64,000 nucleotides of DNA from an uncultured Solirubrobacterales bacterium (GTDB taxonomy: Bacteria > Actinomycetota > Thermoleophilia > Solirubrobacterales > Solirubrobacteraceae). Location: positions 102,146-166,145 of the forward strand of contig CAVSAY010000016.1 in assembly GCA_963725925.1 (NCBI GenBank). The letters are read 5' to 3'. Both the position numbers and the translations under genes were made by a program. The notes beneath the pieces are model-generated. The model was not told where the DNA came from. It made no database searches and was given only the letters and a program-made list of their open reading frames with translations. Positions 1 through 64,000 of the stretch are shown here, piece after piece (the stretch's first letter is position 1; every line of letters begins with the position of its first letter).

Positions 1-405
1 GAGTGCTCGGTGCTGGGCAACGACGAGCCGGTCGCGTCGCAGCCCGGCGAGATCCTGCTCGCCACGGGCGAGGCCGGGTGGTACGACTACGAGGCGAAGT
101 ACACGCCCGGCGGCATGGAGCTGATCGTGCCCGCGCGGGTGCCCGATGCGGTCCGCGAGCGGGTGCGGTCACTGGCCGTCGAGACGTTCGTCAAATCCGG
201 CTGCCGCGGGCTGGCGCGAGTCGACTTCTTCGTCAACGGCGAGCAGGTGCTCGTCAACGAGCTCAACACGATGCCGGGGTTCACGAGCACCAGCGTGTAC
301 GCGGCGCTGTTCGATGCCAGCGGGGTGTCGTACGTGGAGCTGCTGGACCGGCTGCTGGGGTTGGCGGTCGAGGCGCACGAGGCCGAGGGGCGGGTGCGGC
401 ACTAG
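1..405 (+). CDS. ddl: D-alanine--D-alanine ligase, C-terminal part (5' end outside window)
   Basis: Frame open from base 1 (ECSVLGND...). Motifs WYDYEAKY, CRGLARVDFF and NELNTMPGFT are typical of the Ddl ATP-grasp C-terminus. Confidence 0.93.
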   Translation, partial: ECSVLGNDEPVASQPGEILLATGEAGWYDYEAKYTPGGMELIVPARVPDAVRERVRSLAVETFVKSGCRGLARVDFFVNGEQVLVNELNTMPGFTSTSVYAALFDASGVSYVELLDRLLGLAVEAHEAEGRVRH

Positions 406-418
406 GTTTTCATTGGCC

Positions 419-634
419 GAACGTCAACGGCCCATTGAAGGACCGGATCAGGCGGGTCCCGGGCCGCGAGAGGGCGCATTTCACGACAACGGGTGCGTTT
501 CGGCGGAGGGGTGTCGCGTTCTGAGCCCTATGGGCCGCAGATCACGACAGGCCTCGGTCGCTGACGATCGATTGTCGCGATATGCGGCCCGGAGTCACCC
601 ATTCATCCCGCTCCTCAATGGGCTGTTGACGTTC
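419..634. repeat. Dispersed nested-palindrome element, copy 1 (MITE/REP-like)
   Basis: Terminal inverted repeats GAACGTCAACGGCCCATTGAAGG ... CCTCAATGGGCTGTTGACGTTC with internal nested stems. Similar copies at 39562 and 59372. Confidence 0.85.
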
Positions 635-654
635 CGCCCGAGCAACCCGGCGAA

Positions 655-2166
655 CTACCTGTACAGCGTCACCTCGTCCAGCGCCAAGCTCGGATGGTTC
701 CCAAGGCTCGTGATCCACACGAGGTAGAACCGGTACTTCGTGTCCGAGCCCGTCAGCTGGATGTCCTGCTTGTGGGAGACGACGGTAGGCGCCGAGACCT
801 TCGCCCAGCCGCTGTCGGGCCAGGTCAGCGGCGGCTGGTCCTTGCGCGCGTAGATCGTGGCGGTGAAGCCGGGTGTGGTCGTGAAGATCCGCAGCACCCG
901 CGCGGCTGTCATCGGCCTCGCGTCGACGTACAGGCCGACGCCGGCCTTGTTCAGCGTGCCGCTGTAGTAGGTCTGGGTGGACCAGGCCGTGCCGAGCTGG
1001 TTGTCGATCGCCAGGCTCGCCTCGGGGTGCTCGTTGGAGGGGCTGCCGAGGGGGTTGAAGCCAAACGCGCAGCTCTGGCACAGCCGCACCTGCTTCAGTG
1101 ATGTGCCGCCGGTCGTCGAGGGGGAGCTCGGCGCCTTGACGTTCAGGTTGCCGGTCCCGTGGTGGGTACGCGTGGCCAGCCACACGACACCTCCCACGGC
1201 TGCCGCCGCAACCACCAGCAGCAGGATCACGGCCACCGCACGGTGACGCATCCGGAACGGGATCCGCCGCCGCGCCCTCGACGGCAGCGTCCGCAGAACG
1301 CTCGTCGCCTCGCCGGTGGCGCCGCCCGCCCGCGCCGTCTCGATCGCGAGCACGTCCTCGAGGTCGGCGATCAGTTCGGCGTCGTCGGCATAGCGGTTCT
1401 CTCGACGCTTGGAGGTGGCGGTGTCGATTACGGCGGCGAGCGCCGAGGACACCTCCGGGCGGCGATATTGCACGTCCGGGATCTCCTCGCGCACGTGCTT
1501 CATCGCCACGGCGACCTGGTTCTCGCCCTTGAACGGCACCTCGCCGGTGACCATCTCGTAGAGCACGATCCCCAGCGAATAGAGGTCCGACTGCCCGGTC
1601 ACGTCCTGCCCGAGGGCCTGTTCGGGCGACACATAGTCGGTCGTGCCGAGAACCCGCCCGTCGGCGGTCAGGCCCTCCTCGTCGAGCGTGCGCGCGATCC
1701 CGAAGTCGGTGACCTTGGCCGAACCCTCCTCGTCGATCAGCACGTTCTGGGGCTTGACGTCGCGGTGGACGATGTGCCGGGCGTGCGCGGCGCCCAGCGC
1801 CCGCGCGATCTCGATCCCGTACGCCACGGCCTCGGCGATCGGCAGCCGCCCGTTGCGCCGGATCCGCTCCTTCAGGGTCTCGCCCTCGACGTACTCGAAC
1901 ACGATGTACGGCCGCCCCTCATCCTCGCCGGCGTCGATCACGCCGACGATGTGCGGGTGCGACAGCTGGGCCACGGCACGGGCCTCGCGACGGAACCGCT
2001 CGAGCTGGTCGGAGTCGCTGGTCACCTCTCGGTTCATCAGCTTGATCGCGACCTGGCGCTGGAGCGTCTCGTCGAGCGCGCGATACACGGTCGACATCCC
2101 GCCTGCCCCGATCCTGGCCTCGAGTCGATAACGGCCATTGAGCGTGGTGCCGAGCAGTGTGGTCAT
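655..2166 (-). CDS. Hanks-type Ser/Thr protein kinase with one TM helix and an extracellular beta (discoidin-like) domain
   Basis: IGAGGMSTVY, VAIK, HRDVKPQN, DFGIA, GTTDYVSPEQ. Hydrophobic segment VAVILLLVVAAAAVGGVVWL. No PASTA repeats seen. Confidence 0.93.
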   Translation of the reverse strand: MTTLLGTTLNGRYRLEARIGAGGMSTVYRALDETLQRQVAIKLMNREVTSDSDQLERFRREARAVAQLSHPHIVGVIDAGEDEGRPYIVFEYVEGETLKERIRRNGRLPIAEAVAYGIEIARALGAAHARHIVHRDVKPQNVLIDEEGSAKVTDFGIARTLDEEGLTADGRVLGTTDYVSPEQALGQDVTGQSDLYSLGIVLYEMVTGEVPFKGENQVAVAMKHVREEIPDVQYRRPEVSSALAAVIDTATSKRRENRYADDAELIADLEDVLAIETARAGGATGEATSVLRTLPSRARRRIPFRMRHRAVAVILLLVVAAAAVGGVVWLATRTHHGTGNLNVKAPSSPSTTGGTSLKQVRLCQSCAFGFNPLGSPSNEHPEASLAIDNQLGTAWSTQTYYSGTLNKAGVGLYVDARPMTAARVLRIFTTTPGFTATIYARKDQPPLTWPDSGWAKVSAPTVVSHKQDIQLTGSDTKYRFYLVWITSLGNHPSLALDEVTLYR

Positions 2167-2233
2167 CTATTAGCCCCTATTTTGCGCCAACTGCCCGTCG
2201 TTCACACGGAAAAATCCTGGATTCGCGCGGCTC

Positions 2234-3040
2234 TCATCGTGAAATCTCCCCCTCTCGGGCCTCACGACGAAGCCTTCGGGCGACCAATCCGGCCAGCGCC
2301 ACGCGGTAGGCCGCGTAGGGCAGCAGCGAGCGGTCGCGCTCGACCTGACGGATCAGCCACGTCGACCCCAGGGTCGAGGCGAACGCGGCGAGCGCGCCGG
2401 CGGCGAACGGCACCCCGGTCCCAGGCGGCAGCCCGCGGCGCTTGAGCCGCCATCCCTTGAGCGCGGTCGCGCCCGCGATCACGGGCAGCGCCGCATGGCG
2501 CGACAGCCGGTTGGCGTCCGCCCGGGTGAACCGGCGGGCCCTGGCGGCCGCGAGCGTCGCGCCGTTGCGCGAGATCCCCGGGACGAGCGCGCACGCCTGG
2601 GCCACTCCCAGCCACAGCGCGTCGCACGCTCCCGCCTCGGTGTGCGTGCGCTCCTGGGACGCCCGGTCCGACCACGCCATCGCGATCGCCCCGATCACGA
2701 GCGCCGCGGCGATCGTCGGCGGCGTTCCGAAGCGACCCTCGATCGGGCGCTCCAGCGTGTAGCCCACGACTGCGGGCGGTGCAAACGACAGCGCGATCAG
2801 CGCGAGCCGCCGCGCGTTCAGCCCGCGCACGGCTTCGTCGACCTCATCGCGCAGGGTGATCAGCAGCGCCGCAGCGGTCCCGGCGTGTACCACGACTTCG
2901 AACGACTTGCGCAGCTCGTCGTCGAGCTGGTCGTAGTCCCAATGCAGCAGCCAGGGGATCAGCGCCACATGGCCCGACGAGGAGATCGGAAGCAGCTCGG
3001 CGGGGCCGTGCAGCGCGCCGAGCGCGATCGCCTGACCCAC
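2234..3040 (-). CDS. uppP: Undecaprenyl-diphosphate phosphatase (BacA/UppP); true start possibly ATG 3077 if there is an indel at ~3063
   Basis: GPAELLPISSSGH and QACALVPGISRNGAT match the BacA signature motifs; polytopic membrane protein. Confidence 0.9.
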   Translation of the reverse strand: MGQAIALGALHGPAELLPISSSGHVALIPWLLHWDYDQLDDELRKSFEVVVHAGTAAALLITLRDEVDEAVRGLNARRLALIALSFAPPAVVGYTLERPIEGRFGTPPTIAAALVIGAIAMAWSDRASQERTHTEAGACDALWLGVAQACALVPGISRNGATLAAARARRFTRADANRLSRHAALPVIAGATALKGWRLKRRGLPPGTGVPFAAGALAAFASTLGSTWLIRQVERDRSLLPYAAYRVALAGLVARRLRREAREGEISR

Positions 3041-3783
3041 CCGCAGCTTTTGGCCGGCGCTACCTCTGTCCGGACATCCACGGGTGCCTCGGCGGACTCC
3101 ACCGGCTCCCCGCTGTGCTGCGCAGACGTTTCCATGCCCGCGACTGGAGCCTCCGCGTGACCCCGAGCCCCGCGGCGCCGCCTGATCAGCAGGTAGGCGA
3201 TCGCCGCGAGCACGAGCACCACGACCGCGTAGTCGACGTACTCGAGGTGGTGGCGCCAGCTGCTCCAGTTGCTGCCCACCTCGCGTCCCAGCACGCCCAG
3301 GCCGCCGATCCAGATGATCGAGCCGGCCAGTGCCGCCAGGAAGAAGCGCACGAACGGCATCTCGGCGACGCCGGCGGCATACGGGAACGCCGCCCGCGCG
3401 AACGGGATCATCCGTGACACGAAGATCGCGGGCGCTCCATGGCGTTCGGACCAGCGATGGGCGCGTTCGAGCTTCTGCGGATTGACGTGAAGCTTGCTCC
3501 CCTGTCGCTCCAGCAGCTCGCGGCGCCCGTAATAGCCGATCGTGTAGGCGATCGACGCCCCGGCCATGTCTCCCACGACGCCCGCGACGATGATCCCCGG
3601 CAGCGTCAGATTGCCGTTGTAGACGTCAAAGCCGGCGAACAGCATCACCGGTTCGGTGCCCGGTACGCCGATTACGCCGGTGGTCGCGGTCAGCACCGCC
3701 ACGCCCGCGTAGCCAAGGCTGTCGATCACGTTCGTAGCCAGGTTGACCAGCGGCCCGGTCACGGATGCGAAGGCAGCAAGCAC
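2959..3783 (-). CDS. DedA family membrane protein (3' end probably extended by an indel at ~3063)
   Basis: Start GTG 3783 (MLAAFASVTGPLVNL). GVPGTEPVMLFAG, AIFVSRMIPFAR and AGVAEMPFVRF are DedA/SNARE-associated motifs. Confidence 0.88.
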   Translation of the reverse strand: MLAAFASVTGPLVNLATNVIDSLGYAGVAVLTATTGVIGVPGTEPVMLFAGFDVYNGNLTLPGIIVAGVVGDMAGASIAYTIGYYGRRELLERQGSKLHVNPQKLERAHRWSERHGAPAIFVSRMIPFARAAFPYAAGVAEMPFVRFFLAALAGSIIWIGGLGVLGREVGSNWSSWRHHLEYVDYAVVVLVLAAIAYLLIRRRRGARGHAEAPVAGMETSAQHSGEPVESAEAPVDVRTEVAPAKSCGWVRRSRSARCTAPPSCFRSPRRAMWR

Positions 3784-3849
3784 GCGCCAAGAGCGTAGCG
3801 GGCACCAGGCCGCCGACGACACACCTGTTGTTAGGGTTCGCCGCTGCTC

Positions 3850-4936
3850 ATGACGATCCCACTGTTCGACACGGCGACGCTGCAGGCGCCGCTGCACAAG
3901 AGAATCAACGAACGGATCGGCGAGGTGATCGAGCGTGGCGCCTTCATCCTCGGTCCGGAGGTGCAGGCGTTCGAGCGCGAGTTCGCCGACTATCTCGGCG
4001 TCCGCCACGTGATCGGCGTGGGCAACGGCACCGACGCGATCACGATCGGGCTCAGGGCGCTGGGCGTGCAGCCGGGCGACGAGGTGGTGGTGCCGTCGTT
4101 CACGTTCTACGCGACCGCCGAGGCCACCGTCACGGCCGGAGCGCGGCCGGTGTTCTGCGACGTCGACCCCGACACCCGCAACATCACCGCCCAAACCGTC
4201 AAGGCGGTCATGACGCCGCGCACGAAGGCGATCGTCGCGGTCGACCTGTTCGGGCTGCCGGCGCCGCTGGACGAGCTTGCAGACCTTGGCGTGCCGGTGC
4301 TCGAGGACGCGGCCCAGGCCGCCGGGGCGAGCCTGGGCGACCGCCGTGCCGGGCGCGCTCGCCGACGCCGCGACGTTCTCGTTCTACCCCTCCAAGAACC
4401 TCGGTGCCTTCGGCGACGGCGGCGCGATCGCGACCGACGACGACGACGTCGCAGCGCTCGCGCGCGCCCTGCGCTTCCACGGTTCGCGCGACAAGCAGAG
4501 CTTCGAGTACGTCGGCTACAACTCGCGGCTCGACGAGGTTCAGGCGGCGATCCTGCGGATCCTGCTGGCCGAGCTCGACGACTGGTGCGATCGCCGCCGA
4601 GCGGCCGCCGACGCGTATGCGCAGGCCGGGATCGCCGAGTACGTATCCCCGCCCGCGGTACCCAACGGCGCCAAGCCCGCGTGGCACCTGTACGTGGTGA
4701 CCCATCCAAAGGCGGACGATCTGATCGCCGGACTCAAGGAGCGCGGCATCGGGACGCGCGGCTACTACCGCACGCCGCTGCATCGCCAAGCCGCGATGTC
4801 GCCGTACGCGACGGACGCGCCGCTCCCCGTCACCGACGCGCTCAGCCGCGACAACCTCGCGCTGCCGATGAGCCCGGTGCTGACCTCGGCGCAGGCCGGC
4901 GAGGTCGTGGCGGCGCTTGCGGCACTGGCCAGTTGA
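3850..4936 (+). pseudogene. DegT/DnrJ/EryC1/StrS PLP-dependent sugar aminotransferase, frameshifted at ~4351-4353 (possible sequencing error)
   Basis: N-half VGNGTDA, VPSFTFYAT, VLEDAAQA in one frame; C-half FSFYPSKNLGAFGDGG, GYNSRLDEVQAA in the next. Removing one G from GGG restores RRAGALADAATFSF. Confidence 0.88.
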
Positions 4937-5982
4937 AGGTCTGGATCGACCTCACCAACTCGCCTCACGTGCTGGTGATGCGGCCCGTGATCGCCGACCT
5001 GCGCGCTCGCGGACACGACGTGCAGGTCACCGCGCGCGACTTCGCCCAGACGCTGGGCCTGTGCGACCGCTTCGGGATCGAGCACACCGCGATCGGGCGC
5101 CACCGCGGCGGCAACCTGCTCGACAAGGCCCGAGGGCTCGGCGAGCGCTCGCTGGAGCTCACCCGCTGGGCCAAGGGCCGGGGCTTTGAGCTCGCGCTCG
5201 GCCACGGGTCCAACGACGTCACCGTCGCGGCGGCGCTGCTGCGGATCCCGTCGGCGACGATGTTCGACTACGAATGGGCGACCGTGCAGCACCACATCAA
5301 CTGCCGGCTCGCGCGCAGCATCGTGGTTCCGGATGCGATCCCCCCCGAGCGGCTGCGCCGCTACGGCGCCGACGACAAGATCCACGCCTACGAGGGCCTC
5401 AAGGAGGAGTACTACCTGGCGGACTTCGAGCCCGACTCCGGTGTGCTCTCAGAGCTCGGACTCGACGCTTCGCAGCCGATCGCGCTCGTGCGCACCGCGC
5501 CGGAGGTCTCTCTCTACCACCGCTTCGAGAACGACCTGTTCGCGCAGGTGCTCGACAGGCTCAAGGGCTCCCAGACGGTCGTACTGGCGCGCACGCCCGA
5601 GCAGCGCGAGCAGCTCGTGCAGGCCGGGGGCTTCATCGTTCCCGAGCGCGCAATCGACGCGCAGTCCCTGATCGCCTACTCGGATCTGGTTGTGTCCGCG
5701 GGCGGGACGATGAACCGCGAGGCGGTCGCGCTGGGGACGCCCGTGCTGACGGTGTTCGAGGGTCGCCTGGGTGCTGTCGACGAGCGACTGATCGCCCAGG
5801 GCCGCCTCGGTCAGCTGCACAGCGCCGACCAGCTGGAGCTGGTCAAACGGGGCACCGCCGACGGTGCGAGAGCCGCGCGCGTGCGGCGTGACCCGGCAAT
5901 CCTCACGAGTCTGCTGCTGACCGCGGCGAGGCCGGCCAGAAAAGGCCGCAGACAGATACGCAGCGGCCGCGTCTCACCCTGA
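4933..5982 (+). CDS. DUF354 family protein (GT-B-like fold)
   Basis: TTG start overlapping the upstream TGA. MKVWIDLTNSPHV, HGSND, MFDYE and GGTMNREAVALGTP are typical of DUF354. Confidence 0.85.
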   Translation: MKVWIDLTNSPHVLVMRPVIADLRARGHDVQVTARDFAQTLGLCDRFGIEHTAIGRHRGGNLLDKARGLGERSLELTRWAKGRGFELALGHGSNDVTVAAALLRIPSATMFDYEWATVQHHINCRLARSIVVPDAIPPERLRRYGADDKIHAYEGLKEEYYLADFEPDSGVLSELGLDASQPIALVRTAPEVSLYHRFENDLFAQVLDRLKGSQTVVLARTPEQREQLVQAGGFIVPERAIDAQSLIAYSDLVVSAGGTMNREAVALGTPVLTVFEGRLGAVDERLIAQGRLGQLHSADQLELVKRGTADGARAARVRRDPAILTSLLLTAARPARKGRRQIRSGRVSP

Positions 5983-6010
5983 AATCCCGCTGCAAGCAGG
6001 GATTTTCTTC
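5983..6010 (+). terminator. Putative intrinsic terminator
   Basis: AATCCC..GGGATT stem followed by TTCTTC directly after the DUF354 stop. Confidence 0.4.
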
Positions 6011-6074
6011 CCCGGCAAAACCCTGTCACAGCAGCGCAACATCTGCTCGATTGCCGTGTTACGGTGCTTTTAGA

Positions 6075-7640
6075 ATGCCTTTTCGACAAATTAAGACCAG
6101 AATCGGCCTGGCTCTAGCCGCGACCGCCTGCATCGCCGCCGTCGCCGCCGCCAGCGCCCAGGCAGCATCCGCCGCGCCCATCGGCGCGTTCACGAAGAAG
6201 GGCGCCTGGAGCTTCGTGTCTGCTCCGAAGCTGCATCCGCCAAAGCTCATCACCCTTCGCCCCACGGCGACGAGCAAGCTCGCGCCCGGCTACTTCATGG
6301 TCGCGAACTTCAAGAACCTCACCACCAGCGCGCCGATGGTCGGCGAGGGTGGCCCGCTGATGCTCGACAACAAGCTTCAGCCGGTGTGGTTCAACCCCGT
6401 GGGAACCAACCAGCTCGCCGGCAACCTGCGCGAGCAGAGCTATCTGGGCAAGCCGGTGCTGACCTACTGGCAGGGGCTGATCTCGAGCGTCGGGGAGACC
6501 ACGAGCGGACAGTTCATCGTGGTCGACCAGCACTACAAGAAGATCGCCTCGATCAAGGGGCAGGACGGCTGGGTGCTCAGCGAGCACGACTTCGTCATCA
6601 GCGGCGGCGACGCTTGGGTCACCGCCTACAAGGACGTCACGATGGACCTGTCGGCGTTCGGCGGCCCGGTCAACGGGACCCTGTCTGACTCCGCCGTCCA
6701 GGAGTACGACCTGAAGACGGGCAAGCTCGTCAAGACGTGGGACGCGCTCCAGCACATTCCGCTGACGCAGTCGCAGACCCATCCCGCGCCCGTGCCGGGC
6801 GTGGCCTGGGACGCCTACCACATCAACTCGATCCAGCTCAACGGCGGCGGATCGTTCTTGACGTCGTTCCGTAACACCTGGGCGGCGTACCTGGTCAACG
6901 CCGCCGGCGACGTCGAGTGGACGCTGAGCGGCAACCAGAAGATCAGCTCCTACAAGCTCCCGTCCAACGCTCAGTTCCAGTTCCAGCATGACGTCCAGCT
7001 GCTGCCCGGCAACACGGTCAGCTTGTTCAACGACGCCTGCTGCAACATCCTCGGCGCGGGCAAGTTCGCGCCGCCGATCGGGCCCTCCACGGCGCTCGTG
7101 CTGAAGCTGAACAACGCCAACCACACCGGCTCGCTGGTCAGCTCCTACAGCCGCGGCAAGAAGTTCAACGCCGCGTTCCTCGGAAGCGCGCAGGTGCTCT
7201 CCAACGGCAACGTGGCGATCAGCTGGGGCTCACAGCCGCTGTTCTCGGAGGTCTCCAAGACCGGCAAGGTGCTGCTCGACGCGGCCTGGCCCAACCCCGA
7301 CGTCAACTACCGCGTGTACGTCCAGAAGTGGACGGGCATCCCCTCCTGGGCGCCCAACGGCGCCGTGCGCAAGTCCGGCAGCAAGACCACCGTGTACGCG
7401 AGCTGGGACGGGTCCACGCAGGTGGCGAACTGGCGCGTGCTCGGCGGTAAGGACGCCAAGCACCTCGCGAGCGTCGCCACGAAGACCAAGAGCGGCTTCG
7501 AGACGGCGATCTCCCTGGGAACGCTGTCGTTCAAGGCCTACAAGGTCCAGGCGCTCGACAGCAAGGGCCACGTGCTGCGCACGAGCGGGGTCTTCCCGCA
7601 GAGCGGCTCGGGGACCTCGCAGCTGCCGCAGGGCTACTGA
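6075..7640 (+). CDS. Secreted arylsulfotransferase (ASST) family protein
   Basis: ATG 6075, Ala-rich signal peptide. WDAYHINSI and FQFQHDVQ resemble the ASST His-containing motifs; C-terminal YASWDGSTQVANWRV domain. Confidence 0.8.
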   Translation: MPFRQIKTRIGLALAATACIAAVAAASAQAASAAPIGAFTKKGAWSFVSAPKLHPPKLITLRPTATSKLAPGYFMVANFKNLTTSAPMVGEGGPLMLDNKLQPVWFNPVGTNQLAGNLREQSYLGKPVLTYWQGLISSVGETTSGQFIVVDQHYKKIASIKGQDGWVLSEHDFVISGGDAWVTAYKDVTMDLSAFGGPVNGTLSDSAVQEYDLKTGKLVKTWDALQHIPLTQSQTHPAPVPGVAWDAYHINSIQLNGGGSFLTSFRNTWAAYLVNAAGDVEWTLSGNQKISSYKLPSNAQFQFQHDVQLLPGNTVSLFNDACCNILGAGKFAPPIGPSTALVLKLNNANHTGSLVSSYSRGKKFNAAFLGSAQVLSNGNVAISWGSQPLFSEVSKTGKVLLDAAWPNPDVNYRVYVQKWTGIPSWAPNGAVRKSGSKTTVYASWDGSTQVANWRVLGGKDAKHLASVATKTKSGFETAISLGTLSFKAYKVQALDSKGHVLRTSGVFPQSGSGTSQLPQGY

Positions 7641-7652
7641 GATAGACGCATC

Positions 7653-7689
7653 CGGCCGTCCCGGAGTCGCTAGGCTCCGGGACGGACCG
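7653..7689. terminator. GC-rich hairpin after the arylsulfotransferase
   Basis: Perfect 11-bp stem CCGTCCCGGAG / CTCCGGGACGG with an 8-nt loop; no U tract. Confidence 0.5.
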
Positions 7690-7824
7690 TGTGCGGCCTG
7701 TTAGCGCTCTGACCGTGAGTGGTTAAGGGTCTGCGAAGCTCGCCGCGAACGGATCGGACGTGGGTACTGTGACCGGAGCGGTGCGGCTGCGCGTGCATGG
7801 ATTGGGAGCTTTGGGGCGGGTGAC

Positions 7825-9495
7825 GTGCACCCGAGGCTGATGCGCGGCCGCGTGTTCCGGATTGCGCTCGCTGTTGTCGCGGTGGCCAGCCTGGCCACGG
7901 GCGTGGCGGCGAGCTCGCAGGGGTCAGAAGCGCCCCGCCCAGAGGTCTCGCTGCCCACGCAGGCCAAGGCCTCGACCACGCATCCCGGCACACCACGGGA
8001 CCTGGTCGCGCCCACGCGGCGCCCGAACATCGTGTTCGTGCTCACCGACGACCTGTCGATGAACCTGTTGCGCTACATGCCGCACGTGCAGGCGATGCAG
8101 CGCGACGGGCTGACGTTCAACAACTACTTCGTGTCTGACTCGCTGTGCTGTCCGTCGCGCTCGTCGATCTTCACCGGCAACTTCCCGCACGACACCAAGG
8201 TGTTCAACAACGTGGGCCGGCGCGGGGGCTTCCGCCAGTTCTACGACCGCGGCGAGGAGCTGCACACGTTCGCTGTCGCGCTGCAGAACGCCGGCTACCG
8301 CACGGCGATGATGGGCAAGTACCTCAACGGCTACGGCCAGCAGAAGGGGAGCGTCCCCGGGCTCCCGTACACCTACGTCCCGCCCGGCTGGTCGGAGTGG
8401 GACGTGGCCGGGTGGGGCTATCCGGAGTTCAACTACAGCCTCAACGAAGACGGCCAGCTGCAGCAGTACGGCAGCCAGCCCAAGGACTACCTGACCGACG
8501 TCCTGGCACGCAAGGGCGTCGACTTCATCAACAGCTCGGCGGCGACCGGGCAGCCGTTCTTCCTCGAGCTCGCGACGTTCGCCCCGCATTCGCCCTACAC
8601 GCCGGCGCCGCGCGATTCCGAGGACTTCCCCGGCCTGCAGGCACCGCAGCTGCCCAACTTCAACAGGCTGCCGACCGATCCGGTTCGCTGGGAGGCTGGT
8701 CGCCCGCCGCTCGACGCCGCCCAGATCGAGCAGATCAACTCGGTGTTCCGGCGCCGCGCCCAGGCCGTTGGAGCCGTCGACCAGATGATCGGGCAGGTCG
8801 AGGGGGCGCTTGCGGCCAACGGGCTGAGCGACGACACCTACATCGTGTTCAGCTCCGACAACGGGCTACATACCGGCGAGTACCGCCTGATGCCGGGCAA
8901 GATGACCGCGTTCGACACCGACATCCACGTGCCGCTGGTGATCTCGGGGCCAGGGATCCCTGCGGGCACGACCACCAACGCGATGTCCGAGAACGTGGAC
9001 CTGGCCAAGACCTTCACGCAGATCGGGGGCACCAACCTCCCGGGCGACGGGCACAGCCTGATGCCGCTGTTCGGTGGCCTGGCTCCCGGCGATTGGCGAA
9101 ACGCGGTCCTCGTCGAGCACCGCGGGCCGCATCTGATCGCCTCAGACCCCGACTTCCAGCGGTCCGCAAGCGGAAATCCCACCAGCTACGAGGCGATGCG
9201 CACCAATCGCTTCCTGTATGTCGAGTACTCAGACGGCGAGCGCGAGATCTACAACCTCGTCAACGATCCGTTCGAGCTGCACAACCTGGCCGGAAGCCTC
9301 ACGCTGCTGCAACTCGAGGAGCTCCACGCCGAGCTGCTCAATCTGGAGCGCTGCCACGACGGGCTCACCTGCTGGGCGGCGATGCACGTCCAGGCGCCGC
9401 CAGGCCTGATCAGCTCGCTGCGCCGGGCCCGGCGCCCCGGCGCCCTGCTGCGCCGCCGGCACCACCGCCTTAAGCAGGTCCTTACGAGCGCCTGA
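7825..9495 (+). CDS. Secreted Cys-type sulfatase (N-acetylglucosamine-6-sulfatase-like)
   Basis: PNIVFVLTDD, LCCPSRSSIFTG (CxPxR formylglycine motif), GKYLNGY, FSSDNG; N-terminal signal peptide. Confidence 0.92.
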   Translation: MHPRLMRGRVFRIALAVVAVASLATGVAASSQGSEAPRPEVSLPTQAKASTTHPGTPRDLVAPTRRPNIVFVLTDDLSMNLLRYMPHVQAMQRDGLTFNNYFVSDSLCCPSRSSIFTGNFPHDTKVFNNVGRRGGFRQFYDRGEELHTFAVALQNAGYRTAMMGKYLNGYGQQKGSVPGLPYTYVPPGWSEWDVAGWGYPEFNYSLNEDGQLQQYGSQPKDYLTDVLARKGVDFINSSAATGQPFFLELATFAPHSPYTPAPRDSEDFPGLQAPQLPNFNRLPTDPVRWEAGRPPLDAAQIEQINSVFRRRAQAVGAVDQMIGQVEGALAANGLSDDTYIVFSSDNGLHTGEYRLMPGKMTAFDTDIHVPLVISGPGIPAGTTTNAMSENVDLAKTFTQIGGTNLPGDGHSLMPLFGGLAPGDWRNAVLVEHRGPHLIASDPDFQRSASGNPTSYEAMRTNRFLYVEYSDGEREIYNLVNDPFELHNLAGSLTLLQLEELHAELLNLERCHDGLTCWAAMHVQAPPGLISSLRRARRPGALLRRRHHRLKQVLTSA

Positions 9496-9511
9496 CTAGA
9501 ATCTCCGCCGC

Positions 9512-11455
9512 ATGCGCCGGCGGATCAGATCCGCGGCCTTTCCTGTCCACCGCCATTCAATCCCGCAGCTGCTGGTGGACGGGCTATTGGTCGCGCTCGC
9601 CTACTTTCTCGCCTTCAGGCTCAGGTTTGAAGGTGCGGGACCGACCCGTTATGAACACCTGTTCAACTCGACGGTGTGGTGGGTCGTGCCCGTCTCGATG
9701 GTCGTGCTCGCGCTGTTCGGCCTGTACGAGCGGCTGTGGACGTACGTCGGTCAGCGCGACTACGAGGCGGTGGTCAAGGGCGTAATCGTCGCGACCGTCG
9801 TCGTCAGCGGCGTAATCGCGCTGCTGCACCCCGTGCAGACGTCCTCGCGGGGGCTGTCGAGCCCCGTGACGCTGCCCGCCAGCGTGATCGCGTTGTTCTT
9901 CCTGCTGATGCTGGTGCTGCTGCTCGGCGCGCGCTTCTTCGTGCACCTGATCATCGAGGGCCGGACCCGCAGCTTCCGTGTGCAGAAGGGCGCCCGCGAC
10001 GTGCTGATCGTGGGCGGCGGCGACGGCGGCCGCCTGGTCGTGCGCGAGCTCGCGCGCAACCAGCAGCTGCGGATGCGGCCGGTCGGGTTCATCGACGACG
10101 ATCCGCGCAAGCAGGGGATCAAGGACGAGCACGGCCTCAAGGTGCTCGGCACCACCTCCACTGACGATCTCGCGAGGATCCTCGACGAGGTCGAGCCCGA
10201 CGAGGTCGTGATCGCGATCCCGTCGGCGCCGGGGACGCTGCGCGCACGCGTCGTGGCCGCTTGCCGCAAGCGCGGGATCCCGGTCCGCACGATGCCGACG
10301 GTGTTCGAGCTGCTGGCCGACGGATCGGGTCAGCTGAAGGTCACGCGCCAGCTGCGCGAGGTCCGCGTCGAGGACATGCTCGGCCGCGAGCCGGTTCGCA
10401 TGGAGCTCGAGCGTGTCGGCGCCTACCTCGCCAACGAGGTGATCATGGTGACCGGCGCCGGAGGGTCGATCGGCAGCGAGCTGTGCCGCCAGATCGCGCG
10501 CGTGAACCCCAAGCGCCTGGTGCTCGTCGACCATGCCGAGGACAACCTGTTCGAGATCGTGCGCGAGCTCGAGGAGGACCGCCACGTGCGCACCGCGGTC
10601 CCGGTGCTCGCCGACTGCAAGGAGGAGGAACGGATGCGGGAGGTGCTCACCGAGCACCGGCCGGCCGTCGTCTTCCACGCCGCCGCCTACAAGCACGTGA
10701 CGATGATGGAGCTCAACCCGGTCGAGGCGATTCGCAACAACGCGCTCGCCACTCGCCTGGTCGCGCAGATCGCCGGCGAGCTCGGCGTCGGCGCGTTCGT
10801 GCTCATCTCCACCGACAAGGCCGTCAAGCCCGCGACCGTGATGGGCGCCTCCAAGGCGCTCGCGGAATGGGCCGTGGAAGCCGCGGCGGTGCGCTATCCG
10901 AACACCCGCTACGCGACCGTCCGGTTCGGCAACGTCCTCGGGTCGTCGGGCTCGGTGGTACCGATCTTCCGGCGCCAGATCGCCGCCGGCGGTCCGGTGA
11001 CGGTCACCGACCCGCGGATGACCCGGTACTTCATGACGATTCCGGAGGCCGTGCAACTCGTGATCCGCGCCGGCTCACTGGCCGAGCGAAGCGGCGAGGT
11101 GTACGTGCTGGAGATGGGTGACTCGATCAAGATCATCGAGCTTGCCGAGACGATGATCCGGCTCTCGGGGCTCGAGCCCGAGCGCGACATCGCGATCGAG
11201 ATCGTCGGCGCCCGGCCGGGGGAGAAGTTCCACGAGGACCTGTTCAACCCCTACGAGCGCCCGCAGCCGACGCCGGTGCAACGGATCCTGCGCGCCCAGC
11301 GTGAGCCGCTGGATCCTCAGTGGACGGCTCAGACCTTTGCCGACATCAACCTTCTGGTGCTGGAAGGAGATGCGGCAGCGCTCGCCGAACACGTCTCGAA
11401 GCTTTCGGGCACCCGGCTGGCGGTTGCTGAATCTAGCGCCCGGACCGCTCCCTAG
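9512..11455 (+). CDS. CapD/PglF-like membrane nucleoside-diphosphate sugar 4,6-dehydratase
   Basis: Four N-terminal TM segments; VTGAGGSIGSEL, FHAAAYKHV, ISTDKAV, MGASK, RFGNVLGSSGSV, GARPGEK. Confidence 0.93.
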   Translation: MRRRIRSAAFPVHRHSIPQLLVDGLLVALAYFLAFRLRFEGAGPTRYEHLFNSTVWWVVPVSMVVLALFGLYERLWTYVGQRDYEAVVKGVIVATVVVSGVIALLHPVQTSSRGLSSPVTLPASVIALFFLLMLVLLLGARFFVHLIIEGRTRSFRVQKGARDVLIVGGGDGGRLVVRELARNQQLRMRPVGFIDDDPRKQGIKDEHGLKVLGTTSTDDLARILDEVEPDEVVIAIPSAPGTLRARVVAACRKRGIPVRTMPTVFELLADGSGQLKVTRQLREVRVEDMLGREPVRMELERVGAYLANEVIMVTGAGGSIGSELCRQIARVNPKRLVLVDHAEDNLFEIVRELEEDRHVRTAVPVLADCKEEERMREVLTEHRPAVVFHAAAYKHVTMMELNPVEAIRNNALATRLVAQIAGELGVGAFVLISTDKAVKPATVMGASKALAEWAVEAAAVRYPNTRYATVRFGNVLGSSGSVVPIFRRQIAAGGPVTVTDPRMTRYFMTIPEAVQLVIRAGSLAERSGEVYVLEMGDSIKIIELAETMIRLSGLEPERDIAIEIVGARPGEKFHEDLFNPYERPQPTPVQRILRAQREPLDPQWTAQTFADINLLVLEGDAAALAEHVSKLSGTRLAVAESSARTAP

Positions 11456-11466
11456 ACTGCGCACGA

Positions 11467-12642
11467 ATGGCGAATCTTCCTCTCGCCTTATCCGTCCACC
11501 ACTTCGTCAACTCGGTGGGCGCCGACGCCGGTTTTGCCGCGATCATCGGCTTGGCGATCCTCGTCCTGCTCTATTTCGCGCAGGCTCGCGAGACCGCCAA
11601 CCTGCGCGAGCAGGCCTACGAGGCCGCGCAACGCGTGGCACAGCTCGAGGCGCGGCTGACCAGCCTTGCGCGCCAGCAGGCCGCAGCGGCACAGGTCGCT
11701 CCCGCCCGGGCCGTCCAGGCCGGAGGCGTGCGCGCGCCTGCTCCGGCTCCAGCGTTCGCGGGCGCCGTGGCGATGGCCCCCGGCCCGCCGGCCGGCGTTG
11801 CGGCACCGGCGTTGGCAGCGGCCACCAGGCTGATTCCCGCGACTCCCGTCGCCGAGCCTCAGCCCACCTACGACGAGCACGGCGTCGCCGAGCCGGCCGC
11901 ACAACCGGTCGACGACACGGCGCTGGGCAGCCTCCCGCCCGCAACGGCGGCCGCCGTCGGTGGCAACGGCTCCTCCAAGGGCGCCGTGGCGTCGCCGCCG
12001 CGGGTCACCCCGCCACCGCGAGGAGTGCTGGCGACCGCGGGAGGCGGACGTCCCGCGCAGGCAGCCCGCCGGCCGGGTGCGGCGTCCGCGGCGGCCGGTC
12101 GCGCAGCGGTGGCGCCGCCGCCGCGGTTCTCCGAGCCGCCGCGCAAGCGGAATCTCGGTCTGCGGATCGCGCTCCTAGCCGCGGGCGCGCTTGTGATCGC
12201 GGCGATCGTGGTTGCATTGCTGCACTTCACCAGCAGCGGCGGCAGCCCCAACTCGACGCGCGCGTCGAACACGAGCAATGCGCCCAGCACAACGACGTCG
12301 CGGCGCAAGCGCACCGTGGCGGTGGCGCCGTCGACCGTCACGGTGTCGGTGCTCAACGGAACCGCGAGCAACGGCCTCGCGGGCAGGATCTCCAACCAGC
12401 TGACGAGCGCCGGCTACAAGCAGGGACGGGTCGCCACCGCTTCGGACCAGACACGGACCGCGACGATCGTGGCGTACATGCCGGGCCACAAGACCGAGGC
12501 GCTGGCGGTCGCGAAGTCGCTGAAGCTGGGGCCTGCATCGGTACAGCCCGTCGATCCAGCCACGCAGGCCGTCGCCTGCCCGGTGTCGACCCAGTGCACG
12601 TCACAGGTCGTTGTGACGGTCGGAACCGACCTCGCGGCTTAG
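11467..12642 (+). CDS. LytR C-terminal domain membrane protein with Pro/Ala-rich linker
   Basis: N-terminal TM, low-complexity linker, second TM, then VSVLNGTASNGLAG...VVVTVGTD (LytR_C). Confidence 0.8.
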   Translation: MANLPLALSVHHFVNSVGADAGFAAIIGLAILVLLYFAQARETANLREQAYEAAQRVAQLEARLTSLARQQAAAAQVAPARAVQAGGVRAPAPAPAFAGAVAMAPGPPAGVAAPALAAATRLIPATPVAEPQPTYDEHGVAEPAAQPVDDTALGSLPPATAAAVGGNGSSKGAVASPPRVTPPPRGVLATAGGGRPAQAARRPGAASAAAGRAAVAPPPRFSEPPRKRNLGLRIALLAAGALVIAAIVVALLHFTSSGGSPNSTRASNTSNAPSTTTSRRKRTVAVAPSTVTVSVLNGTASNGLAGRISNQLTSAGYKQGRVATASDQTRTATIVAYMPGHKTEALAVAKSLKLGPASVQPVDPATQAVACPVSTQCTSQVVVTVGTDLAA

Positions 12643-12651
12643 AAGCCGCCC

Positions 12652-13422
12652 ATGGATCACACGATGCGCGACCTGCTCGATCTGCCCGATCGCACGGCGA
12701 AGCCTCGCCAGGACGGGATCACGCACGTCCTCGACAAGGGGCTGTCGGTCGCCGAGGTCGACGGCATGATCGAGGTCGCCGGGGCATCGGTCGACATCGT
12801 CAAGCTCGGCTGGGGCACTGCCGTGGCGACCGAGAACCTCGACCGCAAGCTCGCGCGCTATCGCGAGCACGGCATCCCGGTGGTGCTCGGCGGGACGCTC
12901 ACCGAGCTCGCGATCGCCCGGGACCGGCTCGACGAGCTGATCGCCTGGGCGCGGGACCTGGGCCTCGCGCACTTCGAGATCTCCGACGGCACGATCGCGC
13001 TGGAGCACGACCGCAAGCTCGAGCTGATCTCGAAGCTCGCGCAGGACTTCTCGGTGCTCTCCGAGGTCGGCTCCAAGGACGATACGGGCGCGATCACGCC
13101 GCCCTACCGCTGGGTGGAGATGATGCTCCAGGAGCTCGAGGCCGGCGCGTGGAAGGTGATCGCCGAGGGCCGCGAATCGGGCACCGCCGGGATCTTCCGC
13201 CCCACCGAGGAGGTGAGAGAGGGGCTGATCGACGAGATCGTCCACGGCGTCGACCAGCACCGGATCATGTTCGACGCCCCTCGCAAGCACCAGCAGGTGT
13301 GGTTCATCCGGCGCTTCGGTCCAGACGTCAACCTCTCGAACATCGCTCCCGACGACGTGCTCGCGCTGGAGACGCTGCGACTGGGGTTGCGCTCGGACAC
13401 CCTCGGCATCAGCCGGCAGTGA
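12652..13422 (+). CDS. comA: Phosphosulfolactate synthase (ComA family)
   Basis: KLGWGT, EISDG, SEVGSK, EGRESG and LETLRLGLRSDT are ComA family motifs. Confidence 0.9.
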   Translation: MDHTMRDLLDLPDRTAKPRQDGITHVLDKGLSVAEVDGMIEVAGASVDIVKLGWGTAVATENLDRKLARYREHGIPVVLGGTLTELAIARDRLDELIAWARDLGLAHFEISDGTIALEHDRKLELISKLAQDFSVLSEVGSKDDTGAITPPYRWVEMMLQELEAGAWKVIAEGRESGTAGIFRPTEEVREGLIDEIVHGVDQHRIMFDAPRKHQQVWFIRRFGPDVNLSNIAPDDVLALETLRLGLRSDTLGISRQ

Positions 13423-13973
13423 ACCTCGAGGGCGTGTTTCTCGCCCGCCACGGCGAGACCAACGACAACCTCGAGCCGATCCGCGTCCAGGGGTTCACAG
13501 ACACGCCGCTCAACGACACCGGGCGCCGCCAGGCCGCCGAGCTGGCCGAGCGCGTCGCCGGCATGGGAATCCGTTCGCTGTGGGCCTCCGACCTCAGCCG
13601 CGCGACCGAGACCGCGCGGATCGTCGGCGCTCGGATCGGGATGGAGCCGCGTCTGGACCCGCGGCTGCGGGAGGCCAACCGGGGCGAGTGGGAGGGCTAC
13701 CGGTTCATCGACATCGCGCGCGATGACCCCGACGGATACGCGGCGTGGCTGCGCGCGGGTGAGTCGTTCCGGTTCCCGGGCGGCGAGTCGCTGCGCGATC
13801 AGCTCGACCGGGTGACGGCCGCGGCGCAGGACATCCACCGCACCGGCGAGCTGCCTGCCCTGGCGGTGTGTCACGGCGGATCGATCCGCGTGATGCTCTG
13901 CCGCCGCGATCCGCGCGGGCTCGACGCCTTCCACGAGTTCAAGGTCCCCAACGTGGCGGTGGTGGCGCTGTGA
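13419..13973 (+). CDS. Histidine phosphatase (phosphoglycerate mutase superfamily)
   Basis: GTG start overlaps the comA stop; LARHGET, LREANRGEWEG, VCHGGSIR. Confidence 0.88.
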   Translation: MNLEGVFLARHGETNDNLEPIRVQGFTDTPLNDTGRRQAAELAERVAGMGIRSLWASDLSRATETARIVGARIGMEPRLDPRLREANRGEWEGYRFIDIARDDPDGYAAWLRAGESFRFPGGESLRDQLDRVTAAAQDIHRTGELPALAVCHGGSIRVMLCRRDPRGLDAFHEFKVPNVAVVAL

Positions 13974-15772
13974 GCAAGCTGCCGGTCATCGCGTTCGCGT
14001 CGCTCGCGGCCGCGACGGTCGGCGCATTCTTCGTCACCCAGCACCTGAAGGTCACCACGCCGCTGATCTCCGGCTTCCCGGCCCCGGCCCCGTCGTGGAT
14101 CAATCCCGTCGACGGCAAGGTGTGCGGCGGCGTCGGCCACAGGAAGATGTTCGTGTCCTTCTATCTGCAGCACCGCTCCGACGACGTCGACGTGTACGTC
14201 GTCGACCAAGGCGGCACGATCGTCCGCACGCTGGCCTCGGGCCGGCACATGCGCCGCGGCGTGCGAACGCCGGACGGAGTCTTCTCCTGGAACGGCCGCG
14301 AGGACAACGGCCAGGTCGCGCCCGACGGCGTCTACTACATCCGCGTCGCGCTGATCCACCAGGGCCGCACGGCGGATATCTCCAACCAGGCCGGACCGTT
14401 GCCGGTCACCGTGCGCACGATCCCGCCGCGCCCGAAGGTGACCGGTGTGTCGCCGTCGCTGATCCCGCAGGGGGATCGCCCGGTGACGATCCATTACACG
14501 GGCAACCAGCATCAGGGCACGACGATCCTCCTCTACCGGACCGACCTGCCGGGCGCGCCGATGGTCAAGAGCTTCCGGACCGCCGGTGGCGCGCGCAGCG
14601 CCGTGTGGGACGGCAAGATCCACGGGCGCCCGGCGCCCGCGGGCACTTACCTGGTCGGCCTCGAAGTGACCGATCGCGCCTGCAACACGGGGCGCTTCCC
14701 GCTCGTGGTCCCGCCCGCGCCGGGCACGACCCCGCACGCCGGCGTGACCGTGCGCTACCTCGCCGCCGAGCCGCCGTCGCGTCCGGTCCCCGCGGGCTCG
14801 GACACGACCGTGTACGTCGACGCGCGCCAGCAGCCCTACCACTGGGCGCTGCGCCGGGCGGGCGCCAAGAAGATCCTCGCGAGGGGCACCACCTCGGACT
14901 TCACGCTGAATCTGAAGGTGCCGTCGGGACCGGCCGGCCTGTATCAGCTGGCGCTGCGCTCGGGCGGCAACCGGACGGTGGTTCCGATCGTCGCCAGCGT
15001 GCCGGCCGTGACCCACGGGCCGCGCGTGCTGGTCGTCCTGCCCGCGCTCACGTGGCAGGGGCGCAACCCCGTCGACGACGACGGCGACGGCGTGCCGGAC
15101 ACGCTCGAGAACGGCGACTCGATCGCGCTTGACCGGCCGCTGGCCAACGGCTATCCCGCGGGGGCGGTCGACGAGGGCGGGCTGCTGGCATACCTCGACA
15201 AGACTCACCGTGCCTACGACCTGACGACCGACGTCGGCCTGGTCTCGGGCTTCGGGCCCACCCTGCAGGGCCACACCGGCGTGATCCTCGCGGGGAGCCT
15301 GCGCTGGCTGCCGGGCTCGCTGGCGACGACATTGCGCGCATACGTGGCAAACGGAGGCCACGTGGTGTCGATCGGGACCGACTCGATGCTGCGCTCGGTC
15401 ACCGTCGCGGGCCAGCACGCGCTGCGCCCGAGCAAGCCGGCCGCCGCCGACCCGCTCGGCGCCAAGCCGGGCGCGGTGGTCCTGCACTCGAGCAACCTGA
15501 TCACGGTGATCCGCGACGGCCTGGGGATCTTCGCGCAGACGTCGGGCGCGTTTCCGGGCTTTCACAACTACCAGTCGATCCCCGCGGTGGCCCCTCCAGG
15601 GCAAGTCGCATCGGAGGCCGGCGCGACGACCAGCGCGCCGAGCATCGTCGGCTACCGGCTCGAGCGCGGGACCGTGGTCGACATCGGCTTGATCGGATTC
15701 GGATCGAGCCTCGCACACAACGTCGACGCCCAGGAGCTGACGAACAGTCTCTGGAAGATGCTGTCCCGATAG
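13970..15772 (+). CDS. Exported protein with FlgD Ig-like domains and an N,N-dimethylformamidase-beta-like C-terminal domain
   Basis: GTG start overlaps the upstream stop. Signal/TM segment, FSWNGREDNG and VWDGKIHG (FlgD_ig-like), RVLVVLPALTWQGRN motif. Confidence 0.6.
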   Translation: MSKLPVIAFASLAAATVGAFFVTQHLKVTTPLISGFPAPAPSWINPVDGKVCGGVGHRKMFVSFYLQHRSDDVDVYVVDQGGTIVRTLASGRHMRRGVRTPDGVFSWNGREDNGQVAPDGVYYIRVALIHQGRTADISNQAGPLPVTVRTIPPRPKVTGVSPSLIPQGDRPVTIHYTGNQHQGTTILLYRTDLPGAPMVKSFRTAGGARSAVWDGKIHGRPAPAGTYLVGLEVTDRACNTGRFPLVVPPAPGTTPHAGVTVRYLAAEPPSRPVPAGSDTTVYVDARQQPYHWALRRAGAKKILARGTTSDFTLNLKVPSGPAGLYQLALRSGGNRTVVPIVASVPAVTHGPRVLVVLPALTWQGRNPVDDDGDGVPDTLENGDSIALDRPLANGYPAGAVDEGGLLAYLDKTHRAYDLTTDVGLVSGFGPTLQGHTGVILAGSLRWLPGSLATTLRAYVANGGHVVSIGTDSMLRSVTVAGQHALRPSKPAAADPLGAKPGAVVLHSSNLITVIRDGLGIFAQTSGAFPGFHNYQSIPAVAPPGQVASEAGATTSAPSIVGYRLERGTVVDIGLIGFGSSLAHNVDAQELTNSLWKMLSR

Positions 15773-15781
15773 GCCCCGCCC

Positions 15782-17266
15782 GTGCTTGCGTATCTGAAGC
15801 GGCTGGTCACCACGCTGGCGGCGTACCAGATCGCGGACGTCGTCTCGAAGTTCATCGCCGTCCTGCTGCTGCCGGTGTACACGCGCTACATCGACCCGGC
15901 CGGCTACGGCGAAGTCGAGCTGCTCGCCAACGGGGTGATCTTCATCAGCATCGTGGTGCGCTTCGGGATGATCGAGGCGTTCCTGCGCTTCTACTTCACC
16001 GACGCCGACCAAAGCCGTCGCGACGCCCTGACGCGGCGCGCGGTGGCGTTCACGCTGATCGCCACGACGATCGTCTCGCTGATCCTCGCGGCCGCAGCCG
16101 AGCCGCTGTCAAATCTCGTCCTCGGTCACGACGACGCCGCGATCTTCCGGGTCGCGGTGCTGGGGCTGTGGGCGTTCACCAACCTCGAGCTGGCCTACGG
16201 GATCCTCCGCGTCGACGAGCGCGTGCGCATCTACGCGATCGCGTCGCTGACCAACGTGCTGATGACCGTGGCCGGCTCGCTCGTGCTGGTGGTCGCGCTG
16301 GACCAGGGTCCGAAGGGCCTGCTGCTCGCCAACTACGGCGCGTCCACGCTCGTGCTCCTCGGCCTCTGGTGGGTGATGCGCGGCCGCCTGCGCCCCAGGC
16401 GCAGGACGAACGCCGGCGGCGCCGAGCGGCTGGCGCCGCTGCTGCGCTTCGGCCTGCCGACGGTGCCCGCGGAGGCCTCGGTGTACGCGCTCAGCCTGAT
16501 CGACCGCTTCTACCTGTACCACAGCAGCAGCCCGTCGGTGGCCGGCCTGTACTCGATCGCGGTCAAGCTCGCGGGCGCGGTCGCGTTCATCGTCCGCGCG
16601 TTCCAGTACGCGTGGCCGCCGCTGGCCTACTCGGTCACCGACGACGCCGAGGCCGCGCGCCTGTACGGCCTGGTGACGACCTACTACGTGCTGATCAGCG
16701 GGTGGGTGGTGGCGGGCCTCGCGCTCGGAGGCCGGTGGGTGGTGCGGCTGCTCACCGCGCCGTCGTTCTATGACGCCTACAAGGCGTTGCCGTGGGTCGC
16801 GCTGGGCTGGGCCATGTATGGGCTGTGGGTGGTGTTCCTGGTCATCGCGGGACGCGCCCATGTCACCACGCGCAACTTCCCGGCCGCGATCGCGGGGCTG
16901 GCAGCCAACGTGGTGCTGCTGCTCGTGCTGGTCCCGCCGCTGGGAATCGCCGGCGCCGGCATCGCCCTGTGTGGCGCGTACGTGGCGATGCTGGGCGTGA
17001 TGCACGTGCTGACCCGCAAGCTGTTCGAGGTCGCGTTCGAGTGGCGCCGGCTGGCGCACATCGTGCTCGTGATGGGCGGGATCGCCGCAGTCGGCGACCT
17101 GGTGCTGCCGACGCACGGAGCGGTGGGGCTGCTGTCGCGCATCGCGGCCTTCCTGGCGATCGTGCCGTTGCTGTACCTGACGGGCTTCGCCCACCCGCAG
17201 GAGGTCGGTAACCTGCGCCGCGTGCTCGGCCGCGTCGGGGCCGGATCCCGAGGTAGGGCCGCATGA
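15782..17266 (+). CDS. Wzx/MATE-like oligosaccharide flippase
   Basis: About 12-14 hydrophobic helices; LLPVYTRYI..YG, DRFYL, GLYSIAVKLA, FQYAWPP. Confidence 0.87.
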   Translation: MLAYLKRLVTTLAAYQIADVVSKFIAVLLLPVYTRYIDPAGYGEVELLANGVIFISIVVRFGMIEAFLRFYFTDADQSRRDALTRRAVAFTLIATTIVSLILAAAAEPLSNLVLGHDDAAIFRVAVLGLWAFTNLELAYGILRVDERVRIYAIASLTNVLMTVAGSLVLVVALDQGPKGLLLANYGASTLVLLGLWWVMRGRLRPRRRTNAGGAERLAPLLRFGLPTVPAEASVYALSLIDRFYLYHSSSPSVAGLYSIAVKLAGAVAFIVRAFQYAWPPLAYSVTDDAEAARLYGLVTTYYVLISGWVVAGLALGGRWVVRLLTAPSFYDAYKALPWVALGWAMYGLWVVFLVIAGRAHVTTRNFPAAIAGLAANVVLLLVLVPPLGIAGAGIALCGAYVAMLGVMHVLTRKLFEVAFEWRRLAHIVLVMGGIAAVGDLVLPTHGAVGLLSRIAAFLAIVPLLYLTGFAHPQEVGNLRRVLGRVGAGSRGRAA

Positions 17267-18627
17267 GCCGGCCTGTGGTGAGCGTCGTGATGCCGTTCGC
17301 GGGGGACGGCGCGGCGGCTGCTGCCGCGATCGAGACGCTGCTCGCGCTCGACCTGCGTCCCGGAGACGAGCTGATCCTCGCCGACAACTCCGTGCTGCCC
17401 GTCGCCTCGACGGTTGCGACGGGAGCGGTCAAGGTCATACGCGCGATCGCCGAGCGCTCGCCGGCGCATGCTCGCAACGCCGGCGCCGCCATCGCGCACA
17501 ACGACTGGATCCTGTTCCTGGACTCCGATTGCCTGGTGCACCACGGGCTGCTCGACGCCTACTTCGCGCTGCCCGTCTCCGACGATGTCGGGGCGCTGGC
17601 GGGCGAGGTGCTCGCCGCGCCGGCGGGCGACACGCTGGCTGCGCGCTATGGCGCGGCTCGGGGGTTCCTGAGCCAGGAGGCGCACCTGCGCCATCCTTAC
17701 CGTCCGCGCGCCGTGGCCGCCAACCTCCTAGTCAGAGCCGCCGCGTTCGAGCAGGTCGGAGGCTTCTACGAGGGCGTTCGCGCGGGCGAGGACACCGACT
17801 TCAGCTGGCGCATCCAGGCCGCCGGATGGCGCCTCGAGCTGCGAACGGAAGCGAGCGTCGAGCACCGCTACCGGACCACGTTGAGGGATCTGCGCAGCCA
17901 ATGGCGCGGCTACGCGGCCGGCCGGGCGTGGCTCGCTCGCCGCTACGACGGCTTCGAGCCAGAGCCCGCCCTGCGCCGCGCATCGTCGCGAGCATGGCGC
18001 CGGGTTCGCCGGGCGCCCGGGGCGGACCGGCCCACGGCTCGAAGCCGGGAGCTCGTCGCCGCGCGCACCGGGCGGCTGGAGCGCGGGGGCTACGCGCTCC
18101 TGGACGCGCTCCTGTCCGCCGAGGAATTGGCGGGCTTTGCGCTCTCCAACCGGCCGATCCGGACTGCCACGCGCACACCTGCGCAGGTCGTGCTGGTCGC
18201 CGACCGCTTTCCGGCCCGGGGCGATCCGCTCGTCGAATTCGCGCAATCGTTGGGCGGCGCCCGCGTCGAGGCCGCGGCGCGCCCGGAGTCGCTGGATGCC
18301 GGGGTCACGCGCGAGCTGGCCGTCGAGTATCGGGAGGACGACGGCTTTGCGGCGCGCCTGGTGGCACTCGGCAGCCTGGCACTGACGCATCCGGTGCGGT
18401 GCGTGCTTGACCGCCTGCGGCGCGGGCCCGGCGAGCCCAAGCTGTGGGCGATCGCCCCCGCCGTCCGCCGGCTGGAGCACGAGCGCGACGCTCGCGTGCT
18501 CGCGCTGGGTGGTGCGGACACCCGCGCGACCGCTCGCCGCATCGCCAAGCTGGCCGGTCGCCCGCTCGACGCGGTCCCGCGCCAGGCCCGCCGCAGCGGG
18601 CCCTTGCATCCCGGCCGTCGCGGCTGA
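17263..18627 (+). CDS. Glycosyltransferase family 2 with additional C-terminal region
   Basis: VSVVMPF, ARNAGA, ILFLDSD (DxD), GGFYE, GEDTDFSWR. Confidence 0.85.
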   Translation: MSRPVVSVVMPFAGDGAAAAAAIETLLALDLRPGDELILADNSVLPVASTVATGAVKVIRAIAERSPAHARNAGAAIAHNDWILFLDSDCLVHHGLLDAYFALPVSDDVGALAGEVLAAPAGDTLAARYGAARGFLSQEAHLRHPYRPRAVAANLLVRAAAFEQVGGFYEGVRAGEDTDFSWRIQAAGWRLELRTEASVEHRYRTTLRDLRSQWRGYAAGRAWLARRYDGFEPEPALRRASSRAWRRVRRAPGADRPTARSRELVAARTGRLERGGYALLDALLSAEELAGFALSNRPIRTATRTPAQVVLVADRFPARGDPLVEFAQSLGGARVEAAARPESLDAGVTRELAVEYREDDGFAARLVALGSLALTHPVRCVLDRLRRGPGEPKLWAIAPAVRRLEHERDARVLALGGADTRATARRIAKLAGRPLDAVPRQARRSGPLHPGRRG

Positions 18628-19766
18628 TGCGCGTCCAAGTCGTCGACCCGTCGGCGTTCACGCCTCCCTATGACCACGCGCTGTCCGCGGCGCTGGCGCG
18701 CGCCGGCGCCGACGTCGAGCTGATCACCAGCCGCTTCGCCTACGGGTCGGTCGCCGCGCCCGACGGCTACGCGCTGCGTGAGCACTTCTACCGGCACGCG
18801 CGCGGAGCTGCGGGCAGCCGCGTACGGTCCTTGACCAAGTTCGCCGAGCACGTGCCCGACATGCTGCGCTACCGGCGGGTCGCCCGCGACGCGGACGTGG
18901 TCCATTTCCAATGGCTCGACGTGCAGTGGCTGGACCGTCTCCTGCTGCCCCGCGGGCCGCTCGTGCTCACCGCCCACGACCTGCTGCCCCGCGAGCCGCG
19001 CCCCGGCCAGGTCGCCGCGCAGCGGCGGCTGTATGACGCCGTCGATGCGCTCGTCGTGCACTCGGAGTACGGGCGCGGGCAGCTCGTGCGAGCGCTCGGC
19101 CTCGACGCGGGCAAGGTTCACGTGATCCACCATGGGGCGTTCGAGCACCTGGCGCGGCTGCCGTCGCAGCCGCTCGCGGCCGAGCTCGAGCAGGTCGCCG
19201 GCCCGGTCGTGTTGTTCTTCGGGCTGCTGCGCCCGTACAAGGGGGTTGACGTGCTGCTGGAGGCGTGGCGCGGGATGCCGGCGGGGGCCGAGCTGTGGAT
19301 CGTGGGACGCCCGCGAATGGACATCGCGCCGCTGCTCGCGAGCGCTCCCCCGGGTGTGCGGTTCATCTCGCGCTACGTCCCGGACGCCGAGCTCGCGTCC
19401 TACTTCCGCCGCGCCGACGTCGTCGTGCTCCCGTACTCGCGCACGGAGCGCTTCGACCAGTCCGGGGTGCTGGCGACGGCGCTGGCGTTCGCCAAGCCGG
19501 TGGTGCTCAGCGACGTGGGCGGCTTCGGCGAGGTCGCCGCGACCGGCGCCGGGGTGTTGGTGGAGCCCGGGGATGTTGGTTCGCTGGCGGCCGCGCTTGG
19601 TCGCCTGCTGGGCGACGAGGCCGAGCGCGCGCGGCTGGCGCAGGCGGCGCGGGAGGCTGCGGCCGGGCCGTATTCGTGGGACCAGGCCGCGCGCCGAACG
19701 CTCGACGTCTACCGCGGGCTGACGGGTGCGCGTGACGGCGCTGCGGCACAATCGGCGCCGTCGTGA
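18627..19766 (+). CDS. Glycosyltransferase family 4
   Basis: ATG overlaps the upstream TGA; FFGLLRPYKG, VVLPYSRTERFDQSGVLATALAFAKPVVLSDVGG. Confidence 0.9.
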   Translation: MRVQVVDPSAFTPPYDHALSAALARAGADVELITSRFAYGSVAAPDGYALREHFYRHARGAAGSRVRSLTKFAEHVPDMLRYRRVARDADVVHFQWLDVQWLDRLLLPRGPLVLTAHDLLPREPRPGQVAAQRRLYDAVDALVVHSEYGRGQLVRALGLDAGKVHVIHHGAFEHLARLPSQPLAAELEQVAGPVVLFFGLLRPYKGVDVLLEAWRGMPAGAELWIVGRPRMDIAPLLASAPPGVRFISRYVPDAELASYFRRADVVVLPYSRTERFDQSGVLATALAFAKPVVLSDVGGFGEVAATGAGVLVEPGDVGSLAAALGRLLGDEAERARLAQAAREAAAGPYSWDQAARRTLDVYRGLTGARDGAAAQSAPS

Positions 19767-20908
19767 CCGCGCTTGCGATCGTCTTCTGGATCTCGGTCGG
19801 CCTGGTGCTCTACGCCCACGCCGGCTATTTCCTGCTGCTCTGGGTCGTTGATCGGCTGCGGCCCGGGCGGCGTGCGGCGACGCGCGCGTCGGCGGGAGCC
19901 GAGATCGGCGAGCTCCCCGCGGTGTCTGTGATCGTCGCCGCCTATGCGGAGGCCGAGGTGATCGCGCGCCGTCTCTCCAACCTCCGCGCGCTCGACTATC
20001 CGCCGGCGCTGCTCGAAGTGATCGTCGCCTGCGACGGGTCGCCCGACGACACGGCCCAGCGCGCCCGCGACGCCGGCGCCGACGTCGTGCTGGAGCTTCC
20101 GCGAGGCGGCAAGATCCGCGCCCAGGACGCGGCCGTGAAGCGCTCGCAACGCGAGATCGTGGCGTTCTCCGACGCAAACGTGCAATGGGAGCCGGCCGCG
20201 CTGCGGCGGCTGGTCGCGCCGTTCACCGATCCACGGGTCGGTTACGTTTGCGGGGATGTCAGCTTCGTCAACGAGCGCGGGACCAACCAGGAGGGCGTGT
20301 ACTGGCGCTACGAGATGGCGCTGCGTTCCCTGGAGTCCCGGGTCCGCTCGGTGACGGGCGGCAACGGCGCGATCTACGCCACCCGGCGGGAGGCGTACCT
20401 GTTCGTCGACCCGATCATGGGCCACGACCTGTCGTTCCCGTTCAACATGGTCAAGCACGGGTGGCGGGCGGTGTACGCATCGGACGCGCACGCGAGCGAG
20501 AAGATGGTTCCGACGATCGAGGGCGAGTTCGCGCGCAAGCGCCGGATGAGCAGTCACATGTGGCCGATCGTGCTGCGCGGCGGGATGCTGTCGCCGCGGG
20601 GATACGACCTGGTCTACGCGCTGATGATCTTCTCGCACCGGATCGTCCGCTACCTCACGCCGTTCCTGCACGTGATCGCGTTCGTCGCGAACATCCTGCT
20701 GCTCGGCCAGGGGTGGGTCTACGCCGTGGCGCTCGCGCTCCAGGTGGCGATCCTGCTCGCGGCCGTCGTCGCGCCGCTGGTGCGCGCGAGACCTTTCTTG
20801 ATCGCGCGCTACTACGTGCTCACGACCGCGTCGCTGGCGGCGGGATTGTGGGACTGGCTGCGCAGCGGCACGGCGGCCGGCTGGGAGCCGGCGGAGGGGA
20901 CTCGGTGA
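19763..20908 (+). CDS. Glycosyltransferase family 2 (CesA-like, membrane)
   Basis: VSVIVAAYAE, DGSPD, GKIRAQ, FSDAN, GGNGAIYA; C-terminal TM helices. Confidence 0.88.
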   Translation: MTALAIVFWISVGLVLYAHAGYFLLLWVVDRLRPGRRAATRASAGAEIGELPAVSVIVAAYAEAEVIARRLSNLRALDYPPALLEVIVACDGSPDDTAQRARDAGADVVLELPRGGKIRAQDAAVKRSQREIVAFSDANVQWEPAALRRLVAPFTDPRVGYVCGDVSFVNERGTNQEGVYWRYEMALRSLESRVRSVTGGNGAIYATRREAYLFVDPIMGHDLSFPFNMVKHGWRAVYASDAHASEKMVPTIEGEFARKRRMSSHMWPIVLRGGMLSPRGYDLVYALMIFSHRIVRYLTPFLHVIAFVANILLLGQGWVYAVALALQVAILLAAVVAPLVRARPFLIARYYVLTTASLAAGLWDWLRSGTAAGWEPAEGTR

Positions 20909-21513
20909 GGGCTGTCGATGCGCTGGTCCGGCGTGCGCTGGACCTGGTGATCGCGGGTGCCGTATGCGCGGTGACGGCGCCGGTGGTGGCTCTGCTGGCG
21001 CTGGTGGTGCGCCTGGAGTCCCGCGGCCATCCGATCTACACCCAGACGCGCGTCGGCAAGGACGGCGCGCTGTTTGAGATCTACAAGCTGCGGACGATGG
21101 TTCACGGCGCCGAGTTCACCGGCGCGGGCCTCGCGATCCACGAGGGCGACGACCGGATCACCCGGCTCGGCAGATTCCTGCGCCGCTACTCGCTCGACGA
21201 GCTGCCGAACCTGTGGAACGTGCTGCGCGGCGAGATGTCGATCATCGGCCCGCGGCCGACGCTGCAGGTCCAGGTAGACCAGTACACCGAGCGCGAGCGC
21301 GGCCGGCTCGCGGTCAAGCCCGGGATCACCGGGTGGGCGCAGGTCAACGGCCGCGCGTCGCTGCCGTGGTCTGAGCGGATCGAGCTCGACCTCTGGTACG
21401 TCGAGCACCGCACGCTCGCGCTCGACTTCGAGATCCTGGTGCGCACCGTGCGGATGGTCGTCACCGGGCAGGGCCTGTACAAGGGAGAGACCGGCGGATG
21501 GCGTCCGACGTAG
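20905..21513 (+). CDS. Bacterial sugar (phosphoglycosyl) transferase, initiating enzyme
   Basis: YKLRTM, DDRITRLGRFLRRYSLDELPNLWNVLRGEMSIIGPRP, KPGITGWAQVNGR. Confidence 0.93.
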   Translation: MRAVDALVRRALDLVIAGAVCAVTAPVVALLALVVRLESRGHPIYTQTRVGKDGALFEIYKLRTMVHGAEFTGAGLAIHEGDDRITRLGRFLRRYSLDELPNLWNVLRGEMSIIGPRPTLQVQVDQYTERERGRLAVKPGITGWAQVNGRASLPWSERIELDLWYVEHRTLALDFEILVRTVRMVVTGQGLYKGETGGWRPT

Positions 21514-23063
21514 GCGTCCTGCTGACAGGCGTCGGCAAGCGCTACGACATCGTCTCGGCCTTTGCCCAGCACGCCACCGTCGTCGCGGCCGATCCGAACC
21601 CGCTCGCGCCGGCGCAGTACGCCGCGCACTACCGGCGTGCCGTGCCGCGGATCGACGACCCCGGTTACGTCCCCGCGCTGCGGGCCCTGTGTGAGGAGTT
21701 CGACGTCGGCGCCGTCGTGCCGCTCACCGACCTCGACATCGAGGTGCTCGCCCATGCGCGTGCGGCGGGTGAACTGCCCGCGTTCGTCCCCGACCCGGAG
21801 ATCGCGCGCGCCACGTTTGACAAGTACGAGGCCCACCTGCTGCTCGAGCAGCTCGGGCTGCCGTCGCCGCCGACGGTGCTGCCGGGCGAGCCGGTGCCGT
21901 ACTTCCCGGTGATGGTCAAGCCGCGCCAGGGCTCGGGCGCCCGCTCGATCCACCGCGCCGAGGATGTGGCCGGGACGGCGTTCATGGTGCGGTACATCAA
22001 CGAGCCCGCGATGGTCCAGAAGCTGATGGACGGGCCGGAGTTCTCGATCGACGCGCTGTCGGATCTCGACGGCCGCTGCCTCAACGCGATCCCGCGCACG
22101 ATGATCGAGTCGCGTGGCGGCGAGTCGATCAAGGGCACCGTGATCGACGATCCGGAGCTGATCGAGCTCGGCCGCCGCGTGGTCGAGGCGCTCGGCGTCC
22201 GTGGCCCGTGCACCGTTCAGGTGTTCCGCGACAGCGACGTCGGGCTCGGGATCACCGACGTCAACACGCGCTTCGGCGGCGCGTTCCCGGCGCCGATGTA
22301 CGCCGCGCTGCCGGGCCGGACGTATCCCGAGCTGATCGTCGCGATGGCGCGCGGCGAGCGGATCGAGCCGCACGTCGGCGAGTTCCGGGCCGGGGTCACG
22401 TTCACGCGCTACTTCTGGCAGCTCGAGCTCGACTCCGAGCTGCAGCCGACCGGGCGCGACATCGTCAGCCCGCCCGGTCCGCCGCCGCCCCGGGGCCCGC
22501 TGAGCGTCAATCCGCTCGGCGACCGGGCGCAGCTGTCGGATGGGGTGTCGCTGCGCGTCGTGGGACTCGAGGACGCGAGCGAGCTGCACGGTTTGATCGA
22601 GGCCAATCGCGAGCACCTCGCGCGGTTCATGCCGTGGGCCGCCGAGCAGACGATCGCCGACACCCGGGCGTTCCTCGACGCAAAGCGCGTGCAGCTGGCG
22701 TCCAACGACGGGTTTGAGTGCGCGATCGTCAGGGACGGCCGGATCATCGGAATGGTCGGCTTCCACGCCGTCAACTGGCGAGACCGGTCGACCACGATCG
22801 GCTACTGGCTCGCGGCCGGCGAACAGGGCCGTGGCGTCATGACCGCAGCGGTGCGCGCGATGGTCGACCACGCCTTCCGCTCGATGGGCCTGCGCCGCGT
22901 GGTGATCACCGCGGCGGTCCACAACGATCGCAGTCGCGCGATCCCGCAGCGGCTGGGGTTCGTGCAGGAGGGGACGCTCCGCCAGGCGGTGCGGGTCGGC
23001 GACCAGTACTTCGACGACGCCGTCTACGCGATGCTCGCCGAGGACTGGCTAGGGCAGCGCTAA
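21498..23063 (+). CDS. ATP-grasp protein fused to a RimL-like GNAT acetyltransferase
   Basis: ATP-grasp: DKYEAH, VMVKPRQGSGA, EFSID, DVNTRFGG. After a Pro-rich linker, GNAT: IGYWLAAGEQGRG, NDRSRAIPQRLGF. Confidence 0.8.
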   Translation: MASDVGVLLTGVGKRYDIVSAFAQHATVVAADPNPLAPAQYAAHYRRAVPRIDDPGYVPALRALCEEFDVGAVVPLTDLDIEVLAHARAAGELPAFVPDPEIARATFDKYEAHLLLEQLGLPSPPTVLPGEPVPYFPVMVKPRQGSGARSIHRAEDVAGTAFMVRYINEPAMVQKLMDGPEFSIDALSDLDGRCLNAIPRTMIESRGGESIKGTVIDDPELIELGRRVVEALGVRGPCTVQVFRDSDVGLGITDVNTRFGGAFPAPMYAALPGRTYPELIVAMARGERIEPHVGEFRAGVTFTRYFWQLELDSELQPTGRDIVSPPGPPPPRGPLSVNPLGDRAQLSDGVSLRVVGLEDASELHGLIEANREHLARFMPWAAEQTIADTRAFLDAKRVQLASNDGFECAIVRDGRIIGMVGFHAVNWRDRSTTIGYWLAAGEQGRGVMTAAVRAMVDHAFRSMGLRRVVITAAVHNDRSRAIPQRLGFVQEGTLRQAVRVGDQYFDDAVYAMLAEDWLGQR

Positions 23064-23914
23064 GCGCTGGCGGCCGTTGCGGCGGACGCGGCCGGCTCCT
23101 CGCGCCAGCACTCGCCGATGAACTCCGCGATCCGCGCGGTCAGGCGCTCAGGGCGCATGCGCAGCTCGAACAGCGAGTTGGCGTCGATCAGCCGGCCGTT
23201 GGGAAGCTCGTGGGCGAGCATGTCGGCATCGGAGAAGGGGTGAACCGGATCGCGGGGATGACCGATCACGAGTGCCGGCGGGGTGAGCGTCTGGCGGACG
23301 GTGCGCTCCGGCGCCGTGCGCCCGAACAGAATTCCCTGCAAAACAGCCCCGCTGGGCCCGGGTTCCTGCGACAGCCAGTCCAGCACGATCTCCGCCAGCC
23401 CCGGGACCACCTGGCGCGGGACCGCGCGGGTCACGCGTGCCACTTGGCGCATGCCCGGCTCGCCGAACGTCAGCGCAAACAACAGCGGCGTGAACGCCAC
23501 CGCGCACGCCGGGATCGCGTTGTCCAGCGCCGGCATCTCGAGCAACATGCCGCGCACTCGCTCGGGCGCGATCGAGGCGACCTCGAGCGTGATGTTGGCG
23601 CCCAGCGAGGTGCCGCCGATCACGGCCTGTTCGAGCTCGAGATGGTCGAGCAGCGCGACGGTCTGCAGCGCGAACGCCGGGATCGAGTAGCGCCACATCT
23701 CGCGCGGACGGTCCGATTCTCCGTGGCCGAGCGGGTCAAACGTGATCACCCGGCTTCCGCGCCTGGCCAGGTCTCGCGCCAGCCGCCGCTGCATCTTCTG
23801 AGACAGCAGCAGCCCCGGCATCAGGACCGTGGCGCGCGGGCCATCGCCCCGGATCGTGTAGGCGAGCCGCTGCCCGTCGTAGCGGAAAGACGCCATCGAT
23901 TCGAGGATATCCAC
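23060..23914 (-). CDS. Alpha/beta hydrolase
   Basis: FDPLGHGES, GGTSLG nucleophile elbow, DPVHP. Confidence 0.85.
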   Translation of the reverse strand: MDILESMASFRYDGQRLAYTIRGDGPRATVLMPGLLLSQKMQRRLARDLARRGSRVITFDPLGHGESDRPREMWRYSIPAFALQTVALLDHLELEQAVIGGTSLGANITLEVASIAPERVRGMLLEMPALDNAIPACAVAFTPLLFALTFGEPGMRQVARVTRAVPRQVVPGLAEIVLDWLSQEPGPSGAVLQGILFGRTAPERTVRQTLTPPALVIGHPRDPVHPFSDADMLAHELPNGRLIDANSLFELRMRPERLTARIAEFIGECWREEPAASAATAASA

Positions 23915-24029
23915 GGGCCGGGCGGCACGACCCCAGATGAACGGCCCAGTACGATTGCTCTGTCCGCCGCCGGCCAGGGATGGCGGGCGGCGCTGCTGAC
24001 TTCAAAGGACTGACGAGGAGGACTGCTTC

Positions 24030-24956
24030 ATGGCGAAAGCCCCACGATCGCTCGCGGGCGACGTCGTCGCAATCACCGGTGGTGCACGCGGCATCGGTCG
24101 CGCCACCGCGGCGGCGCTGATCGCTCAGGGAGCTCGCGTCGCGATCGGCGACATCGACGCCGCGCTGGCCGAGCGCACCGCCCAGGAGCTGGGATCGGGC
24201 ACCGTCGGCCTGCCGCTCGATGTGACGAACCGCACGAGCTTCGCGACCTTCCTCGACGAGGTAGAGAACCGCCTGGGCGCGCTCGACGTCCTCATCAACA
24301 ACGCCGGGATCATGCCGATCGGATCGTTCGCGCAGGAGAGCGACGCGACCGCGATCCGGATGATCGACATCAACCTCCACGGCGTGATCTACGGATCCAA
24401 GCTGGCGCTCGAGCGCTTCATCCCGCGAAACCGCGGCCACCTCGTCCAGATCGCCTCGATCGCGGGCAAGATGGGCTTCCCGGGCGGAGCCACGTACTGC
24501 GCGAGCAAGCACGCGGTCGTCGGCCTCAGCGAGTCGATCCGCGCCGAGCTGCAGGGCACCAACATCGGGCTCAGCGTCGTCATGCCCGTCGTCGTCAACA
24601 CCGAGCTCGGCTCGGGGCTGGCGCAGACCCGGGGCTTCAAGCCGGTCCAGCCCGAGGACGTGGCCAACGCGATCGTCGAGGCCCTCCAGACCGGCCGCTT
24701 CGAGGTCTACGTGCCCAAGTCGATCGGCTCGATGGTCCGCCTCGCGGCGCTGACGCCCCGAAAGGCCATGGAGGCCGTTGGGCGCATGTTCAAGGGCGAC
24801 CAGGTCCTCGCGCACCCCGACCACCAGGCCCGGGCGGCCTACGAGTCGCGGATGGCCGAGACGATCGCCAAGGCCCAGACGCCTTCGGTGCCGGCCTCGC
24901 CCGGACCTGTCGCCGGGCTGGACGCCGAGGCCGAGGTCGAGACAGAGGCGGCTTAG
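24030..24956 (+). CDS. Short-chain dehydrogenase/reductase
   Basis: TGGARGIG, NNAG, YCASK; RBS GAGGAG upstream. Confidence 0.92.
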   Translation: MAKAPRSLAGDVVAITGGARGIGRATAAALIAQGARVAIGDIDAALAERTAQELGSGTVGLPLDVTNRTSFATFLDEVENRLGALDVLINNAGIMPIGSFAQESDATAIRMIDINLHGVIYGSKLALERFIPRNRGHLVQIASIAGKMGFPGGATYCASKHAVVGLSESIRAELQGTNIGLSVVMPVVVNTELGSGLAQTRGFKPVQPEDVANAIVEALQTGRFEVYVPKSIGSMVRLAALTPRKAMEAVGRMFKGDQVLAHPDHQARAAYESRMAETIAKAQTPSVPASPGPVAGLDAEAEVETEAA

Positions 24957-25832
24957 GCGCTCAGCCAGCCGGCGATCAGCTCGCCGATCTGCGGTCCCGC
25001 ATCCTCCTGCAGGAAGTGGCTCGCGTCGGCGATCACGTGATCGATCTCGGTGCCCAGCGCTGCGGCGAACCGCTGTCCGGTCTCGAGCGGCAGCACCGGG
25101 TCTGAGTCCGCCCACAGAAACAGCTTCGGCCGCGTGTCGCCGCGCAGCGCCTCGAGCACGCGCTGCCCGGCGGCCGCGCCGGGCATGTCGGGGGAGATCG
25201 GCAGGATCAGCGGAAACGCGCGGGCGCCGGCCTTGGACGCAGCGCTCGGGTACGGCGCCTCATAGCCGGCGATCACCTCGTCGCCGGGGTCGTTCTTGCA
25301 GGCGCGGCGGACCAGCAGCCCGACCGGCAGGTCCTCCGTGCGCTCGCACGAAATTGCGGAATGCCATCCACGCCTCGTTCATGTGCTGGTGGCCGGTGAA
25401 CAGGCCCGTGTCGAGCGCGACGATGCGGTCGACGCGGTCGGCCATCTCGACCGCCACCCGCAGCCCGATCGCGCCGCCCCAGTCGTGGACGACGACGGTG
25501 GCGCCGCGCAGGTCGAGCTCCTCGAACAGCGCCAGCATCGCCTCCGTGTGGCGGTCGTAGCTGTACCAGCCGACGTCCAGCGGCTTGTCCGAGCGCCCGA
25601 AGCCGGGCAGGTCCGGAGCGATGCACCGGTAGCCGGCGTCGCGCACCGGCGGCAGCACCTTGCGCCACAGAAACGACCACGTCGGCTCGCCGTGGAAGAA
25701 CACGACCGGGGCACCGTCGCCCTCGTCGAGGTGGGCGAGCCGCAGGCCCTCGTGCTCGCGGTAGGACGACTGAAACGGGAAGTCGGGAAGCCCCTCGAGC
25801 AGCTCGTCGGGGGTGCGTGCGGCGTCGGTCAT
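24953..25832 (-). pseudogene. Haloalkane dehalogenase-like alpha/beta hydrolase, frameshifted at ~25347 (possible sequencing error)
   Basis: HGEPTWSFLWRK, APDLPGFGRSDKP and VVHDWGG in one frame; YEAPYP..KAGARAFP, ASHFLQED in another. Removing one base restores FVERTEDLPVG. Confidence 0.85.
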
Positions 25833-25870
25833 CGGCGCAACCTACCAGCGCCCGGTCCAGTGCACTGGCA

Positions 25871-27322
25871 CTACGGCCCGTCCACGATCGCATGCGCGGC
25901 GTCGGACGCCACCGTCACCTCGATCACGCTCGAGAAGCGCTCCCACGCGATCAGGTTCAGCGCCTGGAGCCGATCGAGCATCGCCTGGAACGCGAGCGCC
26001 TGCGAGCGGCGGACGTAGCGGCGCGCGATCGTGAACGTGTAGCCCGTCGTCGGAGACGAGTCGCCGTCTCCGAGCTGCTGCTGGTAGCGCCCGTCGGTCA
26101 CCGTGCTGTCGACGAGCAGCGGCGCGGCGCCGCCCGACAGCGCTCGGACGCGAGCCGCAAGCTCGATCAGCATGTCGAGCGCGGGCGTGCGCAGCCCGCG
26201 GTAGGCGGCCGGGCTCGCGCCGACGCTCTTGGCCAGCGAGCCCATGTTCCGCGAATAGGCCAGGCCGAGGGCGCGGGCGTTGGAGGGCAACGGCAGCAGC
26301 TGCTTGCCGGCGTAGGCGTGATAGAGCGCGTCGGGGGTCGCGAACGAGCTCGTGGCGTCGGGCGGGTGGAGCACCTCGGCGGCCGAGTCGGTGCTCGTCT
26401 GCAGCGAGGTCAGGCGCTTCAGCACGGTCTGGTCGGACCGGTACAGGCGCATGATCTGCGCCGCGCCGAGGATCCGCCAGTAGTACAGCGAGGAGTCGTC
26501 GCCGAATCCCGACAGCGTGTTGAACGCCGCCGAGTGGTGGTCGGGAGCGGTGTCGAAGTAGAGCTGGACGTACGGCACCGCGTGGCCGCCGTCGTACTCG
26601 TCGAGCACGTGCTGCAGGTTCCCGATCCCCATGTGGTAGGACTCGATCGCCAGATCGGGACGTCCGAAGCGCTGCTGGGCGAGGCGCAGGTAGCGCACCG
26701 TCGCGGCGAGCGCGAGGCGCTCGTTGAAGCGATCGTCGATCTTGGCGCGCCGGCCCTGCAGCCGGGTCATCTTGCCGAGCTGGCCGTTCCCCGCGGCGGC
26801 TGTGATCTGGGCCGTCAGCTTCCGGCTGCGGGCCAGGTCGATGTGCATCCCGAGCAGCGACTGGCCGGTCTGCGCGAGGATCTGAGTGATCCCGGCGGCG
26901 TCGGCGGCGTCGTTGCCGGCGATCACGTTGTTGCGGCCCGCGCTCTCGACGAACACGAGCGCCTCGACCATGTTCGGGTCCACGCCGCTGCCGGCCGTGG
27001 CGGCGTTGATCAGCGGCCTCAGCGCGGCCACCCGGGCCGCCGTCGCCAGCACGCCGCCGGGGCTCTTGGTGAACAGCACGTGCGCGCTGCCGGCCACCGC
27101 GCGAGCCTCGAAGTCGGCCTGGCGCGAGGACACGTAAGCGAACGGATCGCCGGACTTGGGCGGACGGCCGACCCCCGGCAGCGGCAGCCGCGGGCGACCG
27201 CCACCGCTGGTGACGGCGACGATCACGACGATCGCAAGCACAACGCCGGCGACCGCGAGCGCCAGGCGCCTGCGGCGAACCTGCGCCGCGCTGCGGCTGA
27301 CCCGCGGCGGTGCATAAGCCAT
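25871..27322 (-). CDS. Membrane-anchored protein with SLT lytic-transglycosylase-like domain and a C-terminal DUF5715-like domain
   Basis: TM after an Arg-rich N-terminus; ALVFVESAG, AAGITQI and IESYHMG resemble the SLT motifs. The C-terminal assignment is from recalled family pattern only. Confidence 0.6.
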   Translation of the reverse strand: MAYAPPRVSRSAAQVRRRRLALAVAGVVLAIVVIVAVTSGGGRPRLPLPGVGRPPKSGDPFAYVSSRQADFEARAVAGSAHVLFTKSPGGVLATAARVAALRPLINAATAGSGVDPNMVEALVFVESAGRNNVIAGNDAADAAGITQILAQTGQSLLGMHIDLARSRKLTAQITAAAGNGQLGKMTRLQGRRAKIDDRFNERLALAATVRYLRLAQQRFGRPDLAIESYHMGIGNLQHVLDEYDGGHAVPYVQLYFDTAPDHHSAAFNTLSGFGDDSSLYYWRILGAAQIMRLYRSDQTVLKRLTSLQTSTDSAAEVLHPPDATSSFATPDALYHAYAGKQLLPLPSNARALGLAYSRNMGSLAKSVGASPAAYRGLRTPALDMLIELAARVRALSGGAAPLLVDSTVTDGRYQQQLGDGDSSPTTGYTFTIARRYVRRSQALAFQAMLDRLQALNLIAWERFSSVIEVTVASDAAHAIVDGP

Positions 27323-27346
27323 CGCCGTCAAACCTTAGGGCCCGGA

Positions 27347-27476
27347 GCGGAATGAGTCGGCGTTTGAGTCCTTCGATGAGCGGCGCGGACGCTTCGTCCT
27401 CGGATGCTCGCGCAGCGCTGCTGCGCCACGCATCCTGCGTCCTCGCTCCGCTTGCTCCTCGAAGCCCTCATTCCGC
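27347..27476. repeat. 130-bp imperfect hairpin in the divergent intergenic region
   Basis: GCGGAATGAG ... CTCATTCCGC terminal stem, inner CTTCGA/TCGAAG, GGACGC/GCGTCC and GGATGC/GCATCC stems. Confidence 0.7.
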
Positions 27477-27681
27477 CACCTCATCCCCCTCCGAACCCTC
27501 ACGCGGAGCGGCGGGGGCCGGAGGAGGGCCGCATGCCGCACCTTTGGGCGCTTGTCGGCTATCCTCGGGCGCTCGCGGGCCCCGTCATCCCCAGGGGCTC
27601 GTTTGATTTTGCGCCCCCGCTCACTCGGCCCCGGAGCGCCGAAGGTACCTGTCGTTCGAATGGAGGCACTGGAGCCCCCGT

Positions 27682-28869
27682 ATGCAAATCCTGGTTCTTG
27701 GCGGTGACGGTTACCTGGGGTGGCCGACCGCGCTACATCTGTCCGCCGCCGGGCATGACGTCGCCGTAAACGACAACTTCGCCCGCCGCGGTTACGACGA
27801 GGAGATGGGCGTCGACAGCCTTGTGCCGATCGCCACGCTCGACGAGCGGATCGCCGCCTGGACGGACGTCAGCGGCAAGACGATCAAGGCCTACGTCGGC
27901 GACCTGTGCGACCCGGACTTCACGCACGCGATGGTCAGCGACTTCCGTCCGCAGGCGATCGTCCACTACGCCGAGCAGCGCGCCGCTCCGTACTCGATGA
28001 TCGACCAGGCCCACGCCGTCTACACGCAGACCAACAACGTCGTCGGCACGCTCAACGTGATGTACGCGATCGCCGACACCGACATCGACATCCACCTCGT
28101 CAAGCTCGGGACGATGGGCGAGTACGGCACGCCCAACATCGACATCGAGGAGGGGTGGATCGAGATCGAGCACAAGGGCCGCAGGGACCGCATGATCTAC
28201 CCCAAGCGCCCGGGCTCCTTCTATCACTGCTCGAAGGTCCACGACAGCACCAACATCGAGTTCGGGTGCCGCACGTGGGGCATGCGCGCCACCGACCTCA
28301 ACCAGGGCGTCGTGTACGGCTCAGACACCGAGCAGACCGCCCTCGACCCCAGGCTCGCGACGCGCTTTGACTACGACGGCGTGTTCGGCACCGTGCTGAA
28401 CCGCATGACGATCCAGGCCGTCCTCGGCCACCCGCTCACCGTCTACGGCAACGGCTCGCAGACGCGCGGGCTGATCAACCTGGTCGACACCGTGGAGTGC
28501 ATCCGCCTCGCCTGCGAGAGCCCCGCCGACCCCGGCGAGTTCCGCGTCTTCAACCAGCTGACCGAGACGATGTCGGTGCGCCAGATCGCCGAGACGATCG
28601 CCCGCGAATACCCGGGCGAGTGCACGATCGAGCACGTCGACAACCCGCGTGTCGAGGCCGAGGACCACTACTACAACGTCACCTACCAGGCGCTGGAGGA
28701 ACTGGGCCTGCAGCCGACGCTGCTCGGGACCACGCTGATCGACCAGCTGTTCGACGTGGTCGAGCGCCACAAGGACCGTGTCGACGTCGCCGCGATCCGG
28801 CCGACCGTCCGCTGGCGCGACACCTCGAGCAAGCTCCACGATCCCTCCGGCGCGCTGGCCAAGGCATGA
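27682..28869 (+). CDS. sqdB: UDP-sulfoquinovose synthase (SqdB/SQD1/Agl3 family)
   Basis: GGDGYLGWPTALHLS, EQRAAPYSM, HLVKLGTMGEYGTPNIDIEEG, SFYHCSKVHDS, TDLNQGVVYG, RFDYDGVFGTVLNR, NPRVEAEDHYYN closely match the SqdB consensus. Confidence 0.92.
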   Translation: MQILVLGGDGYLGWPTALHLSAAGHDVAVNDNFARRGYDEEMGVDSLVPIATLDERIAAWTDVSGKTIKAYVGDLCDPDFTHAMVSDFRPQAIVHYAEQRAAPYSMIDQAHAVYTQTNNVVGTLNVMYAIADTDIDIHLVKLGTMGEYGTPNIDIEEGWIEIEHKGRRDRMIYPKRPGSFYHCSKVHDSTNIEFGCRTWGMRATDLNQGVVYGSDTEQTALDPRLATRFDYDGVFGTVLNRMTIQAVLGHPLTVYGNGSQTRGLINLVDTVECIRLACESPADPGEFRVFNQLTETMSVRQIAETIAREYPGECTIEHVDNPRVEAEDHYYNVTYQALEELGLQPTLLGTTLIDQLFDVVERHKDRVDVAAIRPTVRWRDTSSKLHDPSGALAKA

Positions 28870-29843
28870 GCACCGATCTCACAGGCAAGCGCGTGCTCGT
28901 GACCGGGGGTTCCGGGTTCATCGGTCGCCGTGCGGTCGCCGAGCTCACCGGCGCCGGCGCCTCGGTCCGCGTGATCGACCTGCAGCCGCACCCCGATCCG
29001 TCCGTCGACGTCGTCCAGGGGGATCTGGCGGACGCCGACGTGCTCGCCGCGGCGCTGGAGGGCGGCGTTGACGCCGTCGTCCACCTGGCAGCCGTGACGT
29101 CGGTGCTGCGCTCGCTCGAGCACCCCGAGCTGACCTACCGCACCAATGTGGCCGCCACCGCCGGGCTGCTGGAGGGCGCGCGCGCGGCCGGCGCCAAGGC
29201 GCTTGTGTTCGCGTCGACCAACGCAGTCGTCGGGCCGATGGACGGCCCGGCGATTACCGAAGCCGACAGGCTGCGCCCGCTGACGCCGTACGGCTCGACG
29301 AAGGCTGCGGGCGAGATGCTGATGTCGGCCTACACGGCCTCATATGACCTGCGCTGCACGGCCGTTCGCCTCACCAACGTGTACGGGCCCGGCATGCAGG
29401 CCAAGGACAGCATCGTGGCGCGGCTGATGCGCGCGATCCGCCTCGGCGGGAAGTTCGAGATCTACGGGGACGGCCGCCAGGTTCGCGATTATGTGCACGT
29501 GAGCGACGTGATCGCGGCGATGCGGCTTGGTCTGACGAACGAGCAATGGAGCGGGCCGGTGGTGATCGGCGCGGGCCGGTCGCTGTCGGTGCTCGACGTC
29601 GTCGACGCTGTGCGCGACGTCACCGGCGCCGACATCGATGTGGGTCACGGCCCGGCCAAGGCCGGCGAGATGCCGGCGGTCATCGTCGACAACAGCAAGG
29701 CACGCGCGGCCGGCTGGTCGCCTCAATTCACTTTCGAGGAGGGACTCGTGGGCGTATGGCAGGAGTGGTCGCAGATCGACCACGAAGCGGTGTTGGCGGG
29801 CTCCGGGGCCGTCGGCCTGCCGGGCGCTGGAGCGGTGAAATGA
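28866..29843 (+). CDS. NAD-dependent epimerase/dehydratase (extended SDR)
   Basis: ATG overlaps the sqdB stop; TGGSGFIG, HLAA, PYGSTK, RLTNVYGP, DGRQVRDYVHV. Confidence 0.9.
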   Translation: MSTDLTGKRVLVTGGSGFIGRRAVAELTGAGASVRVIDLQPHPDPSVDVVQGDLADADVLAAALEGGVDAVVHLAAVTSVLRSLEHPELTYRTNVAATAGLLEGARAAGAKALVFASTNAVVGPMDGPAITEADRLRPLTPYGSTKAAGEMLMSAYTASYDLRCTAVRLTNVYGPGMQAKDSIVARLMRAIRLGGKFEIYGDGRQVRDYVHVSDVIAAMRLGLTNEQWSGPVVIGAGRSLSVLDVVDAVRDVTGADIDVGHGPAKAGEMPAVIVDNSKARAAGWSPQFTFEEGLVGVWQEWSQIDHEAVLAGSGAVGLPGAGAVK

Positions 29844-30722
29844 GCCTCGCACGCCAGCAGCGCCAGGAGCACGTGGCCGCGCCCGCCAAGCCGTTCGACG
29901 TCGACGCCGAGATCGCCGCGCTCGAGCCCGGAGAGCGCGACGCCGCAGCGCGAGTTCCTGGCGACGTATGCGCCCGGTGCCGGCGCGCCGCTCGCGATCG
30001 TGATCCCCGCCTACAACGAGGCGCCCACCGTCGCCGAGGTGATCGCCGAGATCCCGGGAGAAGCCGCGGGCCTCGCAACCGAGGTGATCGTCGTCGTCGA
30101 CGGCTCCAAGGACGCCACCGCGACGGAGGCTCGCAAGGCCGGCGCGCTGGTCTGCGACGTCCCGGTCAACCGGGGACAGGGCGCGGCGCTGCGGCTCGGC
30201 TACTGGCTGGCCAGGGCGCGCGGATCGCGGATCATCGCCACGATCGACGCCGACGGCCAGTACGAGCCCGAGGAGCTTGGCCGCGTCGTGCAGCCGATCC
30301 TCGACAACCGCGCCGACTTCGTGTCGGGCTCCCGCCGCCTTGGCGCCGAGCTGACCACCGACAAGGTCCGGCATCTCGGCGTGCTCGTGTTCGGCGCGCT
30401 GATCAGCGTGATCGTCCGCCATCGGATCACCGACCCGGCGTGCGGCATCAGGGCGATGCGCTCTGAGGTCACCGGAGCGGTGACGCTCGAGCAGCGCCAG
30501 TATCAGGCGTCCGAGCTGATGATCAGCGCGGCGCTGAACGGCTACCGGCTGGGCGAGGTCCCGACCACGATGCGCGACCGCGGCAAGCACGCGACCGGCA
30601 CCAAGAAGGGCGGGAACTTCGGCTACGGAGTGCGGTTCGCGCGAGCCGCCATCCACACCTGGCGACGCGACCGCAACGCGGCGCGCAACCGGCTGCGGCC
30701 CGAGAAGATCCAGCGCTCGTAG
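29840..30722 (+). pseudogene. DPM1-like (polyprenol-phosphate) glycosyltransferase family 2, frameshift at ~29950 between the N-terminal extension and the catalytic domain
   Basis: ATG 29840 overlaps the upstream stop (MSLARQQ...). The frame changes in GCGCGAG, then IVIPAYNE, VVDGSKD, NRGQGAA, DADGQY, GSRR, DPACGIRA. Confidence 0.8.
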
Positions 30723-31138
30723 AGGAAGAAGCGCAGGGCGTACAGCAGGGCCAGCACGGCGAAGTACGAGCCCGTCACGAGGATCACGCGAAGGCCGTGG
30801 CCTGCGGGAATTCCCTGCACGTGACGGTGCGTCCAGCCGGTGGCAAGCGACAGCGCGACCAGCGTCGACGCCGAGACGATCACGTAAGCCACGATCTCGC
30901 GGCCGAACGCGACGCGGCCCTCGACCTTCCAGGTCCACTTGCGGTTCATCGTCCAGTTCGGAATCGCGCCGGCAACGAATGCCGTGATCGAGCAGACGGT
31001 GGTGGAGAGGCCCATCACGTACAGGACCGCGAACACGATCGCGCTGGTGGTGGCAGCGACGACCGAGGCGATCGCGAAGCGGGCGATGCGCCGATTGAGG
31101 ATCTCGTGGCGCAGGCGATCGATGCGTTCAGCGAACAC
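30623..31138 (-). CDS. GtrA family membrane protein
   Basis: Four TM helices; RFAIASV, NWTMNRKWTWK, RFFLYERWIF. Confidence 0.83.
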   Translation of the reverse strand: MFAERIDRLRHEILNRRIARFAIASVVAATTSAIVFAVLYVMGLSTTVCSITAFVAGAIPNWTMNRKWTWKVEGRVAFGREIVAYVIVSASTLVALSLATGWTHRHVQGIPAGHGLRVILVTGSYFAVLALLYALRFFLYERWIFSGRSRLRAALRSRRQVWMAARANRTP

Positions 31139-31196
31139 TTGGTGCCAATCCTAGCGAGAGAGGCGGTGCCGGAGCGCCCGGTAGCGTCTGGGCTTT

Positions 31197-32090
31197 ATGC
31201 GAATCGAACGTGCCGACGGCGATTTGGCCCTCACCGACGACCTCCTCATCTTCGGGGACAACTCGACTGTGCTCGAGGCGCTCCCGGAGGCGACGTTCGA
31301 CCTCGTCTACCTGGATCCTCCGTTCAACACGGGACGAACGCAATCGCGGCGCACCCTGAAGGTGGTCACCGACGAGGACGGCGACCGCGTGGGCTTCGGC
31401 GGCAAGCGCTACAGCTCGCGGCTGCTGCAGACGCTGAGCTATGACGACGCATTCGCCGACTACCTGGGATTCCTGGAGCCCCGCGTGCGCCGCGCCCGCG
31501 ATCTGCTGGCGCCGCACGGGACCCTGTACTTCCACATCGACTACCGCGAGGCGCACTACTGCAAGCTGCTGCTCGACGAGGTGTTCGGCCGCGACGCTTT
31601 CCTCAACGAGCTGATCTGGACCTACGACTACGGCGCCAAGCCGCGCCGGCGCTGGCCTGCCAAGCACGACACGATCCTGGTCTACGTGCGCACGCCCGGG
31701 GCGCACCACTTCGACGCCGACGCCGTCGAGCGCGAGCCCTACATGGCGCCGGGCCTCGTGAGCGCCGAGAAGGCCGCGCGCGGCAAGCGGCCGACCGACG
31801 TGTGGTTTCACACGATCGTGCCCACCAACAGCCGCGAGAAGACCGGCTACCCGACGCAGAAGCCAGAAGGGGTGCTGCGCCGGATCGTGGCCGCGTCGTC
31901 GCGGCCGGGCGGCTGGTGCCTCGATCCGTTCGCGGGCTCCGGCACGCTCGGGGCTGTTTGTCAGGGGCTTGGCAGGCGGTTCGTGCTGGTCGACTCAAAC
32001 CCGGTGGCGATCGACGTGACGCGCGAGCGCCTCGCCCCGGCTAGCCCGGGCCCGGAACAAGCGGCACGAAGCGCACCGGCTCGAGCTTGA
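31197..32090 (+). CDS. Orphan DNA amino-methyltransferase (N4-C/N6-A, beta-class motif order)
   Basis: LDPPF (motif IV) precedes YPTQKP and LDPFAGSGT (motif I); no restriction endonuclease adjacent. Confidence 0.92.
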   Translation: MRIERADGDLALTDDLLIFGDNSTVLEALPEATFDLVYLDPPFNTGRTQSRRTLKVVTDEDGDRVGFGGKRYSSRLLQTLSYDDAFADYLGFLEPRVRRARDLLAPHGTLYFHIDYREAHYCKLLLDEVFGRDAFLNELIWTYDYGAKPRRRWPAKHDTILVYVRTPGAHHFDADAVEREPYMAPGLVSAEKAARGKRPTDVWFHTIVPTNSREKTGYPTQKPEGVLRRIVAASSRPGGWCLDPFAGSGTLGAVCQGLGRRFVLVDSNPVAIDVTRERLAPASPGPEQAARSAPARA

Positions 32091-32628
32091 AGCGCACGAT
32101 CCCGTCGGGCGTGCGCCGCGACAGCATCAGGTGCTGATCGGATTCGCCGACGGGCACCACCAGCCGCCCGCCCGGCGCGAGCTGGTGCTCGAGCGTCTCG
32201 GCCACGGACTCGCCGGCGGCCGCGGCGACGTTGATCGCATCGAACGGTGCCTGCGAGGCAAGCCCCTGATAGCCGTCGCCGACCTCGAACGTGATGTTGT
32301 CGATGCCGAGGCTCGCGATCGCCTCCTGCGCGGCGGTGCTCAGCTTCGGGTGGCGCTCGATCGTCCACACGTGCCGGGCCAGCCGCGCCAGCAGCGCCGC
32401 GTGGTAGCCCGACCCGGTGCCGATGTCGAGCACCCGGTCGTCGGGCTGCAACTGGAGCGTCTCGAGCATCCTGGCGACCACCAGCGGCTGGGAGATGGTC
32501 TGGCCGCAGGCGATCGGCAGCGCGACGTTCTCGTACGCCCGCGATCGCTGGGCCAGCGGCACGAATCGCTCGCGGGGCATCGCGGCGATCGCGCCGAGCA
32601 CTCGCTCGTCTCCCACGGCCGACCGCAA
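32041..32628 (-). CDS. pcm: Protein-L-isoaspartate O-methyltransferase (true start possibly ATG 32665 with a 1-nt indel near 32650)
   Basis: QTISQP, VLDIGTGSGYHAA, APFDAI..AAA, QLAPGGRLVVPVG, VRFVPL. Confidence 0.92.
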   Translation of the reverse strand: MRSAVGDERVLGAIAAMPRERFVPLAQRSRAYENVALPIACGQTISQPLVVARMLETLQLQPDDRVLDIGTGSGYHAALLARLARHVWTIERHPKLSTAAQEAIASLGIDNITFEVGDGYQGLASQAPFDAINVAAAAGESVAETLEHQLAPGGRLVVPVGESDQHLMLSRRTPDGIVRFKLEPVRFVPLVPGPG

Positions 32629-32698
32629 CCGGACGGCGAGGGCGGCTGCTTGCGGCCGGGCCCATGTCAGGGGATTGTGCCCGCTTTGCGGCTCGCGG

Positions 32699-33373
32699 CT
32701 ACATATCCGCGGTGCCGAGTGCGCCGGTGACCGCTGCCAGGAACCGCGCCGCCTGAGCGCCGTAGACGATCCGGTGATCGCAGGCGAGCGTGATCGCCAT
32801 CAGGTGGCCGGGGTGGATCGCGCCGTCGCGGACGACGGGAGCCTCGCGGATCGCGCCGGCGGCGAGCGCGGCGGCCTGCGGCGAGCTGACGACGATCGTC
32901 GAGGCTGGGACGCCGAGCGCGCCAACGTAGGACAGCGTGAACGTCGCTCCGGCGTAGGCCGGCGGTTCGAGCTTGCCCGCCCGCGCGGCCTCCGTGACGC
33001 GCTCGATCTCGTCGGTCAGCTCGGCGAGCGACTTCTGGTCGGCGTCGAACACCGTCGGGATCAGGTACGAATGCTCGTCGGCGACGACGATCCCGATGTT
33101 CACCCGCGAGTACAGCTCGAAGCGGCCGTCCCGGTAGGCGCCGTTGGCGCGCGGCACCGCTCTGAGCGCAAGCGCGCAGGACCGCATCAGGATCGCGGGG
33201 ATCGAGTGAGCCTGCGAGTCGCGGAGCTCCAGCGCGTGGCCCATGTCGACATCCGCCCGGAGCTCCAGATCGGGCACCGTCGCCCGGGCCTCGGCGGCGC
33301 GCCGCGCGATCGCGCGCTCGGCGGCAGTCGGCTGCTCGATTCGGGTCTCGCCCTTGGCGCCGGAAGCACTCAC
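32699..33373 (-). CDS. 2-oxo-acid dehydrogenase E2 acyltransferase, catalytic domain only
   Basis: IARRAAEARATVP, VNIGIVV, FTLSYVG, TLACDHRIVYGA; no lipoyl or subunit-binding domain. Confidence 0.82.
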   Translation of the reverse strand: MSASGAKGETRIEQPTAAERAIARRAAEARATVPDLELRADVDMGHALELRDSQAHSIPAILMRSCALALRAVPRANGAYRDGRFELYSRVNIGIVVADEHSYLIPTVFDADQKSLAELTDEIERVTEAARAGKLEPPAYAGATFTLSYVGALGVPASTIVVSSPQAAALAAGAIREAPVVRDGAIHPGHLMAITLACDHRIVYGAQAARFLAAVTGALGTADM

Positions 33374-33621
33374 AGCAGGTCCTCGAGGTCGAGCCCGCCC
33401 CAGGTCGGGATGAACTCATCGGCGTCGAGGTTGATGAGGTCGTTGCGCAGCAGCTTGAGGAGCTTCGCCGCCTGCTTGGCGGGGAGCTCCCAGTACAGGA
33501 TCACCTCGCCGTCGTCGAGCGAGACGACCTCGACCCGATCCAGGCGGTGGCGGTCGGCCATGAACGCCGGCTCGAGCCCGCCGCGCGACACGATCAGCTC
33601 AAACCGCCGGTTGGCCTTCAC
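33370..33621 (-). CDS. Small hypothetical protein (83 aa)
   Basis: GTG start overlaps the DsbA-like stop; its own stop overlaps the E2 start. MKANRRFELIVSRGGLEPAFMADRHRLDRVEVVS..., translationally coupled on both sides. Confidence 0.7.
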   Translation of the reverse strand: MKANRRFELIVSRGGLEPAFMADRHRLDRVEVVSLDDGEVILYWELPAKQAAKLLKLLRNDLINLDADEFIPTWGGLDLEDLL

Positions 33622-34208
33622 TGCGACGTCCCCGCTTGCGCGCCGAGAGCCTCGGCGGCTTCCTCGAGCTCTGTGAACGTGCGACCCCCGACGCCGATCG
33701 CGGGCAGCTGCGTGACACCCGCGGCCCGCGCCCGGGCGGCTGCCTGCTCCAGCCCGGTGGTCACCGACCGCAGCCCGATGCCCTTCAGCACCGCGCTGGG
33801 GTGCATCTCGCAGGCGGCAGCCGCGATCAGCACCGTGCTCTCGTCGCCGAGGTCGCGGCCCCCGGCAAACGCCTGGCGAAAGCAGGCCAGCGAGAACGCC
33901 ACCGCGCGGCCGATGTGCTTCGCGTAGGTCGCGGCCAGCGCCGCCGTCCGGGCTTCCGGAGGCCACTGCCGCGGCCAGCGCAGCGGCTGCATCCGGCGCT
34001 CGTCGACGACGCGCTCGAGCGCCTCGCGATCGGGCTCGGGCTCTTGAATGCCCAGGTCCGCCGCGAGCACCGGCTCCCACTCCGGAACGACAGGCAGGTC
34101 GGCCATGATCCGCTCGGCGAGCAGATAACAGCGAGGGCTGCCCAGGTCGTAGTAGAAGACCGGCTGGCTCGGTGCTTGCGACAGCACTTCCGCGAGAGGC
34201 GGCGGCAC
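33618..34208 (-). CDS. DsbA / 2-hydroxychromene-2-carboxylate isomerase (GST-kappa-like) family protein
   Basis: FYYDLGSPRCYL, WEPV, AFAGGRDL, GVTQLPAI thioredoxin-like pattern. Confidence 0.8.
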   Translation of the reverse strand: MPPPLAEVLSQAPSQPVFYYDLGSPRCYLLAERIMADLPVVPEWEPVLAADLGIQEPEPDREALERVVDERRMQPLRWPRQWPPEARTAALAATYAKHIGRAVAFSLACFRQAFAGGRDLGDESTVLIAAAACEMHPSAVLKGIGLRSVTTGLEQAAARARAAGVTQLPAIGVGGRTFTELEEAAEALGAQAGTSQ

Positions 34209-34214
34209 CGCCGC

Positions 34215-35585
34215 TCAGCCGTGAATCAGCCAGCCGTCGGCGGCGCGTGCCGCCTCCATGACCGCTTCGGACAGTGTCGGGTGGCCGTGGATCGTGCGCG
34301 CGATCTCGGGATAGCCGCCTTCCAGCAGCCGCGTGTTGACCAACTCCTGGATCAGCTCGGTCGCCTTGGCGCCGACGATGTGCCCACCAAGCAACTCGCC
34401 GTACTTCTTGTCGCCGACGATCTTGATCATCCCGGTGCGGTCGCCGTACACGGTCCCGGCGCCAACCGCGCCGTACTGGACCTTGCCGACGGTCACATCG
34501 TGCCCCTGCTCGCGCGCCTGGGCCTCGGTGAGTCCGAAGCTGGCGACGTTCGGGGTGCAGAAGGTGGCGCGCGGGATGTCGATGTACTCGATCGGGTGGG
34601 TCTCCAGACCGGCGGCGTCCTCGACCGCGATCACGCCCTCGTCTGACGCCTTGTGGGCGAGCGCGGGACCGTGCACGAGGTCGCCGATCGCGTAGATGCC
34701 GGCGGCGCTCGTGCGCATCGCGCCGTCCACCTCGATCAGTCCGCTGTCCTCGAGCTTGACCCCGGCCGCCTCCAGTCCGAGCGCCTCGATGTCGGGTCCG
34801 CGTCCGGCGGCGATCACCAGCCAGTCGACGCTCCCGGACTCCTCGCCGTGGGTGAACGTGACGCCGCTGTCGCTCGATTGCACGTCCTTGACCAGCGTCC
34901 CGGTGTGGACCTCGATTCCCTGCTTCTTGAAGCCGCGCTCGGCGAGCTTGGAGACGTCGGCGTCCTCGGTCGGGAGCACGCGGTCCAGCGCCTCGAACAG
35001 GTGGACCTCGACTCCGAGGCGGGCGTATCCCGAGGCGATCTCGGCGCCCGATGCGCCGGCGCCGACGACGGCCATGCTCTTGGGCAGCTCTGCGAGCGCC
35101 CAGGCCTCCTCGGTGCCGATCACGCGGCCGCCGAACTCGGTGCCGGGAATCGGCCGCTTCACCGACCCGGTCGCCAGCAGGATCGTCTTGGCCGCGATCT
35201 GGTCGCCGTTGACCGTGATCGAGCCGTTGCCGACCAGCGACGCCTCGCCCTCGATCAGGTCGATCTTGTTCTTCTTGAACAGGCCCGAGACGCCACCTAC
35301 CAATGTGGAGATCACCTTCTCGCGCCGGGCGCTGACCGCGTCGTAGTCGACCTCGGGCTCGGCCACCTTGATCCCGAACTCGCCGGCTTCGCGAACCTCG
35401 GTCAAAACGTCGGCGACGCGCAGCACGGCCTTGGCGGGGATGCACGCGTAGTTCAGACAGCGCCCACCGACGCGGTCCTTCTCCACCACGGCGGTCTTCA
35501 TCCCCAGCTGGGCGGCGCGGATCGCGGCGACGTAGCCGCCCGGACCCGAGCCGATCACGATGCAGTCATACGACGATTCGGCCAT
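34215..35585 (-). CDS. lpdA: Dihydrolipoamide dehydrogenase
   Basis: IGSGPGGYVAAIRAAQLG, GGRCLNYACIP redox disulfide, LAHKAS, HPTLSE. Confidence 0.96.
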   Translation of the reverse strand: MAESSYDCIVIGSGPGGYVAAIRAAQLGMKTAVVEKDRVGGRCLNYACIPAKAVLRVADVLTEVREAGEFGIKVAEPEVDYDAVSARREKVISTLVGGVSGLFKKNKIDLIEGEASLVGNGSITVNGDQIAAKTILLATGSVKRPIPGTEFGGRVIGTEEAWALAELPKSMAVVGAGASGAEIASGYARLGVEVHLFEALDRVLPTEDADVSKLAERGFKKQGIEVHTGTLVKDVQSSDSGVTFTHGEESGSVDWLVIAAGRGPDIEALGLEAAGVKLEDSGLIEVDGAMRTSAAGIYAIGDLVHGPALAHKASDEGVIAVEDAAGLETHPIEYIDIPRATFCTPNVASFGLTEAQAREQGHDVTVGKVQYGAVGAGTVYGDRTGMIKIVGDKKYGELLGGHIVGAKATELIQELVNTRLLEGGYPEIARTIHGHPTLSEAVMEAARAADGWLIHG

Positions 35586-35615
35586 GTATGTGAGCCTAGC
35601 GTTTGCGCTTGGACG

Positions 35616-36143
35616 TCAGCGGCCCGGGTACTGCGGCAGTTGCAGGCGGCTCAGGACCCTGACGAGCTTGAAGAACAACAGGCCCGTGATGCACACGCCG
35701 CCGATCGCGATCGCGAAGCCGAGCACGCTCGATGCCTTGATCAACGCGAACGAGAAGAACAGCAGCAGCAGCGCCATCAGCGCCATGAACCCGAGCACCG
35801 CCCAGTAGCGCATCATCCACATCCCGGTGGCGCACGCGAACATCAGCCCGGCGAACACGATCGTCGAGCCGAAGGCGGGGCGAGTGTCGGCCACGTGCAG
35901 CTTCACGCCGCCCAGGTAGAGGCCGAGCTGGACCGCGCCGGTCAGGAACGCCAGCAACGCACCGACCTTGATCACCCACGGACGCTCACCGGGCGCGAAG
36001 GGCTGGAGCGTCGCACGGACGGCCGCGTTGCGCTGCTCCGCCGTCGGCCTGCGCCCCGCCTCGGGACGCGGCGGGCGTTCTGCGGTCGCGGTGGTTGCCG
36101 CGGGCTTCTGGCGCTGCCCGCGCTTGCGGCTACGTTGACCCAA
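35616..36143 (-). CDS. Hypothetical membrane protein
   Basis: Basic N-terminus and four hydrophobic helices; overlaps the thiE stop. Confidence 0.75.
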   Translation of the reverse strand: MGQRSRKRGQRQKPAATTATAERPPRPEAGRRPTAEQRNAAVRATLQPFAPGERPWVIKVGALLAFLTGAVQLGLYLGGVKLHVADTRPAFGSTIVFAGLMFACATGMWMMRYWAVLGFMALMALLLLFFSFALIKASSVLGFAIAIGGVCITGLLFFKLVRVLSRLQLPQYPGR

Positions 36144-36774
36144 CGCGCGCTCCCGCCCGATCGACCGCTGTGCGCAACTCGCCGGCGGTCCGCTCCGGGT
36201 CGGCGGCGTCGGTCAGCGCCCGCACGACTGCGATCCGCTCGGCGCCGGCCGCGGCAACGTCGTTGACGTTGGCCGGCGAGATTCCGCCGATCGCGAAGAA
36301 CGGCACGGCCGCGTTTGCCGCCGCGTAGCGGACGAGCTCGAGCCCCACGGCCGGACGGCCGGGCTTGGTCGGCGTCGCGTGGACGGGTCCGACGCCGATG
36401 TAGTCCACGTCGGTGCCGGCCGCCGCGTCGACCTGCGCGGGACTGTGGGTGGAAAGGCCGATGAGCCTGTCAGGCCCGATGAGCTCACGGGCCTGCGCGA
36501 CGGCGGTGTCCTCCTGGCCCACGTGGACGCCGTCGGCGTCGGCGGCGTGGACCAGGTCGGGACGGTCGTTGAGGATGAACAGCGCGTCGTGGGCGTCGCA
36601 GGCGGCCCGGAAGCGGCGTGCCGCAGCGAGGATCTCCTCGTCTGAGCCGTCCTTGATGCGGAGCTGGACGATGTCCACGCCACCGCGCAGCGCGGCCGCC
36701 AGGAAGTCGTCGGGGCGGTCGTCGCAGACGAGGTACAGATGTGCTGCCTGCAGGCGTTGGCGTCTTGCGTCCAC
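36130..36774 (-). CDS. thiE: Thiamine-phosphate synthase
   Basis: GTG 36774; GGVDIVQLRIK, LNDRPD, DGVHVGQED, IGLSTH, DYIGVGPV..TPTK, AIGGI. Confidence 0.95.
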   Translation of the reverse strand: MDARRQRLQAAHLYLVCDDRPDDFLAAALRGGVDIVQLRIKDGSDEEILAAARRFRAACDAHDALFILNDRPDLVHAADADGVHVGQEDTAVAQARELIGPDRLIGLSTHSPAQVDAAAGTDVDYIGVGPVHATPTKPGRPAVGLELVRYAAANAAVPFFAIGGISPANVNDVAAAGAERIAVVRALTDAADPERTAGELRTAVDRAGARVGST

Positions 36775-36811
36775 GCCTGGAGTCTGGCAGGACTGGGGCG
36801 CTAGGATTCGC

Positions 36812-36910
36812 GTCAACGGGAGCCCCACCAGCTTGGGCTGAGAGGGCGGAGACCAGAATCCGCCGACCGTCTGAACCTGAACCGGGTAATGCCGGCGCAG
36901 GGAGGGAAAC
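36812..36910 (+). ncRNA. TPP (thi-box) riboswitch
   Basis: GGGAGC..GGCTGAGAG..GACCG..GAACCTGAACCGGGTAATGCCGGCGCAGGGAG matches the TPP consensus and lies directly upstream of thiO. Confidence 0.95.
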
Positions 36911-36911
36911 A

Positions 36912-38059
36912 TTGCGTGATCGCAGCAGCACATTTGACGTGGCCGTAGTCGGCGGGGGCGTCATCGGCCTGTCCGTCGCCTGGCGCGCCGCTCAACGCGG
37001 CATGCGCGTGATCGTGCTCGAGCGCGCGGAGCCCGGCGGCGGCGCGTCGTGGGTGGCGGCCGGGATGATCGCCCCGATCAGCGAGGCGCGCCCCAAGGAG
37101 CAGTCGCTGCTGCGCCTGTCGCTGGAGAGCGCGCGGGCGTATCCGGAGTTCGTCGCCGAGCTTTCGGCGGCTTCCGGGCGCGACCCGGGCTATCTGGGCT
37201 GCGGCACGCTGGCGGCAGCGCGCGACCGCGACGAGGCCGAGGCACTGGAGCGCGAGCTTGTGATGCGGGTCGGGCTGGGGCTGCCGGTGCGGCGCCTGCG
37301 CCCGAGCGAAGCGCGGCGCCTGGAGCCGGGACTTGCGCCCGCGGTGCGGCTTGCGCTCGACGTCCCCGACGACCACGTGATCGAGCCGCACGCGTTGACC
37401 GGTGCTCTGGCGCAGGCGCTGCTGCGTGCGGGCGGAGAGTTGCGCGCAGGGTGCGAGGTCGCCGAGGTGTGTGTGTCCGACGGCCGGGTCGTGGGTGTTC
37501 GCCTGGCCACGGGGGACCGCATCGAGGCCGATCAGATCGTGATCGCGGCGGGCGTGTGGTCTTCGTCGATCCCCGGAATTCCGCCGGATGCAAGGGTGCC
37601 GCTGCGCCCGGTCAAGGGGCAGACGCTGCGCATGCACGATCCCAGCGGTCCCGGCCTGCTGACGCGCGTGCTGCGGATGAGCCCCGGCTACGTGGTCCCG
37701 CGCGGCGACGGCCGCTACGTTCTCGGAGCGACCATGGAGGAGCGCGGGTTCGACACGACGATCACGGCCGGGGCAATCTTCGAGCAGTTGCGCGACGCGA
37801 TCGAGCTGGTGCCCGGGATCGGCGAATGGGTGATCGACGGGCTCGTGGCCGGACTGCGCCCCGGCACTCCCGACAACGCCCCCGTGCTCGGTCCGGGCGC
37901 GCTCGAGGGACTGCAATGGGCGACGGGTCACTACCGTCACGGGATCTTGCTCGCGCCTGTCACAGCAGATGCGCTCGCGGCCACGCTTGCCGGCGAGGCG
38001 CTCCCCGAGGTCTCGGCGCCGTTCGGGGCGCAACGGTTCGCCGGGGTGGCGGTGGGGGC

Positions 38060-38063
<4 letters not shown>
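36912..38063 (+). CDS. thiO: Glycine oxidase
   Basis: TTG 36912 after GGAGGG; VVGGGVIG, AAGM, PVKGQ, GLRPGTPD, ATGHYRHGILLAP. Confidence 0.94.
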
Positions 38064-39538
<1,475 letters not shown>

Positions 39539-39561
39539 CTCGCTCCGGGTTTCCCGGGCCC

Positions 39562-39759
39562 GAACGTCAACGGCCCATTGAAGGAGGGGATGGGGCGGGT
39601 CCGGGGTCGCGAGAGGGGCATTTCACGACAACGCGGACGTTTCGGCGGAAGCGTGTCGTGTGAACCACCGCATAGGTGGCTGGACACGGACAGCTTCGGC
39701 CGATCGAGCGACCGATTGTCGCGTTATGCCCCCCTCCATCCCCATCCTCAATGGGCCGT
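39562..39759. repeat. Dispersed nested-palindrome element, copy 2 (right terminus truncated)
   Basis: GAACGTCAACGGCCCATTGAAGG is identical to the copy 1 left end; the right arm CCTCAATGGGCCGT stops before TGACGTTC. Confidence 0.85.
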
Positions 39760-39772
39760 CAAAAAACCACCC

Positions 39773-39884
39773 AGCATTTCCCCCAAATCGAATGCCAGCG
39801 CAAGCCGCCTTTGGGCAATAACCGCGTCCCACGCTGCTTCCGCCCAAAGGCACGGTGAAGCCGGATCGACTTGGGGGAAATGCT
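39773..39884. repeat. Second, unrelated 112-bp palindromic element
   Basis: AGCATTTCCCCCAAATCGA ... TCGACTTGGGGGAAATGCT (18/19) plus inner CCTTTGGGC/GCCCAAAGG. Confidence 0.8.
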
Positions 39885-39947
39885 TGCTCGCAACGCCCGC
39901 ACGACCCTGGAAGGAATCCAGCACCACTTTTGTCATTCTCTGCAGCC

Positions 39948-40580
39948 ATGGACATCGCAATCCCGATCTTCGACAACATCACGGCGCTCGACGCGATCGG
40001 GCCTTATGAGGTCCTCTCGCGCCTGCCGGACGCGACCGTGCACTTCATCGCCTCCGAGCCCGGTCCCAAGCGCACCGAGAACTCGATGCTCGCGCTGCAC
40101 GCCGACCGCGCGCTGACCGACGTGCCCAATCCCGACGTGATCGTGTTTCCGGGCGGCTGGGGCACGAGGGCGCTGACGACCGACGAGCCGACGCTCGCGT
40201 GGCTGCGAGCCGCGCACGAGACGTCGCAGTGGACCACGTCGGTGTGCACGGGCTCGCTCGTGCTCGGCGCGGCGGGCATCCTCGAGGGGCTCGAGGCGAC
40301 CACGCACTGGCTCGTGCTCGACGCGCTCGCCAAGTACGGCGCCACGCCGGTCTCGCGTCGCGTCGTCGAGCAGGGCAAGGTGATCACCGCCGCCGGCGTC
40401 TCGTCCGGGATCGACATGGCGCTTACGCTCGCGGCGCACATCGCCGGCGACGAATACGCGCAGGGCATTCAGCTCGGGATCGAGTACGACCCCGAGCCGC
40501 CGTTCGACTCCGGCTCGACCGAGAAGGCATCGCCCGAGATCGTCGAGCTGGTCAAGCAGCAGCGCGCTCGGCTCGCCTGA
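39948..40580 (+). CDS. DJ-1/PfpI family protein (isonitrile hydratase-like)
   Basis: ATG 39948; LDAIGPYEV, FPGG, SVCTGSLVLG, TAAGVSSGIDM, EYDPEPPF. Confidence 0.92.
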   Translation: MDIAIPIFDNITALDAIGPYEVLSRLPDATVHFIASEPGPKRTENSMLALHADRALTDVPNPDVIVFPGGWGTRALTTDEPTLAWLRAAHETSQWTTSVCTGSLVLGAAGILEGLEATTHWLVLDALAKYGATPVSRRVVEQGKVITAAGVSSGIDMALTLAAHIAGDEYAQGIQLGIEYDPEPPFDSGSTEKASPEIVELVKQQRARLA

Positions 40581-41238
40581 CCGTCGCCAGCAGCGGCGCA
40601 TGGTCTGACAGCCCGTCGTGCTCGAGCGGCTCGGCCTCGTGCACGACCTCGAGCTCCCGCACGAAGAAGTGATCGACGCCGCGGCCGCCGGCGTACGCGA
40701 ACCCATCCAACGCCGGCGACCGCACGTTGAAGTCGCCGCCGAGGACGATCGGCAGCGAGCTCGTCCACGACGCCACCGTCGACGCCGCGAGCTCGCCCTG
40801 GCGCGGGTCTGCCTGCGTGTGCAGGTTGCAGATCCACAGCCCCTCCACCCTGACGCCGTGCACCCAGCGCCGCTCCGGCCGCACGCCCAGCCGCAGGCCC
40901 CGATGCTCGGCGATCCAGCCGGCGGAGCGCCGCACCAGAATCGCGTCGCAGCCGCCGCCGTTTGACTTGATCAGGTCCGGCCACCGGACCGCGATCGCCC
41001 GCCGGACTCCAGGCAAGGCGTTGCGCGACGTCAAGACCATCCGGTAGTCGGCGTCGAGCGCCGATGCAAGCTCGGCGGGCCACCACGGCGGCACCTCCTG
41101 CAGCAGCGCCGCGTCCCATTCCCAGGAACCCAAAGCCGCCGTGAACTCGCCCAGCAGCTCCCGTCCGGCGGGCGGCACCGCACGGCCGTGAAACAGGTTC
41201 CAAGTCAGCAACCGCCAAACCACGCGGCCAACGTACAC
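40552..41238 (-). CDS. Endonuclease/exonuclease/phosphatase family protein (start may be GTG ~41223)
   Basis: LLTWN, LQEV, NLH, GGDFN, VDH, SDHAP. Confidence 0.87.
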   Translation of the reverse strand: MYVGRVVWRLLTWNLFHGRAVPPAGRELLGEFTAALGSWEWDAALLQEVPPWWPAELASALDADYRMVLTSRNALPGVRRAIAVRWPDLIKSNGGGCDAILVRRSAGWIAEHRGLRLGVRPERRWVHGVRVEGLWICNLHTQADPRQGELAASTVASWTSSLPIVLGGDFNVRSPALDGFAYAGGRGVDHFFVRELEVVHEAEPLEHDGLSDHAPLLATVRRAERAAA

Positions 41239-41246
41239 TGCTGCGC

Positions 41247-42143
41247 TTGACTCGCCACTTCATCACCGGCGAGGAGCTGTCCCGCGACGAGCTCTACGCG
41301 CTGATCGACCGCGCGATCGAGCTCAAGGCTGCGCCCCACAGCTCCGACGTACTGAAGCGCCGATCGGTCGCGCTGATCTTCCAGAAGCCCTCGACGCGGA
41401 CGCGGGTGTCGTTCGAGGCGGGCATCGCCGAGCTCGGCGGCCATCCGATGGTGCTGCGCACCGACGACCTGCAGCTGACGCGCGGCGAGTCGGTCCGCGA
41501 CACCGCGTACGTGCTCTCGCGTCACGTCGCCGCGATCGGGATCCGGACCGGCCCCGACGAGCTGGTCTCCGAGCTGGCCGAGTACGCCACCGTGCCGGTG
41601 ATCAACATGCTCACCGCCGGCCATCATCCGTGCCAGGCGCTGGCCGACCTGATGACGCTGCGCGAGGCGTTCGGGGAGCTCGAGGGGCTGACAGTCGCCT
41701 ACGTCGGCGACGGCAACAACGTCGCCCGTTCACTCGCGGTGCTCGGCGCGCTCGCCGGCGTGACGGTCCGGGTCGCCGCTCCCGACGGCTACCAGCTCGA
41801 GCCCGTCGCAGGCGCGGTCCTGACCGACGATCCGCGAGCGGCCGCCGACGGCGCCGACGCTGTGTACACCGATGTCTGGGTGAGCATGAGCGACGACCCC
41901 GAGACCGCAGCACAGCGCCGCGAGGCGCTCGCTTCCTACCGGCTGGACGATGCGCTGCTCGACGCGGCGGCGCCAACGGCGATCGCGCTCCACTGCCTGC
42001 CAGCGCATCCGGGCGAGGAGATCACCGCTGAGGTCCTCTACGGACCGCGTCAGCGCATCTGGGATCAGGCCGAGAACCGGCGTCACGCCCAGAAGTCCCT
42101 GCTCGAGCTGCTAACCGGCGGCCCGGCGCAGCCCGTTGGGTAG
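41247..42143 (+). CDS. argF: Ornithine carbamoyltransferase
   Basis: FQKPSTRTR, HPCQALAD, DVWVSM, HCLP, QAENRRH. Confidence 0.95.
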   Translation: MTRHFITGEELSRDELYALIDRAIELKAAPHSSDVLKRRSVALIFQKPSTRTRVSFEAGIAELGGHPMVLRTDDLQLTRGESVRDTAYVLSRHVAAIGIRTGPDELVSELAEYATVPVINMLTAGHHPCQALADLMTLREAFGELEGLTVAYVGDGNNVARSLAVLGALAGVTVRVAAPDGYQLEPVAGAVLTDDPRAAADGADAVYTDVWVSMSDDPETAAQRREALASYRLDDALLDAAAPTAIALHCLPAHPGEEITAEVLYGPRQRIWDQAENRRHAQKSLLELLTGGPAQPVG

Positions 42144-42174
42144 TCTGGGCTGACAGCATCGGCGAGGAGGAACC

Positions 42175-42747
42175 ATGCCTGCAGCGAAGTCATCGTCGTC
42201 CGCGCGCGCATCTTCCGCCCGTTCGAAAAGCTCTCCCGGCGCCAGGCAGGCGACCCGAGCGTCCGGGGCCAACGGAATCGCGAATTTAGTTGAGCAGCTC
42301 ACCAACCGGGTGCTCAAGCCCCTGGATCTGGTGATGATCAGCCGAGACCGCATCCAGGACACGCTGGACGAGGCCGCCGAGCGTGGGCGGCTCACCCGCT
42401 CGGACGCAAACGACCTCGTCTCCGAGCTCGTCCGGCGCGGGCGCGAGCAGACCGACAGCGTCCTCGGCGACATCGAGCGCCTGCTGCTCGGTCGCGGCCG
42501 AAGCGGCTCGTCCACGAAGCTCGCCACTCCGGTCGAGAAGCTCGTGCGAGGCGCCGGACGCGTCAAGCGCTCGGTGTCCGGCAGCCTGCCGATCATCGCC
42601 TACGACGAGCTGACCGCGCGGCAGGCGACCGAGAGCCTCAAGGGCCTGACCCCGGCCGAGCTGCGCCAGGTGCGCGACTACGAGCGCCGTCACGCCAACC
42701 GCAAGTCGGTGCTGACGGCGATCACGCGCGAACTGAGCGACGACTAG
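42175..42747 (+). CDS. Hypothetical protein with a phasin-like helical region and a C-terminal YDEL helical domain
   Basis: RBS GAGGAGG; Ser/Ala/Lys-rich N-terminus; LDEAAERGRLTRSDANDLV; PIIAYDELT...ERRHANRKSVL. Confidence 0.65.
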   Translation: MPAAKSSSSARASSARSKSSPGARQATRASGANGIANLVEQLTNRVLKPLDLVMISRDRIQDTLDEAAERGRLTRSDANDLVSELVRRGREQTDSVLGDIERLLLGRGRSGSSTKLATPVEKLVRGAGRVKRSVSGSLPIIAYDELTARQATESLKGLTPAELRQVRDYERRHANRKSVLTAITRELSDD

Positions 42748-42766
42748 CCGCCTACGCGGCCCCGGA

Positions 42767-44263
42767 TCAACCATCCATCCCGAGATCGGCCAGCAGCACG
42801 CCGAACTCGAGCCGCTCGCCGGTGAGCTCGCCGAGCATCTCCTCGGCGCCGAGACGCTGCCCGTCGGCCCACAACCGCCGCAGCACATCCCCGGCCTCGC
42901 GCTCATCGAACCACGCAGGCCCGAAGCGGTCGCGCAAATACGCCCGCAGGTGCGTCTCAAGCGCCCACGCCCGCAGGTAGGACGCGCAGTAGAAGCCCGG
43001 GTCGACATCGGCCAGGAACGTCTCGGAGGGCCACTCGATGTGCAGCGCGCCGCCGATCAGCTGTGCGTAGCGCTGCGACAGCTCGTCCCACGAGCGGCCG
43101 TGCGGCGCGCCGTGGAGCTCCAGCTCGTAGGTGAGCTTGGCCGCGTAGCGGCGCATGTAGATGAGCCGCTGGATGCGGCCGTGGGCAAGCAGTGAGCCGG
43201 CGTCCTCGATTCCCAGCCGGCGCCGCAGCCACTCGGGATCCTCGATCAGGTGCTCGAACAGGAACGCGTAGGCCTCGGTGATCGAGTTGTCGCCGAGGTA
43301 CCGGTATTCAAATGACAGCTGCGGGTCGACGTGGGCGTAGTGCTCGGTGTGGCCGGCCTCGTGCATGAGCACGTCGAAGTCGTCGCGGCCGCCGACGGGC
43401 GTGAGCACGAGGTGCACCTCCCCGGGCACGCGGACCGGGGCGCAGAACGCTCGCGGCGTCTTGTTCGGGCGCGAGTCGAGGTCGAGGTGCACGGCGGCCT
43501 GGTCGGCGACATCGATGCCGAGCCCGAGCATCGTCTCCATCAAGCTCGGCACGAGCAGATCGGCCGGGAACTGCCCGTCCTCCTCCGGCGCCCGGAAGAA
43601 CCGCGTGAGATCCGAGCGCCGCAGCTCGCCCAGCTCGATCCCGAGCGTTCGGCGCACCTCCGGCTCGAGCATCGCGGGATATCCGGCGTCGCTGCCGGCG
43701 TTGAACGCGGCGGTCTGGAAGTGCAGCGCTGCCAGGTCGATCGCCTTGCATTCCGCGCACATCTCGCTGTAGCTGCTCCACCCGAGCGCGGCGGTGCACC
43801 GGTGCTGTCGCTCGAGCATCTCGCGATATAGGCCTCCGAGCTCGGACTCGGTCGCCTCGTTGCGTGCCCACTCGATCGTCGCGCGAACCTCGGCGTCGGG
43901 CTCGTTGGCCTGGATGACGGAGGACTCGCGGAAGCCCATCTGCCGGTCTTCGAGCTTCAGCGTCAGCGTGGCCTCGCGGTGCGCGAGCTCGGTCTCGAGC
44001 GCCTTGGTCTGCTCGCCGAGATGCCCCTCCACGGCGAAGTCGAGCAGCATCCGCAGCCGGCGGCTGTCGTCGCTTCCCGGCTCGGTGGCGTCCCGCTGCT
44101 CGCGCAGATCGTCGATCGCCCGGGCGGTGAACAGCTCCTCGTGGCGGCCGTAGATGGGCTCGATCTCGTACGTCTCCTTGAGCCCGGCGTAGTGGAGGTA
44201 GTACTCCCGCGTGAGGTCGGTCAGGAATGCCTCTGCCGACCGCCGATAGGCGTTGACGTCCAT
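42767..44263 (-). CDS. M3-like (oligopeptidase F-type) zinc metallopeptidase
   Basis: KTPRAFCAPV and LMHEAGHTEH (HExxH), followed by TEAYAFLFE. Confidence 0.7.
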   Translation of the reverse strand: MDVNAYRRSAEAFLTDLTREYYLHYAGLKETYEIEPIYGRHEELFTARAIDDLREQRDATEPGSDDSRRLRMLLDFAVEGHLGEQTKALETELAHREATLTLKLEDRQMGFRESSVIQANEPDAEVRATIEWARNEATESELGGLYREMLERQHRCTAALGWSSYSEMCAECKAIDLAALHFQTAAFNAGSDAGYPAMLEPEVRRTLGIELGELRRSDLTRFFRAPEEDGQFPADLLVPSLMETMLGLGIDVADQAAVHLDLDSRPNKTPRAFCAPVRVPGEVHLVLTPVGGRDDFDVLMHEAGHTEHYAHVDPQLSFEYRYLGDNSITEAYAFLFEHLIEDPEWLRRRLGIEDAGSLLAHGRIQRLIYMRRYAAKLTYELELHGAPHGRSWDELSQRYAQLIGGALHIEWPSETFLADVDPGFYCASYLRAWALETHLRAYLRDRFGPAWFDEREAGDVLRRLWADGQRLGAEEMLGELTGERLEFGVLLADLGMDG

Positions 44264-44286
44264 CGTGCTGCCATCCTAGTCCGGAG

Positions 44287-45651
44287 ATGACCACTCATCC
44301 CCCCACCAGGAGCCGCCCGTCGCGCGGCGATCAGCTGGAGCTGACGATCGACTCGCTCGCGTTCGGCGGCGCCGGCGTCGCACGGCTCGAGGGCTACGTC
44401 GTGTTCGTGTCAGACGCGGTCCCCGGCGACAGGGTGCGCGCGGTCGTGGGGAAGTCCAAGCGCGCATACGCGGAGGCCCGCGCCGTCGAGATCCTGGAGC
44501 CCAGTCCGGAACGGATCCCGGCGGTCGCCGACCATCCGGGTGCGCCGTGGCAGGTGCTGCCCTACGAGCGCCAGCTGGAGGTCAAGCAGGAGCAGGTGGC
44601 CGAGGCGCTGCGGCGGATCGGCAAGCTCGAGGGCTTCGAGCTCGAGCCGATCGTTCCCGCGCTGGAGCAGTGGCGCTACCGCAACAAGCTCGAGTACTCG
44701 TTCGGCGCCGATGACAGCGGTCGCCTCGTCTGCGGCTTCCACGCTCCTGGGCGCTGGGACCAGATCATCGAGGTGCGCGACTGTCTGCTGGCGTCGGAGG
44801 CCGGCAACGCGGCGCGCGAGCGGATCGTCGAGTGGTGCCGCGCGCAGGGCCTCGCGCCGTATGACCGCCGCAGCGGCGAAGGGCTGCTGCGCAACCTGGT
44901 CGTGCGCGAGGGTCGCCGCACGGGTCAGCTACAGGCCCGGCTGATCACCAGCCCCGGCCAGCTCGACGGGGAGGGCCTGGCCGCTGCCGCGCAACCGCTG
45001 ACGGGATTGCTGTGGACGCAGATCGACAGCGTCGCCGAGACGACGACGGGTGGCTCGACAGAGCTGCTCGCCGGCGCCGACCGGGTCGTGGAGGAGATCG
45101 GCGGATTGAACCTGCGCATCTCCCCCGAGGCGTTCTTTCAAACGAACACCGAGATGGCCGAGCGGCTTTACGGTCTGGCGATCGAGAGCGCACAGCTCGG
45201 CGGGTTCGAGCGCGTCTACGACCTGTATTGCGGGATCGGAACGATCGGGCTGCTGATCGCGCCGCGGGTGGCCGAGCTGTGGGGACTGGAGATCGTCCCC
45301 GAGGCGATCGCCGACGCGATCGCAAACGCACGGCGCAACGAGATCGACAACGCCCGCTTCTTCGCCGGTGACGTCCGGCTGGCGATGCGCGAGCTCGTCG
45401 AGGAGGCCGGCCGCCCCGACGTGATCGTCGTCGACCCACCGCGCGCCGGGCTGTCGGCCAAGATCGTGCGGCGGATCATCGAGGCGAGCCCCAAGCGGAT
45501 CGTCTATGTGTCCTGCAATCCGACCACGCTCGCGCCCAATGCCGCGCAGCTCGTCGAGGCCGGATACGAGCTCAAGCGGGTGCAGCCGGTGGACATGTTC
45601 CCGCAGACGCCGCACATCGAGTGCGTCGCCGTGCTGGACCGCAGCAGCTAG
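44287..45651 (+). CDS. rlmD: 23S rRNA (uracil-1939-C5)-methyltransferase
   Basis: TRAM domain, YRNKLEY, FFQTN, DLYCGIG, DPPRAG, YVSCNPTT, DMFPQTPHIE. Confidence 0.94.
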   Translation: MTTHPPTRSRPSRGDQLELTIDSLAFGGAGVARLEGYVVFVSDAVPGDRVRAVVGKSKRAYAEARAVEILEPSPERIPAVADHPGAPWQVLPYERQLEVKQEQVAEALRRIGKLEGFELEPIVPALEQWRYRNKLEYSFGADDSGRLVCGFHAPGRWDQIIEVRDCLLASEAGNAARERIVEWCRAQGLAPYDRRSGEGLLRNLVVREGRRTGQLQARLITSPGQLDGEGLAAAAQPLTGLLWTQIDSVAETTTGGSTELLAGADRVVEEIGGLNLRISPEAFFQTNTEMAERLYGLAIESAQLGGFERVYDLYCGIGTIGLLIAPRVAELWGLEIVPEAIADAIANARRNEIDNARFFAGDVRLAMRELVEEAGRPDVIVVDPPRAGLSAKIVRRIIEASPKRIVYVSCNPTTLAPNAAQLVEAGYELKRVQPVDMFPQTPHIECVAVLDRSS

Positions 45652-45653
45652 AT

Positions 45654-45669
45654 AAGCGTCGAGACGCTT
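45654..45669. terminator. Short perfect inverted repeat after rlmD
   Basis: AAGCGTC-GA-GACGCTT three bases after the stop; terminator or operator is unresolved. Confidence 0.3.
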
Positions 45670-45791
45670 TGGCTCTCAAGGTGCTGCGAAACCGATCGGT
45701 GTACAAAATCGCCCATTAGCGGTTGGTAGGTTCGCGCGGTTCGTAGGGCGCGGTGGGGAAGCGCCCGTCGCTCGTCATTGGGGATGAGGGC

Positions 45792-48700
45792 ATGATCTTG
45801 CACGGCGTTCGTCGGGTTGGTCTGATGCTGACCGGCGTGTTGGCGTTCTGTGGGCTCGCGTTCGCGGGGACGGCGGCGGCGCTGCCGGCGGGCTGCACGC
45901 AGGGCGGTCCCACGGCAACGTGCACGTACACCTCCCAAGGGGAGACGGCGTTCGTCGTGCCGGCCGGAGTGACGTCCATCACCGCCACCGTGGTCGGTGC
46001 ACAGGGTCGAGCCGGACAGCTTCGGCGGCGCCTCCGGCGGCTTGGGCGCGAAAGCGACCGGAACGCTCACGGTCACGCCTGGCGCGACGCTTGTACCTCG
46101 ACGTCAACGTCCTGGGAGCGCGGGGCGGCGATGAGATCGGCGGCTTCAAGGTGGGCGCCGACGGCGGCGGCGAGTCCGATGTGAGGACCTGCTCGGCGAC
46201 AGGCACCTGCGGTTCCGGTACCACGCTGGCCTCACGTCTGTTGGTCGCCGGTGGCGGTGGAGGTGGCGGCACCTTCGGCGGGAACGGGGGCAACGCCGGC
46301 ACGCCCGGTCCCGCTGGCAATGGCGGGGCAGGGACCACCGGTCGTAACCTCGGGGCCGGCGGCATGGGCGCGACCACCACAGGGCCCGGGGCCGGCGGCG
46401 CGGGGGCCGACGGCGGGCTTACCGGAGGGAGCGGCGATCCCGCCGGCGGTGCAGGCGGCGTGGGTGGCGACGCGAACGGGACCGACGGCAGTGGCGGCGG
46501 CGGGGGTGGCGCCGGATGGTTCGGCGGCGGCGGGGGCGGAGCGTGCATCACAGAGCAACGACGACGGCGGCAGCGGCGGCGGGGGCTCCAGCCATGCCGA
46601 TGCCTCGGTCACCGGAGCGACGTTCTTGCAGGCAACCTCGGGCCAGGCGCCGTCGGTCACGCTCACCTTCTCGGCGCCGGCGTTGACCACGACACCGAAC
46701 CGAACCACGGCGACGGCCGGGAGTGGCACTACGTTGAAGGATTCCGCTTTGCTGTCGGGCGGCGCCGCGCCGACGGGGACGATCACGTTCACGCTCTTTG
46801 CCAACGGCGGCGCTTCGCCGCGTCGATACGGAGACAGTGACCGTCAACGGGAACGGCACGTATTCGACCCCTGTCGGCTTCTCGCTCGGCCGGGGCGGCG
46901 GCCGGGACGTATCAGTGGGATGCAAGCTACTCGGGCGACTCGAACAACGCCGACGTCACAGACAACAACGATGCGGGTGAACGGGTGGTTGTGAGCCCCG
47001 CGAGCCCAACGCTGACGACGACTCCGAGCCCTGACGTCGCGCCACGCTCGGGCCCACGTCAACGACCTTGAAAGACTCGGCGACCCTGTCCGTCGGGAGT
47101 GCGCCGACGGGAGCGATCACGTTCACGCTCGCTGCGCCTGGCGGGCCGGTGGTCGACACCGAGATGGTGACGGTGAACGGGAACGGCACCTACTCGACCC
47201 CGACCGGCTTCACGCTGCCGACGACAGGCACGGCGTCCGGCACCTATCAGTGGAACGCGACGTATTCGGGCGATGCGAACAACAACGCGGTGGCAGACAC
47301 GAGCAACGCGAACGAGCAGGTGGTCGTGAGTCCCGCGAACCCGACGGTGACGACGACGCCGAACCCAACGACGGCGACGGCCGGGAGTGGCACTACGTTG
47401 AAGGATTCCGCTTTGTTGTCGGGCGGCGCCGCGCCGACGGGGACGATCACGTTCACACTGGCTGCGCCCGACGGCTCGCCGGTCGATACCGAGACCGTGG
47501 CTGTCAACGGCAACGGCAACGGCACGTACACGACCCCAATCGGCTTCACGCTGTCGTCGGTGGTCCCTGCGGGCGCCTATCAATGGCACGCGACCTACTC
47601 GGGCGACAGCGACAACACCACGGTGTCGGACGGCAACAACGCGAACGAGCTGGTGATCGCGGGCCCGGCGAACACCGCTCTGACGACAACGCCGAACCCG
47701 ACGACAGCGACGGCCGGGAGTGGCACGACGCTGAACGATTCGGCTGTGTTGTCAGGCGGCGCCGTCTCGACGGGGTTGATCACGTTCACACTGGCTGCGC
47801 CCGACGGCTCGCCGGTCGATACCGAGACCGTGGCTGTCAACGGCAACGGCACGTACACGACCCCGACCGGCTTCACGCTGGCTTCGACGGCCGCCGCCGG
47901 CACCTACCAATGGAACGCAACCTATTCGGGCGATGCGGGCAATGACCCGGCGGTGGACGTCAACAGCCCAAGCGAGCAGGTCGTGGTGGGCGCGGTCGCT
48001 CCGACGGCCACGATTGGCTCGCCGTCCGACGGCGCCATCTACGTCGTCGGGCAGAACGTCGCTTCGAGCTTCAGCTGCACCGAGGGCGCCGGCGGTCCCG
48101 GAATCAGCACCTGCCTGGACCAGGGCAACGCCTCCTCGGGACGTCAGGTCGACACTTCCACGGCCGGCACGCACACGTTCACGGTGACCGCGACGAGCAC
48201 CGACGGCCAGACCGGTCACTCGAGCGTGTCCTACATCGTCGCCGAGGTGCCATCCGCCTCGATCGGATCGCCGGCCTCAGGCGGCGTCTATGCGGTTGGA
48301 CAGTCGGTGCCAACAACCTTCTCCTGCGCCGAAGGCGCCCACGGGCCAGGCATCAGCTCGTGCACCGACAGCAACGGCGCGAGCGGCGGCGCGGGGCAGC
48401 TCGACACGTCAAGCCCCGGCTCACACAGCTACGCCGTCACCGCCAGATCGGGTGACGGCGGGACCGGGAGCGCGCGCGTGAGCTACACGGTTGCGGGAGG
48501 TCCGTCGGTGTCGATCTCAAGCCCTGCCGGTGGCGCTCGCTACGCGTTCGGAGGCAGCGTGCGCGCCGACTTCAGCTGCACGGAGGGCGCTTCTGGCCCC
48601 GGGATCTCGTCCTGCGCCGGCACCGCCAGCAACGGCTCGGCTATCGACACCACAAAGCCGGGCGAGCACACGTTCACCGTCACGGCGACCAGCGGCGACG

Positions 48701-49089
48701 GCCAGACGGTGACCAAGTCGGTCACGTACACCGTGCTGCCGAACAACCGGCACGTTGAGAAGTTCAAGCCGAAGCCGAGCGGGGCGTTCACGCTGACCGT
48801 CACTGTGCCGGGGCCGGGTCGCGTCGACATCCTCGAGACCGCCTGGAACGACAACCTCGCGACCGTCGCGAAGGTGCTCAACCCGGCGCCCCACCGGTTC
48901 GTGTTCGCGCGCGGCCATGCGATCGCCAGACGCGCGCAGACACTGCGGATCACGGTCAAGCCCAATGCACGCGGCCGTCGGTTGGTGGCCCACCACACGT
49001 ACCGGGTGACGCTCAGGATCTGGGTTAGCTTCACGCCGCGCGGCGGCCGGCAGCACAACATCGGCTACTACAACGTGCACCTGCCGTAG
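45792..49089 (+). pseudogene. Large secreted surface protein (Gly-rich domain, four Ig-like repeats, three disulfide PKD/HYR-like repeats) with about six frameshifts in the 5' part
   Basis: Signal peptide from ATG 45792; GGGGAGWFGGGGG Gly-rich domain. Reading frame changes near 46010, 46091, 46550, 46820, 46890 and 47040; intact 47068-49089. Confidence 0.75.
46680..47990 (+). repeat. Four tandem ~330-bp intragenic repeats (Ig-like, ~110 aa)
   Basis: Units [64 protein letters not shown] start near 46684, 47012, 47347 and 47680. CGGCGACGGCCGGGAGTGGCACTACGTTGAAGGATTCCGCTTTG is identical in units 1 and 3. Confidence 0.9.
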
Positions 49090-49112
49090 CCACCGCAACG
49101 TGGCGCGGCAGA

Positions 49113-49490
49113 TCAGGCCGTCGAGTTCTCGCCCTGTAGAGCGGCGATCCCGAGCGCGGCTGCGCCAAGCGCGGTGCCGGTCACGAGGATCGTCGCCCGA
49201 CTCGGCAGCTCACCTCGGCGTCCGGCAAGCAACCCAGCGGCTGCGTCGGCGAGGTCACATGCGATCCCGATCCGCAGCCACTGCGCTCGCTCGCGACCGC
49301 TGCTCGTCTTGAGTCCGAACGCCAGCGCGGCGTCGCGCACCGCGAACAGGCGCCCGAGGTAGGAGGCTTGGGGGTTGGCCGCCGGGTCCAAGCCGAACAG
49401 CCGACCGGACAGCTTCGGCGCCAACCACGCACCGGTTCCGATCGCGCCGCGCATGCCGACCAGGCTCTGAATGATCGTTTCGTTGGGCAT
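49113..49490 (-). CDS. Small membrane protein (DUF4267-like)
   Basis: Hydrophobic helices; GRLFAVRD, DLADA. Confidence 0.7.
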   Translation of the reverse strand: MPNETIIQSLVGMRGAIGTGAWLAPKLSGRLFGLDPAANPQASYLGRLFAVRDAALAFGLKTSSGRERAQWLRIGIACDLADAAAGLLAGRRGELPSRATILVTGTALGAAALGIAALQGENSTA

Positions 49491-49555
49491 GTGGCGACCC
49501 TACCGGGTTGGCGACCGGCGACGGAAGGGCGGCTGATAGCTAGGCTTCGCGGCCG

Positions 49556-50503
49556 ATGCGTGCCGTCACCATCCACGACGACCACTCACTGACGGTCGAG
49601 GATCATCCCGATCCCACGCCGGGCGGTGGCGAGTGCCTCGTGCGCGTCCGGGCGGCGGGCCTCAATGGCGCCGACATCCATCAGCGTGGCGGCAACTACC
49701 CCGCGCCGCCGGGTGCGCCGCAGGACATTCCTGGCCTCGAGCTGGCGGGCGAGGTGATCGAATGCGGCCAGGGGGCAATGCGCTTCAAGACTGGCGACCG
49801 TGTCATGTCGATCGTCGCCGGTGGCGGCCAGGCGGAGCTGGCGGTGGTCCACGAGCGCGTATTGATGCCGATTCCCGGCAACCTCGACTGGCCGCAGGCT
49901 GGCGGCACTCCCGAGGTGTTCACGACCGCCCACGACGCGCTGTTCACGCAGGCGGGCCTGCGCGCCGGCGAGCGGCTGCTCGTGCACGGCGCCGCGGGCG
50001 GCGTCGGCACCGCGGCGGTCCAGCTCGGGCGGGCCGCCGGCGCCCGCGTCACCGCGACCGTCCGCAACCCCGACGCGCGCGAAAAGGTGGCGAGCCTCGG
50101 CGCCGAGGTGATCGCGCCGGAAGGGTTCGCCGAGCACGGGCCGTTCGACGTGATCCTGGAGCTGGTCGGTGCGCCCAACCTTCACGAGAACCTGATGTCG
50201 CTGAACATCTGGGGCCGGATCGCGACGATCGGCATCGGTGCCGGCGCCAAGGCGGAGATCAACCTCGGGCTGCTGCTGGGCAAGCGCGCGACGATCCACG
50301 GCTCCACGCTGCGACCGCGACCGCTGGAGGAAAAGGCGATGACGGCGCGGGCGATGGAGCGCTCGGTGCTTCCGCTATTCGAATCCGGGGCGATCACCGT
50401 GCCGATCGCCGAGACGTTCCCGCTGGAGCGCGCTCCCGACGCCTACGACCGGTTCACGGCTCCGGGCAAGTTCGGCAAGGTCGTGCTCGCGATGTTCACG
50501 TGA
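49556..50503 (+). CDS. NAD(P)H-quinone oxidoreductase (zeta-crystallin/PIG3 MDR family)
   Basis: AAGLNGAD, PGLELAG, VHGAAGGVGTAAVQ, GKVVL. Confidence 0.92.
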   Translation: MRAVTIHDDHSLTVEDHPDPTPGGGECLVRVRAAGLNGADIHQRGGNYPAPPGAPQDIPGLELAGEVIECGQGAMRFKTGDRVMSIVAGGGQAELAVVHERVLMPIPGNLDWPQAGGTPEVFTTAHDALFTQAGLRAGERLLVHGAAGGVGTAAVQLGRAAGARVTATVRNPDAREKVASLGAEVIAPEGFAEHGPFDVILELVGAPNLHENLMSLNIWGRIATIGIGAGAKAEINLGLLLGKRATIHGSTLRPRPLEEKAMTARAMERSVLPLFESGAITVPIAETFPLERAPDAYDRFTAPGKFGKVVLAMFT

Positions 50504-50509
50504 CGAGCG

Positions 50510-50692
50510 TCACTCTTCGGTGAACCCAGCCTCGTCGGCGACGAGTCCGGGCTCGTCCTCGGCCGCGTGAACCGAGCAGAGCGCCGGGCCGCCCGATTCG
50601 AGCACGGTCTGCAGCTCAGCTGTGGTCAGCTTCGCTCCGCACTCCTCGCAGCGATCTCCGACCTGGTCGAGGCTCTTCTCTTCTAGGTCCAT
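50510..50692 (-). CDS. Small putative zinc-binding protein (60 aa)
   Basis: CEECG ... CSVH ligand pattern; TAGACT -10-like box 8 nt upstream. Confidence 0.65.
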   Translation of the reverse strand: MDLEEKSLDQVGDRCEECGAKLTTAELQTVLESGGPALCSVHAAEDEPGLVADEAGFTEE

Positions 50693-50723
50693 GAGGGCCG
50701 AGTCTATCCCTCGGCCGCGGCGA

Positions 50724-51329
50724 TCAATAGGGGGGAAGATCCGCCCACCAGGTCCCCAGGACGCGGAACGAGGACCAGAACTCGCGCTTGGCGCTTTCCT
50801 CGTCGAGCGCGTCGTCGATGTTGGGAACGTACAGCGCCTCGACGGTGGGGGTGAGGCGCTGGAGCTGGCCCGGGGCGGGGTTGAGCTCGCGCCGCAGCGG
50901 GATGTCCAGCTCGTTGACCACGCCGAGCGCGTCCGGGCCCATGACCACGACGAGCTTGGGTGAGACGATCGCGAGCTCGTCGGCCAGCCGTGCGATGCAC
51001 GCCGGATCTGCCATCACGGGATCTGCCACCGGGCACTTGACGCACAGCGTCCCGTAGACGGCCAGGGGGTCGATCGACAGCCGTTTGAGCGACTTCATCA
51101 GCGCGTTGCCCGTGCGGCCGTAGAACGCAACGCCCTCCTCGACCTCCGAGGGACGCGGTGAGTACTTGACCAGGAAGATGTCGGCCTGGGGGTGGCCCGA
51201 GCCCAGGACGGGCATCAGCTGCCCACGGGGGCAATGGGTACAGGACTGGACCTCGCGCGCGAACGAGTTGAGCTCGCGGATCGCCCGCTCCAGGTACTTC
51301 TCACGAATCTCGTCGTCGGTCGCTGGCAT
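50724..51329 (-). CDS. Uracil-DNA glycosylase family 4-like protein with degenerate catalytic motifs
   Basis: ATG 51329; CTHC, GSGHPQA, VKC and ACIARLADEL..VSPKLVVVMG retain the fold and Fe-S cysteines. Confidence 0.7.
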   Translation of the reverse strand: MPATDDEIREKYLERAIRELNSFAREVQSCTHCPRGQLMPVLGSGHPQADIFLVKYSPRPSEVEEGVAFYGRTGNALMKSLKRLSIDPLAVYGTLCVKCPVADPVMADPACIARLADELAIVSPKLVVVMGPDALGVVNELDIPLRRELNPAPGQLQRLTPTVEALYVPNIDDALDEESAKREFWSSFRVLGTWWADLPPY

Positions 51330-51409
51330 CCCCGTCGGATTGGACGGCTCGCGAGCTTGTCCTTGCGAGTGCATCAGGACTTGCGCCGGTCGTCGCGGTT
51401 TGCCACCGG

Positions 51410-53320
51410 TCAGCGACCCGTCGCGCGCCTGACCCGCCGGTCGCGCGAGGCACGCCGCGCGGAGGGGGGAAGTGCCTTGGTTTGCAGGAACTTCAGGGCC
51501 TGCACGTACAGCAGGCTGGCAGGGTTGCGGACGATGTCGGCGTCGCGCAGGGACTCCAGAAACTCGTCGGGGCCGTTGAACTCGCGCATGCGGATTCGCA
51601 CCGATCCGAGGCCCTGAGGGACGTGGGCGTCCGAGCCGGCGCCGGCCGGAATCCGGTACTTGGCCGCGAACCGCACCGCCTCGTCGTTGAACTCCATGAT
51701 CGCCACGCGCGGGTTGAACACCTCGATCGCGTCGATCGAATCGAGCACGTCGAGCAGGTGCTTGTAGTCGGGCACCGAGTGCATGCGGTCGAACGGATGC
51801 GGCACGTACACCAGGCCTCCCTGGCGCTTGATCTCGGCGATCGTCTCCTGGAGAGTCAGCCCGCGCGGGATCTTCTCCTCGATGAACAGGCCGATCACCT
51901 CGCCCTGGTCTGCGGTCTTGACCTCCTCGGCCACGATCACGTTGATCCCGTCGGCGAGCTCACGGGCCGCGAGCGCACCCGAGACCTCGTTGTGGTCGGT
52001 GATCGCGATCGCCCCCAGGCCACGCGCTCGCGCCTCGGCCAGCAGCACCTCGACCGGCGTCGCGCAGTCATAGGAGTGATCGGTGTGCATGTGCAGATCG
52101 ACGTCGATCAGCCGCCGCTCACGGAGGCGGCCGCGCAGCTTGGAGTCGCCGCGGCCGTCGTGGCGGCGGGCGACCAGGCCGGTGTAGACGTCCTCGAGCT
52201 CATCGGCCACGCGGGTCCAGGAGAAGCTCGAACGCAGCCGCTCGAGCTGCGCGGGATCGCGGCGGCGTTGTCCCGGGTCGGCGATCAGGCGCGACAGCTG
52301 TGACGCGAGCGTCTGCGCGTCGCCTGGCTCGAACGCGTCGCCGTACTCACCGTCGGCAAGGAGCTCCTCGTACACGGGCAGGCGCGAGGCGACCGGGACC
52401 AGCCCGGTGGCGAGCCCCCGCACGAGCGTTTCGGGGGTCGTCCGCACGCCCTCGGAGGCGAGCACCAGCACGTCTGCCCTTGCCAGCGCCTGCGCCTCAT
52501 CGAGCTGGCTGGGGTCGGCGAACTCGACGCGTGCGCGCAGGGCCCTGCCGAGCGCCGCGGAGCCCGTCAGCGGCCGCGGCGACCAAATCGTGGCGTGCCA
52601 CTCCAGGTCCGCCGGCAGCGCGCGTAGCGCCCGCAGGAAGATCCGCAGGGACGCGCGCTCCTCGCGCGCGATCAGCACGAGCTCGGCGGGCGCGTCCGCG
52701 GTCCGGTCGCGGTCGGATGCCGCGGCATCGGTATCGACGTCCGCGCCCGGCAGGATCACCCGGTAGTCGGCCGGGAAGAACCGCTGCATCAGCTCCCTGG
52801 TCGCCTCGTAGCTGGCGGTGCGAGCGTCCAGGCGCCCGAAAAACAGCCGCGACAGCGGCCGCGCGAGCTGTGTCGACAGCACGCGCTCGGTGGGCCCGTG
52901 GAAGCCGCCCACGTTCAAGGCTCTGGAGTGGCGCAGGGCGACGCTCGAGGCGCTGGGCGCAAACGGCTCGTGCACATGGACCACGTCCAGGCGCAGGTTG
53001 GTCAGCGCCTCCTCGATCGTCCGCGCCACGTCGACCGGCAGCGACGCCGCCCGCCGCCGCGTTGGCGAGAACGGCAGCACCTCGCCGACGCCGAGCACCA
53101 AGGGCTCGTCCTGGGCGCGGTCCAGCAGCGATTCAGGCTGACTGCGGATCGCCCGGCGGCTGTCGCGAACGAGCTCCGCGGACGTCGACGGGGCGATGAC
53201 CAGGACCTGGTGGCCCCGGCCGCTCAGCTCCTGGGAGACCCGCCAGACGTACTCGCGTACCTCGTTGGCCGACTCCCAGGCGAACGGACAGACCTGCGCA
53301 ATCGCGAGCCGCTCGGGCAC
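51410..53320 (-). CDS. PimA-like GT4 domain fused to a PHP-family phosphoesterase
   Basis: IAQVCPFAWE, DVVHVHEPFAPS (PimA-like); C-terminal DLHMHTDHSYD, ITDHN, HPFD, GSDAH (PHP). Confidence 0.85.
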   Translation of the reverse strand: MPERLAIAQVCPFAWESANEVREYVWRVSQELSGRGHQVLVIAPSTSAELVRDSRRAIRSQPESLLDRAQDEPLVLGVGEVLPFSPTRRRAASLPVDVARTIEEALTNLRLDVVHVHEPFAPSASSVALRHSRALNVGGFHGPTERVLSTQLARPLSRLFFGRLDARTASYEATRELMQRFFPADYRVILPGADVDTDAAASDRDRTADAPAELVLIAREERASLRIFLRALRALPADLEWHATIWSPRPLTGSAALGRALRARVEFADPSQLDEAQALARADVLVLASEGVRTTPETLVRGLATGLVPVASRLPVYEELLADGEYGDAFEPGDAQTLASQLSRLIADPGQRRRDPAQLERLRSSFSWTRVADELEDVYTGLVARRHDGRGDSKLRGRLRERRLIDVDLHMHTDHSYDCATPVEVLLAEARARGLGAIAITDHNEVSGALAARELADGINVIVAEEVKTADQGEVIGLFIEEKIPRGLTLQETIAEIKRQGGLVYVPHPFDRMHSVPDYKHLLDVLDSIDAIEVFNPRVAIMEFNDEAVRFAAKYRIPAGAGSDAHVPQGLGSVRIRMREFNGPDEFLESLRDADIVRNPASLLYVQALKFLQTKALPPSARRASRDRRVRRATGR

Positions 53321-53342
53321 GCGATGAGAATAGTGCGAGTGG

Positions 53343-54521
53343 CTACTTCTCGGACTTCGCGGTCGCCTTGGCGGACTTCGCGGCCTTGCCGACCTGCTTG
53401 CGCGTGTGCTTGGCGATGAACTCGTCGGTGAGGTCCCGTGCCTCGGAGTCCGGACGCTGGTGCATCGGCGACTTCATCAGGTACGAGCTGGGGCCGTCGA
53501 GCTGGCCGGCGAGGCCGTCGTTGAGCGCCAGCTTGCAGCAGCGCACCGCGTCGATCACGATCCCCGCCGAGTTCGGCGAGTCCCATACCTCGAGCTTGAG
53601 CTCGGCGGTCAGCGGCACGTCGCCGAATGCCTGGCCCTCGAGGCGAATGTGCGCCCACTTGCGGTCGGTCAGCCACGGCACGTAGTCCGACGGGCCCACG
53701 TGGACGTCGTCGGCCGGAAGCGTGTGGCCCATGATCGACGTGACGGCGTTGGTCTTGGAGATCTTCTTGGACTCCAGGCGCTCGCGCTCGAGCATGTTGT
53801 AGAAGTCCATGTTGCCGCCGACGTTGAGCTGCGAGGTGCGCAGCAGCTTGACCCCGCGGTCGTGGAACAGCCGCGCGAGCGCGCGGTGCACGATCGTCGC
53901 GCCGACCTGGGACTTGATGTCGTCACCGACGATCGGCAGTCCGGCCTTCTTGAAGCGCTTGTCCCAGTACGGCTCGCGAGCGATGAACACGGGGATGCAG
54001 TTCACGAACCCGCACCCGGCCTCGAGGATCTGCTCCACGTACCACTTGGTGGCCTGTTCGGAGCCGACCGGGAGGTAGGAGACGACCACGTCGGTACGGG
54101 TCTCCTTGAGGATCTCGACGATGTCGGCCGTGGGGCCGGGCGCCTTGGTGATCTTCTCCTTGAGGTACTTGCCAAGGCCGTCGTGGGTCATCCCGCGCTG
54201 GACCTCGATGCCCAGGTTGGGGACGTCGGTGTCGAACTTCAGCGTGTTGTTCTGGCCCGCGAAGATCGCCTCGGAGAGGTCCTTGCCGACCTTGTCGGCG
54301 TCGATGTCGAAGGCGGCGCTGAACTCGATGTCGCGGACGTGGTAGCCACCGAGGTCGACGTGCATCAGGCCGGGCACGGACTCGGCAGCATCGGTGTCGC
54401 GGTAGTAGTGCACGCCCTGCACGAACGAGCTCGCGCAGTTGCCGACGCCGATGATCGCGACGCGTACCTTGTCGTCCTGGTAGCGCGCGGCGCCGTTAGT
54501 GGATCCGTTGCCAGTGCTCAC
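53343..54521 (-). CDS. ino1: myo-Inositol-1-phosphate synthase
   Basis: [54 protein letters not shown]. Confidence 0.96.
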
Positions 54522-54637
54522 TGTGTGAACTTCCCTTCTCGAAGATGAGGTCTGCCCCTCAGCTGTAGCACGGGGCGTCCATCAGACTTATTCCCCGAAA
54601 CGCGGTTCGTTACATCTGTGAAGCGCGTTGGGCGTGT

Positions 54638-55291
54638 CTACGGGGCCACTGCGAGCTGCTTGCGGACGTACAGAATCCGCTGCAGTGTGGTCACCGCGGC
54701 GAGTGCCGCAAGCACGTACACGGCGGGGGCAAGCAGCTCGAAGTTGCCGATCGACGCGCCCTTCGCGAACACCAGCCCGATCGACAGGATCACCACTCGC
54801 ACGGGCCTGGTCGCCAGACCCACCTTGCAGGCGACGCCGAGGGCCTCGGCGCGAGCCCGGGTGTAGGAGACCATCAGCGAGAACAGGACCGCAGCCACCG
54901 TCGCCGCCGCGGCGACCTCGTTGTGCTGCGAGGCGAAGTAGGCGCCGACGGCGGTGAGGACGATCCCCTCCTCCATCCGGTCAAGGGTGGAATCCAGGAA
55001 CGCGCCGAACGGCGTGCCCTTGCCCGACATCCGCGAGTAGCGCCCGTCGAGCGTGTCCATGATCGAGCCGACGATGAACGCGATCCCGGCCAGGAAGAAC
55101 AGCCTCCCCACGACCAGCGCGGCGGCGGCGATGTTCAGCGCAAAGCCCGTCAGCGAGATCGCGTTCGGTGTCAGCCGCGACTCGATCAGGCGCTCGCGCA
55201 TCAGCGCCTGCGTGGCGGCTCCGTTGCGGCGCGGACGTGGCCGGCCGGAGCGGTCTGGCCGCAATCGGGGCGGCTCGGTCTGCTCGGCCAC
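54638..55291 (-). CDS. CDP-alcohol phosphatidyltransferase (phosphatidylinositol-phosphate synthase-like)
   Basis: LTPNAIS, DTLDGRYSR..GKGTPFGAFLDSTLDR signature, SYTRARAE. Confidence 0.93.
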   Translation of the reverse strand: MAEQTEPPRLRPDRSGRPRPRRNGAATQALMRERLIESRLTPNAISLTGFALNIAAAALVVGRLFFLAGIAFIVGSIMDTLDGRYSRMSGKGTPFGAFLDSTLDRMEEGIVLTAVGAYFASQHNEVAAAATVAAVLFSLMVSYTRARAEALGVACKVGLATRPVRVVILSIGLVFAKGASIGNFELLAPAVYVLAALAAVTTLQRILYVRKQLAVAP

Positions 55292-55322
55292 TGCTAGCGG
55301 CTGGTCGCGGTTGACGGCACGG

Positions 55323-56093
55323 TCAGGCGGTGGCGTGGCCGAACGCCCAGGCGTCTGGCCTGGCGCGTGCGAGCAGCTGCTTGGAAAGCAGAGCGGCGAT
55401 GCCGGCGGTCACGCAGCCCAGGAACACGTCGGTGAAGTAGTGGTTGCCCGTGGCCACGACCACGAACGTGATCCACAACGGGTACAGCCCCCAGGCGATC
55501 TTCGCCCACCAGTGCTTCATGAAGCGGACCATCGGCCAGCTGACCATCACCGCAAAGCAAACGTGCATCGACGGCACCGCGGCGTAGAAGTTCAGCAGCG
55601 CCTTCTCGGGCCCGTAGTCGACCCACCCGCCCAGGAACTGGGAGATCGAGTCGGTGAAGCCCCACTCCGGCAGCAGCCGCGGCGGCGCGGTCGGGTACAG
55701 CCAGTAACCGATCAGCGCGATCGCCATCGCGGTCATGAACATGTTGCGCACGAAGTAGAACGAGTCGTTGCGGCGCATGTAGATGAAGATCAGCGCGCCG
55801 ATCGTGACGAAGTAGTGGGCGTTGAGATACGTCCAGTCGGCGACGTCCATCAGCCAGTGCTTGTTCTGCGCCCAAGCCTGGATGCTGGGCTCGGCGAACA
55901 CGTGCAGCCAGCGCTCGATGTCGATGATCCGCGTTGCATCCCCAAACGGCTTGTAGCCGTTGCCGTAATGGATCAGACCCCGGACGAGCTGATACAGCAC
56001 GTAGGCGCCGACGAACAGCAGGAGCTGCCTGAAAACATCCTTCCAACCACGCGGCAGTGCCCGAGCGCCGATCGTGCGGAGTCGATCACGCAT
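55323..56093 (-). CDS. PAP2 superfamily membrane protein (AUR1/IPC-synthase-like)
   Basis: YPTAPPR, YAAVPSMH, VVATGNHYFTD; multiple TM helices. Confidence 0.88.
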   Translation of the reverse strand: MRDRLRTIGARALPRGWKDVFRQLLLFVGAYVLYQLVRGLIHYGNGYKPFGDATRIIDIERWLHVFAEPSIQAWAQNKHWLMDVADWTYLNAHYFVTIGALIFIYMRRNDSFYFVRNMFMTAMAIALIGYWLYPTAPPRLLPEWGFTDSISQFLGGWVDYGPEKALLNFYAAVPSMHVCFAVMVSWPMVRFMKHWWAKIAWGLYPLWITFVVVATGNHYFTDVFLGCVTAGIAALLSKQLLARARPDAWAFGHATA

Positions 56094-56150
56094 GACAGAC
56101 GATCCTACCGACCGCGGCCGCTGTGCTGGTCAGAAGCGATCGAGCGGAGC

Positions 56151-57779
56151 TCAATCGCAGCGCGGAGTCGTCGCTCTGATTCGCCCGAGCGAGAACCGCG
56201 TGACGAGCTGGAACGTCCCCGCTCGACGCAGCTGCAGCTCGGTGAAGCCGCCGTTGTCGATCACGCACCCGGGAAGCCCTGAGAGCGCCCAGTAGGGCGT
56301 GAAGCGCACGCGCAGTTTCACGGTGCCGGGGCGGGTCGCGCGTAGCGTCAGCGAGTTGGCCCCCAGCCGCCGGAGCGTGGCCGCGCCCTGGGCGATCGGA
56401 GTCGGGTGGTCGACCGCGTAGACGTGCCAGTGCGCGCTGTGGAACACGAGCCGCAGGTACGGGAGCCCGCGGTCGATCAGCGCCGTCTCCTCGTGGGCGG
56501 AGTAGTCCAGGTCCGCGTCGGACACCGCCACATAACGGACCGCCAGCTTGTGCAGCCACGTGTGGTACGTGGCCGCGGTCAGCGTGCCGTCGTAGAAGAG
56601 GCTGTTGTACTTGATGTCGAGCTGGCGTTCCCAGCCCCTCGCCAGGGGGAACCGCGGCGCCACCTCGTATGCCTCCCAGTGAAACCGCGTGAACGGGATC
56701 TCGACGCGGAACGGCGGCCCGTGCTGCGCTTCGAGGAACTTCAGCAGCGGCTGGTAGTACGAGATCTTCACGGAGGGGTCTCCGGCCGAGGTGCGCACGT
56801 CGCGAATCGGTGCCTGCCATTGGAAGTAGAGCAGCGGCAGCGCGACCACGGCCAGCCACGTCTTGTGGCGGGGGTACCAGACCAGGGCGACGATCGGCCC
56901 GGCCAACAGCGGCCCCAGCCGGGCAGCGTTACTGCCGACCGGGGTGGCGACCTCAAAGGCCACTATGCAGCCGAGCGCGTACAGCGCGACGCCGGCCAGC
57001 AGCGCCACGTGGCGTTTGGGGATCAGCACCAGCGCCACCACCGCGATCGCGGGGATCGGCGACAGCGTGGCCCATGTGAACGGCTCGGTACCACCCTCCG
57101 GGAACGCGAATGACAAGAGCGCCACCGGGGCGAGCGCGCCGATCACGACGAGCGCGCCGGGGATCGCGGCGCGCAGCCGGCGCTCGGAGGCAAATCGGCC
57201 GATCGAAACAGCGGCCGCCGCGAGCGCGGCAAACAGCGCCGCAACGGGACTCGCCAGCGCCGTGATCACCCCGAGCGTGACGGCCCACCCGGTCCGGCGC
57301 CGCGACAGCGCCAGCGTGCTGGCGATCGCCGGCAACAGGCCGAACGCGAACGTGAGGCGGCCGGTGAACAGGTTGGTCGCGGTGCCGGCGCCGAACCACA
57401 ACGCGCCGAGCCAGGCGTCCTCGCCGAACTGGTCGCGCGCCAACATCTCGAACAGCGCCGCGCTACCGCAGGCCGCGAGGCCGGCCGCGACCTGCGGCGT
57501 GAGCGCCGCGGCGATCGGCGGGAACAGGACGCTGTAGCCGGGAACGTGATGGCCTCCGTACCACCAGTTGTTCCAGATCCCGAAGCCCTCGCTCGAAAAC
57601 AGCTTCGCGCGGAGCAGGTGCGCCGCGAGGTCGAGGCTCGGGGGCGAGACCATCACGTAGGCGGCCGCGAACGCCGCCGCGACGAGCGTCGGGGCGACGC
57701 GACGCGGATCGATCCGGCCGCTGCCGCCGAGAAGCGGTCGGCGCTCGCGGACGGGGCGGTCGAGCAGCGTTGTGCTCAC
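56151..57779 (-). CDS. Polytopic membrane protein, possible GT-C glycosyltransferase
   Basis: GTG 57779 overlaps the upstream stop. DLAAH..R, WNNWWYGGHH and GRLTFAFG followed by about 10 TM helices and an extracellular domain (RGWERQLD). Confidence 0.6.
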   Translation of the reverse strand: MSTTLLDRPVRERRPLLGGSGRIDPRRVAPTLVAAAFAAAYVMVSPPSLDLAAHLLRAKLFSSEGFGIWNNWWYGGHHVPGYSVLFPPIAAALTPQVAAGLAACGSAALFEMLARDQFGEDAWLGALWFGAGTATNLFTGRLTFAFGLLPAIASTLALSRRRTGWAVTLGVITALASPVAALFAALAAAAVSIGRFASERRLRAAIPGALVVIGALAPVALLSFAFPEGGTEPFTWATLSPIPAIAVVALVLIPKRHVALLAGVALYALGCIVAFEVATPVGSNAARLGPLLAGPIVALVWYPRHKTWLAVVALPLLYFQWQAPIRDVRTSAGDPSVKISYYQPLLKFLEAQHGPPFRVEIPFTRFHWEAYEVAPRFPLARGWERQLDIKYNSLFYDGTLTAATYHTWLHKLAVRYVAVSDADLDYSAHEETALIDRGLPYLRLVFHSAHWHVYAVDHPTPIAQGAATLRRLGANSLTLRATRPGTVKLRVRFTPYWALSGLPGCVIDNGGFTELQLRRAGTFQLVTRFSLGRIRATTPRCD

Positions 57780-58597
57780 GCGGCGTCCTGGAGGAACGAA
57801 GCCACCCGGTCGACGACGTCGGGGCTGTCGAGCCACGGCCAATGACCGGCGTGCTGCACGTGGTCGACGGTCGCGTGGGGCAGGACCGCGGCATACGTCT
57901 CGCCGACTGCGGCCGGCAGCCACGGATCCGCGTCGCCCCAGACGATCAGCGCCGGGGCCTGGAGGCGATCGAGCGCCGCGCCGGTGCGCACGAGCTCGGT
58001 TTCGCCGGCCGACCGGTACAGGCGCAGGATCGCGCGCTGGGTGCCCTGGTCGAACTGCTTCCAGATCGAGGCGATCCGCGCGTCCGGCCAGGCGTCTGGG
58101 TCCGCGGTGCCGCTACGCAGGGTGCGTGCGAGCACGCCGCGAGTCGTCGCGCCCATCACGAGCTCGCCGATCCAGGGGCGGACCCACAGGCGGGCAAGTC
58201 GGTGCCAGCGAACGTCCGGAGCGGGAAACAGCGGCACGCCGTTGATCAGCACGATCCGTTCGATTCGCTCCGGGTTGCGCTGCGCGAACGCGAGTCCCAC
58301 GGCCGCGCCCCAATCGTGGACGACCAGCTTGACGCGATCGATCCCGAGGTGCTCGAGCAGCCGCTCGAGGAAGTCCGTCAGGCCTCCGATCGTGTAGTCC
58401 AAGTTGCCGCCCTTTCCCGACCTTCCAAAGCCGATCAGGTCGGGAGCGATCCCGCCGCTGCGCTCGAGGAATGAGATCCAGTCATCTGAACTGGTCGGCA
58501 CGCCGTGCACGTACAGCGCAGGGACGCCTGGCGCGGGTGCTGTGCGATAGAAGGCGGGCGAACCGGCGAGTTCAATCGTATGCTCGTCGACGCTCAA
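57776..58597 (-). CDS. Alpha/beta hydrolase
   Basis: HGVPTSS, APDLIGFGRS, VVHDWGA, WGDADPW, AGHWPW. Confidence 0.9.
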   Translation of the reverse strand: MSVDEHTIELAGSPAFYRTAPAPGVPALYVHGVPTSSDDWISFLERSGGIAPDLIGFGRSGKGGNLDYTIGGLTDFLERLLEHLGIDRVKLVVHDWGAAVGLAFAQRNPERIERIVLINGVPLFPAPDVRWHRLARLWVRPWIGELVMGATTRGVLARTLRSGTADPDAWPDARIASIWKQFDQGTQRAILRLYRSAGETELVRTGAALDRLQAPALIVWGDADPWLPAAVGETYAAVLPHATVDHVQHAGHWPWLDSPDVVDRVASFLQDAA

Positions 58598-58624
58598 CCC
58601 CGGCCGAGGATAACGTCCTCGCTC

Positions 58625-59392
58625 TTGAGCGCGACGAAGCAGAGCGGGACGCGGTCCGGCGAGTCCGGCGAGTGGAGGAAGCCCCCGCCGCGCCGCGTGC
58701 GCGCGATTCGTGACCGGCTGCGACTCGTCTACGGGATCCCTCAGGCCAAGCCGCACGGCCATCCGATCGCCGAGCTGATCCTCACCGTGCTGTCGCAGTC
58801 GACCAACGACCGCAACCGCGACGTCGCCTACCTGGCGCTGCGCGAGCGCTTCCCCGGGGACACCTGGGTTCGCGTTCGCGACGCTCCCGTGGACGAGATC
58901 GAGGAGGCGATCCGCCCCGGCGGGATCTCGAAGGTCAAGTCCGCGCGGATCAAGTCGATCCTGCGCGCGATCAGCGACACCGCGCCCGGCGGTGAGCTGT
59001 CGCTCGACTGGCTTGACGATCTGACCGTGCCCGAAGCGCAGGAGTACCTCACCTCGCTGCCGGGCGTCGGGCGCAAGACCGCCGCCTGCGTGCTGCTGTT
59101 CGCGCTGGGCATGCGCGACGTGCCGGTCGATACGCACGTGTCGCGGGTCGGCACCCGGCTGGGCCTGTTCCGGCCCAAGGCGCCGTTCGAGGAGCTGCAC
59201 GACACCATGCTCGAGATCACGCCGCCCGACGAGGAGCTCGAGTTTCACATGAACCTGCTGCGGCACGGCCGGCGGACGTGTCACGCGCGGCGGCCGAACT
59301 GCTGGGAGTGCGCGCTGCAGCGGATGTGCCCGAGCGCGGCGGAGTTCATGGCGGCGGGGCGCCCTGAGGGTCGAACGTCAAAGACCCATTGA
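58625..59392 (+). CDS. nth: Endonuclease III family DNA glycosylase
   Basis: LSQSTND, HhH LPGVGRKTAACV, PVDTHV, 4Fe-4S CHARRPNCWECALQRMC; start TTG 58625 inferred. Confidence 0.88.
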   Translation: MSATKQSGTRSGESGEWRKPPPRRVRAIRDRLRLVYGIPQAKPHGHPIAELILTVLSQSTNDRNRDVAYLALRERFPGDTWVRVRDAPVDEIEEAIRPGGISKVKSARIKSILRAISDTAPGGELSLDWLDDLTVPEAQEYLTSLPGVGRKTAACVLLFALGMRDVPVDTHVSRVGTRLGLFRPKAPFEELHDTMLEITPPDEELEFHMNLLRHGRRTCHARRPNCWECALQRMCPSAAEFMAAGRPEGRTSKTH

Positions 59393-59626
59393 AGGGCGAG
59401 ATGCGGGCGGGTTCAGGCCCGTAAAAGGGGTGCATAACGCGACAATCGCGACGATTCGGGCGAAGTGTGTCGTGAAACGCGCCCCATAGGGTGCACAGCA
59501 CGACAGGCCTCGGCTCGGAGCGACGCGTTGTCGTGTTATGCACCCTCGAGAGGCCTCCCGGGCTCAGGGACCTCGTCCGGTCGCCGTAACCCCTCATCCT
59601 CTCCCTCAATGGGTCGTTGACGTTCG
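59372..59626. repeat. Dispersed nested-palindrome element, copy 3
   Basis: CGAACGTCAAAGACCCATTGAAGGG ... CCCTCAATGGGTCGTTGACGTTCG; inner GGGTGCATAACGCGACAA / TTGTCGTGTTATGCACCC. Confidence 0.87.
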
Positions 59627-59714
59627 GCCTCGACACCCCCGAGCCCGGGCCGCGAAGTCAAATCTGCTACGCTCCCGCTTAGATTTTTACGACTACTTAG
59701 GAGTAGAAAGACAG

Positions 59715-61634
59715 ATGGGAAAGACGATCGGAATCGACCTCGGAACAACGAACTCGTGCATGGCTGTGCTCGAGGGCGGCGAGCCGACGGTCATCGAGAA
59801 CGCCGAGGGCGGCCGTACGACGCCGTCGGTCGTCGCGTTCACCCAGTCGGGTGAGCGACTGGTCGGCACCGTGGCCAAGCGCCAGGCTGTCACCAACCCG
59901 CAGAACACGGTCTTCTCGATCAAGCGCTTCATGGGCCGCAAGGAGGCCGAGGTGCGCGAAGAGGAGTCGATCGTGCCGTACAAGGTCGTCTCCGGACCCG
60001 GTGGCGACGCTCGCGTTGAGGCCGGTGGCAAGCAGTACTCGCCGCCCGAGATCAGCGCGATGATCCTTCAGAAGCTGAAGACCGACGCCGAGTCCTACCT
60101 GGGCGAGAGCGTCGACAGCGCGGTGATCACCGTCCCCGCGTACTTCAACGACGACCAGCGCCAGGCGACCAAGGACGCAGGCAAGATCGCCGGCCTTGAC
60201 GTCAAGCGCATCATCAACGAGCCGACCGCCGCGTCGCTCGCCTACGGCCTGGACAAGGAGTCCGACCAGACGATCCTCGTGTTCGACCTCGGTGGCGGCA
60301 CCTTCGACGTGTCCGTGCTCGAGATCGGCGACGGCGTGTTCGAGGTCAAGGCAACCGCCGGTGACAACCACCTCGGCGGCGACAACTTCGACAAGGCGAT
60401 CGTCGACTGGCTCGTTTCGGAGTTCAAGAAGTCTCAGGGAATCGACCTGAGCGCCGACCCGATGGCGCTGCAGCGTCTCTACGAGGCGGCCGAGAAGGCC
60501 AAGATCGAGCTCTCCACCACGCAGGAGACGCAGATCAACCTGCCGTTCATCACGGCCGACTCCAGCGGCCCCAAGCACCTCGACATGCGACTGACGCGCG
60601 CGAAGCTCAACGAGCTCACGAGCTCGCTGCTCGACCGCACCATCGCCCCGGTGCGCCAGGCGCTCGACGACGCCAAGGACAAGGGCGCCGCGAACATCGA
60701 CCACGTCGTGCTCGTCGGCGGTATGACCCGCATGCCCGCGGTCCAGGAGAAGGTCAAGGAGCTCACCGGCAAGGAGCCGCACCGCGGCGTCAACCCGGAT
60801 GAGGTCGTGGCCGTCGGCGCCGCCATCCAGGCAGGAGTCCTGGCCGGCGACGTCAAGGACGTGCTGCTGCTGGACGTCACCCCGCTGACGCTCGGAATCG
60901 AGACCAAGGGCGGCGTGATGACCAAGCTGATCGAGCGCAACACCACGATCCCGACCCGCAAGGGCGAGGTCTTCTCGACGGCCGAGGACAACCAGCCGTC
61001 GGTCGAGATCCACGTGCTCCAGGGCGAGCGCGAGATGGCCACCTACAACAAGTCGCTGGGCAAGTTCCAGCTGACGGGCATCCCGCCCGCGCCGCGCGGC
61101 ATCCCGCAGATCGAGGTCGCGTTCGACATCGACGCCAACGGGATCCTGAACGTGTCGGCCAAGGACCTGGGCACCGGCAAGGAGCAGAAGATCGAGATCC
61201 GGTCCGGCTCCGGCCTCTCGGACGACGAGATCAAGCGGATGGTGACCGACGCCGAGTCACACGCCGAGGACGACCGCCGCCTGCGTGAGCTGGCGGAGGC
61301 GCGCAACAACGGCGAGAACGCCGCCTACCAGGCCGAGCGCCAGCTCAAGGACCTGGGCGAGCAGGTCGACGCGAGCTCCAAGGACGAGATCGAGGCAGCG
61401 ATCAAGGAGGTCCGCGAGTCGCTGACCAGTGACGACGCCGCCGCGATCAACGCCAAGACCGAGACGCTGCAGTCGGCGTTCCACAAGGTCTCCGAGGCGA
61501 TGTACCAGCGCGCCCAGGAGCAGGCGGCGTCATCCGCCGGCGCAGAGGACGGCGCCGATGGCGCCGGCGCGTCGACCAACGGCGCGGGCGCTGAGGACGT
61601 CGTCGACGCCGAGGTCGTGGACGAGGGCAAGTAA
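59715..61634 (+). CDS. dnaK: Chaperone DnaK
   Basis: [39 protein letters not shown]. Confidence 0.99.
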
Positions 61635-61637
61635 GCC

Positions 61638-62306
61638 ATGGTCCCCAACCCAAAGCACGCTCCGGAGTTTGCGCCGGGCGAGCCTGAGGCGCCGGTTTCG
61701 GCTCCGCAGGGCTCGCCCCGGCAGGGCGCGCCCGATGGCGGTCCGGGCAATCCGGTCGTGCCCGAGCCGCAGCCGGCGCCCGCCGACTCCGAGCCCGACA
61801 AGCTGGAGGCGACCGCCGAGGCGACGCCCGAGGACGCGCTGGAGCGCGACGTCGAGCAGATCTACGAGAAGGCCAAGAAGGCCGACGAGTACCTCGCGCT
61901 GGCGCAGCGCACCAAGGCCGACTTCGAGAACTACCGCAAGCGCGCGGCACGCGAGACCGCGGCCGCGCAGGATCGCGGGGTCGCCAAGCTCGCCAAGGAG
62001 CTGCTGCCCGCCGTCGACAACCTCGACCGCGCGCTGGAGGTCGCCCAGCACGATGGCGACAACGGCGCCTCGACGCTCGTGTCGGGAATCAAGCTGGTTC
62101 ACGCGGACGTGATCGCCGCGCTGTCGCGCCTGGGGATCGAGCGCTTTGAGCCAAAGGGCGAGCAGTTCGACCCACAGCGCCACGAGGCGATCGCGCAACA
62201 GCCGGTCGAGGGCGCGCAGCCGGGGACGATCGTCGAGGTCTACCAGCGCGGATACCGGCTCGGTGACTTCGTGATCCGTCCCGCTCGGGTCGTCGTCGCT
62301 GCCTGA
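61638..62306 (+). CDS. grpE: Nucleotide exchange factor GrpE
   Basis: ADFENYRKR, LLPAVDNL, FDPQRHEA, QRGY..IRPARVVV. Confidence 0.97.
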   Translation: MVPNPKHAPEFAPGEPEAPVSAPQGSPRQGAPDGGPGNPVVPEPQPAPADSEPDKLEATAEATPEDALERDVEQIYEKAKKADEYLALAQRTKADFENYRKRAARETAAAQDRGVAKLAKELLPAVDNLDRALEVAQHDGDNGASTLVSGIKLVHADVIAALSRLGIERFEPKGEQFDPQRHEAIAQQPVEGAQPGTIVEVYQRGYRLGDFVIRPARVVVAA

Positions 62307-62321
62307 TAGGAGAACGACATC

Positions 62322-63467
62322 GTGGCGTCGCGTCCCGACTACTACAAGACCCTCGGAGTAGGCAAGAATGCCTCCGACGAGGAGATCAAGAAGGCCTATC
62401 GCAAGCTCGCGCGCCAGTACCACCCGGACCGCAACCCCGGTGACAAGAAGGCCGAGGAGCGCTTCAAGGAGATCTCGCAGGCGCACGACGTGTTGTCGGA
62501 TGCCGACAAGCGCAAGGCCTACGACCGGGGGACCGGCCCGTTCGGGTTCGCAACCGGAGGCGGTGGCGGCTTCGATCCGGGCGCGTTCGGGGGCAGCTTC
62601 TCCGACATCCTCTCGAACCTGTTCGGCAGCGGCGGGGCCCAGCGCGGCCCCGGCGGACGCCAGGGCGACGTGCGCGCAGGACGCGCCGCGCCGCGCGGCC
62701 GTGACCTCGAGACCGAGGTGTCGCTGAGCTTCGACCAGGCGGTCAACGGCTCGCAGGTACCGCTTGCGGTGCCGACCTCGAAGGCATGTCCGACCTGTCA
62801 CGGCACGGGCGCCAAGCCCGGCACGACTCCGAAGGTGTGTCCGGTGTGCGACGGCCGCGGCGTCGAGGCGCAGAGCCAGGGGATCTTCTCGATCTCGCAG
62901 CCGTGCTCCAACTGCGGCGGCTCCGGAACCGTGATCGAGGACCCGTGCCCGACGTGCAGCGGCTCGGGTGCGCAGCGCAGCGTGCGCCGACTGCGGGTCA
63001 ACATTCCGGCGGGCGTCCACGACGGCAGCCGTGTGCGACTGGCCGGCAAGGGCGAGGCGGGGCTTCGCGGATCCCAGCCGGGAGACCTGTACGTGATCAC
63101 GCGCGTGTCGGACTCCCCGGTGTTCAAGTGGGCGGGCGACAACCTCGAGGTCGAGGTCCCGCTGTCGATCCCCGAGGCCGTGCAGGGAGCCGTGGTCGAG
63201 GTCCCGACGCTGAACGGCTCAAAGCGCCTGCGCGTGGCGCCCGGCACCAAGCACGGGACCGTGCAGCGGCTGCGCGGCGAAGGGCCGCCCAGGCTCGGCG
63301 GCAAGGGGCGGGGCGACATTCACTACCGCTTCCTGATCGACGTGCCGGCAAAGCTGACGCCCGAGCAGCAGGAGGCGGTGGACAGGCTTTCGAAGGTGAT
63401 GAACGGCGATCCGCGCGCGAAGCTGTTCGAGGACGCGGGCGACGCGAAGGCAAGAAAGGAAGCTTGA
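62322..63467 (+). CDS. dnaJ: Chaperone DnaJ
   Basis: J domain with HPD, G/F region, four CxxCxGxG repeats, C-terminal domain. Confidence 0.98.
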
Positions 63468-63468
63468 G

Positions 63469-63933
63469 ATGGCGATGCGACGAACCACCCGGACGACGGT
63501 GCAGGTGTCCTCCGACCGCGGCGTGTTCATGATCTCGGTCGCCGCGGAGCTCGCTGACATGCATCCACAGACGCTGCGGATGTACGAGGCGCGTGGGCTG
63601 ATCGAGCCCCAGCGCTCGCCGAAGGGCACGCGGCTGTACTCCCACCAGGACGTGGACCGGCTCCGGCGCATCCAGGAGATGACGGCCGAGCTGGGCATGA
63701 ACCTGGCCGGAGTGGAGCGCGTGTTCGAGCTCGAGGAGCAGCTCGACCTGATGTCGCGCAAGGTCAGGGCGCTCGAGAAGCGCGCGGCAGAGCTCAAGGC
63801 CGAGGTCGAGCGGCTGGAGTCGCTGCGCCGCGAGCTCCGCGCCGAGGTCGTGCCGTATGTGAAGGGCGGCGAGATCGTCCGAACGGCCGACATGAAGAGC
63901 TTCAAGATCCAGGTCGACCGACCCGGCTCCTAG
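63469..63933 (+). CDS. hspR: MerR-family heat-shock repressor HspR
   Basis: [35 protein letters not shown]; last gene of the dnaK operon. Confidence 0.93.
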
Positions 63934-64000
63934 GTACTGCCGTTGCGCGATCGGTCGCGCGCGGGCCGGCAATAGAAGCTCGCAGCCCTCGAACTTGTGC

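What the first reader, a model, noticed from the sequence alone, without database searches (positions are those of the whole stretch)
419..634. Family of ~200-255 bp nested-palindrome elements with conserved termini and covarying stems (copies at 419-634, 39562-39759, 59372-59626)
Seen: three non-coding copies share 22-23 bp terminal inverted repeats (GAACGTCAAC/AGG/ACCCATTGAAGG ... CCTCAATGGG..GTTGACGTTC). All have the same orientation and begin within ~25 nt of the stop of a + strand gene. Interiors are diverged but keep a multi-tier fold-back. Outer-inner stem: GGGCGCAT/ATGCGGCCC, GGGGCAT/ATGCCCC, GGGTGCAT/ATGCACCC. Middle stems: ACGACAA/TTGTCG and TGTCGTG/CACGACA. Apical hairpin: GCCC-TAT-GGGC, CCACC-GCATA-GGTGG, GCGCCC-CATA-GGGTGC. 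Both arms change together, the pattern expected when structure rather than sequence is selected. Inference: an unannotated MITE/REP-like mobile element, or a structured 3'-UTR RNA or cruciform. Three copies in 64 kb would imply many genome-wide. An autonomous version might enclose a nuclease or transposase ORF between the same termini.
Basis: partly seen in the sequence, partly recalled or inferred. Interest (0 to 1): 0.8.

Follow-up and report, generated by a model that had tools for sequence, protein, structure and literature searches.

The report
Nested palindromic repeat family, MITE/REP-like
The three look-alike non-coding stretches are real copies of a lineage-restricted family of about 200-300 bp fold-back repeats sitting just behind genes in a soil actinobacterium (Solirubrobacteraceae): an undescribed but ordinary kind of selfish or tolerated repeat, not a demonstrably structured RNA.

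Summary
Three copies (419-634, 39562-39759, 59373-59625) share about 23-32 bp terminal inverted repeats around a 118-nt palindromic core, far beyond chance.

The genome holds about 31-33 such loci. Only three closely related Solirubrobacteraceae genomes out of 346 in the genus carry the termini in many copies.

Orthologous empty sites show the elements are insertions. One splits a gene pair whose stop and start codons overlap in a relative.

The element is a composite. The core is itself a self-contained palindromic repeat with about 19-bp ends and four alternating copies of GCATAACACGACA. It occurs alone, in 39 of 346 genomes, with about 80 to more than 100 copies in two of them. The outer scaffold also occurs alone and with other cores.

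The "covarying stems" claim is mostly not supported. Swapping arms between copies leaves fold energy about unchanged, only 1-2 outer-stem positions covary, and G:T wobbles show no strand bias.

At orthologous sites the cores have been replaced while scaffold and flanks persist.

There is no Rfam match, no Y1/RAYT transposase, no autonomous copy and no canonical terminator tail.

Verdict: a new member of the MITE/REP-BIME kind, with an unknown mobiliser.

The parts
419..634 (.). Copy c1: complete composite element (scaffold termini plus core). It lies between the convergent ddl-like gene (stop at 403-405) and a Ser/Thr kinase gene (stop at 655-657).
   Evidence: The orthologous site in G043 is empty, with 12 bp between the two stops.
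419..450 (+). c1 left terminal inverted repeat (GAACGTCAACGGCCCATTGAAGGACCGGATCA).
   Evidence: information content drops just outside G|AACGTC.
472..589 (.). c1 core: a 118-nt palindromic unit of a rarer sub-type (apex GAGCCCTATGGGCC).
603..634 (-). c1 right terminal inverted repeat.
   Evidence: 612-634, 3 mismatches.
635..654 (.). Degenerate outer module (reverse complement TTCGCCGGGTTGCTCGGGCG) between the right terminus and the kinase stop. A matching GGGTT(T/G)CYCGGGSCCG module lies outside about 8 termini.
   Evidence: inference from sequence comparison.
39562..39759 (.). Copy c2: composite element whose right terminus is cut after GGGCCGT. It lies between a SnoaL-like gene (stop at 39536-39538) and a DJ-1/PfpI gene (start about 39948).
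   Evidence: In G043 the two genes overlap (TGATG) and the whole 413 bp is absent.
39614..39733 (.). c2 core.
39773..39884 (.). A second, unrelated palindrome stacked next to c2, belonging to a separate family.
   Evidence: other copies in G042; partial copy at G000 C13:223588, beside a scaffold-only copy.
59373..59625 (.). Copy c3: long composite element 5 nt after a stop (TGA 59365-59367) and 89 nt before the dnaK start (59715).
   Evidence: G103 has the orthologous scaffold with a different core interior. G043 has a core-only copy at this site.
59428..59545 (.). c3 core (GGGTGCATAACGCGACAA...TTGTCGTGTTATGCACCC).

Best explanation
The three stretches are copies of a non-autonomous, fold-back (MITE/REP-BIME-like) interspersed DNA repeat of a small Solirubrobacteraceae clade.

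SHOWN
- Each copy is a composite of two parts.
  - An outer palindromic scaffold: about 32-bp terminal inverted repeats beginning GAACGTCAACGGCCCATTGA, plus a spacer.
  - Near the scaffold's centre, a 116-118-nt core.
- The core is itself a dispersed palindromic repeat.
  - It has its own about 19-bp inverted ends (G(G/C)GTGCATAACRCGACAA).
  - It carries four alternately oriented copies of the motif GCATAACACGACA.
- Both modules occur alone.
- The core family is wider and more abundant in the genus than the scaffold.
- Copies are insertions relative to empty orthologous sites.
- Copies lie in 3' and intergenic spacers and are enriched between convergent genes.
- At orthologous sites the core is often a different family member while scaffold and flanks are conserved.

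INFERRED
- The composite arose when a core landed in, or recombined into, the centre of a scaffold hairpin. It then multiplied in the common ancestor or lineages of G000, G103 and G108.
- Mobilisation is in trans, by an unidentified protein that recognises the conserved termini and/or the 13-nt motif.
- Core turnover reflects centre-biased ectopic gene conversion: breakage at the tip of a long palindrome, repaired from a paralogous copy.
- Copies persist behind genes because insertions there are harmless. Some may have been co-opted as hairpin barriers or 3'-end stabilisers, but no sequence evidence requires this.
For: FAMILY AND CHANCE
- 5 terminus matches in the window against 0 expected.
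- About 31-33 loci in the genome.

RESTRICTED, PATCHY DISTRIBUTION
- The terminus pattern occurs in 11 of 346 genus genomes. It is multi-copy only in G000 (19 ends), G103 (25) and G108 (7).
- Across 185,579 species representatives, clear element-bearing hits are confined to Solirubrobacteraceae/Solirubrobacterales MAGs.
- About 20 soil-metagenome contigs carry the same small elements.

INSERTION POLYMORPHISM
- G043 is empty at c1 (12-bp spacer) and at c2 (TGATG stop/start overlap).
- G000 is empty at C17:263517-263529, where G103 has 211 bp.

MODULARITY
- Core-only copies occur in G000 (C8, C29, C36, C38).
- Six of the 7 core copies examined in G043 are core-only, with sharp ends.
- Scaffold-only copies occur at G000 C13:223517-223564 and in metagenome locus L091.
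- The same scaffold carries core B or core C.
- The core end motif occurs in 39 of 346 genomes with reversed-pattern controls at 0. With one mismatch allowed it gives 162 hits in G302 and 215 in G299.

CORE TURNOVER
- Flanks are 88-92% identical, while elements are 64-74% identical in 10 of 14 positional orthologs. Third-codon-phase divergence in the flanks is about 19%.
- Cores are reciprocal-best matches in only 3 of 14 pairs, and paralogs reach 80-92% identity.
- A clean A/B core swap sits inside an orthologous scaffold. c3 and C13:187038 show conserved arms with a replaced interior.

CONTEXT
- 13-14 of 33 loci lie between convergent genes, against a 20% background.

NOT AN RNA FAMILY
- There are no Rfam hits.
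Against: - No autonomous partner or transposase was found: none with these termini, and no Y1/RAYT.
- No target-site duplication could be defined. The flanks at empty sites are too diverged, and the terminal CG is itself palindromic.
- The genomes are MAGs of about 80-94% completeness, so a partner could be missing.
- Hairpin stability is retained between positional orthologs much better than under random placement of the same substitutions (mean z -5.5). Copy replacement explains this, but it is also what selection on structure would give.
- Gene conversion versus independent core insertion cannot be separated with these data.
Confidence: 0.65

Rival explanations
1. A lineage-specific, factor-dependent (often bidirectional) transcription terminator or 3'-end stabilising hairpin. 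It would be analogous to the mycobacterial TRIT motif, spread as a repeat but kept by selection for that role.
For: - Copies start 5-25 nt after stop codons.
- 13-14 of 33 loci lie between convergent genes, against a 20% background.
- The hairpins are very stable.
- A subset of termini carries A-runs or T-runs, for example TGAAAAACCCC...GGGCCGTTTTTGA at C36:286588.
- TRIT is a precedent: 147 sequence-conserved palindromes at gene termini in an actinobacterium (PMC3152330).
Against: - Most copies have no U-tract, and the scan finds no terminator-like site in c3.
- Mycobacterial RNA polymerase is reported to need a U-tract (abstract of PMC3993855).
- Six of 33 loci are in divergent or promoter regions. 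c3 lies upstream of dnaK, and c2 split a translationally coupled pair.
- The pattern is absent from 335 of 346 congeners with the same genes.
- There is no strand bias of G:T wobbles.
- Nearness to stops follows from short spacers.
Confidence: 0.15
2. A structured non-coding RNA (3'-UTR element or sRNA) whose fold, not its sequence, is under selection.
For: - Rod-like folds with z about -6.
- Outer-stem position 4 covaries as T-A, G-C and C-G.
- The fold is kept between positional orthologs.
Against: - The arm-swap and own-versus-other-arm tests are null.
- Most variable stem columns do not covary.
- The RNAalifold consensus is -2.4 kcal/mol with 9 pairs.
- Both strands fold equally well, and G:T wobbles are 161 against 191.
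- Presence/absence varies, and the elements carry indels.
- There is no Rfam family. Only far sub-threshold plant miRNA-hairpin hits appear.
Confidence: 0.07
3. A REP/BIME system mobilised by a REP-associated tyrosine transposase (RAYT).
For: - It consists of intergenic, high-copy palindromic units.
- It forms mosaic and tandem combinations with other motifs.
- The termini are conserved in sequence.
Against: - PF01797 (Y1_Tnp) finds nothing in G000, G103, G108, G299, G302, G282, G289, G326 or G241, while it rings in 6 of 14 control genomes.
- The unit is about 116 nt, not 20-40 nt.
- No gene is flanked by the motif in G000.
Confidence: 0.04
4. An array of binding sites for a chromosomal protein (a nucleoid-associated or regulatory protein recognising GCATAACACGACA as two dyads). 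Mobility would be secondary.
For: - The 13-nt motif is the most conserved feature across species, while the spacers and apex differ. This holds between the G000 and G299 variants.
- The ACGACA and TGTCG positions are invariant in 48 copies.
- The motif is essentially confined to the elements.
- Core B has the same four-site layout with a different motif.
Against: - No candidate protein was identified.
- The same conservation is expected for transposase-binding ends.
- Copy number varies from 0 to more than 100 among congeners, which is odd for a housekeeping site.
Confidence: 0.09

Closest known systems
Bacterial MITEs with long inverted repeats (Neisseria Correia elements, enterobacterial ERIC, cyanobacterial Nezha); nested MITE-in-MITE insertions as described in plants. 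Named from my own knowledge.
   Same: - Size of 100-300 bp with no ORF.
- Terminal inverted repeats and a fold-back shape.
- Tens of copies, intergenic, with presence/absence between relatives.
- Sub-families sharing termini but differing inside.
   Different: - No parent IS with these termini was found.
- No target-site duplication could be defined.
- The interior is itself an independent palindromic repeat that is exchanged between loci.
REP / BIME (bacterial interspersed mosaic elements) of Proteobacteria. Named from my own knowledge.
   Same: - Palindromic units combined with other conserved motifs into mosaics and tandem clusters.
- Found in extragenic 3' locations.
- Copy number varies strongly by lineage.
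   Different: - The unit is about 116 nt with four internal motif copies, rather than 20-40 nt.
- No RAYT occurs in nine carrier genomes.
TRIT, the 'Tuberculosis Rho-independent terminator' motif of Mycobacterium (PMC3152330).
   Same: - Found in an actinobacterial lineage and genus-restricted.
- A sequence-conserved palindrome in about 150 copies.
- Tightly associated with stop codons and mostly bidirectional.
- A binding factor has been suspected.
   Different: - There is no sequence relationship.
- Our elements are several times longer, composite, and polymorphic for presence.
- Termination was not tested.

Membership tests
MITE (non-autonomous DNA transposon) | Terminal inverted repeats | tested here: met
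   The scaffold has 23-32 bp inverted repeats. The core has its own inverted ends of about 19 bp.
MITE (non-autonomous DNA transposon) | Small size, no coding capacity, multiple dispersed copies | tested here: met
   Elements are 190-305 bp at about 31-33 loci. They lie in intergenic DNA.
MITE (non-autonomous DNA transposon) | Insertion polymorphism (filled against empty orthologous sites) | tested here: met
   Three empty sites were found.
MITE (non-autonomous DNA transposon) | Target-site duplication | tested here: inconclusive
   Flanks at the empty sites are only 77-93% identical, and the spacers cannot be aligned. The terminal CG cannot be told apart from an extension of the inverted repeat.
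MITE (non-autonomous DNA transposon) | A related autonomous IS with the same termini | tested here: not met
   No terminus pair is more than 400 bp apart in G000, in the 31 GTDB loci or in the 80 metagenome loci. The genomes are incomplete MAGs, so absence is not proven.
REP/BIME with RAYT | A Y1 (HUH) REP-associated transposase in the genome | tested here: not met
   PF01797 gives 0 hits in 9 carrier genomes, and the control genomes ring.
REP/BIME with RAYT | A short (20-40 nt) imperfect palindromic unit | tested here: not met
   The unit is 116-118 nt.
REP/BIME with RAYT | Mosaic or tandem clustering with other conserved motifs | tested here: met
   Examples are C8:31392-31679, C38:49014-49325, C36:207020-207342 and the roughly 300-bp tandem units in G299.
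Any Rfam RNA family | Score at or above the gathering threshold | tested here: not met
   The only gathering-level hit in the window is a TPP riboswitch elsewhere. The permissive search gives only plant miRNA hairpins at 24-32 bits, against gathering scores of 77-137.
Structured RNA in general | Compensatory covariation beyond relatedness, and strand-specific G:U tolerance | tested here: not met
   Only 1-2 outer-stem positions covary, and G:T wobbles are 161 against 191.
Intrinsic terminator | GC-rich stem followed by a U-tract | tested here: not met
   No site was found in c3. Only about 4-5 of 22 full copies have terminal T-runs or A-runs.
TRIT-like conserved terminator motif | Termination activity or 3' ends at the motif | not testable with these tools
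Integron attC | RYYYAAC / GTTRRRY core sites and cassette arrays | tested here: not met
   The termini read CGTCAAC and GTTGACG, which do not fit. The copies are dispersed, not in arrays (reading of the sequence).

The most novel reading that the evidence does not exclude
The 116-nt core is a new kind of self-propagating hairpin element of Solirubrobacteraceae, reaching about 100 or more copies per genome.
- It has neither a RAYT nor a recognisable parent IS.
- It would be recognised through four alternating copies of GCATAACACGACA by an unknown protein.
- It would preferentially enter or replace the apex of other palindromes, by hairpin-targeted insertion or centre-biased conversion.
- Nested palindromes would therefore be built stepwise and their centres shuffled between loci.
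Probability: 0.15. Interest if true: 0.7.

Novelty: new member of a known kind. Interest (0 to 1): 0.4.

Why it matters
- It gives a repeat library entry for a poorly known, uncultured soil actinobacterial lineage. These elements break MAG assemblies: contigs of G103 end inside them.
- The elements mark recent genome change and separate formerly coupled genes.
- The replacement of the palindrome centre at conserved sites is a natural data set on how bacteria tolerate and repair long palindromes.
- If a dedicated binding or mobilising protein exists, it would be a new one, since RAYT is excluded.

Tried and rejected
1. Rfam, at gathering and permissive thresholds: nothing relevant.
2. RAYT/Y1 transposase in nine carrier genomes: none.
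3. Search for an autonomous copy gave none.
   - Terminus pairs with up to 5 mismatches in G000.
   - The core motif outside the elements.
   - The GTDB-representative scan.
   - The metagenome scan.
4. Copy-specific covariation of arms: null.
5. Simple inversion (flip-flop) of the core interior as the cause of ortholog divergence: not supported. Direct and inverted identities are about equal in 10 of 14 pairs.
6. attC-like core sites: the termini do not fit.
7. Target-site duplication: not definable.
8. An outward promoter or canonical terminator in c3: none by consensus scan.
9. Literature search for Solirubrobacter repeats: nothing.
11. Earlier notes by sequence: none.
12. My ad hoc gene caller covers only 72% of the genome, so the context counts are approximate. 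c1 was misclassified and corrected by direct reading and Pfam.
13. I did not build a covariance model or run R-scape. The covariation tests are my own scripts on MAFFT alignments.

Full report
1. THE OBSERVATION

The terminus GAACGTCAACGGCCCATTGAAGG occurs five times in the window with up to 3 mismatches, against 0 in all 100 dinucleotide shuffles.
- It appears as both ends of c1 (419-441 and 612-634).
- It appears as both ends of c3 (59373-59395 and 59603-59625).
- It appears as the left end of c2 (39562-39584). c2's right end stops after GGGCCGT.

Each copy begins just after a + strand stop codon:
- c1: TAG 403-405, a 13-nt gap.
- c2: TAG 39536-39538, a 23-nt gap.
- c3: TGA 59365-59367, a 5-nt gap.

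All copies fold into long rods. c1 folded as DNA gives -62.6 kcal/mol, z -5.8.

Pfam identifies the neighbours:
- c1 lies between a D-Ala-D-Ala ligase C-terminus and a convergent Ser/Thr kinase.
- c2 lies between a SnoaL-like gene and a DJ-1/PfpI gene.
- c3 lies 89 nt upstream of dnaK.

2. THE FAMILY AND ITS HOST

The window is C16:102146-166145 of a 6.41-Mb, 68.7% G+C, 41-contig assembly. Iterated nhmmer finds about 31 loci, about 22 of them full length at 190-305 bp. A few degenerate or partial loci were found later.

A scan of one genome per GTDB species with the terminus pattern gave real, element-bearing hits only in Solirubrobacteraceae/Solirubrobacterales MAGs: SMAG_U1038, SMAG_U4199 and MFD05841. 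Their flanks are 80-96% identical to this genome.

Within the GTDB genus, 11 of 346 genomes have the pattern.
- Only G000 (19 ends), G103 = SMAG_U1038 (25) and G108 = SMAG_U4199 (7) have many.
- About 20 soil-metagenome contigs carry the same small elements.

3. THE COPIES ARE INSERTIONS

In G043 (MFD05841):
- The c1 site has only 12 bp between the two convergent stop codons.
- At the c2 site the two genes overlap (TGATG). The whole 413 bp holding c2 and a second palindrome is missing.

Conversely, G000 has 13 bp at C17:263517-263529 where G103 has a 211-bp element.

No target-site duplication can be read. The spacers at these sites cannot be aligned, and the terminal CG is itself palindromic.

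4. ANATOMY: A COMPOSITE OF TWO PALINDROMIC REPEATS

The alignment of 22 copies shows four parts:
- Termini of about 32 bp: GAACGTCAACGGCCCATTGAAGGAGGGGATGG.
- A roughly 23-bp spacer whose mirror image is often deleted on the right.
- A 118-nt core.
- In about 8 ends, an outer GGGGTTTCTCGGGGCC module that abuts the stop codon.

The core holds four copies of GC(A/T)TAACACGACA in alternating orientation. The ACGACA and TGTCG positions are invariant in 48 copies.

The modules occur separately.
- Core-only copies lie at C8:31394, C29:563697, C36:207023 and C38:49020.
- In G043, 6 of the 7 core copies examined are core-only. They have sharp ends (GCGTGCATAACGCGACAAA...TTTGTCGYGTTATGCACGC) and unrelated flanks, and several start at or within a few nt of a stop codon.
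- Scaffold-only hairpins lie at C13:223517-223564 and in metagenome locus L091.
- The same scaffold carries unrelated cores. Core B at C17:281392 and C36:155371 has the same four-site layout with a GACCCAA motif. Core C is at C14:151637 and C36:207185.

The core end motif TGCATAACRCGACAA is present in 39 of 346 genus genomes, with reversed-pattern controls at 0.
- With one mismatch allowed it gives 162 hits in G302 and 215 in G299. That corresponds to roughly 80 to more than 100 cores.
- In G299 the core sits in other, roughly 300-bp, tandemly repeated units.

The core family is therefore older and wider than the scaffold.

5. IS STRUCTURE SELECTED?

I tested the covariation claim in four ways on 48 non-identical cores from G000 and relatives.
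- Left arm against the reverse complement of the right arm: identity is 0.617 within copies and 0.613 between copies. The rank of a copy's own partner is spread evenly.
- Chimeric folds: own arms give -65.0 kcal/mol against -63.2 +/- 10.9 for swapped arms, mean z -0.23.
- Per-column shuffles: only outer-stem columns 2-3 (T-A, G-C, C-G; z 4.9) and two isolated columns exceed chance. About ten other variable stem columns do not.
- G:T wobbles: 161 on one strand and 191 on the other, so there is no strand bias.

RNAalifold on the MAFFT alignment keeps only 9 pairs at -2.4 kcal/mol.

Stems are conserved as sequence, and the variation lies mainly in internal loops.

6. ORTHOLOGOUS SITES CARRY NON-ORTHOLOGOUS CORES

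For 14 G000/G103 positional orthologs:
- Flanks are 86-92% identical.
- Elements are only 64-74% identical in 10 pairs, with many indels. Three pairs are 81-94% identical.
- Third-codon-phase divergence in the flanks is about 19%. Most elements therefore differ more than near-neutral sites do.
- Fold energy is nevertheless retained, with mean z -5.5 against random placement of the same substitutions.

The explanation is replacement rather than compensatory drift.
- Cores are reciprocal-best matches in only 3 of 14 pairs.
- In the other pairs the positional ortholog ranks between 5th and 29th among the G103 cores compared.
- Paralogs in the same genome, or cores at other G103 sites, are 80-92% identical.

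Direct alignments show conserved scaffolds with copy-specific features around a swapped interior:
- Core A in G103 against core B in G000 at C17:281392.
- c3 and C13:187038.
- Core C against core A at C14:151637.

A simple inversion does not account for this.

I infer ectopic gene conversion centred on the palindrome tip, or core transposition into scaffold centres. The data do not separate the two.

7. CONTEXT AND FUNCTION

With a rough gene caller, 13-14 of 33 loci lie between convergent genes (background 20%) and 6 lie between divergent genes.

Nearness to stops is largely forced by the tiny original spacers.

There is no canonical terminator tail or sigma-70-like promoter in c3. Only a few copies have terminal A-runs or T-runs.

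The nearest functional analogue is the mycobacterial TRIT motif, with 147 palindromic copies at gene termini (PMC3152330). Its autonomous terminator activity is doubted, because mycobacterial RNA polymerase is reported to need a U-tract (PMC3993855 abstract).

8. WHAT IT IS NOT

- It has no Rfam family.
- No Y1/RAYT transposase occurs in nine carrier genomes, while controls ring.
- No terminus or core-motif pair encloses an ORF.
- The termini do not fit attC core sites.
- No literature on such repeats in this lineage was found.

9. VERDICT

This is a real, previously undescribed interspersed fold-back repeat family of the MITE/REP-BIME kind.
- It is composite: one palindromic repeat nested in another.
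- It is lineage-restricted and polymorphic for presence.
- Its mobiliser is unknown.
- There is little evidence for selection on RNA structure.
- Its most interesting property is the turnover of the palindrome centre at conserved sites.

Noticed in passing
window 36806-36920 (+): A TPP riboswitch (RF00059) at 63.2 bits. It is the only Rfam gathering-level hit in the window.
   Followed up: no
window 39773-39884: A second, unrelated 112-nt palindrome (AGCATTTCCCCCAAATCG...CGACTTGGGGGAAATGCT) stacked beside c2. It is absent, together with c2, from G043. Other copies exist in G042 (C371:2885-2998, C686, C356). A partial copy lies at G000 C13:223588-223641, right beside the scaffold-only hairpin.
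   Followed up: partly
L157, L159, L160 (G299:C11:87100-88100, C12:436300-437300, C12:507000-507900): In G299 the core variant sits inside roughly 300-330-bp units repeated in tandem. The units have conserved asymmetric flanks (GAGAGTGTCACGGGAAAC on one side, GGTTTTTGGGCGGG...CCCTTCCC on the other). This is a different composite built on the same core.
   Followed up: partly
G000 C34:21014-24318 and C13:468373-473022: Contig C34 duplicates the end of contig C13, including one element copy with identical flanks. This is probably assembly redundancy, so the two 'copies' count as one.
   Followed up: no
window 59661-59695: An A+T-rich stretch (AAATCTGCTACGCTCCCGCTTAGATTTTTACGAC) upstream of dnaK is conserved in G103 and G043 although everything around it differs. 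It may be the dnaK promoter or operator region.
   Followed up: no
G000 C17:281392-281632 and C36:155371-155614: Core B is unrelated in sequence to core A. It has the same layout: four alternately oriented copies of a short motif (GACCCAA / TTGGGTC) in a roughly 140-nt palindrome. Weak partial copies lie outside scaffolds at C14:45360, C25:328402 and C29:535939.
   Followed up: partly
G103 (G041) contigs C218, C234, C252, C213: Several contigs of the related MAG end inside these elements. The repeat family therefore fragments short-read assemblies of this clade.
   Followed up: no

Follow-up and report, generated by a model that had tools for sequence, protein, structure and literature searches.

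The stretch of DNA analysed here (the window, 64,000 nucleotides from an uncultured Solirubrobacterales bacterium) carries a plus-strand glycan operon of ~19 kb, at about 3850-23063, that encloses the genes of a ComA homologue and of a histidine phosphatase. Gene calls were made by choosing ORFs on their GC1/GC2/GC3 score, and all genes of the operon lie on the plus strand. The first is a DegT/PglE-like aminotransferase gene (3850..4903) with a frameshift near 4335-4352, whose 3' part is matched by PF01041; in a tblastn search with an intact ortholog (from G017) as query, residues 1-163 were recovered in frame 1 and residues 169-353 in frame 2. It is followed by a gene for a DUF354 protein (4950..5982, start approximate), which groups with the orthologous DUF354 (PF04007) proteins from related loci, and by two accessory genes. 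One encodes an arylsulfotransferase-like protein (Arylsulfotran_2, 6051..7640; PF14269, 140.7 bits) and is present in about 20 of 78 related loci; the other encodes a sulfatase-family protein (7825..9495; PF00884, 164.7 bits) and was found in none of 80 related loci. Next come a CapD/PglF-type membrane UDP-GlcNAc 4,6-dehydratase (CapD/Polysacc_synt_2, 9512..11455; PF02719, 363 bits), a membrane protein with a C-terminal LytR_C domain (11467..12642; PF13399, 53.9 bits), ComA and the phosphatase, and a secreted or membrane-anchored protein termed c7, for which Pfam matches identify FlgD_ig and DMFA2_C domains (13970..15772). The distal part encodes a Wzx-type flippase (15782..17266; PF01943, 56.5 bits), three glycosyltransferases recognised by profile matches (GT2, 17263..18627; GT4, 18627..19766, start possibly 18444; GT2, 19763..20908), a PglC-type priming sugar-phosphate transferase (Bac_transf, 20848..21513, start approximate; PF02397, 206.8 bits) and an ATP-grasp ligase (21498..23063). 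The gene after the latter is convergent. From CapD to the ATP-grasp gene the successive junctions are +11, +9, -4, -4, +9, -4, ~0, -4, overlap and -16 nt, and this tight packing supports co-transcription. The location of the ComA-phosphatase pair between CapD/LytR_C and the flippase-glycosyltransferase genes, as given in the original prediction, is borne out by the profile matches of these neighbours.

The ComA gene (12652-13422) encodes 256 aa that match PF02679 over profile positions 2-243 of 243 (287 bits, E 1.5e-85, cut-off 25.2 bits). The archaeal ComA equivalog model TIGR03849 gave 240.8 bits, below its cut-off of 280, as expected because the protein is a bacterial, YitD-type phosphosulfolactate synthase homologue. 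Its best solved relative is Bacillus subtilis YitD (1u83, E 1.6e-55, residues 8-251 aligned), and Methanocaldococcus jannaschii MJ0255 (1qwg) aligns over residues 20-252 with an E value of 2.7e-45. An alignment of 10 diverse Actinomycetota ComA sequences has 53 invariant columns. By family membership, the enzyme is predicted to convert PEP and sulfite to (2R)-2-phospho-3-sulfolactate. A whole-genome search found ComA to be single-copy in the source genome.

The adjacent ORF (13419-13973) encodes a 184-aa histidine phosphatase of branch 1, PhoE/GpgP-like (PF00300 His_Phos_1, 169.7 bits). All four catalytic motifs are present (RHGET, with RHG at residues 10-12, SDLSRATET, EANRGEWEG and CHGGSIR) and align to PhoE 1ebb; along with the profile match, the protein has the RHG histidine, the two arginines, the glutamate proton donor and the second histidine of branch 1. 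Its closest solved relatives, PhoE (1ebb/1h2e) and glucosyl-3-phosphoglycerate phosphatase, act on phospho-carboxylic acids, and phosphosulfolactate is similar to 2,3-bisphosphoglycerate in shape and charge. The GTGA overlap with comA that had been noted from the letters was verified, with both ORFs, their profile matches and the shared bases: the ComA stop codon TGA occupies 13420-13422 and the phosphatase start codon GTG 13419-13421. As homologues align from residue 6, the phosphatase may start instead at GTG 13434; with either start the spacing from ComA is at most 11 nt. Another GTGA links the end of the phosphatase gene to c7 at 13970. The 120 best homologues of the phosphatase are all relatives of 77-93% identity.

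ComA catalyses the first step of PEP-dependent coenzyme M synthesis, in which ComB is the next enzyme, and a possible reading is that the pair opens a coenzyme M pathway, of either the archaeal ComABCDE or the bacterial Xcb type. ComA family membership is the point in its favour; the source genome (6.4 Mb, 92% complete) speaks against it. PF04029 (ComB) had no match in this 92%-complete genome, while the control search was positive in 7 of 14 reference genomes. Likewise, the genome gave no match to PF02615 (ComC), a score of only 23.3 bits for the ComDE sulfopyruvate decarboxylase model TIGR03845 (cut-off 148), and no orthologs of the Xcb-type genes DUF7714, PALP and AllG, which are clustered with ComA in other Actinomycetota loci (L063-L066); for Lyase_1, only generic paralogs of 26-36% identity were found. 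The lack of comB, comC and comDE reported for the window thus extends to the whole genome, including the search for comB elsewhere, and as all these genes are absent we reject coenzyme M synthesis as a highly improbable reading. A fumarase-like/FAD route to sulfopropionate was also not found in the source genome.

To place the locus in a wider context, 80 species-level loci, all from Solirubrobacterales or Thermoleophilia, were compared; MAGs of Conexibacter, Baekduia and Capillimicrobium are among the carriers of the locus. In this synteny check across Solirubrobacterales, which had been proposed, the position of ComA is the same in 78 of the loci, with CapD/LytR_C on one side and c7, Wzy or the flippase on the other. 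In 65 of the 78, the gene immediately upstream of ComA is CapD or LytR_C, and in 75 c7 is at most two genes downstream; DegT is missing from most of the related loci. In four other families of the class, ComA is found less than 10 kb from CapD, DegT, DUF354, Wzy, c7 or glycosyltransferase genes in most sampled loci. Class-wide, the neighbours of ComA are envelope-glycan genes, sulfate-reduction genes or both. Outside the class but within the phylum, ComA is mostly paired with a PrpD-family gene or located in an Xcb-like cluster, contexts that were set aside as too unlike that of the window. Still outside the class, two genomes, one from each of two other families, bring together genes for DegT, a soluble CapD-like SDR, Lyase_1, ComA, a LAL-type ATP-grasp protein, FAD_binding_2 and GT2. 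Combined, these comparisons support ComA as a stable component of a conserved envelope-glycan operon, in which it is tightly packed and co-directional with its neighbours.

The phosphatase behaves differently. It was originally proposed to replace ComB non-orthologously, and this claim did not withstand the comparison. The phosphatase adjoins ComA in 48 of the 78 order-level loci and is absent from the other 30, and its ortholog persists in genomes without ComA: it is kept in the same locus in two of them (G083 and G095) and sits after a LysR gene in a third (G002). Five genomes without the phosphatase in the ComA locus also lack ComB; in four of these, a phosphatase ortholog is located elsewhere in unrelated contexts, for example beside a catalase-peroxidase-like gene. 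Conversely, G005 and G017 carry both the ComA-phosphatase pair and ComB. The phosphatase thus neither strictly co-occurs with ComA nor excludes ComB. A complementarity between phosphatase and ComB did fit the first class sample: in family f8, 32 of 32 genomes carry ComB and none has a phosphatase adjoining ComA, and in the family of the window (f1) the two ComA-positive genomes that lack the adjacent phosphatase, G035 and G065, both carry ComB. It failed on wider sampling and was rejected because of the five phosphatase-less ComA loci from ComB-less genomes and because of family f6, where 33 of 36 genomes have ComA with neither ComB nor an adjacent phosphatase. Since it is absent in 30 of 78 loci and kept without ComA, and since five genomes lack both ComB and an in-locus phosphatase, the phosphatase is not a dedicated ComB substitute.

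These same observations would be expected if the phosphatase were unrelated to ComA and served another phosphorylated glycan intermediate or a housekeeping function, with phosphosulfolactate used as such or dephosphorylated otherwise; a glycan fate of the sulfonate would still be compatible with this. We consider such an independence rather doubtful, while giving it real weight. Same-strand adjacency, with spacings between a 4-nt overlap and a gap of 147 nt, is found in the 48 order-level loci and in a second family (at least 26 of 29 ComA-positive genomes of f7; in f1, 8 of 10), and it survives at only 41-49% identity. The window phosphatase groups in one clade with ComA-adjacent orthologs. 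The presence of ComB in both f1 genomes that have ComA and no adjacent phosphatase also runs counter to independence. In two f7 genomes, ComA adjoins a phosphatase fused to another domain, which indicates a continued linkage of the two genes. Phosphosulfolactate, or an intermediate that has already been ligated, may well be a substrate of the phosphatase, as its closest solved relatives would suggest, but the enzyme is not a dedicated, obligatory partner of ComA.

A better partner, which the original prediction had not named, was found at the end of the operon. The ORF 21498-23063 has Pfam matches to PylC-like_N, ATPgrasp_Ter, ATP-grasp_3 and Acetyltransf_3 and consists of an ATP-grasp ligase (residues 1 to ~330), the candidate attaching enzyme, fused to a GNAT domain (345-521). 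The GNAT half was considered as a part of the module and discarded, as it was found in no relative examined. The nearest solved structure to the ATP-grasp part is 2pn1, an uncharacterised CPS-like ATP-grasp protein. Its start at 21498 overlaps the end of Bac_transf at 21513, and the order, with the ATP-grasp part directly after Bac_transf, is kept in glycan loci of f1, f6 and f8. With orthologs defined by at least 47% identity, the ligase is present in 57 of 201 genomes of the class, and 56 of these also have ComA; of the 99 ComA-negative genomes, 1 has the ligase. These counts come from related genomes and are hence non-independent. In the family of the window, it is found in 9 of 10 ComA-positive and 0 of 4 ComA-negative genomes. 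ComA and the glycan-locus ATP-grasp gene are jointly absent from G083 and G095, and in G083 the locus CapD-LytR_C-phosphatase-c7-Wzy-flippase-GT4-GT2-Bac_transf is otherwise syntenic. In G035, the genes of ComA and of the ATP-grasp ligase form a pair with an 8-nt overlap, set in an unrelated context of SNF2 helicase, SOD and CopCD genes. The association has exceptions: family f7 has the ComA-phosphatase pair in a glycan region and an ATP-grasp ortholog in 0 of 35 genomes, G005 has the pair without this ortholog, and in f6 and f8 ComA and the ATP-grasp locus are separated by 25-180 kb or more. Homologues outside the class are uninformative, being only 28-37% identical and found mostly in ComA-negative genomes, and the window domain shares only 24-28% identity with the LAL-type ligases that adjoin ComA there. 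Overall, the ATP-grasp ligase tracks ComA much better than the phosphatase does. Labelling the adjacent phosphatase a ComB substitute is a tempting annotation shortcut; it is the ligase that truly co-varies with ComA. That the closest partner of ComA is an ATP-grasp ligase points to a surface sugar decorated with a sulfonated acyl group, a modification of which we found no published description.

ComA, with or without the phosphatase, might instead make, as in Bacillus spores, a free soluble sulfonate such as sulfolactate, used as a compatible solute, a storage form or an exported metabolite, its position in the glycan operon being inherited synteny with no link to the polymer. Several families fit such a soluble product: in f6, f8 and f12, the genes that share an operon with ComA are those of ATP sulfurylase, APS kinase, PAPS reductase, TauE and fumarase-like/FAD proteins, not of glycosyltransferases, and in f6 and f8 this sulfate-reduction operon, with its fumarase-like and flavoprotein genes, is the one remote from the ATP-grasp locus. 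In f7, which lacks the ATP-grasp gene, ComA has TauE-type exporters and a LysR regulator as flanking genes; moreover, ComA is near-core in five families, which suits a metabolic role. However, ComA is fixed in the operon in 78 of 80 loci, with junctions of 9 and 4 nt on either side in the window, and it stays beside glycan genes despite rearrangements between families. Its loss together with the ATP-grasp gene in G083 and G095, and the travelling pair of G035, likewise count against it. We judge a purely soluble fate unlikely. Attachment of a sulfonated C3 acid to the glycan is the best reading of a ComA fixed in the operon without a coenzyme M pathway; this part of the original prediction is supported, and the dedicated ComB-type phosphatase that accompanied it is not.

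The pair was compared with known systems. ComA/ComB of M. jannaschii carry out steps of PEP-dependent coenzyme M synthesis and YitD/YitC of B. subtilis provide the sulfolactate of spores. Both share with the window the family of the first enzyme and a phosphatase gene next to it. In the window, however, the phosphatase has the His_Phos_1 and not the ComB fold and is not obligatory, ComC and ComDE are missing, and the genes lie in a Wzx/Wzy glycan operon rather than in a cofactor or sporulation context. In the bacterial coenzyme M pathway of the Xanthobacter XcbB-E type and in the ComA-fumarase-like-flavoprotein operons of other Thermoleophilia families (where FAD_binding_2, Fumerase, Fumerase_C, ComA, PAPS reductase, APS kinase, ATP sulfurylase and TauE genes occur together), phosphosulfolactate is processed by neighbouring genes; the source genome lacks these processing genes and has only the phosphatase and the ATP-grasp ligase. 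Another Actinomycetota ComA homologue, in the misNOPQ cassette of the Streptomyces misaugamycin cluster, provides the 2-sulfoacetyl group of misaugamycin-B, and more of the sulfonated form was obtained when sulfite was fed (PMC9136965). There, the sulfonated acyl group is amide-linked to a secreted product. Unlike the window, the cassette relies on an acyl-CoA ligase with ACP activation and a glyoxalase-like enzyme, has a peptide N-terminus as acceptor, and contains neither a phosphatase nor an ATP-grasp enzyme.

The closest analogue of the ligase is provided by Neisseria PglB2. This enzyme, an ATP-grasp/phosphoglycosyltransferase, uses glycerate to N-acylate a bacillosamine-type sugar and so makes the glyceramido-acetamido-trideoxyhexose GATDH (PMC11130364, citing Chamot-Rooke et al. 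2007). The same arrangement is present in the window, where the PglC-type transferase is joined to the ATP-grasp ligase and the locus also carries a PglF-like CapD and a (frameshifted) DegT; glycerate, moreover, is the hydroxyl analogue of the sulfolactate proposed here. The likeness is drawn from gene arrangement, and in the window the functions are split between two overlapping genes. Further differences lie in the proposed acyl donor, a sulfonate from the ComA encoded in the operon; in the host, which is a Gram-positive soil actinobacterium; and in the product, probably a polymer (Wzy) rather than a protein O-glycan.

From the observed gene content, conserved order, phyletic patterns and absence of coenzyme M genes, we propose that a ComA-derived sulfonate is ligated to a bacillosamine-type envelope sugar in a Wzx/Wzy glycan operon, a scheme to which we assign a probability of roughly 45%, each of its chemical steps being inferred. 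The operon would build a cell-envelope glycan of the Wzx/Wzy type on a bacillosamine-type starter sugar: UDP-GlcNAc would be dehydrated by the PglF-like CapD, the DegT aminotransferase would make the 4-amino sugar, and the PglC-like Bac_transf would load it onto undecaprenyl phosphate. In parallel, ComA would form 2-phospho-3-sulfolactate from sulfite and PEP. Judging from co-distribution, gene order and the PglB2 analogy, the ATP-grasp ligase may couple the sulfonated acid, through its carboxylate, to the sugar, whose 4-amino group is the most likely site of attachment. The 2-phosphate would be removed, most likely by the histidine phosphatase as a facultative helper, either from free phosphosulfolactate or after ligation. 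The outcome would be a surface glycan that is decorated with sulfolactyl groups and permanently anionic.

The more specific and general proposal, that Solirubrobacterales and, more widely, Thermoleophilia place 3-sulfolactate on a bacillosamine-type envelope sugar by means of an ATP-grasp amide ligase, is tentative and on balance improbable. C-S bonded (sulfonated) sugars and lipids are already known, and Thermoleophilia are abundant in phosphate-poor soils. We know of no sulfonated glycan from these bacteria, and a literature search found no published account of bacterial surface glycans decorated with sulfolactyl or any other acyl group derived from ComA. If true, Actinomycetota that rank among the most abundant in soil would carry a "sulfolactamido" analogue of GATDH that is C-S bonded, phosphate-free and permanently anionic. 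This would give ComA homologues a function outside methanogens, provide a phosphate-independent route to an anionic envelope, of relevance in phosphate-poor soils, and represent an unrecognised sulfite sink and source of organosulfonates in soil.

An objection to the scheme concerns the amine acceptor, which is not secured, because the in-locus DegT gene of the window carries a frameshift and most related loci have no DegT at all, although a second DegT gene, intact and 65% identical, is carried by another contig of the source genome (C28).

The window has a G+C content of about 70% and its six-frame ORF lists are crowded; genes were selected by codon-position G+C and subsequently checked against Pfam. 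The phosphosulfolactate synthase ComA (12652-13422, plus strand, 256 aa) matched PF02679 over the whole profile with 287 bits and reached 240.8 bits against the archaeal equivalog TIGR03849, under its cut-off of 280. Among proteins of solved structure, B. subtilis YitD (1u83, E 1.6e-55) is the closest to it, M. jannaschii ComA (1qwg) coming behind, and the gene is single-copy in the genome of origin. The adjoining gene encodes a branch-1 histidine phosphatase, termed HP (13419-13973, plus strand, 184 aa, 169.7 bits), with all catalytic motifs intact. Both ORFs and their families were found as claimed in the original prediction, including the GTGA overlap, and the described arrangement of ComA, HP and glycan neighbours was borne out in every point by the Pfam and ORF checks; an alternative HP start exists (GTG 13434), and the ComA-HP spacing is at most 11 nt either way.

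The genes around ComA are tightly packed on the plus strand in the order frameshifted DegT, DUF354, arylsulfotransferase-like, sulfatase-family, CapD, LytR_C protein, ComA, HP, a FlgD_ig/DMFA2_C protein (c7), flippase, GT2, GT4, GT2, Bac_transf and an ATP-grasp protein carrying a GNAT domain, after which the next gene is convergent. The DegT gene (3850-4903) is frameshifted near 4335-4352, which places residues 1-163 and 169-353 in successive frames; either misassembly or gene decay could account for this. Contig C28 has an intact DegT among unrelated genes, and its identity to the DegT query from genome G017 is likewise 65%. The arylsulfotransferase-like (PF14269) and sulfatase-family (PF00884) genes, at 6051-9495 between DUF354 and CapD, bring the sulfur-related genes in this single glycan operon to three with ComA; about 20 related loci also have the PF14269 gene, frequently as tandem copies, and none has the PF00884 gene.

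Coenzyme M synthesis was excluded as the role of ComA. A search for ComB elsewhere in the genome of origin, which is 92% complete, found none, in line with the original prediction, and the same genome contains no ComC (Ldh_2), no sulfopyruvate decarboxylase and none of the genes that accompany ComA in Xcb-like clusters of other Actinomycetota. A class-I fumarase-like pair that adjoins ComA in sister families is also missing from it. The assembly amounts to 6.4 Mb in 41 contigs with 4.5% estimated contamination, compared to 3.2-4.9 Mb in four genomes of the same genus, and may be a mixed bin.

ComA was present in 102 of 201 sampled genomes of the class and is concentrated in five families: f1, to which the window belongs (9/13), f6 (33/36), f7 (29/35), f8 (28/32) and f12 (2/2); none was found in f2, f9 and f10 in this sample. 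To describe its setting, 20-kb regions containing ComA were taken from 20 of the 102 genomes, their proteins were clustered, and the clusters were named with Pfam. The f1 layout is STK, BacA, VTT, (DegT), DUF354, CapD, (LytR_C), ComA, HP, c7, Wzy/flippase, GTs, Bac_transf, and that of f7 is VTT, DegT, DUF354, LysR, (PAPS reductase), TauE, ComA, HP, often followed by a DUF1574-like/MBOAT pair, flippase, GT4 and Wzy. Family f6 has DegT, DUF354, CapD and, further on, LysR, FAD_binding_2, ComA and ATP sulfurylase. Families f8 and f12 share an operon (L045-L049, L171) of FAD_binding_2, Fumerase and Fumerase_C (class-I fumarase alpha and beta), ComA, PAPS reductase, APS kinase, ATP sulfurylase and TauE, with c7 and Wzy further on, which points to a pathway dedicated to turning sulfate into a C3 sulfonate, perhaps sulfoacrylate or sulfopropionate; ComA apart, these genes are missing from the genome of origin. 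ComA is therefore always accompanied by sulfite-supplying genes, envelope-glycan genes, or both. The operons of f6, f8 and f12, together with the TauE exporters, are the main support for an alternative in which the product of ComA is a soluble sulfonate that stays free and is unconnected to the glycan, an explanation that we regard as improbable.

Some f6 genomes (L042 in G007, L043 in G115, and others) carry FAD_binding_2 (~420 aa) and ComA (~276 aa) in one frame of 694-710 aa, which may be a flavoprotein-ComA fusion. In G005, of the same genus as the window, a second, divergent ComA (153 bits; contig C1, ~263-269 kb, L071) and a second gene of the ComB family, ~4.4 kb apart, form a separate ComA/ComB set.

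With each species represented by a single genome, a scan yielded 80 loci with 10-kb flanks, all from Solirubrobacterales or Thermoleophilia, and the synteny expected from the window held in 78 of them. CapD or LytR_C is directly upstream of ComA in 65 of these 78 loci, and c7 is at most two genes downstream in 75. HP adjoins ComA on the same strand in 48/78 loci, the two genes overlapping by up to 4 nt or standing up to 147 nt apart; in the other 30, c7 directly follows ComA. The pair was found in 8 of 10 ComA-positive f1 genomes and in at least 26 of 29 in f7, where HP is only 41-49% identical to that of the window. In maximum-likelihood trees, the ComA-adjacent HPs of f1 form one clade and those of f7 another, the first tree joining the two (96/93), and neither clade includes most of the unlinked HP paralogs of f8, f9 and f12. 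The ComA-HP linkage is real and long-standing. In some f7 genomes (L040 8358-9974 in G056; L041 in G032), the gene following ComA is a 538-aa fusion of His_Phos_1 and Arginase.

The original prediction had HP replacing ComB. A complementarity of this kind was suggested by the first class sample, in which every f8 and f12 genome had ComB and no HP adjoining ComA, and the two f1 genomes whose ComA has no adjoining HP both had ComB. It fails with further loci: no ComB was found in five genomes with a ComA-c7 locus lacking HP, four of which carry an HP ortholog (48-52% identity, within the clade of the order) in unrelated, non-glycan contexts; G005 and G017 have both the ComA-HP pair and ComB; and in f6, where 33/36 genomes have ComA and none has ComB, HP was found in one genome only, divergently oriented. 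Conversely, ComA-less genomes retain an HP ortholog, either in place (CapD-LytR_C-HP-c7-Wzy in G083 and G095) or as LysR-HP (G002). A dedicated replacement of ComB is thus not borne out, and HP is a facultative partner of ComA. It is still the most plausible enzyme for removal of the 2-phosphate. The proteins of solved structure that come nearest to it are PhoE, glucosyl-3-phosphoglycerate phosphatase, the phosphoserine phosphatase PspA and CobC, small-molecule phosphatases of which several act on phospho-carboxylic acids, and on chemical grounds phosphosulfolactate is close in likeness to 2,3-bisphosphoglycerate, a ligand of the fold. That HP has no relation to ComA, which would be compatible with a glycan role for ComA, appears unlikely, if a little less so than a free sulfonate product.

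The ATP-grasp ligase is a better partner of ComA than HP. In the window (21498-23063, plus strand), it comprises PylC-like_N, ATPgrasp_Ter, ATP-grasp_3 and then GNAT, and overlaps the end of Bac_transf by 16 nt. Conservation is confined to the ATP-grasp part (residues about 3-330); the RimJ/RimL-like GNAT part (residues 345-521) was found in 0/34 related loci carrying the former, and the fusion is either peculiar to this genome or an assembly artefact. Of the 201 class genomes, 57 have an ortholog (at least 47% identity); 56 of these have ComA, and G097 is the only one among the 99 ComA-negative genomes, counts that come from related and not independent genomes. Within f1, 9/10 ComA-positive and 0/4 ComA-negative genomes have the ortholog, a pattern that varies independently of overall relatedness: G083 keeps the locus intact down to Bac_transf and lacks both genes, and in G035 (L172 10574-12857) they form an isolated pair with an 8-nt overlap among SNF2 helicase, superoxide dismutase and CopC/CopD, HP being left behind with c7 and Wzy. 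The called ORF of the G035 ComA has a ~170-aa N-terminal extension.

The flank extends as far as Bac_transf in 36 order-level loci, and in 29 of these the ligase comes after it, with or without HP. In f6 and f8 the ortholog again stands directly after Bac_transf; there the locus is 25-180 kb or more away from ComA and also has GT4, Wzy, SDR and a Wzz-like protein. It is missing from G005, from about a third of ComA-positive f8 genomes, and from all 35 f7 genomes, though ComA-HP is found there. Outside the class, homologues are only 28-37% identical and mostly in ComA-negative genomes. In two genomes outside the class, from two other families of the phylum (L061 in G327, L062 in G347), ComA lies between Lyase_1 (aspartase/fumarase type) and a LAL-type ATP-grasp, beside DegT, a soluble CapD-like SDR, a FAD_binding_2 flavoprotein and GT2; here ComA is independently connected, for a second time, with a ligase at a glycan locus.

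Sulfolactate, proposed originally as a glycan substituent, is glycerate with CH2SO3- in place of CH2OH. In Neisseria, the ATP-grasp/phosphoglycosyltransferase PglB2 yields glyceramido-acetamido-trideoxyhexose instead of diacetyl-bacillosamine (PMC11130364). Compared to PglB2, the window has a split form, in which the PglC-type transferase and the ATP-grasp ligase are coupled but separate, and the locus also encodes a PglF-like dehydratase and the DegT aminotransferase. The most economical model would comprise four steps: ComA would produce phosphosulfolactate, HP would remove the phosphate before or after ligation, the candidate ATP-grasp enzyme would form an amide with a 4-amino sugar, and Bac_transf would prime the sugar onto a lipid carrier for polymerization by the GTs, flippase and polymerase. 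A ComA-derived sulfo-acyl group has a published precedent in Actinomycetota, 2-sulfoacetyl misaugamycin-B, whose yield increases upon sulfite feeding (PMC9136965). Literature searches found no paper linking phosphosulfolactate synthase with a histidine phosphatase, nor the word 'sulfolactyl' in any paper listed; all the enzyme families are known ones, and the scheme runs parallel to that of PglB2/GATDH. A weak point of the model is DegT, frameshifted in the window and missing from most of the related loci; the acid may also be linked as an ester, or to a different acceptor, instead of through the amide. In f7, which lacks the ligase ortholog, L037-L039 (G038, G050, G026) have, directly after ComA-HP, genes for a DUF1574-like protein and for a membrane acyltransferase of the MBOAT family. 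The two are an O-acylation pair of the Dlt/Alg type and may be an alternative route to attach the acid.

Follow-up and report, generated by a model that had tools for sequence, protein, structure and literature searches.

A sqdB-linked GT2 and GtrA locus predicts a lipid-carrier route for a sulfosugar in a soil actinobacterium

The linkage of a sqdB gene to genes of a GtrA-type glycosylation system in an uncultured Solirubrobacterales bacterium raises the question of where the sulfosugar made by SqdB is delivered. Sulfoquinovose is among the most abundant organosulfur compounds, and as far as we know it ends up either in SQDG, the photosynthetic sulfolipid, or in a small number of archaeal N-glycans. 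SqdB/SQD1/Agl3 forms UDP-sulfoquinovose from UDP-glucose and sulfite, and we know of no characterised use of a bacterial SqdB other than for sulfolipid. For the window analysed here (the whole stretch of 64,000 nt) we favour, with a probability of about 0.65, a different destination: judged from sequence, a three-component polyprenyl-phosphate-linked route, with a presumed sugar donor and a presumed GT-C-type transferase, would decorate a putative extracytoplasmic acceptor with sulfoquinovose or with sulfofucose, its C4 epimer. The locus is composed of the following features:

27682-28869, + strand: sqdB, UDP-sulfoquinovose synthase of the SQD1 type, 395 aa (match to PDB 1qrr/1i24)
28866-29843, + strand: extended SDR, 4-epimerase-like, 325 aa (PF01370)
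29840-29947, + strand: 5' part of the GT2 gene, residues 1-36 (translation agrees as far as 'ALEPGER.AA' with that of the intact protein P0002)
29948, + strand: extra G shifting the GT2 reading frame (DNA alignment with JGI contig L125)
29949-30722, + strand: 3' part of the GT2 gene, catalytic domain, PpgS/DPMS/ArnC-like, without C-terminal TM helices (PF00535)
30623-31138, - strand: GtrA-family small membrane protein, 171 aa (PF04138)

The sequence-only reading had described sqdB as coupled to an SDR and a GT2 gene with a convergent GtrA gene, and all four genes were found at these coordinates. The ATG of the SDR gene (28866) overlaps the TGA of sqdB as ATGA, and the ATG of the GT2 gene at 29840 overlaps the TGA of the SDR gene in the same way; on this sequence criterion sqdB, SDR and GT2 are translationally coupled. 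The GtrA gene is convergent with the GT2 gene and overlaps its 3' end by 100 nt. A search for a regulatory RNA or a promoter upstream of sqdB gave no Rfam match and no sigma-70-like site.

SqdB matches Arabidopsis SQD1 (PDB 1qrr) over residues 2-382 with an E value of 1.4e-143, and the identity is roughly 60% as judged by eye on the printed alignment. The residues T144, Y181, H182 and K185 align, with an offset of one residue, with Thr145, Tyr182, His183 and Lys186 of SQD1, reported as its catalytic residues (Mulichak et al. 1999). Across 5 diverse aligned SqdBs, a second paralogue among them, none of the four varies. The score of 460.8 bits with NF041015 is under the 575-bit equivalog cut-off; since only 1 of 14 control genomes passes this cut-off, it looks narrow and fitted to archaea. 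In two genomes (G009 and G002) a 43%-identical SqdB paralogue type occupies the same place, so one type of SqdB can be exchanged for another within the module.

The GT2 domain was recognised by PF00535 (E 3e-23); in NCBIfam it is closest to PpgS (E 6e-29), followed by Dol-P-hexose transferase (E 4e-24) and AglJ (E 2e-22). It scores below every named equivalog cut-off (101 of 370 bits for PpgS, 42 of 529 for ArnC, 80 of 325 for AglJ) and is thus not a PpgS orthologue. The best matches in the PDB are P. furiosus DPMS (5mlz) and ArnC (9bhc/8vxh). Its DAD (DXD) motif is aligned with that of DPMS, and its 'DPACG', an acid-loop motif of the form DP.(S/C)G, lies opposite 'DPVSG' of DPMS. Hydrophobicity analysis revealed a single, weakly hydrophobic internal segment and no C-terminal TM helices. 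In a phylogenetic tree the 64 sqdB-linked GT2 domains are united in one group (UFBoot 94) that excludes 8 in-genome paralogues; the group was recovered in 95% of the bootstrap trees and marks a distinct orthogroup. By sequence, the protein belongs to the class of polyprenyl-phosphate glycosyltransferases (DPMS/GtrB/ArnC/PpgS group), and its sugar donor would be a sulfosugar. The adjoining membrane protein matches PF04138 over model positions 1-117 of 117 (E 6.7e-12; 46.1 bits versus a cut-off of 26.1) and has four hydrophobic segments; by tblastn it is the only GtrA homologue in the genome.

The SDR carries the Pfam Epimerase domain PF01370 (E 1.6e-56) and the motifs GGSGFIG (GxxGxxG), AST (catalytic S/T) and YGSTK (YxxxK), and the dehydratase-type TDE motif is absent from its sequence. 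It is not GalE proper, since the GalE model gives 159 bits and the cut-off is 262. Its gene travels with GtrA and a GT2 of clade B at 48 of 52 loci, accompanies a clade-A GT2 at 0 of 14, and is present at 1 of 36 sqdB loci that have no GT2; this tie to clade-B loci argues against a mere supply of UDP-glucose to SqdB. The nearest solved relative is MoeE5, a UDP-GlcA 4-epimerase (6kv9, E 7e-45), which epimerises a UDP-sugar that is anionic at C6. This counts for the view that the SDR is a UDP-sulfoquinovose 4-epimerase and that the operon makes polyprenyl-phosphate-sulfofucose (6-deoxy-6-sulfo-D-galactose), as does the PpgS paradigm, in which the donor is likewise 4-epimerised (galacto) (PMC9671496). 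Sulfofucose is the C4 epimer of sulfoquinovose, and no biosynthetic pathway for it is known (PMC12421959). We consider this assignment of the SDR possible, although tentative.

Conservation of the arrangement, which the sequence-only reading had left to a check of co-occurrence, holds across the genus. In the same Solirubrobacteraceae genus, SDR and GT2 are kept in 19 of 21 loci, a recurrence that places the arrangement far beyond chance, and GtrA is beside GT2 in 18 of 21. The related MAGs include many long-contig 'MFD' assemblies. The sqdB-SDR-GT2-GtrA linkage is conserved, and it is modular. In four genomes (G015, G005, G007 and G019) the SDR-GT2-GtrA module stands apart from sqdB, which would fit a function in which the sugar loaded by GT2 and GtrA is an ordinary one (Glc, Gal, Man or N-acetylhexosamine), SqdB is in the operon since both feed one glycan, and sulfoquinovose is added in the cytoplasm by an unlinked GT. 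The nearest named relatives of the GT2 do use UDP-GalNAc, GDP-Man or UDP-hexoses, and an EPS-like cluster with other GTs is located 7-14 kb upstream of the sqdB locus. However, a GT2 orthologue was found in 29 of the 30 relatives that encode an SqdB of whatever type and in none of the 11 that lack it (41 relatives, counts that are phylogenetically non-independent), so that all 29 relatives with the orthologue have SqdB. The linkage of sqdB and GT2 furthermore recurs across classes, where it takes the form of four or more distinct gene arrangements and involves three families of GT-C, and no other GT was consistently linked to sqdB when the sqdB loci were compared. An ordinary sugar as cargo is therefore unlikely in our view.

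The GT2 gene itself requires an explanation, since in the assembly its domain is out of frame with the ATG start. The frameshift suspected from the sequence is present, as one extra G at 29948 in comparison with L125, and downstream of the break the first in-frame start is the GTG at 30000. Taken at face value, this would mean a pathway that is dead in this organism, with a decaying cluster and an SqdB that feeds something else or nothing. Yet contig L125, which stems from another metagenome and is 99% identical, encodes an intact GT2 of 293 aa, and the DNA alignment of 1476 bp shows a single internal indel, at 29948, the only other gap being terminal. The extra G is absent from the relatives, and the GT2 is intact in 19 of 19 relatives of the genus that carry the gene. 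At the population level it is not a pseudogene. Frame breaks were also seen in other genes of the same assembly: an alpha/beta hydrolase at ~25347 is broken by a frame shift and intact in another genome (G022), 3 of ~12 SDR paralogues are split between frames, and so are 2 of 5 paralogues of a polytopic protein, c8. In view of the many other single-base frame breaks, also in conserved genes, the break in the GT2 gene is probably an assembly error, and the loss of the pathway in this organism appears improbable.

The sulfolipid route predicts a different set of partners for SqdB. As SqdX reference we used a proxy, an SqdX-like GT4 from a Caldilineaceae sqdB locus that was chosen by gene context; its family has generic source names and at least 68% conservation within the family, and the proxy is not a characterised enzyme. 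A tblastn search with this proxy and with SqdD of S. meliloti gave no match on the contig of the window, in agreement with the initial view that SqdX and SqdD are missing from the window. The only GT4 of the window (18444-19766) belongs to the separate EPS-like cluster. For SqdD and for a GT21 lipid glycosyltransferase no match was found in the genome, and a canonical SqdX was not found elsewhere in the genome either. The best genomic GT4 (C15:161089-162210) might have been an SqdX in disguise, but this was rejected on three grounds. It is 34% identical to the context-defined proxy. It lies in an open frame of ~830 aa, the upstream part of which resembles PHP on visual inspection only. Its occurrence does not follow that of sqdB: it is absent from two genomes that have the cluster (G011 and G012) and present in genomes with only the other SqdB type. 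Since the SqdX reference was a proxy, the lack of SqdX is not absolute. Over all 103 SqdB loci an SqdX-like GT4 was found at only 1 and a GT21 at 2. A membrane sulfoglycolipid as product, either polyprenyl-phosphate-sulfoquinovose as the end product or an anionic SQDG-like lipid standing in for phospholipid when phosphate is scarce, would agree with the characterised uses of bacterial SqdB, with a window lacking a GT-C and with the GT21 lipid-type glycosyltransferase that adjoins sqdB in Acidobacteriota, but is very unlikely given a GT2 of the polyprenyl-phosphate group and not of the GT4, GT8 or GT21 lipid synthases, the GT-C proteins (consuming lipid-linked donors outside the membrane) fused or adjacent to GT2 in many lineages, and the presence of GtrA in 50 of 52 clade-B GT2 loci.

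A recognisable GT-C was not found within the 64-kb window. Elsewhere in the Actinomycetota sqdB adjoins the same GT2 clade together with a GT-C (PMT_2, YfhO or PIG-V-like), and GT-C and GT2 are often combined in a single PMT_2::GT2 fusion protein. Other Solirubrobacterales families have, at sqdB, a PMT_2 GT-C and a GT2 with an N-terminal TM domain, and PMT_2::GT2 fusions (hhalign 95.8%) are neighbours of GtrA and sqdB in members of Kribbella, Amycolatopsis, Pseudonocardiaceae and Micromonosporaceae. In one genome (G016) a PIG-V-like GT-C lies between sqdB and GT2; in the Acidimicrobiia YfhO is directly 3' of sqdB, and BacA adjoins. The genus-specific polytopic protein c8 flanks sqdB in many relatives, and its 5 paralogues in this genome are candidates for the GT-C partner that the genome would encode. 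It has no Pfam or NCBIfam match and no PDB profile match at E <10, and the hhalign probability with the PMT_2 and YfhO profiles is <=1%. The AlphaFold model is poor (pLDDT 54), with AftA and PimE as weak top matches in Foldseek. An assignment of c8 as GT-C was dropped on these grounds.

The comparative tests that were run (conservation in the genus, co-occurrence of GT2 and SqdB, search for a canonical SqdX) were all favourable to the Gtr-type export of a sulfosugar that the sequence-only reading had proposed. The locus would then represent the cytoplasmic and membrane half of a Gtr/PpgS-type extracytoplasmic glycosylation system with a sulfonated hexose as cargo. In the first step SqdB is predicted, from its sequence and its conserved catalytic residues, to convert UDP-glucose and sulfite to UDP-sulfoquinovose. 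The SDR probably acts on this product and could yield the C4 epimer UDP-6-deoxy-6-sulfo-galactose (UDP-sulfofucose). The soluble PpgS-like GT2 would load the sulfosugar, its presumed donor, on polyprenyl phosphate on the inner side of the membrane. By analogy to Rv3632, which we take to be a member of the GtrA family and which has this role for PpgS, GtrA may anchor or activate the GT2, and/or it may flip the lipid-linked sugar. A GT-C-type transferase encoded elsewhere, possibly one of the c8 paralogues, would finally move the sugar to a wall polymer, a lipoglycan or a secreted protein. The cluster is also present in culturable strains (Kribbella sp., Amycolatopsis kentuckyensis, Nonomuraea cypriaca, Actinomadura sp. 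NBRC 104412 and Pseudokineococcus marinus), so the prediction is directly testable.

The locus predicts a sulfonated decoration of the cell surface in a soil actinobacterium, for which we found no description in bacteria. Our literature search, mostly outside subscription journals, yielded nothing that connects sulfoquinovose with polyprenyl carriers or with these taxa. Systems of this kind have been described; what is new is the proposed cargo, of which no published description was found in the literature searched. If the prediction is true, sulfoquinovose would gain a third use, a bacterial one, in soil Actinomycetota that are not phototrophic, as a sulfonated, possibly phosphate-sparing anionic surface decoration; the finding would indicate a new terrestrial source of sulfosugars for sulfoglycolytic and sulfofucolytic bacteria, and the locus would provide candidate genes for the biosynthesis of sulfofucose. 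Should the SDR be a UDP-sulfoquinovose 4-epimerase, the biosynthesis of sulfofucose would have its first known route. Widespread soil Actinomycetota would in that case be a hidden source of the sulfofucose catabolised by soil bacteria, and sulfofucose would serve as a phosphate-free anionic decoration on wall polymers or secreted proteins.

The arabinogalactan galactosamine system of M. tuberculosis and C. glutamicum is composed of the UDP-hexose/HexNAc 4-epimerase Rv3634c, the polyprenyl-P-GalNAc synthase PpgS (Rv3631), Rv3632 and the GT-C Rv3779 (PMC9671496). It shares with the locus a 4-epimerase-type SDR, a soluble GT2 without TM helices, an adjoining small polytopic membrane protein and an actinobacterial host; its GT-C is encoded separately, as is presumably the case here (PMC9671496). 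Unlike in that system, the sugar nucleotide is provided by SqdB and should for this reason be sulfonated at C6, and the GT-C proteins of the relatives are PMT_2, YfhO or PIG-V-like and not Rv3779-like.

The GtrA/GtrB/Gtr* system of O-antigen glucosylation and the CsbB/GtcA/YfhO and ArnC/ArnEF/ArnT systems combine a GT2 polyprenyl-P-sugar synthase with a small membrane protein or flippase and a GT-C acting outside the membrane (PMC11127046). The locus resembles these three-component systems in its GT2 and GtrA, in the YfhO located 3' of sqdB in Acidimicrobiia, and in having ArnC and DPMS as closest solved relatives of the GT2. GtrB, ArnC and DPMS type III have TM helices of their own, in contrast to the GT2 described here, and the sulfonate sugar proposed as cargo is, to our knowledge, reported for none of these systems.

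With the SQDG pathways (SqdB with the GT4 SqdX/SQD2, or SqdB-SqdD-SqdC) the locus has the first enzyme, SqdB, in common, with all catalytic residues present. It differs in its partners, which are of the lipid-carrier type; SqdX, SqdD and GT21 are absent from the window, and none that is convincing was found in the genome.

In archaeal N-glycans, as in Sulfolobus acidocaldarius, where Agl3 provides sulfoquinovose, and in Thermoplasma acidophilum with 6-C-sulfofucose, a sulfosugar made by an SqdB homologue likewise reaches a surface glycoconjugate via lipid-linked intermediates, and a pair of SqdB and 4-epimerase would yield sulfofucose, the sugar of the Thermoplasma acidophilum N-glycan (PMC12421959). 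Dolichol (pyro)phosphate is the carrier on which the archaeal glycans are built, and AglB transfers them en bloc, whereas the route proposed here would operate in a bacterial host, with a single sugar on polyprenyl monophosphate that is transferred by a GT-C.

The window spans C16:102146-166145 of the source genome (G000), which is assembled to 6.4 Mb in 41 contigs with 70% G+C. All four genes of the sqdB locus described by the sequence-only reading proved real at the level of family identity:

27682-28869, + strand: sqdB, full-length match to SQD1
28866-29843, + strand: extended SDR with GxxGxxG and YxxxK motifs
ATG at 29840, + strand: GT2, matching the PpgS, Dol-P-hexose transferase and AglJ families
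30623-31138, - strand: GtrA, convergent, Pfam match above threshold

The coupling by overlapping stop and start codons was also borne out, with an ATGA overlap at both + strand junctions (sqdB/SDR and SDR/GT2). SqdB matched Arabidopsis SQD1 (1qrr) with an E value of 1.4e-143 and about 60% identity, as judged by eye on the printed alignment, and retains the catalytic Thr, Tyr, His and Lys. The SDR lacks the dehydratase signature. The GT2 missed every equivalog cut-off of its top family matches; its top solved relatives are DPMS and ArnC, and no C-terminal TM helices were found. Based on these family and structure matches and the lack of such helices, it is predicted to be a PpgS-type polyprenyl-phosphate glycosyltransferase that is soluble, though it stays under all equivalog cut-offs. 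GtrA has four hydrophobic segments and is the sole GtrA homologue in the genome (tblastn). The 3′ ends of GT2 and GtrA overlap by 100 nt (30623-30722), as they do at least in the relative G022 (locus L022). Downstream of GtrA lies an N6/N4 DNA methylase gene (31197-32090, + strand), a neighbour that is kept in most loci of the genus.

The GT2 frame from the ATG at 29840 agrees with the relatives over 36 residues, beyond which the GT2 domain is encoded in the next frame. An intact GT2 of 293 aa is encoded on L125, a JGI metagenome contig of 1476 bp that is 99% identical in DNA, and the single internal indel between the two sequences is an extra G at 29948 in the window. The gene is intact in all 19 same-genus loci that carry it. 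Other frames in G000 are split as well: an alpha/beta hydrolase (24962-25832, - strand) by one extra base near 25347, intact (294 aa) in G022, 3 of about 12 SDR paralogues, and 2 of 5 paralogues of the membrane protein family c8. These indicate that indels are frequent in the assembly. Taken together with the intact GT2 in L125 and in the genus, they make it very likely that the GT2 break is an assembly indel. The window is a typical example of the cluster, spoiled by a probable assembly error.

Conservation of the arrangement was assessed at 21 same-genus loci anchored on SqdB, and the gene order was unchanged: SDR and GT2 were present in 19 and GtrA in 18. The SDR-GT2-GtrA module also occurs in other settings. 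In G009 and G002 it stands behind another SqdB type, 43% identical and with the catalytic residues present; G000 carries this type as a second copy (C16:210567-211721, outside the window; L001:9567-10757; 340 bits to NF041015), with no GT2 adjacent to it. G015 and G005 have the module without sqdB, adjoining c8. A PIG-V-like GT-C takes the place of the SDR between sqdB and GT2 in G016, and a PIG-V-like gene flanks GT2-GtrA in G007. Among 41 sampled relatives, which are not phylogenetically independent, SqdB of either type was found in 30 and the GT2 orthologue in 29, all within those 30 and none among the 11 without SqdB. The sister family f4 is mixed, with both genes in some genomes and neither in others.

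An SDR whose sole task was to supply UDP-glucose to SqdB would be expected to track sqdB. This one tracks the carrier-loading module instead: it accompanies GtrA and GT2s of clade B in 48 of 52 loci, is found at none of the 14 clade-A loci, and is absent from 35 of 36 sqdB loci without GT2. Because of this, and because its nearest solved relative is the UDP-glucuronate 4-epimerase MoeE5, a reasonable but unproven reading is that the SDR is a UDP-sulfoquinovose 4-epimerase, which would convert UDP-sulfoquinovose to UDP-sulfofucose. According to a 2025 paper, sulfofucose has no known biosynthetic pathway; Fucaceae lipids and Thermoplasma N-glycans are its only reported sources, and it supports growth of a soil Paracoccus (PMC12421959).

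Beyond the genus, a scan of single genomes for each species found 80 further SqdB loci, mostly from Actinomycetota. Gene calling at these loci, protein clustering and Pfam applied to representatives brought out four recurrent designs. In other Solirubrobacterales families, sqdB occurs with PMT_2 GT-C genes (one or two), Acyl_transf_3 and, at 13/13 loci, a GT2 whose N-terminal TM domain is DUF2304-like. Kribbella, Amycolatopsis, Pseudonocardiaceae and Micromonosporaceae have SDR, a fusion of a PMT_2-like GT-C and GT2 (about 750-890 aa; hhalign 95.8% for PMT_2 against its N-terminus), GtrA and sqdB. The third design (Streptosporangiaceae, Actinomadura, Nonomuraea) consists of SDR, GT2, GtrA and sqdB. 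In Acidimicrobiia, YfhO directly follows sqdB, or BacA (undecaprenyl-diphosphatase) and GT2 precede it, with GtrA a few kb off. Carriers that can be cultured include Kribbella, Amycolatopsis kentuckyensis and Nonomuraea cypriaca. The 37 loci of the Actinomycetes set contain GT2 and GtrA in 33 each, SDR in 30 and PMT_2 in 20. The linkage between sqdB, a carrier-loading module and GT-C enzymes is conserved and modular. The 64 sqdB-linked GT2 domains form one group separate from eight G000 paralogues, although they had been picked by similarity, which favours a single group. One locus (L042) lies on the mobilizable plasmid pPA12743CP of the cultured strain Pseudonocardia autotrophica NBRC 12743 (273945-289155), where the genes for an SqdB (67% identical) and a GT2 of 416 aa are divergent; MurJ-like, GNAT, cysteine-synthase-like and MFS genes lie close to them.

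Sulfolipid partners are rare next to sqdB: among 103 SqdB loci, an SqdX-like GT4 was found at one (Caldilineaceae), and GT21 together with PMT_2 at two from Acidobacteriota. In the latter (L111:9244-10416 and L121) sqdB adjoins the ceramide-glucosyltransferase-like GT21 gene and the PMT_2 GT-C, a different and perhaps lipid-directed use of UDP-sulfoquinovose. The reported absence of SqdX and SqdD from the window held: its contig had no match to the Caldilineaceae GT4, a proxy for SqdX defined by gene context (in Chloroflexota, conservation within its family is at least 68%), nor to S. meliloti SqdD. SqdD and GT21 queries gave no match in all of G000. A hidden SqdX was rejected, as the best proxy match was 34% identical, fell within an open frame some 830 aa long and did not track sqdB among relatives. 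Most of the genus and one sister family retain this frame (C15:161089-162948; GT4 domain C-terminal, upstream part PHP-like by eye only).

A candidate new GT-C-like family is c8. Its members are polytopic membrane proteins, about 510-550 aa long, that share a conserved motif in the first loop (RPGYDPYGW...LDTNGAPSWKP) and have no match in Pfam, NCBIfam or PDB. A c8 gene flanks sqdB or the module in many relatives (e.g., L023:9275-10918 and L045:6184-7707) and lies next to sqdB, in divergent orientation, at 10 of the 21 genus loci. G000 has five paralogues (C17:262091-263527, C17:313791-315242, C17:202004-203437, C15:215553-216964 and C13:290246-291575), one of which abuts a further, PI-GT-like GT2 (C13:291685-292308).

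Separate from the sqdB locus, the window contains an EPS-like cluster (13868-20908) that includes a secreted FlgD_ig/DMFA2_C protein and the following genes:

15782-17266: Polysacc_synt flippase
17263-18627: GT2
18444-19766: GT4
19763-20908: GT2

A TPP riboswitch (36806-36920, + strand, 63 bits) falls within the 5′ part of a mechanically called thiO-like DAO ORF (36741-38063), whose true start probably lies beyond about 36920; thiE and thiG are near.

For the sqdB locus we infer what GtrA does, which sugar is donated and to which acceptor, and which GT-C serves in G000: sulfoquinovose, or its C4 epimer sulfofucose, would be carried on a lipid to an acceptor outside the membrane. A full-text literature search of incomplete coverage found neither polyprenyl-linked sulfoquinovose nor any sulfoquinovose described for these taxa. 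Among known systems, the nearest is the galactosamine decoration of mycobacterial and corynebacterial arabinogalactan, in which the 4-epimerase Rv3634c makes UDP-GalNAc, PpgS, aided by Rv3632, loads polyprenyl phosphate, and the GT-C Rv3779 transfers the sugar outside the membrane (PMC9671496). In its working the locus more broadly resembles GtrA/GtrB/Gtr*, CsbB/GtcA/YfhO and ArnC/ArnEF/ArnT (PMC11127046). It differs from these in a distinct GT2 orthogroup and in a cargo that would be sulfonated; the kind of system is already known, and the cargo would be new.
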